Counted from the stretch's first letter, positions 1 through 64,000 are shown. The stretch is DNA of 64,000 bases from an uncultured cyanobacterium (GCA_963744145.1 CAVUSO010000001.1:2688001-2752000); one strand, 5' to 3'. The notes: a model not told the origin generated them from the letters alone. Translations and numbers: made by a program.

Positions 1-299
1 ACACCACTAATGCTCGAAATTTCATACAACCAATTTCGTGGATGTACCCCATATATGTTGCGAATAGCAATCAATTATAATGTGGATAAAGTTTGACTGA
101 TTTTGTTCCCAGTTTCAGGTTACTTTCCCAATCATAAATCTGGATGTCAGAATTGTCTGTAGGTAATTATGTAAATAGATGTTCAGTTTTCATCCGTTTA
201 ATTATAGGAGTAGGAAAAAAAGCAGTTTTTTTGGTAAAGAAATTCTGGTAACTAAAAATTAAGTTAGACTAATTTACAAGGGGAGGTTTAAGAAAAAGC

Positions 300-920
300 A
301 TGGAAACCGATGAAAGTCCCTACGCTAAACTTGGGTTAACGGAAAATGCTTCTTTTGAAGCTATTCAAGAAGCTCGTGTTCGCTTAATGCAAGAATATAG
401 TGGCGATCGCAAACGTTTACAAGCGATCGAAACCGCTTACGATGCGATTCTGATGGATCGTCTCCGACTACGTCAGGAAGGAAAAATCAAAGTCCCGGAA
501 CGGATTCGTTTTCCGGAACGGTTAACTCCGATGACTACCCAAGTCGCGACCACTACTCATCCGAAAACTTTGACTTGGTTCAAAAATTTCCTCGACCAAC
601 CCAGTCAACCGGAGTTGTTATGGACTTCTGGTGTATTTATTACCCTCAGTACCATTAGCATTTTCTCACCCAATGGTGATGCTTCGCTCATCCCTTTAGC
701 TTTAGCGATCGGTGGTGGTGCTACTCTTTATTTTCTGAATCAAAAAGAAAATAAGTTTGGTCGAGCTGTGGTCCTTACTCTGGTTGGGTTAATCACAGGT
801 TTAACCTTGGGTGGACTATTGGGTAGTGTCTTAATGACTGCTATTCCTTGGACAATAGAGACAATTAGCGCTTTAGCCACTTTTATCATCCTCTGGATGG
901 TAAGTAGCTTTCTGAAATAA
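300..920 (+). CDS. CPP1-like / DUF3353 J-like membrane chaperone
   Basis: N-terminal J-like SPYAKLGLTENASFEAIQEAR...IETAYDAILMDRLRLRQEGKIKVPERIRF, followed by C-terminal hydrophobic helices. Confidence 0.8.
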   Translation: METDESPYAKLGLTENASFEAIQEARVRLMQEYSGDRKRLQAIETAYDAILMDRLRLRQEGKIKVPERIRFPERLTPMTTQVATTTHPKTLTWFKNFLDQPSQPELLWTSGVFITLSTISIFSPNGDASLIPLALAIGGGATLYFLNQKENKFGRAVVLTLVGLITGLTLGGLLGSVLMTAIPWTIETISALATFIILWMVSSFLK

Positions 921-1001
921 ACACTAAAGAGTGAATTGTGATTGTCACTTTTCACTTTTTACTGTTTGATTAATGCTACCTGCACTTACTGATCAAAATT
1001 T

Positions 1002-2120
1002 GTGACAGAACGAATATACTGGTTAGCCTGGTCGCAAATCTCTGGTGTTGGTCCAGTTTTAATGGAGCGTCTAGAAAGGCATTTTAGCACATTAGCCGCA
1101 GCTTGGCAAGCAAAACCAGCTGATTTGTTACAAGTATCGGGATTGGGTCAGCAGACGGTGACTGCAATTATAGCCCAGCGATCGCAAATTAATCCAGAAC
1201 AATTTCTGGAGGAACATCAACAAAAAAATCCTGATTTTTGGACTCTAGCTGATCCAGATTATCCCCGTTTATTACGAGAAATTCCCAATCCACCCCCGGT
1301 ATTATATTATCGTGGGGAAGTCAATCTATTAGAAAATCAAGGTATAACTCCAGCGATCGCGATGGTTGGGACTCGTCAATCCTCCGAATATGGTCGGAAA
1401 TGGACAAGAAGAATTAGTATATTATTAGCGAAACATGGCTTTACGATTATTTCTGGGATGGCGATCGGGATTGATACAGAAGCTCATCGTAGTTGTGTAG
1501 ATGTGGGTGGAAGGACCTACGCAATTTTAGGGACGGGAGTAGATGTGGTTTATCCCCCTAGTAATAAAATTCTGTATGAACGGATTATCCACCAAGGATT
1601 AGTAGTGAGTGAATATCCTCAAGGGACTCAACCGAAACGGGAAAATTTTCCCCGTCGGAATCGGATTATTGCTGGTTTAAGTCGTGCTGTTTTAGTGATG
1701 GAAGCACCACAGAAATCTGGTGCTTTAATTACAGCTTATCAAGCTAATGAATTTGGTCGGGATATTTATGCACTGACGGGAAGATTAGATGATTACCAAT
1801 CCCTCGGTTGTTTACAGCTAATTAATAAGGGAGCCCAGATCATTCTGTCGGAGGAGGAGTTATTACAAATGTTAGGAGCAATCCCTCAACTTAATTTAGC
1901 ACCCAATACAGCGATCGCACCATCAGTTCCTCCACCCGCACCTAATTTAGACCCAAAATTAGCCCAAGTATTACAAGCGGTAACTACAGAAGGAATACAC
2001 TTAGATCTCATTGTCAATGCTACTGGGTTACCAGTTGGTTCTGTTACAGGTACTTTGTTAGAGCTAGAGTTATTAGATTTAGTTGTCCAATTACCAGGAA
2101 TGCGTTATCGACGTTGTTAA
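1002..2120 (+). CDS. dprA: DNA-processing protein DprA
   Basis: DYPRLLREIPNPPPVLY, VGTR, ISGMAIGID, FPRRNRIIAGLS, SGALITA motifs; C-terminal winged helix. Confidence 0.95.
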   Translation: MTERIYWLAWSQISGVGPVLMERLERHFSTLAAAWQAKPADLLQVSGLGQQTVTAIIAQRSQINPEQFLEEHQQKNPDFWTLADPDYPRLLREIPNPPPVLYYRGEVNLLENQGITPAIAMVGTRQSSEYGRKWTRRISILLAKHGFTIISGMAIGIDTEAHRSCVDVGGRTYAILGTGVDVVYPPSNKILYERIIHQGLVVSEYPQGTQPKRENFPRRNRIIAGLSRAVLVMEAPQKSGALITAYQANEFGRDIYALTGRLDDYQSLGCLQLINKGAQIILSEEELLQMLGAIPQLNLAPNTAIAPSVPPPAPNLDPKLAQVLQAVTTEGIHLDLIVNATGLPVGSVTGTLLELELLDLVVQLPGMRYRRC

Positions 2121-3433
2121 GTGACAAAAATTGTAAATGCAGGTAGGATAATTGTAACAGTTGTGCCCATTTGGAGTTCGCTCTCTATTTGGATTTGACC
2201 GTGGTGATTTTCTACGATCGCTTTCGCAATTGCTAATCCTAAACCTGATCCGGTGGGACTTTGCGATCGCTTATGGTTATAAGTTCGAGCGGGATCGATG
2301 CGATAAAATCGATCAAAAAGATAGGGTAAGCTATCAGTTGGAATTCCCCCACCAGAGTCAGTAATTTTTACTTGTAAATAAAACTTAGGCGATCGCCCAA
2401 TATACTGTAATTCTACATTAATTTTACCAGCTTCGGGGGTATATTGTACTCCATTGCTGACAATATTCGTAAATAAACGCGCTAATTGATCCCAATCTCC
2501 TTGGAGGGTAAAAGCTTCAGGATTGGATGTGGGTGGATCGACTAAATTTAAGCTGATCGTGATATTTTTTTCCTGAGCGATCGCTTGTTGTTCTTCAATA
2601 ATTTCAATGAGTAAAGCATCGAGGGGAACGGGGATAAAACGGAGGGGTACTATTCCACTATCTTGTCGAGCTAAAAATAATAAATCGTCAACTAAACGAC
2701 CTAAACGACGAGTCAAACGCTCGATTACTTGTAATTGTTGTTGAGCGAGAACTGGATCTGCTAGACTTGCTTGGACATTAGTTTGAATAGTAGCGATCGG
2801 ATTTCTTAATTCATGAGAAGCATCAGCAGTAAATTGTTTTAATCTTTGATAAGATGCTTGAATTGGTTCGATCGCTAATCCTGACAGTAACCAACCGATC
2901 GCTGCTACAGAAATAACTGTTAAAGTAATTCCAATAGTTAAATCCAAACTTAGTTGACGGATCGGTTTGGTAACTTCAAACCAGGGATGACTAACCCGTA
3001 AATATCCCAAAACCTGACGTTTGTTTTCAATTCTTTGGGTAATTTGTCTCAGGAGTTGGTGATGGTTCAGATGAACTGTTTCCCCAATTAAACGAGGATG
3101 AAGGGGAATAGTTAAAGGTTGAGATAGAGTAGACCAAAGTAATTCACCAGTCGGACTAAACCATTCTACATCAATATGATCATCTTCTACCTTGTCGGTA
3201 TTATTGTGAAAACTAGCTTCCACATTAACATGAAATAAATGAGGATCAGTAGTAGTTGGTTCAATGACTAGCGATCGCTCAATAATTTCAATGACATGAT
3301 TTAGAGTATCGTCTACTCGTTCAATTAAAGTATGACGAACATAAGTATAGACTCCGATCGCAAATACGAGGAGCAAGACTGCGGTAACAATAGTATACCA
3401 TAAAGCCAAACGTCGGCGAGTCGCAATAAACAT
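2117..3433 (-). CDS. Two-component sensor histidine kinase (ManS/Hik27-like)
   Basis: Two TM segments, H-box FTADASHELRNP, N-box NIVSNGVQYT, G-boxes DSGGGI and GSGLGLAIA; ManS similarity is from recall of the N-terminus only. Confidence 0.85.
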   Translation of the reverse strand: MFIATRRRLALWYTIVTAVLLLVFAIGVYTYVRHTLIERVDDTLNHVIEIIERSLVIEPTTTDPHLFHVNVEASFHNNTDKVEDDHIDVEWFSPTGELLWSTLSQPLTIPLHPRLIGETVHLNHHQLLRQITQRIENKRQVLGYLRVSHPWFEVTKPIRQLSLDLTIGITLTVISVAAIGWLLSGLAIEPIQASYQRLKQFTADASHELRNPIATIQTNVQASLADPVLAQQQLQVIERLTRRLGRLVDDLLFLARQDSGIVPLRFIPVPLDALLIEIIEEQQAIAQEKNITISLNLVDPPTSNPEAFTLQGDWDQLARLFTNIVSNGVQYTPEAGKINVELQYIGRSPKFYLQVKITDSGGGIPTDSLPYLFDRFYRIDPARTYNHKRSQSPTGSGLGLAIAKAIVENHHGQIQIESELQMGTTVTIILPAFTIFVT

Positions 3434-3632
3434 GGGGAAAAATTATGTCTTCTATTGACAATACTACAGACCAAATGGTGTTGCACATATATGGTGCGAT
3501 TAGGCTATTTTCCTTTTTGTAGTTATATACTTATGTGTTACATTTTGTGTTTCAGAATGTAGGTGATAAATATTACTTGACTTTTGGGTGCCGTTAACTG
3601 ATACTATAGTCTTCAGTGATACTCAATGGTAT

Positions 3633-4316
3633 ATGTTCTACTACTACGGCAGAAAAAAGCAAATAGCAAAATACTACCCCTCTCCTAATTTTGATATCAT
3701 TATAGAACCGTTTGCTGGTTCAGCAGCTTACTCACTATATGGAAATCATTGGAAAAAAGAAGTTATTCTCATTGAGAGAGATGAGCAAGTAGCTGAAATT
3801 TGGCAGTGGTTGATCGATGAAGCCACCCCATCAAAAATTAGTAGCCTGCCTGATTTAGAAGTTGGTGAAAAGAGTTCTGAATTCCTTCATATTATTCATG
3901 CTGCTACAAAAATGGCTTTTCACTACAAGACCATTAAAGTAACTCCTGTTCTAGCGAGAAATTGGGAGATCAGCAAACGATACATGGCTGAAAATTTATT
4001 TAAGGTTAAGCATTGGAGAATTATTAGCGGAGATTACACATTAACTCCTAACATAGAAGCAACTTTGTTTATTGATCCACCATATAAAGAAGAAGCTGGT
4101 AAAGGTTACCGATATGGTAGTAACCTTATTGATTACAAAAAATTAGCGGAATGGGCAAAAAATCGGAAAGGAGAAATTATATTTTGCGAAGGAGATTGCG
4201 GTGATTATTTGCCATTCAAGCCGCTATTAAATCTAAAAGGTGTGGCAGGTAAAACCAGCAAAGAAGTTATTTATTACCAATCTAAAAAAGGAAACAAACA
4301 ACTTGAGCTTTTTTAG
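3633..4316 (+). CDS. DNA amino-methyltransferase (Dam/D12-like) of an R-M module
   Basis: YYGRKK, motif I EPFAGSAA, motif IV FIDPPY; ATG at 3633 preferred over the GTG at 3588. Confidence 0.85.
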   Translation: MFYYYGRKKQIAKYYPSPNFDIIIEPFAGSAAYSLYGNHWKKEVILIERDEQVAEIWQWLIDEATPSKISSLPDLEVGEKSSEFLHIIHAATKMAFHYKTIKVTPVLARNWEISKRYMAENLFKVKHWRIISGDYTLTPNIEATLFIDPPYKEEAGKGYRYGSNLIDYKKLAEWAKNRKGEIIFCEGDCGDYLPFKPLLNLKGVAGKTSKEVIYYQSKKGNKQLELF

Positions 4317-4323
4317 CTTGCTA

Positions 4324-4990
4324 CTAAGTAGAAAATTTCATAAGCTTCTGATAAATCTTTTTGTATTGTTGGTTGTCAATTAGAGCTATCCAACCTTGTC
4401 CCATCTTGATTTTTCCACTAGCTGTCATCCCTGTCACTTTAGTATTTCTGCCTTCAGTTCCACTGATATTACCCCAGTCATCAGTAACAAGATTGTCGGC
4501 ATAAAATATAGCTGTAATTTTAGGATAGTTGAAATCATGTTCACTCTTAATAAAGTCCCATACTAATCCCAGAAGTTTTTTGACCTCTCGATGATGAGCT
4601 TGTCCAGGTAATTCCCTCTAAACAATCAATTCTGGGTTGTCCTGCCCGTAAATTTGCACCTTGTCTGGTGTTACCAATAGTACATTTAACTTCCAAACCC
4701 ATAGGATAGTTGCGTAACAACTCCTCCGAAGGATGATCTGCTAATTTAGGAATAACATCGGGATGTCCCTTCTCAATTGGATTAACCATAGCTCCCGTTA
4801 CATCAGCAATCGAATGGCAGAATATTGCGCCAATAATTGAACTTGTAGTTTTATAGTCAACATTTTTATAAACATTTGAGGGAATCGTTTTTAAAAAGAG
4901 ATTTGTTGTACTCAATACAGATTCAATATGCTGACTGTTCACCTCAAATCCACAATCAATATTAAAATTAGGGTTAATGGTATAATTCAT
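4324..4990 (-). pseudogene. Type II restriction endonuclease (PD-(D/E)xK) with a +1 frameshift
   Basis: HPD...GLEVK motif. Removing one base at ~4603 continues ITW-QAHHREVKKLLGLVWDF...EGRNTKVTGM...MKFST* to 4324 (221 aa). Lies directly downstream of the C gene and converges on the MTase. Confidence 0.75.
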
Positions 4991-5213
4991 CTATGTTTTT
5001 TTCTACTTCAGCAATCAAGCTACTGGCTGTGGTGTTTAAAGATATTGATATTTTCAATAAAACGGACAAAGTAGGAGATTTCAAACCGCGCTCAATTTGG
5101 CTAACATAAGTGCGGTGAATCCCTGCGCGATCGGCAAGTTCTTCTTGAGATATTTTGGCGATGGTTCTATACTTAGCTAACACTCTACCTAGAGCTTGAT
5201 TAATGTTCGTCAT
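4974..5213 (-). CDS. R-M controller (C) protein, XRE-family HTH
   Basis: ISQEELADRAGIHRTYVSQIERGLKSPTL; ATG at 5213 gives 79 aa; overlaps the REase start. Confidence 0.85.
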   Translation of the reverse strand: MTNINQALGRVLAKYRTIAKISQEELADRAGIHRTYVSQIERGLKSPTLSVLLKISISLNTTASSLIAEVEKNIDELYH

Positions 5214-5237
5214 GTTTAAAAGTATCTCAATTAAAGA

Positions 5238-5263
5238 GACCATCAGTCTACAGACAATAGTAT
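5238..5263 (-). promoter_or_regulatory. C-box operator of the C-REase operon
   Basis: Minus strand ATACTATTGTC-TGTA-GACTGATGGTC resembles the GACT-N3-AGTC-TGTA-GACT-N3-AGTC architecture of C.PvuII-type operators; 25 bp upstream of the C gene ATG. Confidence 0.7.
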
Positions 5264-5483
5264 TCAATTTAGAGCTAAATTTGTTTTGAAAAAGTCGGTT
5301 ATATCCAACTAGCGATGCCAAAAAGCCTTATATTTAAGGTTAAATATAAACAAAAAAAATTTACTTGGGATTCAACTATAAGTGTGTGAGCAACAGATGC
5401 GATCGTGATTATCTGTCTAAATAACAGCTCAAAAACAGCGATCGCATTCTGTTTAAAAATTCAAACCTGACAACCCGAAAAAA

Positions 5484-6782
5484 TTAGAGACTTGACAGGA
5501 CATCACGAGCAGCTTGCAAAGTGCGCTCAATATCTTCATCAGTATGAGCGAGGGAAGTAAAACCAGCTTCAAACTGAGAAGGAGCCAAATAAATCCCACG
5601 TTCTAACATCCCACGATGAAAACGACTAAATTTAGTCAAATCTGACTTTTTCGCATCTTCATAGTTATGTACTGGTCCATCGGTAAAAAATAACCCAAAC
5701 ATGGCACTAATTTGACCACCACAAACTGCATGACCAGTTTCACGAGCAATTTGTAATAATCCATCTGCTAGTTTTTTGGTAATCCGATTTAATTGCTCAT
5801 AGCTACCTGGTTTATGTAATAACTCCAGAGTCTTAATTCCTGCTGTCATTGCTAAGGGATTACCAGAGAGTGTCCCAGCTTGATACATCGGACCAGCAGG
5901 AGCGACCATGGACATAATATCACGACGTCCACCATAAGCTCCCACAGGTAAACCACCACCGATTACTTTACCCAAAGTAGTTAAATCGGGAGTAATCCCA
6001 AATTTTTCTTGAGCACCACCATAAGCAATTCGGAAACCAGTCATGACCTCATCAAATACCAGCAACGCTCCGTTATCCTGAGTAATTTCTCGTAAACCTT
6101 CTAAAAATCCAGCATCAGGGGGAATAAAACCAGCATTACCAACCACAGGTTCTAAAATGACACCAGCAATTTCATTGGGGTTTTGAGCAAATAAAGCTTT
6201 GACAGCTTCTAAATCGTTATAGGGAGCATTGAGGGTATCACTGGTGACAGATTTGGGTACACCTGGAGAATCGGGTAAACCCAAGGTCGCTACACCAGAC
6301 CCAGCTTTGACCAGGAACATATCTGCGTGTCCGTGATAGCAACCTTCAAATTTAATGATTTTTTCCCGTCCCGTAAAAGCGCGGGTCAAACGCAAAACCG
6401 CCATACAAGCTTCTGTCCCGGAATTGACAAATCGGACCATTTCGATGCTCGGGACAGCACCAATTACCATTTCCGCGAGAACATTTTCCAACAATGAAGG
6501 AGCCCCGAAACTCGTACCTTTTTCGAGAGCTTCATGTAAAGCTTTGATCACATCTGGATGGGTGTGACCACAAATAGCAGGTCCCCAGGTCCCTACATAG
6601 TCAATATATTGATTACCATCCACATCCCAGATATAAGCTCCTTTCACCCTGTCAAATACAATCGGTTGACCACCTACCGATTTAAACGCTCTGACCGGAG
6701 AATTAACACCTCCGGGCATTAATTTTTGGGCAGCAGCAAAAATTTCTTCAGATTTTGTGGTTTTTAAGGTATTGGAACTCAA
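5484..6782 (-). CDS. hemL: Glutamate-1-semialdehyde 2,1-aminomutase
   Basis: [56 protein letters not shown]. Confidence 0.98.
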
Positions 6783-6851
6783 AGTATTCTCCCAAATATG
6801 TCAGCAAGTAAATTATCATGGTTATTTGTCCAATAATACCTAACTGAATGT

Positions 6852-7502
6852 ATGGTTGCTTCTGTAGTTCATCCCCTGTCCTTATCTGTCCCAGTTGAAC
6901 AAATTCGTTATAATGAGCAGGGACTCGTGCCAGCGATCGCCCAAGATTATCTTGATGGGACGGTATTAATGATGGCTTGGATGAATCGGGAAGCACTGGA
7001 AAAAACTCTCCAAACTCAAGAAACTTGGTATTGGAGTCGCTCCCGTCAGCGATTATGGCGCAAAGGAGAAACTTCTGGTCATATTCAAAAGGTGCGATCG
7101 ATCCGTTATGACTGTGACAGTGATGCTTTATTAATCACAATTGAGCAAGTAGGTGATATTGCTTGTCACACTGGGGAACGCAGTTGTTTTCATCAAGTGG
7201 AAGGTCAAATTGTACCTCCCCCAGCTGATATGCTGTCTCAGCTATTTGAGATCATTTGCGATCGCCGTGATCATCCCCAGGAATCTTCCTATACTTGTAA
7301 ATTATTGGCTGGTGGTGATAATAAAATTCTCAAAAAAATTGGGGAAGAATCAGCCGAAGTAGTCATGGCTTGTAAAGATCATGAGCCAGATGCGATCGCT
7401 GGCGAAGTCGCAGATTTATTTTATCATACTTTAGTGGCGTTAGCTTATCATCAAGTAGATTTGCGAGCTGTTTACCGTAAATTAGCAGAACGTCGTCGCT
7501 AA
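6852..7502 (+). CDS. hisIE: Bifunctional phosphoribosyl-AMP cyclohydrolase / phosphoribosyl-ATP pyrophosphatase
   Basis: [42 protein letters not shown]. Confidence 0.96.
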
Positions 7503-7551
7503 GAGCAATTGATGATTTAGTTGCCAAAAATAACTATTTTAATAGCTATTA

Positions 7552-8094
7552 CTAATTTACTTTGCTACTAATTGCAGTAGCGGTAAAATAGCGAACAGCT
7601 TTAATCTGAAGCAATGCAGAAAGACTAAACCAATATCTGATTCCGGCTGGGATATTAATATAGTCCTCAGCTTGGAGCAACAATTCCATCACCGACCCAT
7701 CTGGATGAGAAAAACCAAAGATACACTCTCCAGCTAACATATAAAGCGCTTCATCATTAGTATGAAATTGTGGGCGACTTCCTTGAGCTAGTAAATGATA
7801 AAGGTGAGATGACGAGGGGTTAACCACCATCAGTTCGCAGCAAGTGGAACTATTGGTATGTTTGGGAGTAGCGAACTTAGGACTAAGAGCTTGCAAAATT
7901 TGTTGCTTCTGAGCCAGATCAAGAATTTCGTAACTCAGCAGATTCTGTAACGACCGACTAATCTGTGGATTGACCAGATATTGTTGCAAGGGCAACTTTT
8001 CAATCCGAATATTTAATCTACTGAGCTGACGGTTGATTTCCCCCAGGTCAGTATAGGTATTTCCATCTTCGAGCCGCAAAACAGCCATATTCAA
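7552..8094 (-). CDS. Acireductone dioxygenase (ARD)-like cupin with degenerate metal ligands
   Basis: MAVLRLEDG start, HTNDEALY..GECIFGF, EDYINIPAGIRYWF, IKAVRYFT match cyanobacterial ARD-like cupins. Confidence 0.7.
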   Translation of the reverse strand: MNMAVLRLEDGNTYTDLGEINRQLSRLNIRIEKLPLQQYLVNPQISRSLQNLLSYEILDLAQKQQILQALSPKFATPKHTNSSTCCELMVVNPSSSHLYHLLAQGSRPQFHTNDEALYMLAGECIFGFSHPDGSVMELLLQAEDYINIPAGIRYWFSLSALLQIKAVRYFTATAISSKVN

Positions 8095-8251
8095 CCATCC
8101 TCATCAATAGCTAGAACTCATCAGCATGGGACATTGGGTAATCTACGGCAACTTGATGGAGAGACCGTAGATTCTTTTTGTGATCTTAGCACAGATCTGC
8201 TAATGTCAATGGATATAAATACCAATAGTCAATCGGAAAACCGTATTAATT

Positions 8252-8752
8252 TTGCCTAAAAACCTGATTTCCCTCAAACCATTCAAGGTGTATAACTTGC
8301 TGCCAGAATTATCTTCTCGGCTCGAATATGCCATTTTAGCTCTGCTAGAACTATCCGATCGTCAGCCCAATCCTTACCCCCTCAAAGCTTGGGAGATTGC
8401 AGCAGCCCAATCTATACCCTGTCGTTACCTTGATCAAATACTGATTGCGTTGCGACGTAGTGGATTAGTCCAGGGTCAAAGAGGGGTGAAAGGGGGTTAT
8501 TTGTTAGCAAAAAACCCTCAGCAGATTACCCTATTAGAGATTATGGAAGCAGTGGAGGGGAAGTCAAATGAGGATGAATCCGATGAGGGGGAGTCCAATC
8601 ACCCTCAGTTAGAAGTAGATCGGACTCCCACCGTAGAAAGAAAAGTTATTATTGCTGCTTGGAAACAAGCATCCCAAGCATTCCAGATGGCTTTAAGCAA
8701 TTATACCTTGGAGGATTTGCGGATACAGCGAAATACTGATCAACCAACTTAG
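8252..8752 (+). CDS. Rrf2-family transcriptional regulator (CymR-like, lacks the Fe-S cysteine triad)
   Basis: LSSRLEYAILALLEL, YLDQILIALRRSGLV, RGVKGGYLLA, ITLLEIMEAVEG; start codon uncertain. Confidence 0.9.
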   Translation: MPKNLISLKPFKVYNLLPELSSRLEYAILALLELSDRQPNPYPLKAWEIAAAQSIPCRYLDQILIALRRSGLVQGQRGVKGGYLLAKNPQQITLLEIMEAVEGKSNEDESDEGESNHPQLEVDRTPTVERKVIIAAWKQASQAFQMALSNYTLEDLRIQRNTDQPT

Positions 8753-8754
8753 TT

Positions 8755-8959
8755 TCATGACAATTTCTGTCCACATTGCTGATTAGCTGGTAGTGCTTCG
8801 GCAATTTTTTTTGGTAAGAACAACTTATAAATTTAAACCTAACTCTTGCAACAATTGCCGATCCCGCTCCACCTCTTTCACTACGGGGTCTACCAAAATC
8901 GCATCTCTGGTTTGTCGATCGGCTAACAGGTAGGTGGATGTACAGGTTTCTCGATCAAA
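8755..8959 (-). pseudogene. Remnant of persulfide dioxygenase (ETHE1/PDO, MBL fold) with the catalytic core deleted
   Basis: Manual translation gives FDRETCTSTYLLADRQTRDAILVDPVVKEVERDRQLLQELGLNL* (8959-8825, PDO N-terminus), then in another frame LPKKIAEALPANQQCGQKLS* (8817-8755, PDO C-terminus). Confidence 0.75.
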
Positions 8960-9038
8960 CGACTTGCTCCTTGTTAGAGTCGGATATTTCCATTCCTATT
9001 ATTTAGATATAAGCAGACAATTAATCAAAAATTTCCCT

Positions 9039-9210
9039 GTAAATTAACGGCTAGTAACCGTTAATTTACCTCTTCAAGTTCATCAAAATAACGAGGATCA
9101 ATGAATTAAAATTAACGGCTAGCAACCGTTAATTTAATCAATTTGATGCTCCGAATTAATCGGATTAATCCGAATCTATGAACCTGAATTTAACGGATTA
9201 GAACCGTTAA
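9039..9210. promoter_or_regulatory. Three TTAACGG-N7-CCGTTAA palindromes (candidate operators)
   Basis: GTAAATTAACGG-ctagtaa-CCGTTAATTTAC 9039-9069; AAATTAACGG-ctagcaa-CCGTTAATTT 9109-9135; TTAACGG-attagaa-CCGTTAA 9190-9210. Confidence 0.7.
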
Positions 9211-9585
9211 TTAATAGTCATTAAATCTCCGAAAATTAAATCAGAATATGTGAGTTTTAATGTTTAACTTTTGTAAAAAATAATAGTAATTGAGAGAAGA
9301 AATAGAAAGATTCATGCTATGGTTAAATCTGTCAAAAATAACCGATTAGCATTCAGCCATTTATGGCTTGGCTAAATGTAAAGTTAATGGCTAAATCAAG
9401 ACGTAATTTCTATCTGACCAATGCTTTTCAGTAAGATTGATTAGCTTCCTTGGTCAAATAAAAAGGTGAGTTATTTTCAATAAAAATAATCTCAACTGAC
9501 AGGATTGCAGTTAAATATATGCCTGAAATCCTAGTAATGAAGTCAAGATTTTAGCAGTTTGGAAAGATTGTTGGAAGGAGATCTT

Positions 9586-11091
9586 ATGGTTACAAGAGTT
9601 ACAACTCAAGAAAGTCGTCAATTGCAAAGCAGTCAAGCACCAGATGCTAATGCTGCTAATGCTGCTGAATATCGTCCATTGCAAAGTGTAACCACAGAAG
9701 CGGCTCGTCAGTTAGCGGTTACGAATAATACAGTTCCCCAAATGGTGGGAATTACTCCTCGATGGTTACTACATTTCTTACCCTGGGTGCAAGTAACATC
9801 AGGAACTTATCGCGTCAATCGCACCAAGGTTGTACTAAAACACAATCCCAAGATTTCTGTCAATAACAACAATGGCTTCTCAACAGTGGCACCAGAAGAT
9901 TTACGAGTGATCTCGATGCTCTCCCCGTTAGCAGCTAATGAAGCTTTACCAATTGCTAACGCTTTCCAACCTGAGCATTTTGCCATTGGAGCAACTCCAA
10001 TCACAGTAGGACAAACTAGTGATAAGTTCTACATTGTGATTCAGGGTAAATTGGAAGTTTTAGTACGAGGCGCTCATGGGGAAAACTTACGTCGTACCGT
10101 ACTGGGTGCAGGGGACTACTTCGGTGAAGAAAATCTCTATCAAGATACACCTAGTGATGCCACAGTTCGCGCCCTGACCGATGTTGATGTGCTCACGATT
10201 TCGAGAGCTAGTTTTGAGCAGATTACCAATCAGTTCCCAGGACTGCGCGATCGCCTGCGACAATCAAGGGAAGAGCGAGGACAAATGAAGCAATTCCTCA
10301 ACAAACATGGGGAAGAAAAAATTGCTTTGATCAGTGATTACGAAGGAGAAAATGAAGTCCCAGCGTCATATATTGACTATGAAGGCGATCCGCAAGAATA
10401 CGAATTAAGTCTTGTCCAAAGTATTCTGCGCGTACATACCCGTGTCAGCGATCTTTACAATGAACCCATTGATCAATTGCGCGAACAGTTGCGATTGACA
10501 GTAGAAGGGATGAAAGAGCAGCAAGAATGGGAAATCATCAACAACCCAGACTTTGGCTTGCTGAACAACGTTTCACCGTTAATGCGGCTGCAACCTCGCT
10601 ACGGTCCTCCTACCCCCGATGATTTGGATGATATGTTAGCTCGGGTGTGGAAAAAACCCGCTTTCTTCCTCGCTCATCCTCAAGCGATCGCCGCTTTCGG
10701 ACGTGAATGCACCCGTCGCGGTGTACCTCCAGTAGCATTGAATTTGTTTGGTTCTCCCTTCATCACCTGGCGTGGTGTGCCCCTAGTCCCCTGCGATAAG
10801 CTAGAAATCCGGGGTGGCAATAGTAGCATCCACGGACCAGGTAAGACCAGTATTCTACTGATGCGAGTAGGGGAAAGCGACCAAGGTGTAGTTGGATTAC
10901 ATAAGATCGGTATTGCTGGCGAACAACTGCCTGGTCTATCTGTCCGCTTTATGGGACTTACCAATGACGCGATCGCTTCATACTTGATGACCCTGTATTT
11001 CTCCTGTGCAGTGCTAACGGATGATGCTTTAGCTGTCCTCGAAGATGTTGAAGTTGGATATTACCATGACTATGTCTATTCAGGGTCTTGA
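9586..11091 (+). CDS. Family 2B encapsulin shell protein (SrpI-like HK97 fold with inserted cNMP-binding domain)
   Basis: AARQLA..TVPQMVGITPRWLLHFLPWV..GTYRVNR, YELSLVQSILRVHTRVSDLYNEP, GPPTPDDLDDML, WRGVPLVPCDK; internal FYIVIQGKLEV..GDYFGE..ATVRAL domain; GGAG RBS before ATG 9586. Confidence 0.92.
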   Translation: MVTRVTTQESRQLQSSQAPDANAANAAEYRPLQSVTTEAARQLAVTNNTVPQMVGITPRWLLHFLPWVQVTSGTYRVNRTKVVLKHNPKISVNNNNGFSTVAPEDLRVISMLSPLAANEALPIANAFQPEHFAIGATPITVGQTSDKFYIVIQGKLEVLVRGAHGENLRRTVLGAGDYFGEENLYQDTPSDATVRALTDVDVLTISRASFEQITNQFPGLRDRLRQSREERGQMKQFLNKHGEEKIALISDYEGENEVPASYIDYEGDPQEYELSLVQSILRVHTRVSDLYNEPIDQLREQLRLTVEGMKEQQEWEIINNPDFGLLNNVSPLMRLQPRYGPPTPDDLDDMLARVWKKPAFFLAHPQAIAAFGRECTRRGVPPVALNLFGSPFITWRGVPLVPCDKLEIRGGNSSIHGPGKTSILLMRVGESDQGVVGLHKIGIAGEQLPGLSVRFMGLTNDAIASYLMTLYFSCAVLTDDALAVLEDVEVGYYHDYVYSGS

Positions 11092-13138
11092 AGGTGAAAA
11101 CGGTAGGCAAGCACCTCAAGTCAATCCCTTACCAACATCGGCTTGGGGCAGTGACGCTTATGATCCGCACAGCATTGAAACCTTAGCCAATCAGCTTTAT
11201 AGCGCGGTTCCGGGCTCGCATAGTGGGGCAAACCAAGTTCACCAGGCTAAATCAGTTGGTGAAACCACAACGACCATGCCCCATGAGACATCGACTCAAG
11301 CTCCAGCGGTAACCATCCCATCCAGTCCAGCTGTTCCCGCAGCACCTGCCACTCCAGCAACAGGAACTGAAATTCCCGCTGGGCAGGGAGTCACTGGCAT
11401 AACTCCCACCTCCGCCGATCCACTAGGCCAAATTATCCAGCAGTTGCACGCCCAGATGTATGTGGGCAACTTGGATAGTGCCATGAAACAGGCGATCGCT
11501 GGACTGAGTACCCCGACTCAACCAGCGATCGGTGGACTAAGTACCCCCAACCAATCGGCGATCGGTGGACTAAGTACCCCCAGCCAACCAGCGATCGGTG
11601 GACTAAGTGCCCCGACTCAACCAGCGATGAGTGGACTGAGTACCCCTAGTCAACCGGCGATCGGTGGACTAAGTACCCCCAACCAGGAAGCTGTTGCTCA
11701 ACCAAAAGTGGCAACTGTGCCCAGTAGCACTTTCAGTCAGGAAGCTTTAAATGGGATTGCACAACAGATGCTGCAATCGGTGCCACAGCTTTTCGGCGAC
11801 CCAACTCAGAAGTCTGCTGTGACAACACCTGGTCTGACCGAAGCTCCAGGGACAACAGCCGATCAATCGAATTTCTACTTCATCTCAACTCCACAGGTAG
11901 AAAAACAGGGGTTGAAGTCGGATACTCCGTTTGATGTCCATATCGTTCGCCAAGATTTTCCGATCTTGCATCAGAAAGTAAATGGGAAACCATTGATCTG
12001 GCTAGACAATGCGGCTACCACCCAAAAGCCCCAAAGTGTGATTGATAGTATTTCCCGTTTCTACGAACGAGACAACTCTAACATTCACCGTGCCGCCCAC
12101 ACCCTAGCTGCCAGAGCAACGGATGCTTATGAAGCAGCCAGAGAAACGGTACAACGGTTTTTGGGAGCGAGTTCAAAGACTGAGATTATCTTTGCTCGGG
12201 GTACTACCGAAGCGATCAACTTGGTCGCCAAAACTTACGGACGTCAGCAAATCCGCAAGGATGATGAAATCATTCTCTCAACCCTGGAACACCATGCTAA
12301 TATCGTGCCCTGGCAAATGTTAGCCCAGGAAACTGGCGCGATTTTAAAGGTAATTCCAGTTAATCAGTCTGGCGAAGTTATTCTGGAAGAATACGCGAGA
12401 CTGTTAGGTCCTCGGACTCGGATCGTTGCTGTCACTCATGTGTCTAACGCTCTGGGTACGATCTTGCCAGTCCAAGAAATCACACATATGGCGCACAGAC
12501 ATGGCGCGATCGTGCTGATCGATGGAGCGCAAGGGATTCCTCACTTATCGGTCAATGTCCAAGCTTTAGACTGTGACTTCTATACCTTTTCTGGTCACAA
12601 ATTGTTTGGACCGACAGGGATTGGTGTCCTGTATGGGAAACAGGAACTCCTGGAAACTATGCCCCCTTGGCAGGGTGGGGGCAGTATGATCCGTCATGTG
12701 ACGTTTGAACATACCGTTTATGAAGATCCACCAGCAAAATTTGAAGCGGGAACACCTAATATTGCTGATGCGGTCGGACTAGGTGCAGCGATTGACTATA
12801 TTACCCGTTTGGGAATGGTTAATCTAGAACGTTATGAGCAACAACTGACGGAATATGCCACAGAGCGTCTGCTCGAAATTCCCGGATTGCGTTTGATTGG
12901 GACGGCTGCCCATAAAGTTGGTGTGCTATCCTTTGTGTTTGACGATATTCCTCCGGAAACTGTAGGTAAACGTTTAGACCAGGAAGGGATCGCAGTACGC
13001 GCTGGTCATCATTGTGCCCAGCCCACGATGCAGCGGTATAATGTGATCGGGACGGTTCGGCCTTCTCTGGCTTTCTATAATACTTATGAGGAAATCGACA
13101 CCCTCGTAGAAGTTCTGCGAAATCTGCGCTATCGTTAG
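11072..13138 (+). CDS. SufS-class cysteine desulfurase with long disordered N-terminal encapsulin-loading region
   Basis: LDNAATTQKP, EHHANIVPWQ, PLP lysine SGHK, catalytic RAGHHCAQP; ~280 aa P/T/S/Q-rich leader; overlaps the shell gene end. Confidence 0.93.
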   Translation: MSIQGLEGENGRQAPQVNPLPTSAWGSDAYDPHSIETLANQLYSAVPGSHSGANQVHQAKSVGETTTTMPHETSTQAPAVTIPSSPAVPAAPATPATGTEIPAGQGVTGITPTSADPLGQIIQQLHAQMYVGNLDSAMKQAIAGLSTPTQPAIGGLSTPNQSAIGGLSTPSQPAIGGLSAPTQPAMSGLSTPSQPAIGGLSTPNQEAVAQPKVATVPSSTFSQEALNGIAQQMLQSVPQLFGDPTQKSAVTTPGLTEAPGTTADQSNFYFISTPQVEKQGLKSDTPFDVHIVRQDFPILHQKVNGKPLIWLDNAATTQKPQSVIDSISRFYERDNSNIHRAAHTLAARATDAYEAARETVQRFLGASSKTEIIFARGTTEAINLVAKTYGRQQIRKDDEIILSTLEHHANIVPWQMLAQETGAILKVIPVNQSGEVILEEYARLLGPRTRIVAVTHVSNALGTILPVQEITHMAHRHGAIVLIDGAQGIPHLSVNVQALDCDFYTFSGHKLFGPTGIGVLYGKQELLETMPPWQGGGSMIRHVTFEHTVYEDPPAKFEAGTPNIADAVGLGAAIDYITRLGMVNLERYEQQLTEYATERLLEIPGLRLIGTAAHKVGVLSFVFDDIPPETVGKRLDQEGIAVRAGHHCAQPTMQRYNVIGTVRPSLAFYNTYEEIDTLVEVLRNLRYR
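11492..11689 (+). repeat. Six 33-nt coding tandem repeats (AIGGLSTPxQP)
   Basis: Units gcgatcggtggactaagtaccccNNNNcaacca, starting with HIP1 or a HIP1 variant. Confidence 0.9.
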
Positions 13139-13150
13139 CTCCACCATGCA

Positions 13151-13192
13151 GACCTAACCCCCCAACCCCCTTCCCTATAAGGGAAGGGGGAG
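13151..13192. repeat. Cyanobacterial dispersed REP-like repeat
   Basis: gacctaaccccccaacccccttccctataagggaaggggg; near-identical copy at 30713-30753; hairpin ccccttccct/agggaagggg. Confidence 0.8.
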
Positions 13193-13218
13193 TTTTTGAG
13201 GTAATTACAGAAAAGATT

Positions 13219-13647
13219 ATGATCGAGTTTAACTGGATCACCGCTTTACTCGGTGGGCTGCTGATTGGCACAAGTGCAACTATAATGCTCGCTTTTAATG
13301 GTCGCATCACTGGAATTTCTGGCCTACTTAATACTGCCATTACTTTTGCCCCTGGTGAAGGTTGGCGCTGGTTATTTCTGATCGGGCTATTATTGGGGGG
13401 AGCTTTCTATGAATATGTGATTGCATCCCAACCAACCCCAACTTCGGAATTTGCTCCTTGGACCATGATCGCAGGAGGTTTTCTCGTCGGGTTTGGCACC
13501 AGGATGGGTAAGGGTTGTACCAGTGGTCATGGAGTGTGTGGTTTGGGACGCTTGTCCGGACGATCGCTGGTTGCTGTCTTAACTTTTCTTACCACTGGGA
13601 TGGTCACGGTTTTGATTGTTCGTCACCTGCTGTCCTGGTCGATTTGA
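13219..13647 (+). CDS. YeeE/YedE-family sulfur-compound transporter subunit
   Basis: GGLLIG..NGRITGISG, GFLVGFGTRMGKGCTSGHGVCG. Confidence 0.92.
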   Translation: MIEFNWITALLGGLLIGTSATIMLAFNGRITGISGLLNTAITFAPGEGWRWLFLIGLLLGGAFYEYVIASQPTPTSEFAPWTMIAGGFLVGFGTRMGKGCTSGHGVCGLGRLSGRSLVAVLTFLTTGMVTVLIVRHLLSWSI

Positions 13648-13659
13648 GGTATAGGACAA

Positions 13660-14067
13660 GTGAAACAAAATTTAATTACTCTGATTGCTGGGATATTGTT
13701 TGGTTTGGGTCTAGGTCTGTCCCAGATGATCGATCAGCAACGGGTCCTCGGCTTTCTCGATGTTACTGGTCATTGGGACCCGACGTTACTGTTTGTGCTA
13801 GGTGGGGCAGTAAGTGTGACAGTAATTGCATTTCAGTTGATTTTGCGCTTACCCCACCCACTCTGGGATGAGAAGTTCCATTTACCCACCCAAACCAATA
13901 TCGATCGCCCTCTAGTTATCGGAGCTGTGATCTTTGGGATCGGCTGGGGGATTGCTGGTTACTGTCCTGGACCAGGTATTACAGCGCTAGTGCTGGGGAT
14001 CTGGAATCCTGTATTGTTTTTAGTCGCAATGATTGTTGGCTCACTGACTTATAAGAGGTTTAGTTAA
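13660..14067 (+). CDS. YeeE/YedE-family sulfur-compound transporter, partner subunit
   Basis: GILFGLGLGLSQM, VLGFLDVTGHWDPTL, FGIGWGIAGYCPGP. Confidence 0.92.
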   Translation: MKQNLITLIAGILFGLGLGLSQMIDQQRVLGFLDVTGHWDPTLLFVLGGAVSVTVIAFQLILRLPHPLWDEKFHLPTQTNIDRPLVIGAVIFGIGWGIAGYCPGPGITALVLGIWNPVLFLVAMIVGSLTYKRFS

Positions 14068-14332
14068 TGATAATCTCTTTGAAATAATTAGGTGGTAATG
14101 CCAATGTTGTTTCATCAGGTATATAGCTAATCTGCTCTGCTTCACAAGTAATATGCCATTTGTCACCGACATCTTCGATATAATCTTTGGATGTATGACT
14201 AGGGCAGTGTATAGTAATATGGTTGCAGAAGTTTTCTAGACCACTCACGATCACACGCCATTCTTTGCTTTGGGGATCGGTGGGAGAATATTTGGTGTTG
14301 AAACGGATTTTTACTAGCGTTTTTTTAGACAT
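14060..14332 (-). CDS. Hypothetical protein
   Basis: 90-aa ORF with ATG and an upstream AGGA; family not recognised. Confidence 0.55.
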   Translation of the reverse strand: MSKKTLVKIRFNTKYSPTDPQSKEWRVIVSGLENFCNHITIHCPSHTSKDYIEDVGDKWHITCEAEQISYIPDETTLALPPNYFKEIIIN

Positions 14333-14441
14333 AGTTGATTCCTAGTAAATATACTTTTATAGTATAGTCTAAATTTAGTAAAGTAGATGATTTTTAACAG
14401 TAAATTTTGGTTTAATCGCTAGATATTGATTATTCAGAATT

Positions 14442-14484
14442 TCCCGTGCGATCGGCAAAGTTAACTATTACCGATCGCACGGGA
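14442..14484. terminator. Inverted repeat, possible terminator
   Basis: TCCCGTGCGATCGG ... CCGATCGCACGGGA, 14-bp stem downstream of the 14529-14888 gene. Confidence 0.5.
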
Positions 14485-14528
14485 GATAATGGGATGTTAT
14501 TCTAGATGTTTCAAACCTATATACAGAT

Positions 14529-14888
14529 TTATGACTGATGGTGAAATTTTTCTCCATAATATGCTGCTTCAACTGTAATTTGACCGATAATATGCAGGTT
14601 GAATTCTGGGAGTTGTTCAGCTGGCACCCATAGTTCTTGATGAATGCTACTTCCAACTGTTTGAATTTCAAACTGATTGATATAGTCATCATCTACCTCA
14701 AATTTAGTCACAAATCCAGCAAAACCATTGCTCTGAGTATTCCATTTTTCAGCAATTTGGGCAGCATATTCAAAATTGAGAACTGGGTAGAAAATAGGTT
14801 GTTCAGGAAGTCGGGGAGGAAAAGACCGGAAGTTTGTTTGAGCAATTAATTCAAGTTCCTTAACTCCCACAGGACGATAAAGTAACAT
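14529..14888 (-). CDS. Conserved hypothetical protein (often annotated ADP-ribosylation/crystallin J1-related)
   Basis: LYRPVG..ELELI..FPPRLPEQPIFYPVLN..YA.QIA..WN, H.ELWVPAE.L..FN..I.G.I motifs. Confidence 0.7.
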   Translation of the reverse strand: MLLYRPVGVKELELIAQTNFRSFPPRLPEQPIFYPVLNFEYAAQIAEKWNTQSNGFAGFVTKFEVDDDYINQFEIQTVGSSIHQELWVPAEQLPEFNLHIIGQITVEAAYYGEKFHHQS

Positions 14889-15184
14889 AGCTTTCTGATG
14901 ATGGGATTAGAGTAAATTTTATCACCAATCTATTTGATTCATAAATTACGGTAGGCTAAACTTGCTAATACTTCTCAAACTGCCATTACTATTAGTTTTT
15001 TAGTAATAAATATTTCTCGCATCCTACGGCAGTTTCTTTGGGCTTTTTTATGTCTATTTCCGAACATAACATCGGTTTCATGACTAATTAATCCTTCCCT
15101 TGCTTTTTCATTACTTTTTCAGCAAGCCCTAAATAGTGTCGTAGGCGGAAATAGTAGCATATTCCCCTACGACTTGTTTTAAAA

Positions 15185-16411
15185 TTAACCTTCTTCCTCA
15201 GTTTTTAGAGCCGCAGTTTTTATGGATAAAGCTAGTTTTTGATTACCTCGATAAACTTGTACTTGTAACTTTTGTCCAAGCTTACTCTTTTCCACAATAC
15301 TTTGCAGTTCTTCAGCTTTAGCTGTTGGTTGTTCATCTATTGCTACAATTACATCTCCTACACGCAATCCTGATGTTGCAGCTGGAGTATGAGGTATGAT
15401 TCTGACTACTAATACTCCATTAATTTCTGGAAGAATGATTAAAGAATTGGGATCACTATTATTTTCTTGAGCGAGAGTTGGTGTCAAATTGGCGATTTGT
15501 ACTCCTATATAAGGATGGGAAATTTTTTTACCTTGCGCTAACTCAGCTTGAATTGCTTTAGCTGTGTTGATGGGAATTGCAAAACCGATTCCAGTTGCAT
15601 TAGCACGAATTGCGGTGTTAATTCCAATTACTTCTCCTTGATCGTTGAGCAATGGTCCCCCAGAATTACCCGGATTAATTGCTGCATCAGTTTGAATGAA
15701 GTCGATCCGTTTATCAGGTATTCCCGCTTGGACACTGGAACGATTGAGGGTGCTAATTATCCCCAAGGTCACGGTGTTATTTAATCCAAAGGGATTACCC
15801 ACAGCGATCGCCCAATCTCCTACTTGCACTTTTGACGAATCACCTAATGGTGCTACTGGTAAATCTTCACCATTATTATTGATTTTCACGATCGCTAAAT
15901 CCGTGACTCCATCTGTACCTTGAACTTTTCCTTTGAGCGTCCGTCCATCCTTGAGGGTGACAGTTACTTTGTCAGCATCATTGACAACATGAGCATTTGT
16001 GAGTATAATACCGCTTTTATCAATAATAAAACCGGAACCTTCTCCACGCAAAAGTTGCTGTTGTGGTACTTTAGGAGCAAATTCATCGCCAAAAAAACGC
16101 CGAAAGAATGGATCATCAAGTAAGGGATCGGTTTCACGACTGGTAATAGTCTTCTCAGTCTCAATTAAAACTACTGCTGGACCAACTCGGTTGACTGCTG
16201 CGGTCACAAAACTACCACTTTTGATTTCTGCTGGTAGTTTGGGGGGAGCGACGGTTTCTTTTGATGGGGTAGGAACGACAGTTGGCAGAGTTAAGGCAGC
16301 TTGAGATGGTAAGATATAGATACTCATCGCTGCGATCGCAGAGCTTAAAATAATCGCGCAAGCGGAGGTGCTAATTTGACGCACAAACTGAAAAAATTTC
16401 TGGCATTTCAT
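15185..16411 (-). CDS. HtrA/DegP-family serine protease (HhoA/HhoB-like)
   Basis: GSGFII, LTNAHVV, DLAIV, QTDAAINPGNSGGPL, C-terminal PDZ. Confidence 0.95.
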   Translation of the reverse strand: MKCQKFFQFVRQISTSACAIILSSAIAAMSIYILPSQAALTLPTVVPTPSKETVAPPKLPAEIKSGSFVTAAVNRVGPAVVLIETEKTITSRETDPLLDDPFFRRFFGDEFAPKVPQQQLLRGEGSGFIIDKSGIILTNAHVVNDADKVTVTLKDGRTLKGKVQGTDGVTDLAIVKINNNGEDLPVAPLGDSSKVQVGDWAIAVGNPFGLNNTVTLGIISTLNRSSVQAGIPDKRIDFIQTDAAINPGNSGGPLLNDQGEVIGINTAIRANATGIGFAIPINTAKAIQAELAQGKKISHPYIGVQIANLTPTLAQENNSDPNSLIILPEINGVLVVRIIPHTPAATSGLRVGDVIVAIDEQPTAKAEELQSIVEKSKLGQKLQVQVYRGNQKLALSIKTAALKTEEEG

Positions 16412-16514
16412 GGTATGAGTTTTCTGATTTAGGTGAAGTAAAGAGAGAATATTTTAGCTAATTTTGCTTCTTCAGATAGATAATTGAACAGTTGTAATTA
16501 AACCTTAGAGCTAC

Positions 16515-16862
16515 ATGACCATATCCCAACCTCCCATTGACCAAGATCCTGATCATTACCATCATCGAGATCCTCATTCTCACCATGCTCATGTTCACAG
16601 TGAGGATTCCCTCCGACGAATTATCAATCGATTATCACGGATTGAGGGTCATGTGCGCGGGATTAAAACCATGATCCAAGCAAGTACCCCTTGTCCAGAT
16701 GTTTTAGTCCAAATTGCCGCAGTGCGTGGAGCTTTGGATCGGGTAGCAAGAATTATTCTAGATGAACATTTAACTGAATGTATTGCCCGTGCTGCCAAAG
16801 AAGGTAACATTCAAGCAGAAATTGAAGAACTAAAAGCGGCTTTAGATCGATTTTTGCCTTAA
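16515..16862 (+). CDS. inrS: CsoR/RcnR-family metal-sensing repressor (InrS-like)
   Basis: His-rich N-terminus, RLSRIEGHVRGI, CPDVLVQIAAVRGAL, EHLTEC. Confidence 0.85.
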   Translation: MTISQPPIDQDPDHYHHRDPHSHHAHVHSEDSLRRIINRLSRIEGHVRGIKTMIQASTPCPDVLVQIAAVRGALDRVARIILDEHLTECIARAAKEGNIQAEIEELKAALDRFLP

Positions 16863-16927
16863 CATTATGATCCTGGCTATGACTGAAGTATTTCAGTAGA
16901 ATATATTAGGTCAAACCCCGATCACGA

Positions 16928-17716
16928 TCAAGATTTGGTTGGTTTTTTTAACTCTTCCTGCAACATTTTCTGATAAATCTTCGGCAAATTATTAGTCATG
17001 GAATTCGCTTCACTCCCCATTTCCAAACTTGTCCAAGTATTAGATAATAAGTGGAAGACCTCAGTTAATTTTCCCTGATGCAACAACTCAGGAATATTTG
17101 CACCCCAAGCTGAACGATCGATTAACCATTTATAAACTACTTGATCTTGAAACTCTGGTTCAAAACTATAGGATTGCCACAGCCAAAATTTCTGTGGTCG
17201 AGGATGATATAATTTGGCTTTTTCTTCCCAAGTAGTAGTCAGCATTTGATAACGTCCTGCTGCTGTAGTACAATAGTTTTTATTTGGTCCAGTAACTATC
17301 TTGATACAAAGATCGGGATGGTGGGAAAGATCGCTGACATATCGACCACCATAGACAACTGCGTATGGACGAGATACATTGGATTCACTTACAGAAATAG
17401 TTCGCATCAGGGCTCTCACGTAGGGATCACCCCCTTGCATCGCTAAGGATGGTAAGGTGTGAGTAGAATGAGAAACAGAATGGGAAACAGGCGATCGGGG
17501 CACAAAGCACCATTTGATTAATGCAATCAAACCAAGAGTAACAATACCACCAGCAAGAATCCGACGGATTTTGGTATCCCGTAACCGAGCAGCGGTAAAC
17601 TTAGCCTGACGATATTCTAGTAGAGAAGACTTATGCAGCAACCCCGATTTCGCTCCATCAGCAAGAGTGATTATTTCATCAACTATTTTACCACACCAGC
17701 AAATAATTGTTCCCAA
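16928..17716 (-). CDS. Lambda-lysozyme-like muramidase (GH104-like) with N-terminal membrane anchor
   Basis: RALMRTISVSE, TAAGRYQML..TW, FEPEFQD, LSNTWTSL; true start probably downstream of 17716. Confidence 0.75.
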   Translation of the reverse strand: MGTIICWCGKIVDEIITLADGAKSGLLHKSSLLEYRQAKFTAARLRDTKIRRILAGGIVTLGLIALIKWCFVPRSPVSHSVSHSTHTLPSLAMQGGDPYVRALMRTISVSESNVSRPYAVVYGGRYVSDLSHHPDLCIKIVTGPNKNYCTTAAGRYQMLTTTWEEKAKLYHPRPQKFWLWQSYSFEPEFQDQVVYKWLIDRSAWGANIPELLHQGKLTEVFHLLSNTWTSLEMGSEANSMTNNLPKIYQKMLQEELKKPTKS

Positions 17717-18348
17717 TCTGGGCTTACCTGGTCTGCTTGAGCAACTATTTCCACAATTTTATTTTGAGCTGCGGGTTGAAACAAAGCTGCGATCGCTACT
17801 TGTGCTACTTTAGTCCGGGGGATGCTTCCTTCAAACAAGGTATCAGCAGAAGACATGACGATCCCAAAATCATTATCTTCATTTTTCAAGCCACCTGGTC
17901 GGACAATAGTATAAGTAATGCCACTTTTTTGTAAATATGCTTCTGCTTGCTTTTTCCACACCAGAATCAACCAAAATAAATTGAGGGGATGAAACAACTG
18001 AGAAACACACAGAGATGAAACAAGAACGAATTGCTCAATCCCTTTAGACTGAGCGACATCGACTAGATTTTTAGTACCTTGATAATCGACCATAAATGGT
18101 CCGGTCGGGTCAAAACTTGGTTGAGCACCAGTCGCACATAATACCACTGTACTATCACCTAACGCAGCAGGCAAACTATCTACTTGGGAGACATCTCCGA
18201 CTACTAATTCAGCCTCTGGTGGTAAAATGGAGCGAGCTATTTCTAAATTACGGACTAAGGCTCGCACAGGAATGTCACGTTTGACTAATTCTTGCACAAT
18301 CCGACGACCTGTTTGTCCTGTTGCTCCTGCTACAAATGCTTTCATCAT
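17683..18348 (-). CDS. Atypical SDR / NAD(P)H-binding protein
   Basis: VAGATGQTG Rossmann motif, VDYQGTKNLV, YTIVRPGGL. Confidence 0.9.
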   Translation of the reverse strand: MMKAFVAGATGQTGRRIVQELVKRDIPVRALVRNLEIARSILPPEAELVVGDVSQVDSLPAALGDSTVVLCATGAQPSFDPTGPFMVDYQGTKNLVDVAQSKGIEQFVLVSSLCVSQLFHPLNLFWLILVWKKQAEAYLQKSGITYTIVRPGGLKNEDNDFGIVMSSADTLFEGSIPRTKVAQVAIAALFQPAAQNKIVEIVAQADQVSPDWEQLFAGVVK

Positions 18349-18568
18349 TTGACCTAACTCCGATAGTTGTTAATTATGCCAACTAATCTTGTACATCGTA
18401 ATTTCATAATTATGACAAATTAAATACACAATTATTTACTTTTTTCTGTTTATGCTTAATCGACTTACCAATATTCTTGCTCAACCAAATCAAAATGGTG
18501 ATCTTGATCATAAGTGTTGGCAGTTAGAGATGAGATGTTAGATGTCGGTTATCTGAGGAAAATAGACT

Positions 18569-19288
18569 ATGAAATCAGACTCTTTGAATGAAATGTCAAA
18601 GGAAGAAGCAGGGGATTCACAAACACCACAACCTGTCGTTCAAGAGCTAATTTGGTTTCGGACTGAATTTGTCGGCTGTATGGAAATGTATGCTAGTTTG
18701 GAGACGGTGGCTAATTATCTGGATGCTCATCAAGCTTGGTTTCGCAGATGTGCCCACCCCATGCAAACCGAGCCATTAGGTGACAATGGTTATGCTTTGA
18801 CGATTGGTCGTTTTGGGGCTCTGGGTTATGAGGTTGAACCGAAAATTGGCTTAGATTTAACCCCTCAAGAAGCAGGAGTTTATCGAATTGCTACGATTCC
18901 TGTGCCAAATTATGTTCCTCCCGGATATGAAGTTGATTTTCAAGCTCGTCAGGTATTAGTAGAAGTACCAATCTCAGAATTGTCCATCCTGGATCACTCC
19001 CTAGCGCAAGTTTTACCGAGTTTGGTGACTCGGGTTGAATGGCATCTTTACTTAAATGTTGGTGTTTTGTTTCCGAAATTTATTCAGGTTTTGCCCAAAA
19101 AAACTATAAAAAAAACAGGCGATCGCCTGTTAGCCCAAATCGTCAAACAAATTTCCCGACGTTTAACTTATAAAGTTCAAGAAGATTTTCATACTACCTT
19201 GGGATCTGAGGTCTTAGAATTCTTTCACCAAAATCGCTCTTTCCAAAAGAAGAAGGTAGTTTGTGAACAAGTGTTTGAATCTACTTAG
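18569..19288 (+). CDS. DUF1997 family protein
   Basis: YLDAHQAWFRRCAHPM, GRFGALGYEVEPKIGL, RRLTYKVQEDFH. Confidence 0.8.
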   Translation: MKSDSLNEMSKEEAGDSQTPQPVVQELIWFRTEFVGCMEMYASLETVANYLDAHQAWFRRCAHPMQTEPLGDNGYALTIGRFGALGYEVEPKIGLDLTPQEAGVYRIATIPVPNYVPPGYEVDFQARQVLVEVPISELSILDHSLAQVLPSLVTRVEWHLYLNVGVLFPKFIQVLPKKTIKKTGDRLLAQIVKQISRRLTYKVQEDFHTTLGSEVLEFFHQNRSFQKKKVVCEQVFEST

Positions 19289-19329
19289 GGTTTGGGTTTA
19301 GCTGGGTATTCGGATTTGGTGGCAATTGA

Positions 19330-19824
19330 TTACATCTTGGATATAATGTTCTGCACAATCCCGATCCCGGTCACAGCCTGCCAACCAAACAGCCCTAATA
19401 AACCAATATTGAGAAAAATATGGGTATATCGAGCCCAATCCTGACCTTTTTGCATATAGGGAGATAGGGAAGCAGAAACCGCAATGAGCCCGGTCATGCT
19501 TAATCCGACTAGCAAATGGGGACCAAAAAACAGTTTCCCATTATTAATATAGGTAACCGCCATCCCACCGATACTAGATAGGACCATCAGTGCTAAAAGC
19601 AATGAGCCAATTTTGTGATGACGGAGCGGAAATTGCCCTTGAATCAAACCCTTTTTTGTATCTCCTTCAGCAGTTCTGGTTCTCCGGATTTGAATACCCA
19701 GATACATGGCATAAATTGCAGTAGCTAGTAGTGTCCACATCACTAGGGGATGGGCAAACTGACTCCATGTTTTCAGCGATGCAGTAATTTCCGTGTCCAT
19801 AGGTTTGATTGAATTATCTCGCAA
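19330..19824 (-). CDS. DUF4079 family membrane protein
   Basis: HPLVMW..YAMYLG, HHKIGSLLL, GKLFFGPHL, HIFLN..LFGWQAVTG. Confidence 0.85.
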   Translation of the reverse strand: MRDNSIKPMDTEITASLKTWSQFAHPLVMWTLLATAIYAMYLGIQIRRTRTAEGDTKKGLIQGQFPLRHHKIGSLLLALMVLSSIGGMAVTYINNGKLFFGPHLLVGLSMTGLIAVSASLSPYMQKGQDWARYTHIFLNIGLLGLFGWQAVTGIGIVQNIISKM

Positions 19825-19930
19825 GACTTAATAAAAGTTAGCATAATATCGGTCAGTTCTCATCTTGTAATTAATAAACCATTATCAACACTTCTCAAAA
19901 TTTTCATTTAAGCAGAAGGAATCATTAAGT

Positions 19931-21418
19931 ATGGCAGCGACTAGAAAAGATATTTTATTATTACAGGCGACTAAAGATGGCAATATTAACCAAGTAGAAG
20001 CGCTGCTAGCGATGGAAGCAGATGTTAATGTTACCGATCGCGATGGCACCACCCCTTTAATGTTCGCTGCTCAGTTTGGTTATACCGAAATTGTCAAAGT
20101 TTTGGTCAAAGCTGGAGCAAAGATTGAGCAGTCCAGAACTCAGTTTGGGATTACAGCCTTAATGATTGCTGCCGCAGCTAATCAGATTGACACAGTAAGG
20201 TTTTTAGTGTATAGCGGCGCTAATGTCAATGCTATTAATGAAGATGGTAGCACAGCTTTAATGATTGCAGCTTTACAAGGTCATTTGCAGATTGTGCAAA
20301 TCTTGGTGGGTGCTGGGGCTCAAGTGAATTTAAAAGATTTAGTTGAAGATAATGCTTTAAATTTGGCTGCTCAAAAAGGTCATACAGAAGTAGTCCAAGT
20401 TTTATTAGCTGCTGGTGCCCAGATAAATTTAACAAGAGAATGCGATCGGGTTTCTGCTTTATTTTTAGCGATCGCTGTGGGTCAAGTTCAAACTGTCCAA
20501 GTTTTATTACAGTGGGGTGCTGATCCTCATGTCGTTAGAAAAAATGGCAAAACTTGTCTAATGCAAGCGGCAGAAATTGGTAATTTAGGAATTACGCAGT
20601 CGTTACTCGCGAAAAGTGTTGATGTTAATGCTCAAGATCAAGAAGGGGATACAGCTTTAATTTTGGCAGCAGAGGTCGGTCATCTTGACATTGTCAAATT
20701 ATTAATAATTGCTGGAGCTGATCTGAATATTAAAAATCAAGATGGGTGGTCAGCTTTGAGTGTTGCTGCTGCTGGGGGTTATAGGGAGATTACTAAAGTT
20801 TTAATTGGTGCTGGAGCCGATATTAATACTAAAAATCAAGAAGGTGAAACAGCTTTAAATCTAGCTGTAATCGAAGGATATAATCAGGTAGTAGATTTAC
20901 TGTTAGAACGAGGAGCAGATGTAAAAACTACCAATAACCTAGGTGATACAGCTTTGATTATAGCAGCTTGGCATGGTCAAAGTAAAATCGTTGTTTCTTT
21001 ATTAAATAAAGGTGCTGAAGTTAATCAAAAAAATCTCGGAGAAAGTCCTTTAACTATAGCTGCTACTCATGGACATAGCGAAACAGTTCGTTTTTTGTTA
21101 GAATATGGTGCTGATCCCAATATCAGGGATGAACAACAAAAAACCGCCTTGATCAAAGCTGCCGATCGCGGTCATACTCAGGTGATTCAACAATTATTAG
21201 CTAAAGGTGCTGATCCTAATCTTCAAGATCAGAACCAAACAACCGCTTTGATGTGGGCAGCTCAAAGAGGGAATGGGGAAGCAGTACGTTTATTGTTAAA
21301 TGCTGGTGCGGATGTGAATAAAAAAAATTGGGGTGGATATTCAGCTTTGATGTTAGCAGAAGCTAATGGACATAAAAATCTGGTGCGATCGCTCAAAGTT
21401 GCTGGTGCTGAAGAATAA
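19931..21418 (+). CDS. Ankyrin repeat protein
   Basis: About 14 G-T-AL--AA--GH-EIV--LL--GAD-N repeats. Confidence 0.95.
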   Translation: MAATRKDILLLQATKDGNINQVEALLAMEADVNVTDRDGTTPLMFAAQFGYTEIVKVLVKAGAKIEQSRTQFGITALMIAAAANQIDTVRFLVYSGANVNAINEDGSTALMIAALQGHLQIVQILVGAGAQVNLKDLVEDNALNLAAQKGHTEVVQVLLAAGAQINLTRECDRVSALFLAIAVGQVQTVQVLLQWGADPHVVRKNGKTCLMQAAEIGNLGITQSLLAKSVDVNAQDQEGDTALILAAEVGHLDIVKLLIIAGADLNIKNQDGWSALSVAAAGGYREITKVLIGAGADINTKNQEGETALNLAVIEGYNQVVDLLLERGADVKTTNNLGDTALIIAAWHGQSKIVVSLLNKGAEVNQKNLGESPLTIAATHGHSETVRFLLEYGADPNIRDEQQKTALIKAADRGHTQVIQQLLAKGADPNLQDQNQTTALMWAAQRGNGEAVRLLLNAGADVNKKNWGGYSALMLAEANGHKNLVRSLKVAGAEE

Positions 21419-21466
21419 TATTAATTAATTCCACGAGGGTCAAAATTTTCTCGACGATCAGAGCTG

Positions 21467-21524
21467 AAAAAAAATCCCCAAGTGGTTAAACTTGGGGACA
21501 TTTAATATCAGGGTGCATCTATCC
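21467..21524 (-). ncRNA. NsiR1-like small RNA, copy 1
   Basis: Minus strand GGATAGATGCACCCTGATATTAAAT-TCCCCAAG/CTTGGGGA hairpin followed by T-run; TCCCGA about 30 bp upstream. Confidence 0.65.
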
Positions 21525-21582
21525 TATTTATTCTTAGTGTTAGTTTCATCATCGGGATAAATTTCCCCAAAACTTCAAAAAA

Positions 21583-21638
21583 TAAAAAACCTCCAAACCG
21601 TTAAGCTTGGAGGTGTTAATATCAGGGTGCATCTACAC
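21583..21638 (-). ncRNA. NsiR1-like small RNA, copy 2
   Basis: Minus strand GTGTAGATGCACCCTGATATTAAC-ACCTCCAA/TTGGAGGT hairpin followed by T-run; perfect TCCGGA (DIF1-like) at 21668-21673. Confidence 0.7.
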
Positions 21639-21807
21639 TTTGGTTATTCGCCCCTAAAATCAGACGATCCGGATTGATTTGTGAAAAGACTAGAAAATTA
21701 AAAAACTTTTTTCTGATGGGGGTGGACGCAGATTGTCCCAGAGCGATCGCCATTGATGGGACAGACCACAGTTCTGCCCCACTAGAGCATTGCCCCCATT
21801 GATGACA

Positions 21808-22347
21808 TCAATAATTAATATTAACGAGAAGTACATCTACTGGAATGTGACGAATTAAATCATCATATAAAACTTGCTGAGATGCTAGGGAACGACAAAA
21901 GCTAGGAACCATAGGCCCAGACCAGGTCTGATCAAATTCTTTCCATAATTGTTGTAACTGCGGATTAATTGCACTATCTGCTAAAATTTCTAATCCGATA
22001 CTATACATATCGATTAATTCTTGTAAGTTAGCACTGACATATATTTTGCCATTTATTACAGCTCCATCTATGGTTAATAAACCAGCCATAATATCGCGCA
22101 ATGTTTCGGTATCACTGCGAAAATTAATTACTTGCTCTTGCACAGGTGTAATATAAATTTGCAAATCATTTCCACCTTCAGCACGTAATTGTAATTGAAT
22201 CCCATCTAGCTCAATTATAGAAGTTTTTCCCGCCGCCGCTAATCCTAAATTTCTCCAAGTAGAACCTTGTTGAACTCGTAATATTTCGATCAGACGGTAA
22301 AATAATTGAGCTAATAAATCGGCTCGATCGCGAGGAGAATTACTCAT
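21808..22347 (-). CDS. Hypothetical protein with SCP2 (sterol carrier)-like segment
   Basis: TLRDIMAGLLTIDGAVINGKIYVSAN resembles the SCP2 C-terminal signature. Confidence 0.55.
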   Translation of the reverse strand: MSNSPRDRADLLAQLFYRLIEILRVQQGSTWRNLGLAAAGKTSIIELDGIQLQLRAEGGNDLQIYITPVQEQVINFRSDTETLRDIMAGLLTIDGAVINGKIYVSANLQELIDMYSIGLEILADSAINPQLQQLWKEFDQTWSGPMVPSFCRSLASQQVLYDDLIRHIPVDVLLVNINY

Positions 22348-23711
22348 AAACTCATCACATGACTATTCAGATAAGTTTCCAGAGCATTAGCTGCGGTAAC
22401 TGCACCATTTTCTGTTTGCACTTGTTGACTTACTTGGGCTGCTTTAATAGCATATTTAGGATCAAATAGCAAGTGTGCCAACTCTTTGATCATGCGATCG
22501 ACATGACAGTCATGGACAGAAATAGTGCGAGCTACTCCCAACCGAACTAAACGAGCGGCATTATCTGGCTGATCGTGAGCGTAGGGAACTACTAGCATCG
22601 GTTTACCAGCTTGCAATGCTTGTCCAGTTGTGCCCACACCCCCATGATGGACGATCGCTACTGCGCGGGGAAAGATTTGGGAGTGAGGGGCATAGTCAAC
22701 CACCATGATCCCATCGGTCAGTTGGTCTAAAGGAAAACTCGGTGCTGCTGATCCAACCAATAAAACAGCCCGATAGCCTAACTGTTGGGCAGCTCGCGCA
22801 CCTTCTAAGTAAAAATTTCCCGGACTCAAGACATATAAGGAACCCAAGGTAAACACAATCGGAGGCTCTCCTGCGGCTAAAAATGCCTCTAGTTCAGGAG
22901 ATAAAGTGTGATTGTCATTTTTTTGATCATAGAAGGGAAACCCAGTAATCCGGGTTTTAGCTGGCCAATCTGGCTGAAAAGATGCTAAAACTGAGGAAAA
23001 TAATGCTAGCACTAAGTTGGGGGAATGTTGACCCTCAAAAATCGGATCACCACTAGGTAATAAGTCTAAATCAGCTCTTAGTTGACGGGCTGTAGCACTG
23101 AAAAAGCGAGACTGCCATCGGAAATGGCGGAGCATGGTATCATTAGTTACTAATGCTAAGGCTTGTTCATAAGCTGAAGCTTGACTAGATGTATGATTGG
23201 GTAGATCATAAGCAGACATAAAGGAGCAAGGTGAAAGGATACTAGACGCCCAAGCAATTCCTGTGGTTTCTGCTAGTAAAGCACTAACAAAAGAAAGGTG
23301 ATGGGTGAGCAGCAAATCCGCTCCGGTGATCGCTTGTTTCAAATCTCTATACATAGAACGCAAGTGAGGCATCAAAATATAGGCAATGATATATTCACTA
23401 TCCCTGTGGCGCTCACTTAAGGCTTGAACTAAAGCCCAGTCTTGGGTCATGGTGAGGGTATCTGCATCTGGTCTAACCGGATAAAAATCAAGTCCAGTAG
23501 CGGCGATTTTAGACTGATAGTCCTTACTAATTGCCATGATCACCTGATGACCTCTAGCCCTTAATTCCAGTCCGATCGCGATGTAAGGATGAAGATCACC
23601 CAAGGAACCATAAGTATGTATTACAATCCGTTTCCCCCTCACTGGCTCTTTCACCTGTAAGAGGGAATCGGCAATCTGCTCTGCTATCATTTTTGAGTTA
23701 TTTTTGAACAA
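22344..23711 (-). CDS. GT1-family glycosyltransferase (RhlB / sterol-GT-like)
   Basis: GSLGDLHPY, VFTLGS, VHHGGVGTT, PYAHDQPDNA. Confidence 0.92.
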   Translation of the reverse strand: MFKNNSKMIAEQIADSLLQVKEPVRGKRIVIHTYGSLGDLHPYIAIGLELRARGHQVIMAISKDYQSKIAATGLDFYPVRPDADTLTMTQDWALVQALSERHRDSEYIIAYILMPHLRSMYRDLKQAITGADLLLTHHLSFVSALLAETTGIAWASSILSPCSFMSAYDLPNHTSSQASAYEQALALVTNDTMLRHFRWQSRFFSATARQLRADLDLLPSGDPIFEGQHSPNLVLALFSSVLASFQPDWPAKTRITGFPFYDQKNDNHTLSPELEAFLAAGEPPIVFTLGSLYVLSPGNFYLEGARAAQQLGYRAVLLVGSAAPSFPLDQLTDGIMVVDYAPHSQIFPRAVAIVHHGGVGTTGQALQAGKPMLVVPYAHDQPDNAARLVRLGVARTISVHDCHVDRMIKELAHLLFDPKYAIKAAQVSQQVQTENGAVTAANALETYLNSHVMSL

Positions 23712-24108
23712 TTATCTGGGCACTGAGTAATGCTGTTCCAGTCGCACCGATCCACAGATCACCACCCTGTTGGTTTTTCCATTGGGCAGCGATCGCATAA
23801 TTTCCTGGTGAGAATTCTTTCACGGTTGAGATGGTGATGGGAATTCTTTGATTAGGAATAGCAGACTGATAAACACCATCAACAATGATTTCGTTATTCA
23901 CAGCGATCGCCAAAGAATTATAGTCTCCTGGTTGACTACTCCAAGTATCAGGGATATTCAGGGTTAGTAACATTTTGCTAGGGACGGTTAGCTCAATGTT
24001 GAGGGGATTAAAATCGGGAATATTAACAAAATCTTTGGCTTGAGTTTTGCCTTCTATTCCTTGGTGCAAGCTATACCAGAAATTATTCATATTTCCTTCT
24101 TCCAGCAT
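23698..24108 (-). CDS. Hypothetical beta-rich protein; stand-alone paralog of a domain in the 748-aa neighbour
   Basis: WYSLHQG...VNIPDF...LLTLNIPDTW...RIPITIST...IGA.GTA.LSA shared with 24215-26461. Confidence 0.75.
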   Translation of the reverse strand: MLEEGNMNNFWYSLHQGIEGKTQAKDFVNIPDFNPLNIELTVPSKMLLTLNIPDTWSSQPGDYNSLAIAVNNEIIVDGVYQSAIPNQRIPITISTVKEFSPGNYAIAAQWKNQQGGDLWIGATGTALLSAQIIVQK

Positions 24109-24214
24109 GACTATGTTTCAGGTTTAACAGCGATCGCCAACAACCTAGGTAAATTCAGTAGCTCTAATCGCGGGTGAATTACCTAGGTAAATTGAAGCAT
24201 TAAATGGTGATATT

Positions 24215-26461
24215 CTAGGCTACCGTAAATTCGGAGATCTGAATTTCTTCCTGTTGCCAGGTGGCACCGTTAATGGTGCCATTATTCCCTTTACCAGTTT
24301 TATCACCAGCAATATGACTTGAACCTTCATTTAAAGAACGCCAGTAGCAATTTAATCCGATTTCACTACCTGTAAGTCTGTAAAGAAGATCCTTGCGGAT
24401 TTCTTCTTGGGTACGTGCGATACTCCAGATGCGTACATCTGCTATTTTGCCAATTAAGAAATTATCTACACGTCCAATCCAATAGCTAGTATTTTGATCG
24501 GTGTAGAAGTTTTCTGGTGCTGGTTTAGTCGCAAATAATGTCCCATTGCGGTAAACATTATACTCGGTTCCTTTCTTTACCCAAGCAATATGCACCCATT
24601 GATCTGTTGAGGTGAAAAAGTTATTAAATTGATTACCGTAACGCACACCAGAGCGATCGTAGGAATCGCAATAGAGTCCATTACTATCTGGACAAATCCA
24701 CATTCCTGGTTTGCGCCGGGCATCTCCCTGTTTACCGATAAATCCATGCCAACCATTATTGAGAATACCAGGCTTAAGAAACAAAGAAATGGTAAAATCT
24801 GTAGTATTAGCAAACGGATCTTTGACTTCTATATAGTCATCACCATCAAAACTCAATAGCTGTTGTAATTTTTCAATCTTTTCTCCCACTGGCAAGGATT
24901 CACTCAATGAGCCGTCAAAGACTGCAATTAATCCTTGTCCATCGTTATACCTGTGGATAATAGAGTTTTTCGGATCGTTTGGTTGCAGATTAGTAATGGA
25001 ATTACCATTGCTTTGATAGAGAGCTTTTACTCCGACTAAAAGGGGATGTAAACTATGAACCGCTATATTACCCCCAATTTGGTTATATTGGTTGCCAAAT
25101 TCTAACCCAAAAGCAGCTAGAAAAGTATTCCAGCGAGCTGCTTCGGCTGCGGCACCACCGTCTCCAGTACCACCCATGAGATAAACATTACCACCAGCTT
25201 TGATATATGAGATTAGCACTTGGTTATCAACAGTGTCTCCACCAATAAAGATGCCATCGTAAGTTAATAGAGTTGGCAAATCGAATTTAATATTTAGCCC
25301 TTTTGTCCAAGTATGACCTGCGTTGGTCATAGTTTCTTCTAACTTAGATTCAACTAAACCAAAATTGGTTGAGTAAGCATGGAATTTACCAGGACTTCCA
25401 CCAGTAAACCACTTGGCAATATTTGTAGCAAAAATAGCTGTATCGGGTGCATTATTAAATCCAGCATTACCTAATGTCCATTCATCATGGTTGACTATAA
25501 TCCGACCTAATTTTTTAGTAATCTCTGCTGATGTACTGACTAAACTAGCACTTAAAAATGCTGTACCAAAGGCTCCAATTGCTAATTCTCCACCATTGTC
25601 AGTTTGCCATTTAGCTGTGACTGTATGAGTACCTTTGGTGAGCTTTTGAACGGTAGATACCGTAATTGGTAAGCGTTGACCGGGGGTAGCACCATTGTAT
25701 ACTCCTTTGGCAACTATTTGTTCATCAACGGCGATCGCGAACCAGCTAAATATGCCTTCTTTATTGTTCCAAGTATCTGGAACATTTAAAGTTAACAACA
25801 ATTCAGCATCTGTGGATAAGTCGATGTGCAATTGCTCAAAATCGGGAATATTGACATAAGTATTTGATGTGGTGGTACTACTTTTCCCTTGATGCAAACT
25901 GTACCATATTGGTTGAGCTAAACTATTATTTTGTTCTGTAGTTAATGTGACACCAGTCAGGTTCGCACCTGTTAAGATTGCACCTGTTAAGATCGCACCA
26001 GTCAAATTCGCATCGGTTAAATTAGCATTGGTTAAGTCTGCTCCGACTAAGTATGTATAACTTAAATTAGCTTTAATCAGGTTGGTTTCTCTCAATTTAG
26101 CTGCATCTAAATAAGCATAGCTCAGGTCAGCATAATTGAGGTTGGCATAGCTAAAATCAGCATCAGCTAAATAGGCATGACTCAAATAAGCATAGTCTAG
26201 ATTAGCATAACCAAAATAAGCGTAGCCCAAATAGGCATATCCTAAATTTGCAGCCAGTAAGTTACTCACAGCAAAATTGCTAGCAAACAACCCAGAACCA
26301 CTCAGATCAATCGAAGCTAGTTCTTGCTGACTTAAATTAGCAGAGGGAAGATAGCTAGAGCGAAAATCTCGCTGTTGTTTGTCTTGATATAATCCTAGGA
26401 GAATTTTTACCAACTCCTCTGTATTCTGGGCGGGAAATGGCCAAATAATATCTCCGGTCAT
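24215..26461 (-). CDS. Multidomain protein: pentapeptide repeats + unknown beta domain + unknown alpha/beta domain + LamG/concanavalin-like domain
   Basis: A(N/D/Y)L.. pentapeptides; [41 protein letters not shown]amG motifs. Confidence 0.85.
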
Positions 26462-26785
26462 AAGTTACCTCTTGACATTAGATTTACAATTCATTATGCG
26501 TTTCAAGGTATCACTAATTAGTCCCAATAGTTGATAAAAAATGTTAAAATTTAGGCGATCGAACAGAATAGGCAACCATTATGTATTGATGTGACGATGA
26601 CAACCAGGAGCGTTTACTACCTAAAAAATTGTCCCAGATTTTTTGGCAAAATCAACTAAAAAAACTATGCTTCAGGAATTTTTCAGGACAGAACTGCTAT
26701 ACAAAAGTACCTCATCGGGAGATAATCGAGATCCATTGAACTACTTAGTTCTTGCGAACATAAGACAAATTACTCAGAAAACATA

Positions 26786-27881
26786 ATGTTTGATCAGAAT
26801 ATCATCAATGAGGCATTACAGACTTCTCGCTCAGTGATCGTCAGTACAATTGAGAAAACAATTACTAACAAGAGAGCAATGGGCAGGAGCCTATACATCT
26901 TTATATGACTTATTGATTGATTATCCTTTGCGGGTGGGCAAAATGCTACGTCCGACCATCTGTATTAGTGTAGCACGAGCGAGCGGTGGACTGGGTCATT
27001 TAGCAGTAAAAACTGCTGCGGCACTTGAACTATATCATAATGCGTTTTTAATTCACGATGACATTGAAGATGGTTCAGAATCGCGACGAGGTAAAGATAC
27101 GTTACACCAGAAGATTGGAATTCCCCGTGCGATTAATGTCGGAGATGCGACTAATGTATTAGCAGTGGGGTTATTATTAGAAAATTTATCAGTAATTGGG
27201 GTATCAAAGACCCTAAATGTTCTCCATGAAATTGAGTTCATGGCCCAGCAATCGGTCGAAGGACAAGCAATGGAACTGGATTGGGTCACAAATAATATTG
27301 CCAAAATTACAGATCAAGATTATTTTAATATGTGTGTAAAAAAGACCTGTTGGTATTCCTTTATTACCCCTTGTCGTCTGGGGTTAATTATTGGCTATCC
27401 CACAGATAATCCCACCGAATTAGTTAAACCTTTAGCCAATTTAACTAGGTTTGGAATGATTCTTGGAATTGCTTTTCAGATCCAAGATGATTTATTAAAT
27501 CTGCAAGGAGAAATGAAACCCTATGGTAAAGAAATTGGGGGAGATATATATGAAGGAAAACGCACATTGATGCTGAATCATGTTATTGCTAACAGTGGTA
27601 AAGCCGCTGAGGAAATTCTTGATATTCTTGCCCAACCAAGAGAGAAGAAGACCCCTAATCAAATTGCTTTTATTTTAGAAAAAATGCAAGAATGTGGTAG
27701 TATTGAACATAGTTGGAATGTCGCCCGAAATCTAGCTATTGAAGCAAAAACTATCTTTGATACCTTAGATTTTTTGCATCTAGAAACCCCCTTAAAACCA
27801 GAAGAAGAAGGGGTTTGTGCTAGGCAAGATCGAAGATTTCTCAAAGAATTAATTAATTATGTGATTTATCGAAATTTATGA
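26786..27881 (+). CDS. Polyprenyl diphosphate synthase family protein (5' end apparently frameshifted)
   Basis: GKMLRP, FARM LIHDDIEDGSESRRG, GQAMEL, KKTCWYS, FQIQDDLLN, EGKRT; ATG 26786 is out of frame with the main ORF (26850-27881). Confidence 0.88.
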
Positions 27882-29392
27882 GCCAATTACCACAGATCGA
27901 TCTGAAAGTTTCCCCAGGTATAACAGTGAGCTTGGAACTATTACTCCGTAACCAAGGTACAGAAACACTAGTGTTACACCCAAAATTAGAGAATTGGGTA
28001 ATTGATGGAGAACAAATTATTACACCTGTTAGTTCTGTTGATCCGGTTTGCATTTTATTATCAGAAAAAGCCGAACAAACTCAAATCATGAAACTGAGCA
28101 TACCCTCTGATTTACAACCAGGACAGATTCTGACAAATTGGCTCAGATTTCCTGGAACTCAGGAAGAAGGTATTTTTATGCGAATTGAAATTAGTAAATT
28201 AGACCAACAGCAACCATCTATAATTAATTTAGTTTTGCCAATTAATTTACCTTTTTTCTCCCCTAACCATCAACGAGATGGAATTTCAGGATTGATCTTA
28301 GGATTGATGGAACTTGACTATATCCCTACCCGGTGGATGGTAGCAGAAATTTTAGTTAAATTATGTCAATTTGGTGAGGAATATAGTCAATCTCAATCTG
28401 GAAGAGATTTAATTCAACAATTAAGTAAAACATCTTTTTTTCAAATTGGGGTTATTGCTTTAGAACAGACCCAATTGGTTAACTGGATTACTAATACTTT
28501 AAGAAATATTAAATTAAGTATTCCCATTAATAATAGTCAACAATCTCTGCTGGATGCTTGGACATTTTGGTGGTTCAGTTTAAATGAATTAGATTTAGAA
28601 ATAGACGCAGAGAGCCACCTAATTGCTCCCTCTCTTCTTTTAGCTGAAAATTTTATTAATCACATCGGAAAAAGGGGAGAAAAGTGGTTTGCTAATTTGC
28701 TTTTGGGATTAGTTCAATTATCACCAACAATTGCTCTAAATTTAAAAAAAATTGCCACCCAACCCCCAAAAGATTCACAAATATTAACAGAGTTATCTAC
28801 CCAATCTAGTTATAATTTAGCCACGGGATTATCAGGATTTGATTTACTTCCTGTCCGTTGGTTAGTGCTAGAAATTTTACTTTTACTTAATGATGTGGGC
28901 AGAGAATATATGACCACGGAAACGGGTGAAAAATTATTAAATCAGTTGAGTGGTACTCGTTTATTTAAAAATTTAGTAATTGCTTTTATCTCAGCTCAAC
29001 TACCACGTTGGATAGCAATTAGTCAAGGTGCTGCAAATGCTTATTACGAGTCTCTCGGTATTGCTCATCAGCATCGTGGGATATTATATTACTGGGAAAA
29101 TTGGTTATGGAGTTTAACTGGGATAGAATTAAACTCAGCCGGAATTAAGCATATCACTTCTAGTAAAAATATCTTTACTGTGCTGAAACAAGAGCAAATC
29201 AATGTCGAAGAGTTGGTTGGTTCAATGATCATGGGACTGGTAAAAATTTCACCCCGAATTGCTGCCCAAGTCCAACAGATAGCCGCAAAATCTCCCCATT
29301 TATCGCGATCGATTAATCAAATACCAATCAAAGTAAATCATCCCATTGATGATATTATTAATCAATCCGGTAATGGGGGTTTAACTAGGTAG
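27878..29392 (+). CDS. Hypothetical protein with internal duplication
   Basis: Two copies of GL.GLD.(I/L)P.RW.V.EIL..L...G.EY.....G..L..QLS.T..F; ATGA overlap with the polyprenyl synthase stop. Confidence 0.75.
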   Translation: MSQLPQIDLKVSPGITVSLELLLRNQGTETLVLHPKLENWVIDGEQIITPVSSVDPVCILLSEKAEQTQIMKLSIPSDLQPGQILTNWLRFPGTQEEGIFMRIEISKLDQQQPSIINLVLPINLPFFSPNHQRDGISGLILGLMELDYIPTRWMVAEILVKLCQFGEEYSQSQSGRDLIQQLSKTSFFQIGVIALEQTQLVNWITNTLRNIKLSIPINNSQQSLLDAWTFWWFSLNELDLEIDAESHLIAPSLLLAENFINHIGKRGEKWFANLLLGLVQLSPTIALNLKKIATQPPKDSQILTELSTQSSYNLATGLSGFDLLPVRWLVLEILLLLNDVGREYMTTETGEKLLNQLSGTRLFKNLVIAFISAQLPRWIAISQGAANAYYESLGIAHQHRGILYYWENWLWSLTGIELNSAGIKHITSSKNIFTVLKQEQINVEELVGSMIMGLVKISPRIAAQVQQIAAKSPHLSRSINQIPIKVNHPIDDIINQSGNGGLTR

Positions 29393-29484
29393 TCAGGAAG
29401 AGAAATTAAATCACTCTATATTTATTTTTCATTCCTAAACCAATTAAATGAGCGAGTGATTAAAGCGATAAAATTTCGATATTT

Positions 29485-30609
29485 ATGAGTATAGAACAAG
29501 AATTAATTGCCCTGGTAGAAGCATTACGGATTCCTCCATTAGATCCCCTATCTCCCCCAGATTATTCCCTGGTAGAAGCATTACGGATTCCTGTATTAGA
29601 CCCCCTATCTCCCCCAGATTGGAAGGATTGGTATCACTTTATTGTGATCAATAAACTAACGGGAATGCGATCGCTGATCAATATCAACATGATGGGGAGA
29701 CCAGAACAAGGAGAAATTCAAGTTACCTTGATTGTTAACTTACCTTCAGAGCAACTTCCCGAACCTATTCGACCCCATACCACTTTAGCGACCTTTTCCC
29801 AAGTATTTTCCCTCCAATGGAAACTAGGGATAGTCCGTCAATTTCCGTTTCAATTACAAGGAGATCAGGTTCATTTAGAGATTAATGAGGGAAATTATAT
29901 CGTCGAAGTTAGTGATCCGCGATCGCAAATATCGATTAGTTTTCAAGGAGAAGCACGAGCAACACCATTATTAGTTACAGAAGCTTCACCATTTGGAAGT
30001 GGTTTCATTGGTTGGGGTTTAGTCCCAGGTTTTGCAGTAGTTGGGGAATTATTAATTGGAGGAAATTCTTACAGTTTAGATCAAAATTGTTTTGGGTATC
30101 ACGATCATAATTTTGGTCGATTTCGCTGGGGTGAAGATATTGGTTGGGAGTGGTTTGTAGTAACAGCTACTTGTCCAGACGGTAGAGAAATTACTCTAAT
30201 TTTAGACCAACGTACTAATAAAGATCACTCAGCCCGAGGTTTAGCCTATATCTTTGTTTATATTGATCATAAATTGAGAAAAATATTTTTGGGTAATAGT
30301 ATTAGAATTGATTGGAATTGGTCTAATTCGATTGAAAAACCCTTACGTTTACCAGGAATTATGGCTTCCCTATTTTCTCATCGAAGTGCAAGAATCCCCC
30401 AAAATTTGCAAATTGAAGCAGCAGATGACCAAGATGATCTATCAATGCAGGTGAATTTTGATGGGATGATTGAACTAATTGTACCTGATAATCAAGCCCG
30501 TCAATATACCTTCATTGAAGAATTGACTGGTGAGATTGAAGTTAGTCTGTCTCTGAAGGATGAATCCTATCAAGGTCAAGGGTTTATTTACGCTGAATAT
30601 GTGCATTAA
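29485..30609 (+). CDS. Tocopherol-cyclase / CrtC / AttH-like lipocalin-fold enzyme (putative)
   Basis: WKDWYHF, GYHDHNFGRFRWG..GWEW motifs typical of the superfamily. Confidence 0.6.
   Translation: MSIEQELIALVEALRIPPLDPLSPPDYSLVEALRIPVLDPLSPPDWKDWYHFIVINKLTGMRSLININMMGRPEQGEIQVTLIVNLPSEQLPEPIRPHTTLATFSQVFSLQWKLGIVRQFPFQLQGDQVHLEINEGNYIVEVSDPRSQISISFQGEARATPLLVTEASPFGSGFIGWGLVPGFAVVGELLIGGNSYSLDQNCFGYHDHNFGRFRWGEDIGWEWFVVTATCPDGREITLILDQRTNKDHSARGLAYIFVYIDHKLRKIFLGNSIRIDWNWSNSIEKPLRLPGIMASLFSHRSARIPQNLQIEAADDQDDLSMQVNFDGMIELIVPDNQARQYTFIEELTGEIEVSLSLKDESYQGQGFIYAEYVH
29510..29620 (+). repeat. 57-nt tandem duplication in the 5' end of the gene
   Basis: LVEALRIPPLDPLSPPDY / LVEALRIPVLDPLSPPDW. 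Confidence 0.9.
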
Positions 30610-30712
30610 TACTTAATACCAATTTAATGTGAAGTTGCATAGATTTACAATCCCCCTCGTATCCCTCTTCAAAAGGGTAAGGCTGTTTCATGCTCGATTC
30701 TCATATAATCTC

Positions 30713-30753
30713 GACCTAACCCCCCAACCCCCTTCCCTACAAGGGAAGGGGGG
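30713..30753. repeat. Cyanobacterial dispersed REP-like repeat
   Basis: Near-identical to 13151-13192. Confidence 0.8.
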
Positions 30754-30892
30754 GTAATTAAGATGATTAAATTGATGGAAGATTGAATAGCGGGTCAATC
30801 TTGCACCCCTTTCCTATGGGTCGAGGGGTTGAGGGAGAGGTGGTTCTGGTGGGATAAAACCGTACTGCTACTGATAGCGCAGAGTGCAAAAG

Positions 30893-30997
30893 CTACTCTT
30901 CACTACCTTGTAGTTTGAGGAGCAGATAACCTGCGGATAATCCGATCAGTGTTAAAGTAAAGCACAAGAAAGCCACACTAAAGATTTCAGCGCCCAT
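30893..30997 (-). CDS. petM: Cytochrome b6f complex subunit VII PetM
   Basis: Manual translation MGAEIFSVAFLCFTLTLIGLSAGYLLLKLQGSEE (34 aa) with AGGAG RBS; divergent from pdxA. Confidence 0.9.
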   Translation of the reverse strand: MGAEIFSVAFLCFTLTLIGLSAGYLLLKLQGSEE

Positions 30998-31196
30998 TTT
31001 TTCTCCTTGGTGGATAGTCTTAAATTGAGGACAAAATTAATTTTCATCTCATCTCAATTTACTATGAAAGGATGTATTGCTATCTATGTCTAATCAAGAT
31101 CCCTTCTCAGTCAGTCCAGTTTCCTTACCAGTTGGCCCTGAAAGAGAAATGGGGCGATCGCCTGACTAGGCTGGTATAATACTAATTTAGGATAAA

Positions 31197-32267
31197 ATGA
31201 AAAATTTAGCCGCTAATCATAATTTACATTTAGCCGTGACTCTGGGAGATCCAGCGGGAATTGGACCAGAAGTAGTATTAAAAGCTTTAGCTGATCGAAC
31301 GCTCACATCTAATCGTCAAGTTACGGTGATTGGTAGTCGAGCAGTATTAGAAAAAACCTATCATCATCTCAAATCTGGTTGTCAACCTTTAGCAGATCCA
31401 GCCGAATTAAATATTTGCGATGTGGATTTTGAGGGAATTAGAGGAAATTTTGTGCTAGGAAGTGGAAACGAAACCAGTGGAGCAGCTAGTTTTGCTTATT
31501 TAGAAACAGCAATTGCAGCTACTTTAGCAGGAAACTTTCACGGCATCGTCACTGGACCAATTTCTAAAACTTACTGGCAAGCAGCCGGTCATTTTTATCC
31601 TGGTCAAACCGAACTTTTAGCCGAGAAAGCAAAAGTAAAGGAATATGGGATGTTATTTGTAGCGCGATCGCCTATTTCTGGTTGGGTCTTAAGAACATTA
31701 CTAGCTACTACTCATGTTCCTTTATGTCAAGTATCAGGAATATTAACCTGGGATTTATTAAGTAGTAAATTGGGATTATTAGTGAAGAGTTTACAGCAAG
31801 ATTTTGGGATTGTAACACCGAGAATCGCGATCGCCGGATTAAATCCCCACAGTGGAGAAAATGGTCAACTAGGATGGGAAGAAAAAGACTTAATTATTCC
31901 TTGGTTAGAATGGGAGCGGGTCCAGAAACCGGATTTAATTCTAGAGGGTCCAATTCCACCAGATACGATGTGGGTTAAACCCGGACAAGCTTGGAATGGT
32001 GCAATTAATAGCGATCGGGATGGATATTTAGCGATGTATCATGATCAAGGTTTAATTCCAGTGAAGTTAATGGCTTTCGATCGCGCAGTTAACACTACGA
32101 TTGGGTTACCATTTGTACGGACATCTCCTGATCATGGTACAGCTTTTGATATTGCAGGTAAAGGTATTGCTGATGCTGCTAGTATGAAAGCTGCGTTAGA
32201 ATTAGCTGGGGAGTTAGTGAAGCAGCGTCTTGGTAATTGCCCCATCATACCGACTAAACTCCCTTAA
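31197..32267 (+). CDS. pdxA: 4-hydroxythreonine-4-phosphate dehydrogenase
   Basis: [45 protein letters not shown]. Confidence 0.96.
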
Positions 32268-32353
32268 TATTCGAGTTTATTTGCGGTAGATGAGGGTTGA
32301 CTATTGTTACTTTATGCTAGTTAGATCACCAGATAATTTCCCTTAGACAAGAG

Positions 32354-32626
32354 TTAGTTCTGAGATGGTTTTTCTAGCGATCGACGGAGCTTGTCTAGTT
32401 CAATATTTAAGATCACAGCAATATCTTCAATTTTAAACCCCCGTTCTAGTAAGAGATTTCCAATTTCTAACTTAGCCAATTCGCGAATTTCTTCACTAAT
32501 TTCTTCGCGAATTTCTTGGTAAATTCTTGTCTGTTTTAAATCTCCGAGTTCCAGCATTTCTTCCAACTCCTTACGGCTTTTTAAGGAAAACTTATAAAAT
32601 ACCACTCTTTCAATCAAGTCTATCAC
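32354..32626 (-). pseudogene. C-terminal fragment of an Rpn / DUF2887-family protein
   Basis: LIERVVFYKF..SRKELEEML..DLKQTRIYQE tail; nuclease N-terminus absent. Confidence 0.65.
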
Positions 32627-33020
32627 ATCTCGCTGGATTTCAACATCAGCTAAAAATTTTAGCAGTTCCTGATCATTGTGATGGGAGTCGTTAACTGACG
32701 ATCGCCACTAGGAATCGCGATCGCTTTAACTTGAGCAACAAATTTTCCATTATTGTAGGGGCGGGTTCACCAGTAACTTCCAACTTTACCAACTAATAAT
32801 AAAAACCCGCCCCCACCCACAGATCAATCGTCAACAGCTCAATCTGATATTTAATTTATCTTCATTATGAATTGGGATAATATTTACCCTTGATCTGAAA
32901 AACTAGATATTAAAATAAATCTCAACGATCAGTTTAGGGCGATCGCTGAGATTTATTTGGATGAAGTTAGCAAATACTATGTCGCCTAACTGCTTCCAGG
33001 TTTAATCTATTTAGTAAATC

Positions 33021-33320
33021 CTAGGAAGATTTGTTGATATTTTTATTCACAATCTCCGTTGGTTCATAAACTTTATTGAGATTCATGGTTGGGGTTAATG
33101 GGTATACTTTAGCTTCTACAGATTGTGTAGCTGAAGCTACTCGCACTGCTTTAGCCCGGATAATTTTAGTGGTAATTGCAGCCGTTTCCAATTGGGGCTC
33201 TTTTATTTCTGGCGCATCAACCATGGAAATATCCGGAACATTAGATGATACCTCAGAGCGATCGCTAACTAACCAACACTCGATGGCAAACAGGACAACA
33301 AACAAAACTATGCCAAACAT
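33021..33320 (-). CDS. Small hypothetical membrane-anchored protein
   Basis: AGGAG RBS before ATG; N-terminal hydrophobic helix. Confidence 0.55.
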   Translation of the reverse strand: MFGIVLFVVLFAIECWLVSDRSEVSSNVPDISMVDAPEIKEPQLETAAITTKIIRAKAVRVASATQSVEAKVYPLTPTMNLNKVYEPTEIVNKNINKSS

Positions 33321-33562
33321 TATTAAACTCCTGTACTGATGGGGTCAAGTCAGGAAAACTAATCCCTCAGATGTAAACATTTAATTGGGTAATAAGCGTC
33401 AAGAGCAAAACTTATATACTGTTAGGTATATGAGCTGCTGATTTTAGGTTACAAGATATTTTAACCTTGAGAAAATCAGATTTCCAATATAATAAAAGAT
33501 TTAAAAGGGAAAACTGAACTGAAGTAGAACCTGACAAGCATGATCCTGGGAGTCAAAATAGC

Positions 33563-34180
33563 GTGATGGACGCGAAGAAATTTTTTGAGTTAAGTGCGGG
33601 TAAATGGCGATCGCTACGAACGACCCATCATCTTGCCTTTAGAAGGGCAGAACTGGGAGAATCGGTGATCGAGGTAAAAGATATATCACCAGAATCACCC
33701 GATGTATTGGAAATTTGCCAATTACATCAGATCGATCCCCAACAAGCAGTGAGTGCAGCCCTAGTTACTTGGGAAGCATCAATGGCATGGGACAAAGATG
33801 ATGAAAATCATTCTGGCTCAACGCTGATGGTCATTGTCCCCAATCCAGACAATCCGAGGGAGGGACAATTACTACGGGAAAGAGGATATGCGGAAATTGC
33901 CCCAGTCGCTGGTCAATTTCAGATGGATGAGAAAGAGGGAATGGTTTTGATTACGGAATATGAAACAATGAGTTCCATAGAGCGGTTCTGGTTTCCTAGC
34001 CCTAACATCCGAATGCGAACTAGCACAGTCAAGCGATTTGGGGGATTCAGCACAGCATCATTCTGTACCGAAAGCCGGATTGAATCTGACCCATCCTTGG
34101 GAAATCAGTTAGATGCGGTTTCGAGTTCAACACCACAAGCACATTCTGGTCATCAGTTTTACTCAGTTTTAGGCTGGTAA
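33563..34180 (+). CDS. cpcS: Phycobiliprotein lyase, CpcS/CpeS family
   Basis: FFELSAGKWRSLRTTHHLAF, LLRERGYAE, ERFWF, ASFCTESR. Confidence 0.9.
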   Translation: MMDAKKFFELSAGKWRSLRTTHHLAFRRAELGESVIEVKDISPESPDVLEICQLHQIDPQQAVSAALVTWEASMAWDKDDENHSGSTLMVIVPNPDNPREGQLLRERGYAEIAPVAGQFQMDEKEGMVLITEYETMSSIERFWFPSPNIRMRTSTVKRFGGFSTASFCTESRIESDPSLGNQLDAVSSSTPQAHSGHQFYSVLGW

Positions 34181-34322
34181 GACAGAAAAATGTTACAGAT
34201 TGTTGCTTGAATTAAGAAAGATGAAACGAAGGTCGCCCTAATCCACTACGCTAGGGGTTGGCTAGTTTAAGCAGTCTGCTTTTGACCGATCGCTTGAAAA
34301 GTTTGAGATTATGGAGATTTAG

Positions 34323-35084
34323 ATGTCACTTCCTTTATTAAGTTATTCCCCATCAAGCCAAAATCAGCGCGTTGCTGGATATGAAAAGTTTGGTGAAGAA
34401 CAGCCCCGGATTTATACCACCGATAACGTTCCCTCACCAACAGAAATCGATGAGTTGATTTGGGCTGCCTATCGGCAAGTTTTTAGCGAACACCAAATGA
34501 TCAAAAGCAATCGCCAAGAGATTTTGGAATCTCAGCTAAAATATGGTCAGATTACCGTGCGTGATTTTATTCGGGGTTTAGTGACCAGCGGATCTTTCCA
34601 ACGTCTGAATTATGACCCAAATAGCAATTATCGTGTGGTGGAATTAATCGTCCAACGTCTGCTGGGACGAGATGTTTACAGCGAACGGGAAAAAATTGCT
34701 TGGTCAATTGTACTCGTGAATAAGGGATTATTAGGCTTTGTCAACGATATTCTCGATAGTGACGAGTATTTAAGCAACTTTGGTGATAATACAGTTCCCT
34801 ATCAGCGTCGGCGGATTTTGCCTCAGCAAGCTAAGGGAGAAGTACCCTTTAATTTGAAGACTCCTCGTTATGACGGTTACTATCGTGCTCAACTTGGATT
34901 CCCCCAAATCATTTGGCAAAACGAAGTTCGTCGGTTCGTTCCTCAAGACAAGAAAGCCAAAGCAGGCGATCCGATAAACTTCTTAGACTTGGCAAAAGCG
35001 ATTGCACCAAAAGGCAATCCAGTTCCTCGTGTTTCTGCCCAAAATATTGATATTGAGGCTACTGTACCTTATCGTCGTCGCTAA
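34323..35084 (+). CDS. cpcG: Phycobilisome rod-core linker polypeptide
   Basis: [50 protein letters not shown]; hydrophilic C-terminus. Confidence 0.95.
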
Positions 35085-35115
35085 TATTTCAGCACTGAAT
35101 TAATTGTTTTTATTG

Positions 35116-35187
35116 CTAGGGGCAAAGAATTCTTGGGCAATGAGATGGTTTAATCCTGATTTTGACCTAAGAATATTTTGCCCCTAG
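35116..35187. terminator. REP-like inverted repeat between convergent cpcG and rluD
   Basis: CTAGGGGCAAA...TTTGCCCCTAG. Confidence 0.55.
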
Positions 35188-35192
35188 ATTTT

Positions 35193-36119
35193 TTAAGCAT
35201 AGGACCTTCTGCGTAATACTTCTAAGAGAGTGGTAAACTCCTGGGGCAAAGGAGCGATCGCTTCAATCCATGCTTTAGTGACAGGATGTTGTAATCTTAA
35301 ACATCGAGCGTGGAGAGCTTGTCCGGTCAGATTAACTCCAATATCTCGACCATGACTATAGAGTGGATCACCAACAATTGGATGTCCAATAAAAGCACTG
35401 TGAACTCGAATTTGATGAGTTCTGCCAGTTTCTAATTGAAAACGTAGTAAAGTATAGTTGCCTAATCGTTCCTGAATTTGCCAATGAGTGATGGAAAAAC
35501 GTCCTCCTTGTTCTAGGGGAACTACAGCGTTTTTTTGGCGATCGCGAGGATGACGACCAATGGGTTGATCGATTTTTCCGCTTTCGGTTTTCGGGACACC
35601 ATAAACTATACCTAAATATTCACGACGGGCTGTTTTTGCTTTGAATTGAGCTTGGAGATTTTCATGAGCTAAATCAGTTTTCGCGATCGCGATCGCTCCA
35701 GTAGTATTTTGATCAAGTCGATGCACAATTCCTGGTCGATACACCCCACCAATACTCGATAAGGGACAATAAGCTAACAGTGCATTGACTAAAGTTCCAT
35801 TTAGATGACCCGCAGATGGATGAACTACTAAACCAGCAGGTTTATTGATGATGAGTAGTTGTTCATCTTCATACAGAATATCAAGGGGAATATTTTCTGG
35901 TTTTGCTGTTGCGGCTTGGGGTTCAGGAATGATAATATGAATGCGATCGCGATTTTTTACTTGGTAGTTCTTAGTTGATTGGATTTGTTCATTAACTTGC
36001 ACACAACCTTGTTCAATTAGCTTTTGAATACGCGATCGAGATAGCTGAGGTAATTCCGTGGCTATATAAGTGTCAAGACGATCGCTAGTTTGGTCTACTT
36101 CGAGATGAAATTCGTTCAC
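35193..36119 (-). CDS. rluD: RluA/RluD-family pseudouridine synthase
   Basis: S4 domain, INKPAGLVVHP, VHRLDQNTTG, LETGRTHQIRVH, PIVGDPLY. Confidence 0.9.
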   Translation of the reverse strand: MNEFHLEVDQTSDRLDTYIATELPQLSRSRIQKLIEQGCVQVNEQIQSTKNYQVKNRDRIHIIIPEPQAATAKPENIPLDILYEDEQLLIINKPAGLVVHPSAGHLNGTLVNALLAYCPLSSIGGVYRPGIVHRLDQNTTGAIAIAKTDLAHENLQAQFKAKTARREYLGIVYGVPKTESGKIDQPIGRHPRDRQKNAVVPLEQGGRFSITHWQIQERLGNYTLLRFQLETGRTHQIRVHSAFIGHPIVGDPLYSHGRDIGVNLTGQALHARCLRLQHPVTKAWIEAIAPLPQEFTTLLEVLRRRSYA

Positions 36120-36316
36120 AATAGATTTGAGATTAATATCTAAATTATAGCAATTTCGGCAATTATTTTTCTAGTCAAATTAAACTTTTTTCGAGGCTAA
36201 TTTTTCATTAACTGACCTTTATTATAATAGAAAGCTAGCAATAGTAGACAACTATAGTAATTCTATTAAAAGTTTTCGTCTGTCTGCTGTTTTGCTAGCT
36301 AGGTAGCAAAAACAAA

Positions 36317-37150
36317 CTACTTCATTGGTGATTTACCTAAGTTTTGAAGCTTTGTATTAAGTTGATCTTTTCGTTTTTGAAGCTTTTTGGGATGAACAAA
36401 CCTAAAATCAAACAGGTCATTCAATACTTCGATTAACCACTCTGCCTCACCTGTTTCAACAGCTACAATTTCACCAGTATTTGTATCTTTCATGGGATGA
36501 GCAGCAAGGTTTCCAATCTGTCTTATAGCATCTACTGCATCGGTTAAGTAAGATGGAATGCCAGGTATTGTTATAAAAACATTAATTTCGCTAGCCAGAC
36601 TCTTGTCACGTACAGCAATATTATATTCATCTCTAAGGATATTTTGAAGGATTCGTCTACTAAGCGCAGCACTTGCCATAGGACTTACATGAAGCACCAT
36701 TACTGCTTCACGAAAATCACCTGCATATTTCTCAGGTACTTCAGGAGGAAGAACAACTTTTTTCATGTAAGGATAGATTGAGATTACTTTTCCACCAAAT
36801 GACAAATCGAAAACATCATACGTCGCATTATCTATCGGACTGATAATAATTGCTTGTGCTTGCACAAATATAGTCTGATCACAACTAGGACAACTACAAA
36901 TAAAATCAAACAACAAATTTTCAGGAGCATCAGAAACGTCACGAAACGTTATGCTATCTTCCTCATCAGTTTCAAAACGCTTAATTGAACTGTCTAGCCT
37001 CATAACTGAGTAAATTTGACAATGTGGACAAGTAAGAGATAATGACTTTGGTATTACATCTAATAACTTGAGATATGTATATCGGTAATCCCCGTCCATA
37101 TATTGGTTGCAGTATTCAGTTTTAAATTCAACATCGAATTTAGTCTTCAT
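36317..37150 (-). CDS. DUF4145 (HEPN-like) domain protein with N-terminal Zn ribbon
   Basis: CPHC..CPSC; FREA..SPMASAALSRRILQ, IRQIGNLAAH (RxxxNxxxH). Confidence 0.8.
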   Translation of the reverse strand: MKTKFDVEFKTEYCNQYMDGDYRYTYLKLLDVIPKSLSLTCPHCQIYSVMRLDSSIKRFETDEEDSITFRDVSDAPENLLFDFICSCPSCDQTIFVQAQAIIISPIDNATYDVFDLSFGGKVISIYPYMKKVVLPPEVPEKYAGDFREAVMVLHVSPMASAALSRRILQNILRDEYNIAVRDKSLASEINVFITIPGIPSYLTDAVDAIRQIGNLAAHPMKDTNTGEIVAVETGEAEWLIEVLNDLFDFRFVHPKKLQKRKDQLNTKLQNLGKSPMK

Positions 37151-38151
37151 ATTGTACCTTCTACTTCAAACCTATCAAATGTTTCTCTAATAACAACTAT
37201 GATTATCTTAAGGACTTGTCACTTGTCATTCCCTACCCATACATTTCAAAATTGCTCTGACCGGAAAGCATAATTGCTTATATTTCTGCCTTTAAGTATG
37301 CCCTTCTAGACAAAATTACGGACTAAATATTAATCATACTGCACTTCTGCACAATAGTTCATTATAAGTATTACATCGTAAGCATTATAATCTTTAAACT
37401 TAGATTTTTAAAGTTTACACAACTATATAGTACAGAATCCTGAAATACTTGTCAAGTGAGTAACAAGGTAAAAAATTCTGATCCATTGGCATTTTAGGAG
37501 AGCTGTCATTCAAACCATGCCCAAAAGTTTTATTCTGCCAATGAATCAACTACTTAACTTGGCATTAGCTATGTTCAGTCAAGTTGGAATGCTCGGTGGT
37601 ATTGTATCACTAGGTATCATAGGATTAACCTCAGATCCACTGAGCAAATATGGATTAACAACACTGCTTAAAACAATACTCCGGACAGTTTTTTCTACGA
37701 GGTGGTAAGCTTTACAGGGCACTAATACTGTTATGTGCCGATTTATTTACAGGTTAGCTCAGTAGCATACTTTGATAAAAATGGTCACAGTTATGAATGC
37801 TCTGGCTTTTAGCCGCTAAAAACCCCCAAAATTTTGTCCGCAGTATTGTTATTGAACAAATATAATAATGTCACTAAACTCATCTAAGCGTGTCTCCATT
37901 AAATTACCCTTGTAGTTTCTCAATAATATTTGAGTCATTCATTTGTTTACTCCTGGCTAATTTTCAAGAAATATAATCATACTTGATGAATTAGATGATC
38001 CAGTTAATACTTGATTGATATGAAATAGTATGTGCGATCGCATCCCCCAAAAATAAGCGGGCATTAAATGAAAAAATCAACCAGATGGGCTTTGTGCCGA
38101 AGAGGTAAGAGAAAATCGGTTTATACTGGAAAATATCAAGCAGGAATTGGT

Positions 38152-38442
38152 ATGACACAAAGTATTAAGTTACGTTCTCGCGTCGGTGAAGATGGTATTT
38201 TACATTTGGACTTTCCGATTGGGTTAACTGATAGTGACTTGGAAGTAACGGTAACGTTTAAGAAAGTTACAACAGGGACGAAAACACCAGAAGAATTAGG
38301 CTGGGAACCGGGTTTCTTCGAGAGAACCTATGGGAGCTGTGCTGCTGATCCCATTGTCATTGATCATGATGGGATATCAGCAGAAGTGGATGATAATGTA
38401 GATGCTATCTCCATCATCAGGGGATCGCGATCGCCGCAATGA
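38152..38442 (+). CDS. Cyanobacterial putative antitoxin (orphan)
   Basis: MTQSIKLRSRVGEDGILHL...LGWEPGFFERTYGS, a family usually upstream of a PIN toxin; none follows here. Confidence 0.6.
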   Translation: MTQSIKLRSRVGEDGILHLDFPIGLTDSDLEVTVTFKKVTTGTKTPEELGWEPGFFERTYGSCAADPIVIDHDGISAEVDDNVDAISIIRGSRSPQ

Positions 38443-38481
38443 AACCACAAAAGAACGGACAGGATTAGTATGCTTTAGCAA

Positions 38482-38739
38482 CTACACTGATTCTAAATGT
38501 GTTACTGGAATTTGCTCAGTCCTTTCCGGTGATTTTGCTCCTGTTGCAATCTCATGAACCCTATGCAGAATGTTTGCTGAATAATACCGATTACCGCAAT
38601 TGTCACAGACTCCGATTGCTACATCCTCAAGAATAACAAATCCATCTCGATGCTTAAATGCCTCACGCTTGACTGTGCGGGGGTTAACTGTACCTTCGCA
38701 ATATTCACACCTGTATCCGTACATATCTCTAGCCCTCAA
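38482..38739 (-). CDS. YgiT-type (MqsA-like) zinc finger protein
   Basis: CEYC...VCDNCGNRYY. Confidence 0.85.
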   Translation of the reverse strand: MRARDMYGYRCEYCEGTVNPRTVKREAFKHRDGFVILEDVAIGVCDNCGNRYYSANILHRVHEIATGAKSPERTEQIPVTHLESV

Positions 38740-39025
38740 GTTCTGTAACTTCGTAAACTGTGATAATTAAATAGCGTCCGCTACTAGCGAAACGTCCAAC
38801 TACACCAACCGAAGTTTGTTGATCTAGCGCCATCCCCACTACTATATATTTTGTGCCTCTGGGGTCATCTTTTTCAACTCGAATAACTTGACCGTTTAAA
38901 ACAACTTCTTCCACATCTAAGATGGTCAGAAAATCTTCAGCCATTTCCTCCATTGCATGGGCTGACATATCGTATTGGCGTAGTCTAACTTTCTCTCTAA
39001 TTCGGTCAATGTCCCTACGAGGCAC
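38729..39025 (-). CDS. DUF4258 domain protein (putative RelE-like toxin)
   Basis: SAHAMEEM..DVEEVVLNG..DPRG..Y..IITVYE; overlaps the YgiT gene. Confidence 0.8.
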   Translation of the reverse strand: MPRRDIDRIREKVRLRQYDMSAHAMEEMAEDFLTILDVEEVVLNGQVIRVEKDDPRGTKYIVVGMALDQQTSVGVVGRFASSGRYLIITVYEVTELEG

Positions 39026-39945
39026 AAGCTTATTTCAATAACATCCTACCAATTATATCAAGATGCTTAGATGATAAAAGTTGTTGTAAGAAAGGAAGAT
39101 AACCCACGATCGCTAACCCACACAGAGGGGAAGTGTCACTCACAACAATCACAGCCATCCCTTCGCAGTCAAATTTTGGATATCTTCCTGCAATTCAACC
39201 ACATCATAATGAATATTGATCCCGCGATCGGCAATTAAGTGCTGAAAACGAATTTGCGACATATTTGGCATTAGTCCCTTCTGCTCTCGCTATTCCTACT
39301 GTCATGTGCCATACCATACTGAATACCACGACCACTTGAAACAAAGTGGCATATCTATATTGTTGTCTCTCCTCTTCTTCTCGTTTTCTCTTGGTTCTAC
39401 TCTTCTCGGTTCTCATTTGCCTCTTGCTCCTCTTCTTCGCTCTTATAGCTATTCTTTTGGTTTGCTGGTTTTGTAATCTTATCCTATCTCTATCTTTCTA
39501 TCCCACCGCAAATATGAGATGATCTATAAAGAGGGTTCTGGTCCTGAGAGTGCTATCTGCTTCCTCCCGTTGGTGGAATATAACTTGTATATACTCGTCA
39601 CAGGATATTATAACTATATTTGGGGATTAAAATTTATAAAATCGAAATTGTTGGTTGGTTTTGATGCTAATGGGTGGGATGGCGATCGCTGCCCCTAACC
39701 AAACCCTTGTATAACATATCCTATTTCTCGCTTGGTGGCGGATGGCGATTGCCAAATTGGTTCAAGAAATTAAAAATTACCAGTATCTCTAACAATGTCA
39801 GGAATCTCATATATACATCTCAAGCTATTTGAGATTGGTTGTTTATCTGCAATCATCTCGTTTTGACTATTAAATTTGTGGAGGCGATCGCTAATAATTA
39901 ATGATAAAATAGTTAAATTATCATCACCAGTTTACTGTATTTTTT

Positions 39946-40935
39946 ATGAACAATCCTACTCGTTTACCACCAAACTTCGATCTACCACTACTATCAAGGC
40001 AGAATTTGCCAACCATGTACGATTTACCTAGTGAAGATCCAGAGGAGCCAGGATTGGCAGATATTTTTCACCTCGACCAACCACAATTTTTAGAGTATAC
40101 TTTCCAACCGGAGAACTACGATCCAGAACAAGTGTTTAGCGCGATCGACCTCTATCTTTACTATGATATTAACCACCCGAACTGGCACAAGCGCCCCGAT
40201 TGGTTTGCAGTTGTCGGTGTCCCATCTTTATACGATGGCTGGGACTTGCGTTTGAGCTACGTGATGTGGCAAGAACAAGTTAGCCCCATAGTCGTAGTTG
40301 AGTTATTGTCACCTAGTACAGAAAAAGAAGATTTAGGACAGACCGTTAGTCAACCGGGTTCTCCACCAACCAAATGGGAGGTTTACGAGCAAATTCTGCA
40401 AGTTCCCTACTATGTACTTTTCAGCCGCAACACTAATCAGATGCAGACTTTCCAACTGATTGATGGTAAATATCAACCTGCGAATCTGACTGATGGACGT
40501 TTGATAATTCCCCAAATCGGACTAAGTTTAGGTCTTTGGTACGGGTCTTTTAAGAATAAATCCCGGTTGTGGTTGCGCTGGTTTACAGCGCAAGGAAATT
40601 TGATTCTTACTCCTGAAGAGAAATTGGTCGAAGCTCAACAGGAAACGATCGTGGCTAAACTGCAAGCTGATCAAGCTCAACAGGAAACGCTCGCGGCTAA
40701 ACTACAAGCTGATCAAGCTCAACAGGAAACGCTCGCGGCTAAACTACAAGCTGATCAAGCTCAACAGGAAACGCTCGCGGCTAAACTACAAGCTGATCAA
40801 GCTCAACAGGATGCGCTCGCGGCTAAACTACAAGCTGATCAAGCTCAACAGGATGCGCTCGCGGCTAAACTGCAAGCGGCTAAACTAGAGGCTAAACTAA
40901 GAGAGTTGGGTATTGATCCAAATACCTTGGTTTGA
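39946..40935 (+). CDS. Uma2 (DUF820) family putative endonuclease with repeat-expanded coiled-coil tail
   Basis: RPDWFAVVG, VVELLSPSTEKED, KWEVYEQILQVPYY, KLRELGIDP. Confidence 0.9.
   Translation: MNNPTRLPPNFDLPLLSRQNLPTMYDLPSEDPEEPGLADIFHLDQPQFLEYTFQPENYDPEQVFSAIDLYLYYDINHPNWHKRPDWFAVVGVPSLYDGWDLRLSYVMWQEQVSPIVVVELLSPSTEKEDLGQTVSQPGSPPTKWEVYEQILQVPYYVLFSRNTNQMQTFQLIDGKYQPANLTDGRLIIPQIGLSLGLWYGSFKNKSRLWLRWFTAQGNLILTPEEKLVEAQQETIVAKLQADQAQQETLAAKLQADQAQQETLAAKLQADQAQQETLAAKLQADQAQQDALAAKLQADQAQQDALAAKLQAAKLEAKLRELGIDPNTLV
40631..40899 (+). repeat. Six 42-nt coding tandem repeats (AQQETLAAKLQADQ)
   Basis: Unit caagctcaacaggaaacgctcgcggctaaactacaagctgat. Confidence 0.92.
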
Positions 40936-41260
40936 TTAGAGGCGATCGCTGAATATTTTAAATGATGGTAGTTGGGGCGATCGCCGCCAATCTCCCAACC
41001 CTTGTAATTCATCTATTATATCTCAGTTGTGGCGAATAGCGATCGCCGCAAAGAAACAACAACAGGAAGCACAGAATTATTATGCTTCAGCAACTACTAT
41101 GATTCTAAATGTATAACTGGAATTTTGCAAAAACTTTCTCCTGATTAGATCAAAATTCTGAGATGATTGAGGAGATTTTATCCCAACAAGAGCTAAATAA
41201 TATGGTCTGAGATTGGCGATCGCTTGGAGCTGATCTTATCCTAGCATTTCTTTCCTAATT

Positions 41261-41461
41261 TCAGATTTCGCTCTGTAATTCTCGTAGCATTGACACCGAG
41301 AAAGTTAGCTCTGGATGTAATACTTCAATTTCATAATTAGTAAGAAAATCTTCAGGAAAATCATTAATATTAAATGTGATGATTTGATTGACTCCATCAG
41401 CGATCGCTGCTGCTAAAATATAGTTAAAACTGGACGCTTTTTGAGGACATTGCGTATCCAC
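41261..41461 (-). pseudogene. C-terminal fragment of a PIN-domain protein
   Basis: ILAAAIADGVNQIITFNINDFP..L..YEIEVLHPE. Confidence 0.65.
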
Positions 41462-41476
41462 TCATCATGAATTAAA

Positions 41477-41683
41477 TTAGTCCATTTCGCTCGAAACAGG
41501 ACCAACAACACAGACAGGTTGCTTAGGTATTAAAGTTACTTGAGATTCTAATTTATAAAGTCGTGCTGGCCAATAAGTTCCTAGACACTTGATTCTTCCC
41601 AACTGTGCTGAAGAAATTGTTTCATTAATAATTCCCGCGATCGCTTCAGGAAATAATTCCGGTTTATCATTAGTAAAAAACAT
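41477..41683 (-). CDS. NfeD-like C-terminal OB-fold small protein (possibly truncated)
   Basis: GIINETI..GRIKCLGTYWPAR..VCVVG. Confidence 0.65.
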   Translation of the reverse strand: MFFTNDKPELFPEAIAGIINETISSAQLGRIKCLGTYWPARLYKLESQVTLIPKQPVCVVGPVSSEMD

Positions 41684-41822
41684 TTTTGGCTTACCTAAAA
41701 CTCAATTGATTAAGATATTTAGCAACATCAATTTCTAGGATTACACTAGGTTGAAAACCCAACTAATTATTCAATCAAGTTGGGCGCTAACTAAACTGCA
41801 TTAGGATGAAAACAATCAGAGT

Positions 41823-42500
41823 TTAAAAGTTGTTAATAATTACGGGTGGACTTGAGCGCGTAGCTGGATAGTTTGGATAAACAGGTTGCTGATAATTTGG
41901 CTGTGGATAGTTTGGATAAATTGGTTGTTGATAATTTGGCTGTGGATAGTTTGGATAAACAGGTTGTTGATAATTTGGCTGTGGATAGTTTGGATAAATT
42001 GGTTGCTGATAATTTGGCTGTGGATAGTTTGGATAAATTGGTTGCTGATAATTTGGCTGTGGATAGTTTGGATAAATTGGTTGCTGATAATTTGGCTGTG
42101 GATAATTTGGATAAATTGGTTGTTGGTAATTCTGCGGTGGATAATTTTGATATGCGGGTTGCTGCTCATTTTGTGGTGGATAGTTTGGAGATGTGGGTTG
42201 CTGATACGTTGGTGTTGGAGTGTTTGGATATGTTGGTTGTGCATTATCGATAGGAGAAGCACCTGGAGATCCAGCTAGATTATTGGTAGGATTGATGAAT
42301 GGTTGATTAGCTGGTAATCCTTGAATAATAAAACCAGGAAATATCCCCTGTAAAGCACTACGTCCGAGCGAATCGAGGAGCGGTTTAAGAGGTATGGCTA
42401 AAGAACTTTGGGCGCTAAAAATAACTATGGGAATGGATATTACCATTCCTCCTGCTATTTGAACAAATCCCTTTGGAAATAGATTAGTTTGAATAATCAT
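41823..42500 (-). CDS. Putatively secreted Pro/Gln/Asn/Tyr-rich repeat protein
   Basis: Signal-like N-terminus (..IVIFSAQSSLA-IP); YPNYPQPNYQQP(I/V) repeats. Confidence 0.7.
   Translation of the reverse strand: MIIQTNLFPKGFVQIAGGMVISIPIVIFSAQSSLAIPLKPLLDSLGRSALQGIFPGFIIQGLPANQPFINPTNNLAGSPGASPIDNAQPTYPNTPTPTYQQPTSPNYPPQNEQQPAYQNYPPQNYQQPIYPNYPQPNYQQPIYPNYPQPNYQQPIYPNYPQPNYQQPIYPNYPQPNYQQPVYPNYPQPNYQQPIYPNYPQPNYQQPVYPNYPATRSSPPVIINNF
41865..42240. repeat. 39-nt coding tandem repeat, about 7 near-perfect plus degenerate copies
   Basis: Unit tggatagtttggataaattggttgctgataatttggctg. Confidence 0.92.
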
Positions 42501-42622
42501 GTTTTTACTCTTTTTTTAGGTCAAAACTTTAGAACAAGAGAGGCGATCGCGATTTCGAGAAAAAGTGCGATCGCCAAACTCTAACTAAAAAGAATCAGTC
42601 AAGAGATGAACAGCACCTTTAA

Positions 42623-43375
42623 CTAAGGCATAGGTTTAGAGTTGGGTGGATTTCCGTATATATAGGCACTGGGAACCCAAAAGTTTGTTCCAGCGATGTG
42701 AAACCACCGTGCATCTGGTGTTCCTAGTTGTAAATCAGTGACTGTTTCGCTATATTCCCAACCATCAAAAGAAAGCGTTTGACGATAACCCACATTTTGG
42801 TTACTTCTGTCCGCTAGATGAGGAGAGTTACGGAGATTAACTCCTACAGTTGACATAACCCATCCAGAAAAAGGAACTCTAATAAAGGGTGGAGTAGGTG
42901 TAGGTGGATTGTTACCTTTCACCCAAAACGAAACGTCGGAACGACCATTAACACTGGTGCCAAATCCAATTACGCTAACATCAGTACAGTTATATTCAGT
43001 AAATTGGGCACTACTACGTTGATTAGCTGCTCGTACAGTTATTTTCCCATTAGACTGAATGCTTTCTACTACCCCAACATGACCATAAGTTGTGTCTGCT
43101 CCTGGGAAGCTTGGTTGCATCACTACGATCGCACCGGCTTGGGGACCAACTTGTTTAAATCCATTGCGAGCTAATACTGGTCCTACATCTTTAGCATTAG
43201 CTGGAATACTGATGTTATAGCGATTGGCAATATATGCTACACACTGGCAATATCCAGCAGCGACAGCAGGTTTAGGGGATAATAAAGAAGCAACAGCTAA
43301 AGTACCACTTGTGGCTAATAAACTTGACATAAATAGAGAAACTAATGATTTGGAAGAACGTGATTTCATGATCAA
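42623..43375 (-). CDS. Secreted CHAP-domain peptidoglycan hydrolase with C-terminal SH3b-like domain
   Basis: Signal peptide, YCQCVAY, YGHVGVVE, AANQ; Pro linker; GVNLRNSP...WF..GTNFWVPSAYI. Confidence 0.85.
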   Translation of the reverse strand: MIMKSRSSKSLVSLFMSSLLATSGTLAVASLLSPKPAVAAGYCQCVAYIANRYNISIPANAKDVGPVLARNGFKQVGPQAGAIVVMQPSFPGADTTYGHVGVVESIQSNGKITVRAANQRSSAQFTEYNCTDVSVIGFGTSVNGRSDVSFWVKGNNPPTPTPPFIRVPFSGWVMSTVGVNLRNSPHLADRSNQNVGYRQTLSFDGWEYSETVTDLQLGTPDARWFHIAGTNFWVPSAYIYGNPPNSKPMP

Positions 43376-46300
43376 TACCTCTTTACTTGGTTGAAAATTG
43401 AGCGGATAACTTATCTACATATCTCTGAGTGATGGCATCCTCTTCTTTCCTAGAAATAGAAGAGAAATCACCTGGAGATTTAGCAACATCAATTTGCTGC
43501 TTTCCCATCAACAATTTCATTCTCGAACTAGGGTGAAAGACTTCTTGCTAGAGAAATGATTGGGATTGTCAAAGATGTGGTAAATTTGTGTAAGACTTGT
43601 GATCAATACTCCAAATGTTTTGTAGATAAAGGTGTTTGCTTTTTGTCTTGGTTTGATTTCCTTGACACCATCAATCAAATCACCACTACCAAATCGTTGG
43701 GACCTATTTAACGGAGTCAAGTAAAGTTCGTGGGTAATAATCCTGAACCCTATGTCACAATTAGATTTGGCGATTCACTAACCAAAGCCGAACTTAGCGC
43801 GATCGCCCTTAATATCGTTAAAATCGTCTTTTTCAGTTAGGACTATGGGAACACAAAGAAAACGGGGCTATGTGCTGACGGAGATTGGTGAGCAAAAAGT
43901 CATTGCTGCTCTCACTAAACAAGAAGTGAAACCACGTAATCGCGCTAGTTGGCTCAAAGAGGAAACTGACAAGATTGGTGAGTCTCTAGACGACGATACA
44001 ATCCGCAAGATTTTAAAAAGACAGAGTGCTGAAGAAAGCTCAATTCAGTCTGTTTTTAAGGCGTTGAAATTATCATATAAGCGTGATTTAGATAGCGTCC
44101 TAGCTTCAACAGATATAAGTAGTACAAAAAGTGAAATTTCCGAAAAATGTCCCTATCGAGGTTTATTTGCTTTTGGAAAGGATGATGCTTCCTTTTTCTT
44201 TGGTCGTAAAAGTTTTATTCAGACTTTAGTAAATGCAGTACAAGAAAAGCCCTTAGTGACAGTTGTTGGGAATTCGGGAATTGGTAAGTCTTCGGTAATT
44301 TTTGCCGGACTTATTCCTACATTAGAGGAATTGGGAACATGGAAGATAGTGACTTTTCGACCTACTAATAATCCTTTCTATGGACTGGCTAAGGCATTAC
44401 TCGAATTATTTCAGCCAGAGGTGGATGTGGTCGAAAGAATGACAAAAATTAAAAAATGTGCGGATAATCTTAAAAAAGAGGATGTAACTTTAAAAGATTT
44501 TTTAGAATATCAATTACCAGAAATTTCTTCGACCCAGCGATTTTTAATAGTCATTGATCAATTTGAAGAGCTTTATACACTTTCTTTAGAAGATGAAAGA
44601 AATATTTTTCTAGCTCAATTATTAGAAGTAATCGAGCTAGAAAGTAAAAAACGAACACCTGATGTGATTTTAGTTATTACCTTAAGAGCAGATTTTTATG
44701 GATACGCTCTAGCTCATCCAGGTTTAGGTAAAGCATTGCAAACATGGAAACCTGAAAATTTGCTAAAGATGAATCTCGACGAGTTAAAAGAAGCAATTGA
44801 AAAACCCGCAGCATTAGTGAAATTGAAGATTCAAGATGGACTAACCCAAGTTATATTAAATGCGATCAAGAACAATCAGGGTGAATTACCATTATTAGAA
44901 TTTACCTTAGAAAAACTCTGGGAAAAGCGTAATGGTCAATTAACTATTTCTGCATATAATGAAATTGGCGGAGTGGAGAAAGCTTTAGCTAATCATGCTG
45001 AGGAAGTTTACAACAAGTTAGACGAAAATGAGCAGAAGCAATCCCAATATATTTTTACTCAATTGGTACGTTTTGGAGAAAATACCGATGATACTCGTCG
45101 TCTAGCTACCTGTGATGAAATTGGCTCAGAAAACTGGCAGTTAGTTACTAAATTAGCTAGTTCAGAACGCCATCTAAACGCTCGTTTAGTAATTACAGGT
45201 TACGATGAATCTAAAAAACAACCGACTGTTGAGGTAGTTCATGAAGCTTTAATTAGGGGATGGGAGCGTTTGCGGAAGTGGATGGAGGAGGATCGGGAGT
45301 TTCGGAAATGGCAAGATCGGTTACGCACTGAAAAAGATATCTGGGAAAATAGTGGTAAAGATAATGGTGCTTTGCTACGAGGTGCGTTACTGGTAGAAGC
45401 TGAAGAATGGTTGAAAAAACGAAGCGAAAGTATTACTAACCAAAAAGAAAGAGAATTTATTCTAGTCAGTCGTCATTATCAAGAGCAAGAAGATGTTGAA
45501 CGAATTAAAGATTTATTGAATTTATCAGAAAAGGAATTACAGTTAAAACAACAGTTAAGCTCCTTGGTAATTGCTGTTAAAGCAGGTATCAAGTTACGCA
45601 ATATTTATGAACCTTCAGAAGAATTAAAGAGAAATATTGTAGAAAGATTACAGCAAGGACTCTATGAAATTAGCGAGCAAAATCAATTTGTGGGTCATAA
45701 CAATGGAATAGATGGTGTTGCATTCAGTCCAGATGGTTTAATGATCGCTTCAGCCAGTGATGATAAAACTATTAAACTTTGGGACTTAGACGGTAAACTT
45801 TTAAGAACTTTTGATGGACATACTGGTGAAGTATGGGGAGTAAATTTTAGCCCCGATGGTCAAATAATTGCTTCAGGTAGTGTTGATAAAACGGTGAGAT
45901 TATGGAGTCTTAATGGGACGCTGTTGAAAATACTAAAAGGACATACTCATGCAGTTTTGGAAGTAAGTTTTAGCCCCGATAGTCAAATAATTGCTTCGTG
46001 TAGCGAGGACAGAACAGTGAGATTATGGAATCTCGATGGGACGCTGTTGAAAATACTAGAAGAAGATACTCATGTAGTACGTAGAGTAAGTTTTAGCCCC
46101 GATGGTCAAAGGATTGCTTCGTGTAGCGAGGACAGAACAGTGAGATTATGGAATCTCGATGGGACCCTCTTGAGAACCCTAGAAGGACATACGGATTACG
46201 TCTATGCAATAAATTTTAGCCCTGATGGTCAAAGGATTGCATCAAGTAGTGCTGACAAAACCGTGAAATTATGGAGTCTCGATGGGACTCTCTTGAAAAC

Positions 46301-46727
46301 ATTAGAAGGACATACTGATCGGGTCTATGGAGTAAGTTTTAGCCCCGATGGTCAAATAATTGCTTCTGCTAGTTTTGACAAAACCATAAGATTATGGAGT
46401 CTTGATGGGGCGCTCTTGAGAACTCTAGAAGGACATAAGCATCGGGTCTATGGAGTAAGTTTTAGCCCCGATGGTCAAATAATTGCATCAAGTAGTGCTG
46501 ACAAAACCATAAGATTATGGAGCAGCAATTCTCATTTTGAAAAAAATCAGAGAAAATTCTCTTATTTAAATAGAGAACTTGTGTCGAAGCATGATTTTTT
46601 GACAGATAATTATCATCCGACGCTGAAGATAGACAAGTTTTCAGAAATTTGTCCATGAAAAATCGATTTCAACTGATACATCCAGATGAAATTCTCACCC
46701 ATTTTTTAGGTTTTTTTTGATAAAAAA

Positions 46728-46929
46728 GTACGGGCGTATTGCAATACGCCCCTACCCTTCCTCTTTCAATATATTGATATTTTTCAACTAGAATTTAGTT
46801 TTTTTAATGGGACATTCTCGGTGAGAATAAATGAGAATAAATCTGACCAATTTTTGAACCATAAATATTTTAATAAGGTCCGAATATCCTTAAAGAAAGT
46901 AGTAGGGGCGTATGGCAATACGCCCGTAC
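46728..46929. repeat. Inverted REP doublet (REPIN-like) nested in the IS
   Basis: GTACGGGCGTATTGCAATACGCCCCTAC (46728-46755) and GTAGGGGCGTATGGCAATACGCCCGTAC (46902-46929). Confidence 0.8.
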
Positions 46930-48135
46930 TAATAGGTCACGAACTTTTTGATAGATGTAATTAACTAAATCCAAAACAGTATGAAATAAAAAAGCTAGTA
47001 AATTCAAAGACAATAATAACTCGCACAAATGATTTTCACCATGACCAAAGTTATGCTCTAAATTATAACCGTGATTTTTAAGAACGTTATTACTTTCATT
47101 CTCAACTTTCCATCTGCTGCGCCCAGCTTTGACAATTTCTTCAATATTATTTTCAGTGATTTTATGATTAGTGATCCAATTATTTTGGTAGATAATTTTC
47201 TGTGTTTCCTCATTAATAACAGTCACTTCGTACCAATTAACTTCGAGACTTGATTCTTCATCTTTTAAGGGAACTCTATTAGCATAGCGATAACGATACA
47301 GGAGATTTTTTCGCCCATCCCATTGGGGCTTTTTAATGGTAGTAACTTCTCCACTTTTTTCTAAAAACTCTAGCCATTCATATAAAGTTTTATGCGAAGT
47401 TTCTCGACCAACAAAAATAAAATTATATCCTTGTTTTAGAGCTAATTCACAAATAGGTTGGTGGGCATATAAGTCATCCCCTAAAAGGGTTACAGGATAA
47501 CCATATTTATTTTGATGATTCTTATTCAACCATCTTTTAACCGCCGCATTTTCACAATCTTGTTTTTGATGACCATCCAGGTTTTTAATAAATTCTGGCG
47601 CTAAACTAATCACTTGGTTTTGATTAGGAGAAACTACAATAGGTGTAACACAGCTATGAAAATAAGTGGTAGTTCCATTGCGATGATTACGACGGTTACA
47701 ATGAGGACAATTTATTTTCTGTGATGAAAAATATTCGGTGCCATCTAAAGCCATTAAAATTTCTTCATCTAAGTAGAGAAACTTTTTCAAAACTCCGTTT
47801 TTATTTAACCATTCATAGACTTCTTGAAAAGCCATAAATATAGTAGCTGCTGGCACCGGATCTAACAAATTTCTGATTTGATTATCACAGGGAATTTTCT
47901 TAATTGAAAATAAACTTTCTGCGTTATCTTTTCCTTTATTGCTTTTCATTAACCGCTGATGGTCTAAAAAAGATGCTGACTGAGTAAAAAAGATTGAAAA
48001 TGCAGCCATCACTGCATCTTCTACCTGGTATTTCGTATTATTTCCAGGTTTCCTTTCATCAGGTAAGTCATGTAATTGTTGACGTAAAAATTCGATTAAT
48101 TCAGGGATTTCTAGGGTCGCTGCTTTTTGAGCCAT
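46870..48135 (-). CDS. Transposase (ISNCY-like DDE), C-terminus replaced by REP sequence
   Basis: ALDGTEYFSS, KQDCENAAVKRW, LGDDLY, GRSRWKVENE, LEHNFGHG. Confidence 0.9.
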   Translation of the reverse strand: MAQKAATLEIPELIEFLRQQLHDLPDERKPGNNTKYQVEDAVMAAFSIFFTQSASFLDHQRLMKSNKGKDNAESLFSIKKIPCDNQIRNLLDPVPAATIFMAFQEVYEWLNKNGVLKKFLYLDEEILMALDGTEYFSSQKINCPHCNRRNHRNGTTTYFHSCVTPIVVSPNQNQVISLAPEFIKNLDGHQKQDCENAAVKRWLNKNHQNKYGYPVTLLGDDLYAHQPICELALKQGYNFIFVGRETSHKTLYEWLEFLEKSGEVTTIKKPQWDGRKNLLYRYRYANRVPLKDEESSLEVNWYEVTVINEETQKIIYQNNWITNHKITENNIEEIVKAGRSRWKVENESNNVLKNHGYNLEHNFGHGENHLCELLLSLNLLAFLFHTVLDLVNYIYQKVRDLLVRAYCHTPLLLSLRIFGPY

Positions 48136-49575
48136 GTTTGAGTAATTTAACGTGCTGTCAGATTTTTAACTCACCGATTATACCTCATCTGATCACAATT
48201 ATAAATTTTTATTTTCCTTGAATTCCCTATTCTAAAAACCGAACTATCAAACTGGATTTCCCTCGTTCGTTGTCAGGCCATCCTCGATTCTATTGAGTAT
48301 TTATACTTAGATATTGACCCAATTGTTTTTTAGCCATTGCCTCTGCCTGAAAAACTGGTTATTTTGTACTATATTTTCAATTCCCAAATCGGGATTAATA
48401 CTCTATTTTTTTTAAAATGAGAATTGCTGATTATGGAGTCTTGACGAGACCCTCGTGAGAACTCTAGAAGGACATAAGGATCAGGTCTATATAGTAAGTT
48501 TTAATCCCAATGGTCAGATAATTGTTTCTGCTAGTCTTGACAGAACAGTGAGATTATGGAATCTCAATGGTACACTTTTGAAAACATTAGAAGGACATAC
48601 TGATCGGGTCTATGGAGTAAGTTTTAGCCCTGATGGTCAAATAATTGCTTCTGCTAGTGCTGACAAAACCTTGAAATTATGGAGCATTGATGGGACGCTC
48701 CTGAGAACCTTAGAAGGACATACTTATCATGTCTATGGAGTAAGTTTTAGCCCCAATGGTCAAATACTTGTATCAAGTAGTAGTGACAGAACGGTGAAAT
48801 TATGGAGTCTTGATGGGACACTTTTGAGAACGTTAGAAGGACATACTGATCCGATCTATGGAGTAAGCTTTAGCCCCGATGGTCAAATGATTGCTTCTGC
48901 TAGTTTTGACAAAACCATGAAATTATGGAGTCTCAATGGGACACTTTTGAGAACTATAGAAGGGCATACTAATTCGGTCTATGGAGTAAGTTTTAGCCCT
49001 AATGGTCAAATGATTGCTTCTGCTAGTAATGACAAAACTGTGAAATTATGGAATCTTAATGGAAAACTGTTGAGAACATTAGAAGGACATGATGAACCTG
49101 TCTGGGGGGTAAGTTTTAGTCCTGATAGTCAAATGATTGCTTCTGCTAGTAATGACAAAACAATAAAATTATGGCATATCGATGGGAAACTGTTGAAAAC
49201 TTTAGAAGGACATACTGATCAGGTCTGGGGAGTGAGCTTTAGTCCTGATGGTCAAACGATCGCTTCCGGTAGTGATGATAAAACAGTAAGATTATGGCGG
49301 ATCGAGCCTGAAGATTTAATCTTAGACTTAGATGTTAAACTGAATACCTTACTCAAAAAAGGTTGTAATTGGATTAGGAATTATCTCAAAACTAATCCGA
49401 ATGTGAGCGAAAGCGATCGACTTCTCTGTGATGATATTTGCTCTTCTTAATAAACACATTAAAGAAAACTAACTAACTGATTCAACAGAAATTGTTTCTG
49501 CTATTGATTATTTTATCCATCTCTAGAGCGCCAGTCCAGTAGAAAGTATTGACAAAAAAACGAAATATTTGTTAT

Positions 49576-49864
49576 GTAGGGGCGAAGCATGAGGGCGATC
49601 AATGATTGCACTTATCAACAGTTTTTTTCCCTCATGCTTCGCCCTGCCCGCTATGCCTCAAACAATTATCATTTATGGACGCAGCAGCAGTAGAAGAAGG
49701 GCAAAGCATTCCGGTCATAAAAGGGCAAAGCATTCCGGTCATAAATAATACGGTTCAGTTACCATCTTTTTTTTTGGGATATCTCGGCGAAGAAGGGCGA
49801 AGTATTCGGATATAATATTACTGGTTTCATTGTTCAATTGTCGCCCGAATGCGAAAGCCCCTAC
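49576..49864. repeat. Cluster of REP-like palindromes with a 24-bp tandem duplication
   Basis: GTAGGGGCGAAGCAT...ATGCTTCGCCC; GGGCGAAGTATTCGG...CCGAATGCGAAAGCCCCTAC; aagggcaaagcattccggtcataa twice (49697-49744). Confidence 0.7.
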
Positions 49865-49985
49865 ATAGCTTTGGGTTTGAGAAACATCTACTGTGCGGCG
49901 ATCGCTCGTCAAATTCTGAACACTAATTGTTACTATTTGGTGAAAAGCATGGTAACTCAAGCAACCCAGATTCGCTGTTATCACT

Positions 49986-50390
49986 TTACCAAATTACTGA
50001 AGAATAGAAACTAGCTATTTTTCGATCTGCGGTAATAATAGCAGCTTGATTCTTTTTGGCAATTGCCACAACTACTCTATCTGCTGGATCTCTGTGTTCC
50101 CATTCTAGTTTGACACTTTCTAGCCAGATTTCCTCATCGATTGCAACAATACGGATAACATCAGACTTTTTTAGAGTAGCCAGATAGTAATCAATATCTA
50201 CTCCTAAATCTAATTTATGGTTTTTAATCTTGATCGCTATTTCCCAGACAGCTATTGATGGTACTAACCCATTTTTTTCCTGTTCCATGATATGACAAGC
50301 TTCCTTTGCTTTTTGAGAAAGTTTGTCTGGATCTAAACTCCACCAGACTAAAGCGCAGGTGTCAAGAACAATTTTTATACTTTTTGCCAT
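49986..50390 (-). CDS. VapC/PIN-domain toxin
   Basis: VLDTCALVW, SIAVWEIAIK, HRDPADRVVVA, IITAD. Confidence 0.9.
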   Translation of the reverse strand: MAKSIKIVLDTCALVWWSLDPDKLSQKAKEACHIMEQEKNGLVPSIAVWEIAIKIKNHKLDLGVDIDYYLATLKKSDVIRIVAIDEEIWLESVKLEWEHRDPADRVVVAIAKKNQAAIITADRKIASFYSSVIW

Positions 50391-50605
50391 TCTTCAGTAG
50401 TTGGGGTAGTTAAATCTTCAAAATACGTCACTTTTCCTCGGATATTTTTAAATAATTCGACTGTTGTCTGGTGACATTCATACTGAGAAATTATCGCCAC
50501 TGGTTTACTACCATCAGTAACTAAAATTTCTTCCCCTTCTAATTCAACAAGTTGCAGAAATTCTAGTAGATTAGCTTTTAATTGATTTTTGTCAACGGTT
50601 TTCAT
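50375..50605 (-). CDS. Phd/YefM-family antitoxin
   Basis: LKANLLEFLQLVE..GEEILVTDGSKPVA; overlaps the toxin start. Confidence 0.88.
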   Translation of the reverse strand: MKTVDKNQLKANLLEFLQLVELEGEEILVTDGSKPVAIISQYECHQTTVELFKNIRGKVTYFEDLTTPTTEEWQKV

Positions 50606-50982
50606 AGATATTTATAGTTTTTTTTCGCTTGGGGACTAATTTTTAGACGAAAAGGCTAATATTTTTATTCGTCAGCCAGATATCAGCTATATTTTAACAT
50701 TAAACCTAGCTCTAGTTCAACCACTTACCCCCAAAAATATCAGTCTTATTCTGTCCAGTCCTACTAGAAGCGATCGCCCGTCAAATCCTGAACACTAATT
50801 GTTACTATTTGGTGCAGCGCGATCGCCTGCGAGACTATAATCATAATAGTAATATAATAGAGCCAAGATATTAGCGAGGTTTTTCAATGATGAGTACCCA
50901 AGCTGAACAAAGAAAACCTCTGGCTGGCTTGTGCGATCGCACTTTCTGAGTCAAATCCTAAACTCCGATGAAGATGCGATCG

Positions 50983-51888
50983 CTATTTACTCAAACGTCT
51001 TGTCAGTTCTTGAAATAGTTTTTCTTGCATCAAGTAGTCTACAGTCAAACAACATACCAAAGCTCCAAATGCTATATCTGGATCAGTAAAACCTTTTTTA
51101 TTCCTTGGAACATAATCATCAATATACCAGCAAAGAATCTGAATAAAATCATGACCCCGGATCTTGTTTCTAATTTCTAATAAATTTTTTCGTCGTAGTT
51201 CTTCAACTCTATCTAAAAAAGAAATCTGATCGGAAATTCGCTTATTCTTCTGAAGATATTTATTAACAAAGTGATGTGAATCAAATTTCAGATGACCACT
51301 TTCTTGTTTAAATGAGCGTTTGAATGACTTTGATTCTAACCACTCCATTCCATAACCCAAAGATTCGTTAGCTGCTCTAAGTAAAAATATTTCTTCAAGA
51401 ATAGGAGCAATATTTTTCAGGATATTAACAGCTTTTAAATTATCTATATTTAACGCTAAATTGAAAAACTTTTGAATAATATTATGATCAAAAAGATACA
51501 TTTCAATTGATGTATAATCAGTAAATAGTAAAAGTTCAGATTCTATATTTGAGCTTCCTATTATGTCATCAAAATCTTTATCAACAATACAAGTAACGTG
51601 AGGATATCCTACTTCAAAAATGCCTTGCAGTTTAAAAGCTAAAAAAATCACTCGACTACGATTACCGTCATTTAAGTTTAGCTTAGAAAGCTCATCTTGA
51701 GGTATGTCTACAGTATCTATTTCATAGATAGTAAAGTTTTCTATATCTAAATTCGACTCATTCAAAAACCATTGAATGATAGACTTGTCTGTTGATCCTT
51801 CAACATATATATCATATAGACTAGGTTCAAGCTCATAACGAGCAACTAACTCATCTAATTTACGGCGTTTCTCATCTTCCATTTTCAA
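50983..51888 (-). CDS. DUF4435 / TOPRIM-like protein (PARIS AriB-like)
   Basis: IYVEGSTD, IVDKDFD, YTSIEMYL, IRGHD motifs; overlaps the ATPase stop. Confidence 0.75.
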   Translation of the reverse strand: MKMEDEKRRKLDELVARYELEPSLYDIYVEGSTDKSIIQWFLNESNLDIENFTIYEIDTVDIPQDELSKLNLNDGNRSRVIFLAFKLQGIFEVGYPHVTCIVDKDFDDIIGSSNIESELLLFTDYTSIEMYLFDHNIIQKFFNLALNIDNLKAVNILKNIAPILEEIFLLRAANESLGYGMEWLESKSFKRSFKQESGHLKFDSHHFVNKYLQKNKRISDQISFLDRVEELRRKNLLEIRNKIRGHDFIQILCWYIDDYVPRNKKGFTDPDIAFGALVCCLTVDYLMQEKLFQELTRRLSK

Positions 51889-53293
51889 TCTCGTTGCTCA
51901 CATCTTGTAACTTAAATACATTCCTTTTATATTGAGCCAGTAACTCAATAGAATGAGTAGCAAGTACAAACTGAACTAAGCTACCCTTCGTCAGCTCAAG
52001 GAGTGCCCGAATAAGTTGCCGTTGCCATTTAATATTTAAAGATATTTCCGGTTCATCAATGATAAAAATTGTGGCTTTATCTCTTGCAGTTAGAGTATTA
52101 CAAAGCAATAGCAGCAGTTGTTTCTCACCCGATGAAAGTGATTCTGGAGAGATATCTTGGTTACCTTCAGTTTTTATTTTCAATCCCGTTCTAGCGTGTA
52201 ATTCAATTTTTTTATCATTAAAAAAGCTATTAACCGTACTTACAAAAAATTTCAACACATTTTGGGTCTCTTGTAACGCATTTAATCTTGCTGAAATGCT
52301 AGCAAGGTAGGGTTTTAAGACCTTCCAAGTGATGGGAAGAGTTGATTCAGTATTATTGGCAATTGAGTTGATGAGATTACCATTATCTAGTGGGGACATT
52401 AGACCAAAGTGAGAAAATTCTTTACTTCTATCTTCTAGTGCTTTTAATTCTTCAATTAATTGTTGTGATGATTTTGGAGTGTTTTCCTCTACTATTCCAC
52501 CTGATATACTGATTTTTGAAATAATATCTTCATATATTTTATGAACATTAGTTGAGCCTTCATTAGATCCTTTTAATGCTTGTTCTCGAATCCAATTTTC
52601 ACTATGGGCTATAGAAGTTTTTAATGCAAAGTCTCGATCTAGATTAGCAAAGTTAGAGCCTATTCTCAAAAAACGTCGCAGATCTTTTATTATAGATAAT
52701 GGGTCAATTTCTGCTTCTTTTGGCTCAAATTCTTTTGGCTCAAATAGATCGCTGTTGAGAACTCGATCATCACCAAGAAAAAATACATTCAACTGAAGTT
52801 CAGATAATTTTCTTAAAAAATCTTTATCTAAACCTTCAAGTTTTCGGTTATCATTGTATTTATATTCAACTTTAGAAATACTTACTCCTTTGTCTATAAG
52901 CTCGATTTGAAAAGACCCAAGTAAATCATTATTCTTCAGGTCAGTGAGCGTAGTTTGACTACGGGTAACTACTAGATCGATTCCACCTGCGAAAGAAACA
53001 GCAAATTTAGAAAAAGGTATTTGTGCTATAAAAGCACGATGTCCTCTGTCTTCAGAAGGAGAAAGAAGATGAAAAAGAAGTTTAAGAATAGTCGTTTTTC
53101 CAGAACCATTATCACCATATAAAATAAACAATGAGCTTAACGAGCCTGTACTTGCTATTTCCTTTGAAAGTATATAATTGTACCTTCCAAACAATTTTTC
53201 GATCTCAATACGAGTTACTGAAAGAAGAGACTCTCCTAATGCTAATATAGGATCAGGTTTATCTATAGCAGAAATAGTTGCTGGTTTAGACAT
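51872..53293 (-). CDS. ABC-type AAA ATPase (AAA_15/AAA_21; PARIS AriA-like)
   Basis: Walker A GDNGSGKTT, LSSGEKQ, Walker B IIDEPEISL, ATHS. Confidence 0.85.
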   Translation of the reverse strand: MSKPATISAIDKPDPILALGESLLSVTRIEIEKLFGRYNYILSKEIASTGSLSSLFILYGDNGSGKTTILKLLFHLLSPSEDRGHRAFIAQIPFSKFAVSFAGGIDLVVTRSQTTLTDLKNNDLLGSFQIELIDKGVSISKVEYKYNDNRKLEGLDKDFLRKLSELQLNVFFLGDDRVLNSDLFEPKEFEPKEAEIDPLSIIKDLRRFLRIGSNFANLDRDFALKTSIAHSENWIREQALKGSNEGSTNVHKIYEDIISKISISGGIVEENTPKSSQQLIEELKALEDRSKEFSHFGLMSPLDNGNLINSIANNTESTLPITWKVLKPYLASISARLNALQETQNVLKFFVSTVNSFFNDKKIELHARTGLKIKTEGNQDISPESLSSGEKQLLLLLCNTLTARDKATIFIIDEPEISLNIKWQRQLIRALLELTKGSLVQFVLATHSIELLAQYKRNVFKLQDVSNEIENGR

Positions 53294-53601
53294 AATTTTA
53301 TACGCTTACCTAAATTACTTGATAAGAACAACAACAAATTACCTTTCAAAATTAACATTCCTTAACTCATTATTCATTTTATTTTACAGTTAAGATTTAT
53401 TTACTAGAAAAGCCCAACTAAATATTTATCTACTTGTGTGGTAGAATATTTCCTTGAAAATACCACATATTGCGTGCCCAGTCAATAGTTCTATTAAAAT
53501 TATGTCCATTACTGAAATTAAACCTTTAGAATTAATCTTTCAGGAAACCCAAAAGTTTTGAAATATTTCCAAGTTTTTTAACCAATTACCTACTAGCGCA
53601 A

Positions 53602-54249
53602 ATGTCTGAATTAATCCCAGAATCTATCCCAGAATTACCTAAAAATTTGTTAAAGCAAGCTGACCCAATTTTAGGTAAATTAATTGACCAATTAGGTGAT
53701 ATTGATCAGGTTGATATATCCACGACTGATCTACCGACTAATGACTTATTCTCTGCGATCGCGAAAGCTATTATTTCTCAACAGATATCTACCAAAGCTG
53801 CTGGGACTATTTATGAAAGGTTTTTAGCTCTTTATGCTGATAGCTCCGGTTTAACTGCTCAAGAACTTCTAGATACTCCCGCAGATATATTACGCTCTGT
53901 TGGTATTTCTAGACCTAAAATTATATATCTTCAAGATTTAGCCCAAAAGGTACTAGCAGGATTACCAACTATAGAAAAATTGCAAGTAATGGACGATGAA
54001 ACCATTATTAGGATATTAACAGAAATCAAAGGAGTTGGCATTTGGACAGTGCAAATGTTTCTAATTTTTAATTTGCACCGTCCTGATGTTTTACCTGTAA
54101 ATGATTTAGGGATTCGGACTGCTATTAAAAAATTGTACCAGTTGGAAACCTTACCTACTCAAGCAACTATTTTAGAATTAGGAAATTCCTGGAAACCTGA
54201 TCGTTCTTTAGCTTGTCGGTATCTCTGGAAAAGTCTAACGCTCCAGTAA
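53602..54249 (+). CDS. DNA-3-methyladenine glycosylase (AlkA-like HhH-GPD)
   Basis: IISQQISTKAA, HhH IKGVGIWT, PDVLPVNDLG, WKP.RS. Confidence 0.9.
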   Translation: MSELIPESIPELPKNLLKQADPILGKLIDQLGDIDQVDISTTDLPTNDLFSAIAKAIISQQISTKAAGTIYERFLALYADSSGLTAQELLDTPADILRSVGISRPKIIYLQDLAQKVLAGLPTIEKLQVMDDETIIRILTEIKGVGIWTVQMFLIFNLHRPDVLPVNDLGIRTAIKKLYQLETLPTQATILELGNSWKPDRSLACRYLWKSLTLQ

Positions 54250-54290
54250 AAATCACCTAGGTTAAATCAGCGATCGCAATTGGCAATAAT

Positions 54291-55076
54291 TTAAAAAAAG
54301 GATGGTGAATTTAAGATAGAATGGAGATGAACAACTGAACCAATAATCGCGATCGCTGGTGAACTAAATTCAGTCCTTTGCATTTGGTTAACGATCGTTG
54401 CTAATGTACCGATCAATTTTTGTTGTTCTGGTCTAGTACCCCACCGAATTAAAGCAACTGGAGTTTCTAGATTTAATCCAGCATGAGTGAGATTTTCAAC
54501 AATTTGACTCATGTTGTGAATTCCCATATATATTACGATTGTTTCTGAACCACGCGCGATCGCTTCCCAACAAATTTCTGGTCGATATTTACCAATTGCT
54601 TCATGACCAGTAACAAAGGTAACTGAGGAACTATAATCTCGATGGGTTAAAGGTATTCCAGCATAAGCTGGTGCTGCTATTCCTGATGTAATTCCTGGTA
54701 CTACCTCAACTGCTATTCCTGCTTTAATTAATGCTTCCATTTCTTCTCCACCACGTCCAAAAATAAAAGGATCACCACCTTTTAAACGTACTACTATGGG
54801 ATGTTGTTGCGCTTTGGTAATTAATAATTGGTTAGTCTCTTCCTGTAATAATGAATGTCTTCCCATCCGTTTACCTGCATCAATTTTTTCTGCTTGGGGA
54901 TTAATCATCGCAATAATTGGAGGACTAACTAAAGCGTCATAAATTACTACATCTGCACATTCTAATAGGGTTTTACCTTTGAGAGTAAATAAACCTGGAT
55001 CTCCTGGTCCTGCACCTACTAAATATACTTTTCCTAAACACTTTTGTTCGGTGATAGTGATTAGGTCTGTTCTCAT
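54291..55076 (-). CDS. cobA: Uroporphyrinogen-III C-methyltransferase
   Basis: VGAGPGDPGL, RLKGGDPFIFGRGGEE, VPGITS. Confidence 0.95.
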   Translation of the reverse strand: MRTDLITITEQKCLGKVYLVGAGPGDPGLFTLKGKTLLECADVVIYDALVSPPIIAMINPQAEKIDAGKRMGRHSLLQEETNQLLITKAQQHPIVVRLKGGDPFIFGRGGEEMEALIKAGIAVEVVPGITSGIAAPAYAGIPLTHRDYSSSVTFVTGHEAIGKYRPEICWEAIARGSETIVIYMGIHNMSQIVENLTHAGLNLETPVALIRWGTRPEQQKLIGTLATIVNQMQRTEFSSPAIAIIGSVVHLHSILNSPSFF

Positions 55077-55152
55077 TGTCTTGGGGTTCCTTTTCGGTTA
55101 AATATCTGATTGTTAGTTTAAAATATTAATGATAGAAAAATTGATATATTTA

Positions 55153-55929
55153 CTACCAATTTTCCTGATTTACAGTCAAATTTACTTGCATAAAATCTAA
55201 AACTAAATTAGCTAATTCCACAGTTAAACCCATCGGTTCAGCGAGTTTAAATTCTTGGATCGGGTAGGTTTGGGAAAGTTGGGCTAATTTTTGAGCGATC
55301 GCATCTGTAATCCCACCAGGAAATAAAAAATAAGGTAAAATCCCGATCCGTTTATATCCTAAATTTACCAACTTTTTGATCTGTATTTCTAGAGTAGGTT
55401 CCATCACCCAGTATGCAGGTATTGCTCCTAATTGACGAGCCCGATTTTCGACAGGTTGATTTCCCCCCAAATGACGACTACCGTGAGCTAATAATATCCA
55501 AATTTCCGCAGTGATCGCTTGTTGTTGTCTGAGCAGGAGATGAATTAAACGGGGATGGGAACCTAAATAGGGACGGAGATTAACTGTAATATCTGTACCT
55601 AACCAACGCTGTGCGATCGCGACTTGAGTCGGAATATCTGCTTGAACATGAACTCCTGGTAATAAAAATAAGGGTAGTAATTGAATTTGAGTTAATCCGA
55701 GCGATCGAGTAGTTTGAGCAAACTGAATTAATTGTTCTGCTAGAGAAATATCAGTTAATTCGAGAGTCCCGGTTTTGACTAAAGGAAAAGATTCCCTGGT
55801 CCGGGACTGGGAGGGGGAATTAGTGAGAGTGGGTAAGCGATCGCGTAAATATCCAGCTAACTTTTCACAAGCAACGTGAGGACGTGGATCGCGACTACCA
55901 TGAGCAACTAGAAAATAACTTGAGGTCAA
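55153..55929 (-). CDS. Sirohydrochlorin chelatase (SirB/CbiX family)
   Basis: VAHGSRDP, PLFLLPGVHVQADIP, LAHGSR, PYFLFPG. Confidence 0.88.
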   Translation of the reverse strand: MTSSYFLVAHGSRDPRPHVACEKLAGYLRDRLPTLTNSPSQSRTRESFPLVKTGTLELTDISLAEQLIQFAQTTRSLGLTQIQLLPLFLLPGVHVQADIPTQVAIAQRWLGTDITVNLRPYLGSHPRLIHLLLRQQQAITAEIWILLAHGSRHLGGNQPVENRARQLGAIPAYWVMEPTLEIQIKKLVNLGYKRIGILPYFLFPGGITDAIAQKLAQLSQTYPIQEFKLAEPMGLTVELANLVLDFMQVNLTVNQENW

Positions 55930-55997
55930 TGGCGATATTAACTTGCTGGGTAAATTAAGTATAACTATAATTAATTATAACTCAATCTTGCCACAAC

Positions 55998-58880
55998 TTG
56001 GATCTAGACTTGACTCAATCCTTATTAACCTCCATGTTATCGTTAATCAGTTTAAGACGGTATCGTCTACCAGCTTTACTATTCAGCCTCTGTCTGAGTA
56101 TTGTGCTAATATTTTCTGGGAAAGCAATTTCTGCAACTGTAACCAGTATTCCGACCCAGTCACCTGAAGTCACCATCCTAGCATCGGGAGCTTCCGACCC
56201 ATCCTTACTGACTGAAGGAGTACAGAAAACAGTCTTAGATAATGGGTTAACCGTGCTAACTAAAGAAGTCCATACAGCACCAGTAGTCAGTGTCCAGGTA
56301 TGGTACAAAGTTGGTTCACGTAATGAAGCACCTGGAGTAAATGGAATTGCTCATCAACTTGAACACCTCTTATTTAAAGGTACAACCGACCGACCAATCC
56401 AGTTTGGACGTTTATTTAGTGCATTAGGAAGCGAATCAAATGCTTTTACCAGTTATGATGAAACTGCTTATTTTGGGACAGTAGAACGAAATAAGCTCAA
56501 AGCAATGCTAACTTTAGAAGCAGATCGGATGCAAAATTCCCTGATTAATGCAAATTCGCTCAATAGTGAAAAACGAGTAGTAATTTCTGAGTTACAGGGA
56601 TATGAAAACTATCCTAGCTATCGTCTGAGTCGTGCAATTATGCACAGTGCAATTCCGGATCATCCCTACGGGTTAATGGTAGGTGGTACGAAAGCAGATG
56701 TAGAAAAATTTACTGTCGATCAAGTCCGGGATTATTACCATAATTATTACAGCCCGAATAATGCTACTCTAGTAGTGGTAGGAGATTTTCAGACAGATAC
56801 TACCCAAAAATGGATCAAAGAAACTTTTGGGAAAGTATCTAACAATAATTCAGACCTAACCAAACCAAACAACTTAAATAACCAGTCAAAAGTTTTATTT
56901 CCCACTCCTCCCCCTCCATCCAGCAAACCAATTGGGAAAACTCCCATAATTTTGCAAGAACCAGGAAGTGCTGCGTTATTAGAGACAGTTTATCTGTTAC
57001 CAGATGTAAATCATCCTGATGTACCAGCTTTGGATTTAATGGATTATATTTTGACGGGAGGAAGAACTTCTCGTCTGTATCAAGCTTTAGTAGAAACTGG
57101 GTTAACTAGCGATATTTCTGGTTATGTAGCTACTTTAGCTGAGGGAGGTTGGTATGAATTGTCAGCTACAGCTACTCATAGTCAAGATTTACCCAAAATC
57201 CAGCAAGTTTTGATCAAGACGATCGCAGATTTACAAGAACAGGGAATTAGTTCGGAAGAACTAAACCGAGCTAAAGCACAAGTAAAAGCTTCAGTGATTT
57301 TCCAAAATCGCGATATTCCCAACCAAGCAATGCAATTAGGTAATGATCAAACTACGACAGGGGACTATCGCTGGAGCGATCGCTTTTTAGCTGCGATCGA
57401 CCAAGTTAGCACCAGTGATATTCAGCGAGTAGCACAAAATTATCTGAGTATAGCTAATCGAACTGAAGGATTTTTTGAACCAACTAAAACCAATGGTGGA
57501 CTGACAAATAATGCTACCGCATCTAGACAAACTTCTGAGCATTTTAATCAAGGTCCTCCGGTCGATCCAGCACAAGTTGCTAAATATCTCCCAGAGATTC
57601 CCAAAACCACAACTTCCGCTAATCAAGATTTACCAGTAAAAATTACCTTATCTAATGGAATCAGGGTTCTCCTTCTAAGCGATCGCAGCAATCCTACCAT
57701 CACCTTAAGTGGTCAGATTTTTGCGGGGACAGAATTTGACCCCAAATCACAAGCTGGTTTAGCTAGTTTAACAGCACAAAGCTTAATGCACGGAACTAAA
57801 ACCCAAGATGCAATTAGCTTAAGTAAAGCTTTAGACGATCGGGGTGCTAGTTTAAGTTTTAGTGCTAATCGAGAAGGAGTCAGTGTTCAGGGTAATAGTT
57901 TAGCTCCAGATTTATCGGTTTTAATCGCTACTTTTGCTGATGTCGTCCAAAATGCGACTTTTCCCACAGATAAATTGGAAATAACTCGTCAGCAGTTTTT
58001 AACCGAGTTAAAAGTAGAGTTAGATGACCCAGCAATTTTAGCTCGACGAGTATTTCAACAATCGATTTATCCAGAAAATCATCCTTTCCATAGCTTTCCC
58101 ACCGAAGCTAGTTTGCAAAGTATTAAACGGGATGATATTCTGAACTTTTACCAAAATCATTATCGTCCAGATACGATCATCCTGAGTTTACTTGGTGATT
58201 TTGATCCAAACCAAGTGCGATCGCTCCTCGAAAGTCAGCTTGGTAATTGGAAAGCGACGGGAACAGCACCAGAGTTAAACTTTCCCTCCGTCGAACTACC
58301 CCTATCCATGAGCGAGTTACATGAAGTCATCCCCGGTAAAGCTCAAGCAGTAACCTTAATGGGTTATAAAGGAATTAACCGCAGTGATCCACGCTACTAT
58401 GCAGCTTTAGTATTAAATCAGATTTTGGGAGGAGATACTTTAGCTAGTCGTTTAGGTACAGAAATTCGCGATCGGTTAGGATTGACCTATGGAATATATA
58501 GTTATTTCCAAGCAGGTCTGAATTCTGGACCGTTTTTGATTCAAATGCAAACTGCACCAGAAGATGCAAATCGAGCGATCGCGAGGACTATAGAGCTAGT
58601 TCAAAAAATGCACGATAATGGAGTAACAGAAGCAGAAGTACGAGCAGCACAGCGGTCATTAACTAGTAGCTATACAGTTACTCTAGCTGAGACCAATTCT
58701 TTAGCTTATAGCATTTTAATGAATGAAGTGTATGGTTTAGGTAGCGAACAACTCCGTCAATTTCCATCGAAAATTCAGTCTGTGACTACTGATCAGGTAA
58801 GTAAATCAGCTCAAGAGTTACTCCATCCTGATCATTTATTAGTAGTGACAGCTGGTCCATCAACCTCAGCTACTCGATAA
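55998..58880 (+). CDS. M16-family zinc peptidase
   Basis: HQLEHLLFKGT (HxxEH), NAFTSYD, second half with SRLGTEIRDRLGLTY; start may be the ATG at 56034. Confidence 0.93.
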   Translation: MDLDLTQSLLTSMLSLISLRRYRLPALLFSLCLSIVLIFSGKAISATVTSIPTQSPEVTILASGASDPSLLTEGVQKTVLDNGLTVLTKEVHTAPVVSVQVWYKVGSRNEAPGVNGIAHQLEHLLFKGTTDRPIQFGRLFSALGSESNAFTSYDETAYFGTVERNKLKAMLTLEADRMQNSLINANSLNSEKRVVISELQGYENYPSYRLSRAIMHSAIPDHPYGLMVGGTKADVEKFTVDQVRDYYHNYYSPNNATLVVVGDFQTDTTQKWIKETFGKVSNNNSDLTKPNNLNNQSKVLFPTPPPPSSKPIGKTPIILQEPGSAALLETVYLLPDVNHPDVPALDLMDYILTGGRTSRLYQALVETGLTSDISGYVATLAEGGWYELSATATHSQDLPKIQQVLIKTIADLQEQGISSEELNRAKAQVKASVIFQNRDIPNQAMQLGNDQTTTGDYRWSDRFLAAIDQVSTSDIQRVAQNYLSIANRTEGFFEPTKTNGGLTNNATASRQTSEHFNQGPPVDPAQVAKYLPEIPKTTTSANQDLPVKITLSNGIRVLLLSDRSNPTITLSGQIFAGTEFDPKSQAGLASLTAQSLMHGTKTQDAISLSKALDDRGASLSFSANREGVSVQGNSLAPDLSVLIATFADVVQNATFPTDKLEITRQQFLTELKVELDDPAILARRVFQQSIYPENHPFHSFPTEASLQSIKRDDILNFYQNHYRPDTIILSLLGDFDPNQVRSLLESQLGNWKATGTAPELNFPSVELPLSMSELHEVIPGKAQAVTLMGYKGINRSDPRYYAALVLNQILGGDTLASRLGTEIRDRLGLTYGIYSYFQAGLNSGPFLIQMQTAPEDANRAIARTIELVQKMHDNGVTEAEVRAAQRSLTSSYTVTLAETNSLAYSILMNEVYGLGSEQLRQFPSKIQSVTTDQVSKSAQELLHPDHLLVVTAGPSTSATR

Positions 58881-59096
58881 ACCTTCCTCAGACATCTAAA
58901 AAATTGATCCCCTCATCATCGTCTGAGTCACACTGGACACTGAATTCAAAGTCCCTCCTGCTTAGTCAGGAGGATTTAAGGGGATCAAATCCAATTTGTC
59001 ATTTTCCCTAAACCTCATGGCAGAATGATATAGTTGGATCTACAAACTCCATCCCCAAGCAAACAAATTGGTCATAATTAATTACCGAATAATCCT

Positions 59097-59609
59097 ATGC
59101 TACAATCAATTTTTTACTTATTGGCTCAATGGGTATCAAAACGTTTTTTCATCCTATTAGTGGTGATATTTTCGATTAGTTTAGTTTGGATACCTGTCGG
59201 ATTTGCTGCTCCAATTCAGATTTCTGATGCTGATCTAGCAACTCAATCAGCGATCGCAATTAATGTTGATCTAGGTAACTCCACTAATGAACTGAAGTTT
59301 TTTCCCAACCAGCTTAATTTAATCGCAGGAAAACGTTATCAACTAATTTTGAAAAATCCTAGTCCCCAAAAACATTATTTTACCGCTAAAGATTTTGCTG
59401 ATGTCAGTTGGACTCAGAAAGTTGAAGCTGGTCGAGTAGAAATTAAAGGTGGGATTAGGGAACTAGAACTTAAACCGGGTTCAGAAGCACAATGGGTTTT
59501 AATACCGATCAAATCTGGTAAATATCATCTACATTGTTCGATTCCAGGACATACAGAAGCAGGAATGACTGGGACAATTACCATTTTAGCCCAGCCAGTA
59601 TCTAGCTAA
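59097..59609 (+). CDS. Cupredoxin / plastocyanin-azurin family copper protein
   Basis: Signal region, KHYF, C-terminal CSIPGHTEAGM type-1 Cu ligands. Confidence 0.85.
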   Translation: MLQSIFYLLAQWVSKRFFILLVVIFSISLVWIPVGFAAPIQISDADLATQSAIAINVDLGNSTNELKFFPNQLNLIAGKRYQLILKNPSPQKHYFTAKDFADVSWTQKVEAGRVEIKGGIRELELKPGSEAQWVLIPIKSGKYHLHCSIPGHTEAGMTGTITILAQPVSS

Positions 59610-59649
59610 GTTTTAGTTTAAAATATCGCTAACGATCCATTAATATCAA

Positions 59650-60477
59650 ATGAAAATTTTCAGTCATCTGCTTCCTCAAACATCCCAATTACCTCCGCTC
59701 CCCAAACAACGTCGCGGAATTGAGATTAAGTCAAATCAGGAAATTGCAATTATGCGACAAGCTGGGAAAATTGTCGCTACTGTGTTGAAAGAAATTTCCC
59801 AAATGGTTCAACCAGGAATGACTACTGCTGATTTAGATGTTTATGCTGAAAAACGCATTCGGTCAATGGATGCAATTCCTAGTTTTAAAGGTTATCATGG
59901 TTTTCCTGGCTCAATTTGCGCTTGTCTGAATCATGAAGTAGTACATGGAATTCCTAATCGCAAAAAAATCATTCGAGCTGGAGATGTTCTGAAAGTTGAT
60001 ACAGGTGCTTATTATCAAGGATTTCATGGTGACTCCTGTATCACGATCGCAATTCTCGAAGTGACACCAGAAGCAGAGAAATTAATTCGGGTTGCTCAAG
60101 AAGCTCTGTATAAAGGAATTGAACAAGTAAAAGCAGGAAACTATCTTTTAGATATTGCGATCGCGATTCAAGATCATGTAGAAAGTAATGGTTTTACTGT
60201 AGTCGAAAACTTTACTGGTCATGGGGTTGGTCGGAATTTGCACGAAGAACCTTCTGTGTTTAATTTTCGGACTCGTGATCTCCCAAATGTGAAGCTTCGA
60301 GCTGGAATGACTTTAGCGATCGAACCGATTTTAAATGCTGGTTCTAAGTTTACTCGGACTTTAGCCGATCGCTGGACAGCAGTAACTGTTGATAATGCTT
60401 TATCTGCACAATTTGAACATACAGTTTTGGTGACTGACAATGGTTATGAAATTTTAACCGATCGGACTCAAGTTTAA
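59650..60477 (+). CDS. map: Methionine aminopeptidase type I
   Basis: [37 protein letters not shown]. Confidence 0.96.
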
Positions 60478-60491
60478 TGGTAACCCCAGGA

Positions 60492-60516
60492 GTAGGGACT
60501 TGCATGATGTCCCTAC
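60492..60516. terminator. REP-like hairpin between convergent genes
   Basis: GTAGGGAC-ttgcatgat-GTCCCTAC. Confidence 0.5.
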
Positions 60517-60541
60517 CTATTCAAAAATAAAGCCAATTATA

Positions 60542-61162
60542 TCAGCAATATTGCAACTCTAACACCTGATCTTCTAATTCTTCATCTGCGAATTCTTCAT
60601 CGAGGAAGATTTCATCACAAAAAACCATATTAGTCGATAAATTGCGAGCTAAAGCTATACCTGTTGCTTGACAATATCTTTTCGCAAATCTTTTCGCTTG
60701 ATTTTTATTTAAAAAACCGCGATTTAAGATTTCTACTTCTAACCAACCGAGTCGATCGCTATCTGGTAAAGATTCTCGTTCAAATATAGAAACTCTCCAA
60801 CTATCTAGATCGGGAACATCAGGAAATTCTATTTCTTGCTCCACCTGAAAAGATTCCTGATCCCACAAAAAATCTTCATAGACACTACGGTTACTAACAT
60901 AATAGACACATTGATCGCCGATCTCAATCTTGCGTACAACTCCCATCCCAGGATTAACATATTTCCAAGTTTTCTTTTGTTTAAAGATTAAGGGAATCAG
61001 CTCATCCACCGATTGGGGGTGCTGGTCAATATATTCGAGAGCTTCCTCGGATGTCCGAAAAAATTCTTTGGTTTTGCAACCATAAGGATCGATAATCTGA
61101 AAACGACCTTTGCTAGCTGGACGGATAGAATAGCCTTTGTGGTTTTGTTCAAGATGCAACAT
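60542..61162 (-). CDS. Hypothetical protein with acidic C-terminus
   Basis: 206-aa ORF; family not recognised. Confidence 0.6.
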   Translation of the reverse strand: MLHLEQNHKGYSIRPASKGRFQIIDPYGCKTKEFFRTSEEALEYIDQHPQSVDELIPLIFKQKKTWKYVNPGMGVVRKIEIGDQCVYYVSNRSVYEDFLWDQESFQVEQEIEFPDVPDLDSWRVSIFERESLPDSDRLGWLEVEILNRGFLNKNQAKRFAKRYCQATGIALARNLSTNMVFCDEIFLDEEFADEELEDQVLELQYC

Positions 61163-61294
61163 AAAAAATATATATCATGTGCCAAAGTTTCGATTATAAG
61201 CGATCGCTGGTGAAAATAATATTAATTAAAGTAAAAATATGAGAAAATTTACGGAAAGACTCAATTATATGAGAAAACCTCCTGAGATTTACTT

Positions 61295-62185
61295 ATGTTT
61301 ACTTTCTGGTCTTGGTGTCGTTGGTTGATTACACTGACTCTCCTCGTCTGCTTAAGTGGATGTCCTTTTAGCAAATCCAGCTCTACTATTACTAAACCTG
61401 AAAGTGTGCATCTGCTGCTGGGAAATCCTAGTGGAGCGACTACCAATATTGCCAATCAAGACAATTACTTAATTTTGCGACCACAATACTCCTTATCATA
61501 TAATAGAAGTAAAGGTACACCAAACTGGTCGAGTTGGCAGCTAAATCAATCCTGGTTAGGTAATGCACCTCGTCAAAATAATTTTCGACCAGATCAGAGT
61601 CTACCCCCAGGATGGGATCAAGTCAGACCGAGCGATTATATTCACACAGGTTACGACAAAGGACATTTAACCCCCTCAGCCGATCGCTCGCGCACGATTG
61701 AAGATAACTCTGCTACCTTTTTAATGACCAATATGATACCCCAATCTCCCGACAATAATCAAGGTCCTTGGGCTGATTTAGAAGATTATTGTCGTAGTCT
61801 TGCCCATGCAGGGAAAGAATTGTATATTATAGCTGGTATAGCCGGAAAGCAAGGAACCATTGCCCAAGGAAAAGTCACCGTTCCCCAAGTAACTTGGAAA
61901 ATTATTGTTGTGTTCGATCATCCTGGTAGTGGAAGTCAAGATGTGACTAAGAATACCCCTGTGATTGCGATCGAAATGCCTAATTCTTCAGGGATAAGAA
62001 CCAAAAATTGGCAAAGTTTCCAAACTACTGTTCATCAAATCGAAGTACATACAGGGTATAATTTCCTTTCTAATATTTCCCCATCGATTCAAAAAGAAAT
62101 TGAAATAAAAATATTGAGCCCATTCAGCCCACTCAAAAAATATTCAGCCCATTCAGCCCACCATCACCATCACCATCGCCATTGA
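61295..62185 (+). CDS. nucA: Sugar-non-specific nuclease, NucA-like
   Basis: HLLLGNPSGA, YDKGHL, TFLMTNMIPQ..NNQGPW..LE; lipobox-like LSGC. Confidence 0.88.
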   Translation: MFTFWSWCRWLITLTLLVCLSGCPFSKSSSTITKPESVHLLLGNPSGATTNIANQDNYLILRPQYSLSYNRSKGTPNWSSWQLNQSWLGNAPRQNNFRPDQSLPPGWDQVRPSDYIHTGYDKGHLTPSADRSRTIEDNSATFLMTNMIPQSPDNNQGPWADLEDYCRSLAHAGKELYIIAGIAGKQGTIAQGKVTVPQVTWKIIVVFDHPGSGSQDVTKNTPVIAIEMPNSSGIRTKNWQSFQTTVHQIEVHTGYNFLSNISPSIQKEIEIKILSPFSPLKKYSAHSAHHHHHHRH

Positions 62186-62300
62186 TATTAAAGGAAATTG
62201 AACTAAAAATATTCAGCCCACTCCCGCACTTAAAATCTATAATTTAGGTGAGGCTCATTCAAAGTCCGTTAACATATTCAACAAGTTTTCCAGGTAGCAG

Positions 62301-63092
62301 ATGACACAAAACTTACCTCCACAAGGTGAAGAACGCCAAGTTAGACTAGTGAGTGGAACATCCATTGATGGGGCTCCAATCACCTATATTATTGTACTGG
62401 CAGCCGTGGTGACTGCCTTGTCATTTATTCCGTTCTCCATTGTCCTGGGTTCTTCAGGTGGTGCGCTGACCTTGAGGGACGGGATTCTCCCTCTGTTAGG
62501 GTGGTTGTTGGGACCGATCGCTGGTTTGGTGGCCACTGGAATTGGGACATTGATTAGTGTCGCTCTGGTGCCCTATGCAGCTGGTTTTCCGATCATTACT
62601 ATCGGATCTGCTATGTTAGTTACCTTTGCTGCGGGAAACATGAATGTAGGGGGGAAGCGCAGATATTGGCCGATCGGCTTAACGATTTTGTTTATTCTCC
62701 AATATTGTTTCTATGGGTACAATGCGATCGTCCGCAATGGTATCCCCTTGAATATATTCTTTGCTGGCTCCTTTATTGATTGGTCAGCGCTACTGCTGTT
62801 TGCTTTACCGACTCGTCAATTATTTTCGCGCTGGATCAATAGCCCCAATCTAGGTCTGGTGGCGATCGGATTATTTGCAGGAACCTGGACTATTTCTGGA
62901 GTCGGACATATAAGTGCAGACAGTATTACTTATGTAATTTACAATTGGCCCAAAGAAACCTGGGTGATGCTTATCCCCATAATTCCCTATGAAAATTCGA
63001 TTCGCTGTATCACTGGTATGGTGATTGGGACAGGTGTGATTTCTGGCTTACGGGCGCTTAATCTAGTGAAGCCCAAACACGCCATTTACTAA
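62301..63092 (+). CDS. Membrane protein, probable ECF transporter substrate-binding (S) component
   Basis: Multiple TM helices, PLLGWLLGPIAG; immediately upstream of an ECF-type ATPase. Confidence 0.65.
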   Translation: MTQNLPPQGEERQVRLVSGTSIDGAPITYIIVLAAVVTALSFIPFSIVLGSSGGALTLRDGILPLLGWLLGPIAGLVATGIGTLISVALVPYAAGFPIITIGSAMLVTFAAGNMNVGGKRRYWPIGLTILFILQYCFYGYNAIVRNGIPLNIFFAGSFIDWSALLLFALPTRQLFSRWINSPNLGLVAIGLFAGTWTISGVGHISADSITYVIYNWPKETWVMLIPIIPYENSIRCITGMVIGTGVISGLRALNLVKPKHAIY

Positions 63093-63203
63093 TGCAAGTT
63101 GCTAGTTATTAATTTTGAGAAAATTTGCACGCTGTCGGGTGTGCCAGAAGACCAAAATTAGTGCTGATCTGCAAAATTTTCCAGTCTGACACACTATACT
63201 CAA

Positions 63204-63327
63204 TAGACTTCTTGCAAAAATAATTAAAACAGGCAAGATGCCTGTCCCACAAAAGTCTTTTTTGGTTGTGGGACAGGCATCTTGCCTGTCCAATAAATCG
63301 ATCAACATGACTTTTGCAAGAGGTCTA
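63204..63327. mobile_element. MITE-like element (~124 bp) with internal REP hairpin
   Basis: TAGACTTCTTGCAAAA ... TTTTGCAAGAGGTCTA termini; internal ACAGGCAAGATGCCTGTCCCACAA / TTGTGGGACAGGCATCTTGCCTGT. Confidence 0.7.
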
Positions 63328-63359
63328 ATATAACTAACAACTTGAGTTACTAAACAATT

Positions 63360-64000
63360 ATGGATATCATTGCCAACTTAGAGCAGGTTTCCTATTTTTA
63401 TCCAGGTTCTAAGGAGCCAGTTTTAAAAGATATTTCCTTCACCGTTCGACGGGGAGAATTTTTGGGCATTATTGGACCAACAGGAGCCGGGAAAACTACT
63501 CTCTGTCTGGCTCTGAATGGGATTATTCCTCAGTTTTATGGGGGACGTTTTTTTGGGCGGATTACTGTTGCTGGAATGGATACGTTGGAATATCCGATCA
63601 GTCAATTAGCGCATAATGTGGGAATAGTGTTTGAAGATCCGGAGATCCAACTTACCAGTACATCTGTAGAGAATGAGATTGCCTTTCCCTTAGAAAACCT
63701 TTGTGTACCTCGTCACACCATCATTGAACGCATCCCGCGAGTGCTTGAAGCAGTACGGCTAAAAGGATTTGAACAAAAAAGTCCCCAGGAATTATCCGGT
63801 GGGCAAAAGCAAAGATTAGCGATCGCCACAGCTCTAGCAGTGCAACCAGAACTACTGATTCTGGATGAACCGACCTCCCAACTCGATCCGATCGGCACCC
63901 AGGAAGTATTTGCTACAGCGCAAAAATTGCAGGCAGAATCGGGTGTAACTATTATTATGGTATCCCATGCGGCGGAAGAATTGGCAGAATATGCCGATCG
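63360..64000 (+). CDS. ECF/ABC transporter ATP-binding protein (partial, runs off the window)
   Basis: Manual translation MDIIANLEQVSYFYPG..GPTGAGKTT..LSGGQKQRLAIA..ILDEPTSQLDP. Confidence 0.9.
   Translation, partial: MDIIANLEQVSYFYPGSKEPVLKDISFTVRRGEFLGIIGPTGAGKTTLCLALNGIIPQFYGGRFFGRITVAGMDTLEYPISQLAHNVGIVFEDPEIQLTSTSVENEIAFPLENLCVPRHTIIERIPRVLEAVRLKGFEQKSPQELSGGQKQRLAIATALAVQPELLILDEPTSQLDPIGTQEVFATAQKLQAESGVTIIMVSHAAEELAEYAD

Follow-up and report, generated by a model that had tools for sequence, protein, structure and literature searches.

A predicted Family 2B desulfurase encapsulin locus in a compositionally distinct island of a Nostocales-type cyanobacterial chromosome

Family 2 encapsulins are assigned to type 2A or 2B by the presence of an internal cNMP-binding-fold domain in the shell protein, which marks type 2B (Andreas & Giessen 2021, PMC8346489). 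This survey catalogued 199 Family 2B desulfurase operons from 9 phyla, and such operons were put at about 9% of Family 2B (Andreas et al. 2024). The characterised desulfurase shells are of type 2A and the characterised 2B shells are terpene systems (PMC8049743, PMC10836720, PMC11550324, PMC13739066), as the original prediction for the region described here had stated. The 2A desulfurase shells load CyD through an N-terminal domain, and crystalline elemental sulfur was found to be stored inside the shell of Acinetobacter baumannii (PMC10836720). For 2B shells, loss of the arginine in the phosphate-binding cassette and failure to bind cAMP have already been published, the latter for the 2B domains tested to date. 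Our literature search for expression, assembly or activity data on any 2B desulfurase system found none.

Positions 7552-14067 of the 64,000-nucleotide stretch analysed here (the window) form a compositionally distinct island of about 6.5 kb in a cyanobacterial chromosome of the Nostocales type (heterocyst-forming type). GC3 was 0.38-0.46 in all six genes of the island, whereas at least 0.38 was reached by only 4 of the 47 other ORFs of the window. The composition of the island is foreign-looking. Every sequence element listed in the original prediction was found where it had been placed, and its gene identities were supported. The novelty of a 2B shell combined with a desulfurase had been overrated: such loci are present in surveys, as had been allowed for, and NCBIfam models name both proteins at scores above cut-off. 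The features of the island are as follows.

7552-8094, minus strand: ARD-like cupin of 180 aa, divergent from the Rrf2 gene (PF03079)
8252-8752, plus strand: Rrf2-family transcription regulator (PF02082, 2.9e-30)
8825-8995, minus strand: persulfide dioxygenase remnant, N-terminal ~50 codons (match to ETHE1, 4chl)
9044-9210, no strand assigned: three palindromes TTAACGG-N7-CCGTTAA, candidate operators (repeat family D1)
9586-11091, plus strand: Family 2B encapsulin shell protein of 501 aa, the single shell gene (PF19307 and PF00027, NF041163)
9829-10317, plus strand: inserted cNMP-binding-fold domain and linker, shell residues 82-244 (alignment to SrpI)
10120-10167, plus strand: phosphate-binding cassette of the inserted domain
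11066-13138, plus strand: SufS-type cysteine desulfurase, the putative cargo, with a putative disordered N-terminal loading domain of ~290 aa (NF041166, PF00266)
11492-11681, plus strand: 33-bp tandem repeat, 5.8 copies, AIGGLSTPxQP units in the leader linker (Tandem Repeats Finder, 84% matches)
13166-13190, plus strand: terminator-like hairpin with an 11-bp stem and 8 G-C pairs, followed by a T run (consensus scan)
13219-13647, plus strand: half-size YeeE/YedE protein of 142 aa, C-terminal-half match (PF04143)
13660-14067, plus strand: half-size YeeE/YedE protein of 135 aa, PmpB/YedE-type, N-terminal-half match (DUF6691, PF04143)

The shell ORF extends from 9559 to 11091, and the ATG at 9586, which is preceded by GGAGA, is its likely start. 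The protein matched the SrpI-like Pfam family PF19307 (3.5e-113) and cNMP_binding PF00027 (2e-17). In the HMM comparison that had been proposed as a check, it reached 580 bits with the NCBIfam model encap_f2b (NF041163; cut-off 400). The solved 2B shells 9bje, 9bix and 9bhu aligned over the full length (2.7e-118 to 9.5e-109), and the 2A shells 6x8m and 8t6r only to residues ~259-508. Within the HK97 part, 60% identity to SrpI was found over the ~255-257 C-terminal residues, including F455 and Y466 as the kept counterparts of SrpI F262 and Y273, which have been reported to lie adjacent to cargo density. Y466 was invariant in 36 of 36 relatives. These matches bear out the SrpI-like shell with an inserted cNMP-fold domain, and on sequence grounds the gene can be regarded as a true Family 2B member.

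The insertion (residues 82-244) falls between SrpI residues 56 and 60. Searched alone, the inserted domain matched the cNMP domains of PKA RI-alpha at 1.1e-24 and Streptomyces 2B domains at only 8.8e-09; together with the PF00027 match this supports the predicted cNMP fold. Its cassette, FGEENLYQDTPSDATV, aligned without gaps to FGELALIYGTPRAATV of PKA RI-alpha, with the arginine replaced by serine and the following alanine by aspartate. The same Ser/Asp replacement was seen in gap-free alignments to both PKA RI-alpha domains, A and B, in which the ribose-contacting Gly-Glu is kept, in agreement with the claim that the cassette lacks its usual arginine. Assignment as a canonical cyclic-nucleotide-binding domain was rejected: the fold fits the family, the ligand site does not. 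Serine was found at this position in 161 of 200 related shells, and the canonical arginine cassette was kept in 28 of 200 desulfurase-type 2B shells, none of the 200 having a tryptophan there. By these alignments Ser(-Asp), and not Trp, is the replacement in desulfurase-type 2B shells, which is a new observation. Because Arg-Ala is replaced by Ser-Asp, the inserted domains most likely bind neither cAMP nor cGMP; they may bind another small ligand or have a purely structural role. The suggestion that the ligand may not be a cyclic nucleotide thus seems reasonable, given this replacement and the non-binding of the published 2B domains. The Ca-binding subdomain with which the inserted domain begins has been described as conserved in 2B shells (Andreas et al. 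2024). When this segment as a whole was aligned to 9bhu and 9bje, most of its acidic positions were occupied by Asn, His or Ser in the window shell.

The downstream gene encodes a desulfurase that matched PF00266 (3.3e-150) over residues 318-687 of a 697-aa ORF, TIGR01979 sufS at 579 bits (cut-off 475) and the solved desulfurase 8kg1 at 7e-169. The NCBIfam model NF041166, 'encapsulin cargo protein cysteine desulfurase', scored 806 bits (cut-off 800) and covered residues 29-687, leader included. SGHK at position 516 and HHCAQP at position 655 of the ORF are presumably the PLP lysine motif and the catalytic cysteine motif, respectively. The leader of ~290 aa is rich in A, T, P, S, Q and G, the composition by which its disorder was judged. 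With the shell stop at 11091, the overlap is 47 nt for the longest desulfurase ORF and 26 nt from the ATG at 11066; this start is backed by 25 relatives, and the 26-nt overlap is identical in a related cyanobacterial locus, L001. Hence, an overlap of the shell gene with a SufS-class desulfurase carrying a long disordered leader was rightly noted. Leaders of 26 cyanobacterial relatives share four conserved islands: FDPxxVExLANQLYxAxP, ALTxIAKQLxAQM, a weaker EAL...QIP, and QPSFYFLSxP. The LANQLY and FYF[IL] cores were conserved in all 26, and two of the islands, the first and the last, are similar to the 2A cargo motifs LARLANEFFS and AASPYYFLDG. By family model and leader motifs, the protein can be assigned to the encapsulin-cargo cysteine desulfurases.

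The pairing of the two genes was followed in 73 fetched loci related to the window shell, which supplied the neighbourhood survey that had been called for. The catalytic domain of a desulfurase was encoded 0.2-1.3 kb downstream of the shell gene on the same strand in 67 of the 73; the sequences of the remaining 6 end 2-1153 nt past the shell gene. Each of the 67 desulfurases has an in-frame extension of 49-413 aa ahead of its catalytic domain. In addition, 15 shell and 15 desulfurase matches from protein databases appear paired by source, a pairing that is heuristic only. A cyanobacterial member is already listed in the supplementary table of the survey, where Planktothrix tepida PCC 9214 is given as 'Cyanobacteria / Family 2B / Cysteine Desulfurase' (PMC8346489); the shell cluster of this strain (P0024) is 68% identical to the window shell. 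By these sequence comparisons, the pair is conserved across phyla.

The two genes downstream of the desulfurase, predicted as a YeeE/YedE pair, were indeed found to encode matching halves. The first matched PF04143 at 29.7 bits (cut-off 27) over profile positions 194-309 of 310 and contains Cys100 and Cys107 within GKGCTSGHGVCG. The second matched DUF6691 (PF20398, 1.1e-42) and, at 22.4 bits and so below the cut-off, positions 13-104 of PF04143; its lone cysteine, Cys102, lies in GYCPGPG, and it has four hydrophobic stretches, the range being 3-4 per half. Both fit the description of PmpAB/YedE1E2, two adjacent proteins of ~130 aa with one cysteine region each, the equivalence of the cysteines being positional. 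The pair is predicted to be a split sulfur transporter of the YedE1E2/PmpAB type. Between it and the desulfurase lie the hairpin, whose 91-nt fold has an MFE of -26.9 kcal/mol (z -2.44; 2 of 200 shuffles fold equally well), and a promoter-like site.

Upstream, the Rrf2 regulator, the ARD-like cupin and the persulfide dioxygenase remnant that had been described were likewise recognised by PF02082, PF03079 and 4chl. The Rrf2 protein passed the cut-off of the superfamily model TIGR00738 only. Identification as CymR, IscR or NsrR was rejected (61 vs 195, 59 vs 208 and 23 vs 182 bits, score vs cut-off), as was RirA, whose score was far below the equivalog cut-off. It has a single cysteine, at position 57, and therefore lacks an Fe-S ligand set, IscR and NsrR having three cysteine ligands. 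The cupin matched PF03079 over residues 85-173 (2.7e-11; 44 bits vs cut-off 27) and has a GC3 of 0.38; its best solved relative is the acireductone dioxygenase 4qgl (2.5e-10), and among Atlas clusters it falls nearest to one named 'acireductone dioxygenase', whose members are mostly cyanobacterial. Aligned with 4qgl, it has glutamine for the first histidine and tyrosine for the last of what we take to be the ARD metal site, His-His-Glu-His. The dioxygenase stub corresponds to residues 8-56 of the 238 of human ETHE1 (4chl, 3.5e-11) and also matched the bacterial enzymes 5ve4 and 4ysb; a search of all frames for its continuation found none. The palindromes, spaced 68 and 78 bp apart, precede the shell start by 376-542 bp and occur three times in the 64 kb window, a number reached in 0 of 100 shuffles.

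Are these neighbours part of the same system? The original prediction spoke of a dedicated sulfur locus, and the evidence is divided. The transporter pair recurs, as a new finding from our locus comparison, in one other cyanobacterium, Oscillatoria PCC 10802 (L001). There it lies 3' of the desulfurase with a serine acetyltransferase gene in between, and its halves at 12442-12855 and 12928-13332 are 78% and 79% identical to those of the window, near the 71-81% for shell and cargo. The same order, shell-desulfurase-Sulf_transp-Sulf_transp, is given for a 2B operon of Acetobacter orientalis in a row of the survey table (PMC8346489). A Rrf2/cupin pair, judged by homology, recurs beside srpI on pANL, which is also new: the cupin is 31% identical to ANL43 (87 aa, 9e-15), which adjoins a Rrf2 gene that is 36% identical to ours (140 aa, 4e-23). 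To this extent the claim of a dedicated locus stood. It did not stand in the other loci, since in 72 of the 73 the 4 kb around the shell contained no relative of Rrf2, cupin or YedE, and of the 54 loci whose sequence extends 1.5 kb or more downstream, only two have similar transporter genes, namely L001 and, as an open-ended ORF, L033. Because the partners seldom recur and the hairpin splits the transporter from the desulfurase, a functional coupling of the shell-desulfurase pair to its neighbours is something that we infer.

An alternative reading is that shell and desulfurase are the sole functional unit, and that transporter, Rrf2/cupin pair and dioxygenase stub are neighbours by shared transfer history or chance, forming an independent module for sulfane-sulfur detoxification. 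YedE1E2, a zero-valent sulfur importer, usually travels with a persulfide dioxygenase and ArsR-type regulators and not with encapsulins, which agrees with this reading, as do the hairpin with its promoter-like site, the 72 loci without such neighbours and the palindromes, which were looked for in L001 and the pANL stretch and are absent from both. The recurrences in L001, on pANL and in the Acetobacter table row, however, together with the deviant GC3 common to all six genes, speak against it, and we regard this alternative as quite possible though somewhat doubtful.

We consider it probable that the region represents a one-component Family 2B desulfurase encapsulin system whose compartment stores sulfur and works like the 2A systems. 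Judged by the characterised 2A systems (Synechococcus elongatus, Acinetobacter baumannii), the shell protein would assemble into an icosahedral compartment, in which the desulfurase would be tethered via the short conserved motifs of its disordered N-terminal domain. The enclosed enzyme would turn cysteine into alanine, and the released sulfane sulfur would be held in the shell as a protected pool of zero-valent sulfur. If solved terpene-type 2B shells are a guide, the inserted domains would lie outside, over the two-fold pores. More tentatively, the transporter pair may feed the same sulfur economy by moving thiosulfate or zero-valent sulfur through the membrane, the locus may be under the control of the Rrf2 protein, and the persulfide dioxygenase may once have belonged to the transporter module and since decayed. 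Sulfur would be poorly retained by a shell with two-fold pores as large and open as those of terpene 2B shells; in desulfurase systems the pores may be in a different state (Andreas et al. 2024).

A real compartment could also serve mobilisation rather than storage, enhancing the breakdown of cysteine in sulfur-starved cells and passing persulfide to outside acceptors, as was first proposed for SrpI. Other 2B desulfurase loci do lie among cysteine-biosynthesis genes (PALP/CysK in 32, ThiS-DsrE in 20, ThiF in 16 and serine acetyltransferase in 15 of the 73). The island itself, however, contains no rhodanese or other acceptor gene, and the sole system whose product was examined, the 2A shell of A. 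baumannii, builds up elemental sulfur. We consider mobilisation a rather unlikely explanation. The two functions are not mutually exclusive.

The island lacks the genes that usually accompany desulfurase encapsulins in their operons, namely those for serine acetyltransferase, rhodanese and cysteine synthase, and also the CysK, ThiS-DsrE, ThiF and JAB genes of other 2B loci. With these accessory genes absent and the adjacent dioxygenase no longer functional, it could be a copy that has been trimmed and is in part decaying. That it is a horizontally acquired remnant, neither expressed nor functional any more, would agree with the foreign composition, the truncated dioxygenase, the loss of serine acetyltransferase relative to L001 and the lineage-specific tandem-repeat expansion in the cargo leader, which was unique to the window among 26 aligned desulfurases. 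The repeat is nevertheless in frame and within a linker of varying length among relatives, all six ORFs are intact with catalytic and family-invariant residues kept, and ribosome-binding site and conserved 26-nt overlap are retained, so that we find decay to this degree improbable. The old reading of EshA-type proteins, by which the product of the shell gene would be no shell but a soluble regulator of the Crp/Fnr type, lives on in the depositor names of several relatives ('Crp/Fnr family transcriptional regulator', 'CRP-like cAMP-binding protein') and is hardly credible here. The protein has no DNA-binding domain and shares 60% identity with the SrpI capsid fold over its last 257 residues; the entries so labelled are the solved 2B shells, and EshA itself has been revised to a shell protein.

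Among known systems, the catalogued 2B desulfurase operons share the architecture seen in the window, in which the gene of a cNMP-domain shell precedes that of an N-terminally disordered desulfurase. They are survey entries, and the main text of the survey names serine acetyltransferase and rhodanese as accessories, where the window has YeeE/YedE and Rrf2. The Family 2A system SrpI/CyD of Synechococcus elongatus PCC 7942 (pANL; 6x8m/6x8t) resembles it in the HK97 fold (60% identity, F262/Y273 kept), in a cargo that has similar leader motifs and falls into the same NCBIfam family, and in a homologous divergent Rrf2/cupin pair nearby. In contrast, SrpI has nothing that corresponds to the inserted domain (shell residues 82-244 in the window), its locus has cysK, serine acetyltransferase and rhodanese, all three missing from the window, and the 18.7 kb of pANL examined contain no YedE pair. 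The 2A shell of A. baumannii (8t6r) matched window shell residues 261-506 (3.2e-108), and its cargo has a disordered loading domain of ~225 residues with short conserved motifs; it differs in being 2A, with closed two-fold pores and a four-gene operon that includes rhodanese and acetyltransferase.

The terpene 2B shells (Sg Enc/EshA of Streptomyces griseus; 9bhu, 9bix, 9bje; the geosmin shell of Myxococcus) have the same domain order over the full length and likewise lack the cassette arginine, and no cAMP binding was found in theirs. They differ in their terpene cyclase cargo and in having tryptophan where the window has serine. The inserted domain of the window matches canonical cNMP domains (1.1e-24) much better than theirs (8.8e-09), and in the segment-level alignment most acidic positions of their Ca-binding subdomain have no acidic counterpart. 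YedE1E2 of Cupriavidus pinatubonensis and PmpAB of Serratia, compared by published description, differ in that our literature search found no encapsulin link for the characterised pairs. They resemble the window pair in being two adjacent genes for ~135-142 aa, each matching one half of the full-length family and each with a cysteine near residue 100, and their usual companion, the persulfide dioxygenase, is present in the window as a remnant.

The open reading frame map of 7552-14067 agrees with the genes described in the original prediction, and domain and model matches support these calls. The features other than the shell and desulfurase genes are the following.

up to 7502: hisIE, the limit of the block on one side
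7552-8094 (-): ARD-like cupin (PF03079, 2.7e-11)
8252-8752 (+): Rrf2 regulator (PF02082, 2.9e-30)
0.8 kb between the Rrf2 and shell genes: gap without long open reading frames, holding the next two features
8825-8995 (-): persulfide dioxygenase stub of 56 open codons, matching ETHE1 residues 8-56 (3.5e-11) and then stopping
9044, 9112 and 9190: copies of the palindrome TTAACGG-N7-CCGTTAA, found nowhere else in the window
13166-13190: terminator-like hairpin after the desulfurase gene
13219-13647 (+): membrane-protein gene 1, C-terminal half of the YeeE/YedE 'Sulphur transport' profile
13660-14067 (+): membrane-protein gene 2, N-terminal half of the same YeeE/YedE profile (DUF6691, 1.1e-42)
after 14067: AT-rich stretch, the limit on the other side

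The shell gene most likely starts at ATG 9586, preceded by GGAGA at a distance of seven bases. This start yields the N-terminus MVTRVTT common to the closest relatives, which are 81-72% identical. The protein contains a SrpI-like domain (3.5e-113) and a cNMP_binding domain (2e-17). According to the available part of Andreas & Giessen 2021 (PMC8346489), Family 2A and 2B encapsulins are distinguished by absence and presence of an internal cNMP domain. In an HMM search, the shell passed the NCBI model 'family 2B encapsulin nanocompartment shell protein' (NF041163; 580 bits, cut-off 400). Three solved 2B shells align with it end to end (2.7e-118 to 9.5e-109), whereas the alignment of 2A shells is limited to its last 250 residues. 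Its original assignment as a 2B shell with a cNMP-fold insertion thus stands. The alignment with SrpI, the 2A shell encoded on plasmid pANL of Synechococcus elongatus PCC 7942, covers residues 39-81 (58% identity) and 245-499 (60%). Since SrpI aligns only on either side, residues 82-244 represent the inserted domain and a linker.

The desulfurase has a catalytic domain of the SufS type (PF00266, 3.3e-150; 8kg1, 7e-169) behind a leader of roughly 290 residues enriched in Ala, Thr, Pro, Ser, Gln and Gly. When the desulfurase is aligned with 25 relatives, the start codon falls at ATG 11066 (MTMSIQG), resulting in a 26-nt overlap with the shell stop that is identical in Oscillatoria sp. PCC 10802. 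The NCBI model for cargo cysteine desulfurases (NF041166) matches residues 29-687 including the leader (806 bits, cut-off 800). Across 26 aligned cyanobacterial relatives, the leader varies outside four conserved islands, in order FDPxxVExLANQLYxAxP, ALTxIAKQLxAQM, a weaker EAL...QIP, and QPSFYFLSxP. The first and last are similar to the 2A cargo motifs LARLANEFFS and AASPYYFLDG, as far as these are reported in the accessible literature. Between islands two and three lies a 33-bp tandem repeat of 5.8 copies (AIGGLSTPxQP), which is confined to the window sequence (0 of 25 other aligned sequences). A homologue search with the leader alone (residues 1-290) recovered only the protein itself; the full-length query gave relatives. 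Crude regular expressions for the two motifs matched 12 and 17 out of 67 cargo leaders, and therefore the motifs, in that form, are not universal across phyla.

For 2A systems, the parts of Nichols et al. 2021 and Benisch et al. 2024 available to us describe leader-dependent loading with contacts near the three-fold axis. F262 and Y273 of SrpI, located next to cargo density in the SrpI reports, correspond to F455 and Y466 of the window shell. Y466 is kept in all 36 aligned shells, and F455 is replaced by Leu in the planctomycete rows. A complex prediction for three shell chains (residues 245-501) together with residues 25-150 of the cargo leader, run with alignments as input and without controls, gave no verdict (score 0.00) and counts neither way.

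Searching one genome per species with an alignment of 36 relatives yielded 73 loci; they derive from the 80 best among 605 confirmed matches and are therefore not a random sample. These loci came from Planctomycetota, Chlorobiaceae, Bacteroidota, Actinomycetota and other groups; one cyanobacterial locus was among the best 80 of 605 matches. In 67 of the 73, a desulfurase catalytic domain (53-81% identical) is encoded in the orientation of the shell gene and 0.2-1.3 kb downstream of it, and each of these 67 domains is preceded by 49-413 open codons in frame. In the remaining 6 the contig ends 2-1153 nt past the shell gene. Because 67 of 73 loci pair the shell with a leader-bearing desulfurase, we conclude that the pair is a widespread, conserved operon. 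Two shell paralogues occur in at least 10 loci; the window has a single shell gene. Concerning the neighbourhood, the shell-desulfurase association of the original prediction was recovered in these 67 loci, and its transporter component turned out to be rare among the loci drawn from the best 80 of 605 matches.

The supposition that such loci may already appear in bioinformatic surveys proved right. PMC8346489 lists desulfurase-cargo operons for 1281 Family 2A and 199 Family 2B systems, the latter in 9 phyla, and its supplementary table contains Planktothrix tepida PCC 9214 as Cyanobacteria / Family 2B / Cysteine Desulfurase. A protein cluster named for Planktothrix tepida is 68% identical to the window shell. 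As the operon class is represented in surveys and in NCBI naming models, the locus is ordinary as a discovery and a member of an already catalogued class. Our literature search found no paper characterising a 2B desulfurase system.

Recurrent neighbours in the 73 loci were PALP/CysK (32), ThiS-DsrE fusions (20), Cys/Met PLP enzymes (16), ThiF (16), serine acetyltransferase (15) and JAB peptidase (11). The set of ThiS-DsrE, ThiF, JAB and CysK/CysM-like genes found around many non-cyanobacterial loci (within L004-L070 of the fetched series) is reminiscent of protein-thiocarboxylate-dependent cysteine synthesis. In the Oscillatoria sp. PCC 10802 locus (L001), a major-vault-protein homologue is encoded directly upstream of the shell gene (4708-7374; Vault repeats 7.3e-69, MVP shoulder 4.7e-55), and two unrelated compartment-forming proteins, the vault homologue and the encapsulin, thus adjoin in this genome.

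Taken alone, the inserted domain matched the canonical cyclic-nucleotide domains of PKA regulatory subunits far better (1.1e-24) than Streptomyces 2B domains (8.8e-09). Its phosphate-binding cassette was originally described as lacking the usual Arg, and the gap-free alignment bears this out: Gly-Glu is retained, Arg is replaced by Ser and the next Ala by Asp. We tallied this site in 200 related shells: that of the window itself, 119 database entries and 80 encoded in the fetched loci. Ser occupies the Arg position in 161 of them, followed by Asp in 108 of these 161. The textbook cassette FGEIALIxxxPRTATV with Arg is present in 28 (loci L002, L003, L040, L051 and L070 and database proteins among P0040-P0107), other residues are found in 11, and Trp in none. 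Given this tally, the desulfurase-type 2B shells, which mostly carry Ser and never Trp, differ at the cassette site from the terpene-type 2B shells, which carry Trp. A quick tree clustered the Arg and Ser states and gave five changes for the Arg state, two of them forced by well-supported branches.

Andreas et al. 2024, in the part available, report the first solved 2B shell with outer domains that do not bind cAMP, attribute this to loss of the cassette Arg, and describe its replacement by Trp in 'essentially all' 2B shells. They also put desulfurase-carrying systems at about 9% of Family 2B and note that the pore state may differ there. A 2026 geosmin-shell paper, as far as its text was accessible, again found no cAMP binding and states that no ligand is known; what a 2B outer domain natively binds is a gap that the field acknowledges openly. 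The 28 Arg-keeping shells out of 200 depart from the published near-universal loss, and cyclic nucleotides may be true ligands of this minority. The outer domain of the window shell, being of the Ser-Asp kind, is best read from its sequence as sensor-like, with the cyclic-nucleotide phosphate contact probably lost. The Arg and Ser-Asp variants within the desulfurase-type clade provide a concrete handle: since both exist naturally, ligand binding and pore gating can be compared between close relatives.

In the cupin, alignment to the acireductone dioxygenase 4qgl puts Gln and Tyr at what presumably are two of the four metal-binding His positions of this enzyme. The cupin may not be a working dioxygenase. 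A divergent pair of an Rrf2 gene and ANL43 is located about 4 kb upstream in the srpI locus of pANL (L074, the pANL stretch, 4638-5719). ANL43 is homologous to the window cupin (31% over 87 aa, 9e-15), and the two Rrf2 proteins share 36% identity over 140 aa (4e-23). The Rrf2 similarity by itself is unremarkable for this family; the common cupin partner and the arrangement make the pair noteworthy. The srpI locus itself has the order cysK, acetyltransferase, srpI, cyd and rhodanese. Our search of the literature on pANL and srpI yielded no paper that connects Rrf2 with srpI. A CsoR/RcnR-family repressor gene (16515-16862, +; PF02583, 4.5e-27) lies 2.4 kb downstream of the block; this family includes persulfide sensors.

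Three copies of the palindrome were reached in 0 of 100 shuffles. It is absent from the Oscillatoria locus and from the pANL stretch and therefore cannot be called a conserved operator. The Rfam scan of the 0.8-kb gap found no riboswitch or other RNA family, and promoter-like sites were not enriched in 7400-14600 (14 observed versus 13.1 expected from shuffles).

Because its GC3 and bulk GC deviate from the rest of the window, the block 7552-14067 looks like an acquired island. GC3 is 0.38-0.46 in all six genes from the cupin through the second transporter half versus mostly 0.19-0.33 in the other 47 open reading frames, of which 4 reach 0.38, and bulk GC is 48-52% at 10-14 kb versus 35-43% in the surroundings. 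No direct repeats flank the island within 7350-14650, and the 64-kb window contains no tRNA genes. A shortage of HIP1 words (GCGATCGC; 4 in the 6.5-kb island versus 74 in 64 kb) was rejected as a sign of foreign origin, the deficit being too small by our own estimate. Cyanobacterial markers in the window are abundant HIP1 words, phycobilisome genes and the nitrogen-stress small RNA NsiR1, which occurs twice in tandem (21467-21524 and 21582-21637, -; 48.6 and 45.7 bits, gathering score 39) and presumably points to a heterocyst-forming lineage. The database record of the shell protein belongs to a contig of 7.63 Mb.

Elsewhere in the window, a 495-aa protein consisting nearly entirely of ankyrin repeats is encoded at 19931-21418 (+; PF12796, 2.2e-133). 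A polyprenyl synthetase gene (PF00348, 3.2e-53) followed by two long open reading frames (504 and 374 aa) without Pfam match, at 26850-30609 (+), may represent a terpenoid cluster with no connection to the encapsulin. A cluster of defence-like or signalling genes at 43845-53293 encodes an nSTAND1 NTPase-WD40 fusion (937 aa), a second WD40 protein, a PIN-domain protein, and an AAA_21 ATPase adjoining a DUF4435 protein.

The two membrane proteins fit the descriptions of PmpA/PmpB, which in the source available have about 130 residues, four helices and one conserved Cys each, with one gene per YeeE half, and of YedE1E2, reported as a zero-valent sulfur importer usually accompanied by a persulfide dioxygenase; this comparison is by description and transport is predicted. 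Their Cys residues are 100/107 in one half and 102 in the other, and the usual dioxygenase is represented in the window by the stub at 8825-8995. Sequence searches against solved structures gave best E-values of 0.44 and 0.23, both to unrelated proteins. Oscillatoria sp. PCC 10802 has the order shell, desulfurase, serine acetyltransferase (cysE, 4.2e-75) and transporter pair (78-79% identical), and in a spirochaete MAG a Sulf_transp frame directly follows the desulfurase. Beyond these two, no transporter relative was found among 470 open reading frames neighbouring the fetched loci. In the part of the PMC8346489 table available, an Acetobacter 2B row shows the desulfurase followed by two Sulf_transp genes, and in several rows for Methylobacterium 2B and proteobacterial 2A systems such a gene is in the vicinity. 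We found no paper mentioning encapsulins together with YeeE, and a broader search combining encapsulin with YedE, TsuA, DUF6691, PF04143 or sulfur transporter gave nothing relevant among the matches listed.

The recurring neighbours, a YedE1E2-type importer and an Rrf2/cupin pair, suggest a possible source of the stored sulfur and a possible way in which the locus is controlled. A joint reading, improbable as a whole in our estimation, would be that desulfurase-type 2B shells are ligand-gated sulfur stores whose outer-domain sensing has diversified. The Arg-cassette minority (28/200) would tie storage to cAMP/cGMP signalling, and the Ser-Asp majority, including the window shell, would sense another sulfur-status metabolite, e.g. 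an amino-bearing one like cysteine or O-acetylserine. Sulfur would reach the store in some cyanobacteria through a dedicated YedE1E2 importer of zero-valent sulfur, controlled by an Rrf2 regulator that the srpI locus has as well. The cassette split within the clade, the recurrence of YedE1E2-type transporters and the Rrf2/cupin pair common with the srpI locus may be worth follow-up. With its one shell and compact gene set, the cyanobacterial system is a convenient test case for 2B desulfurase encapsulins. All functional statements beyond gene identity are extrapolated from related systems. For 2A compartments, Nichols et al. 2021 and Benisch et al. 2024, in the parts available, report that encapsulation raises desulfurase activity and that elemental sulfur is stored. 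The system in the window is best read as a 2B desulfurase encapsulin that would work like these characterised 2A sulfur compartments.
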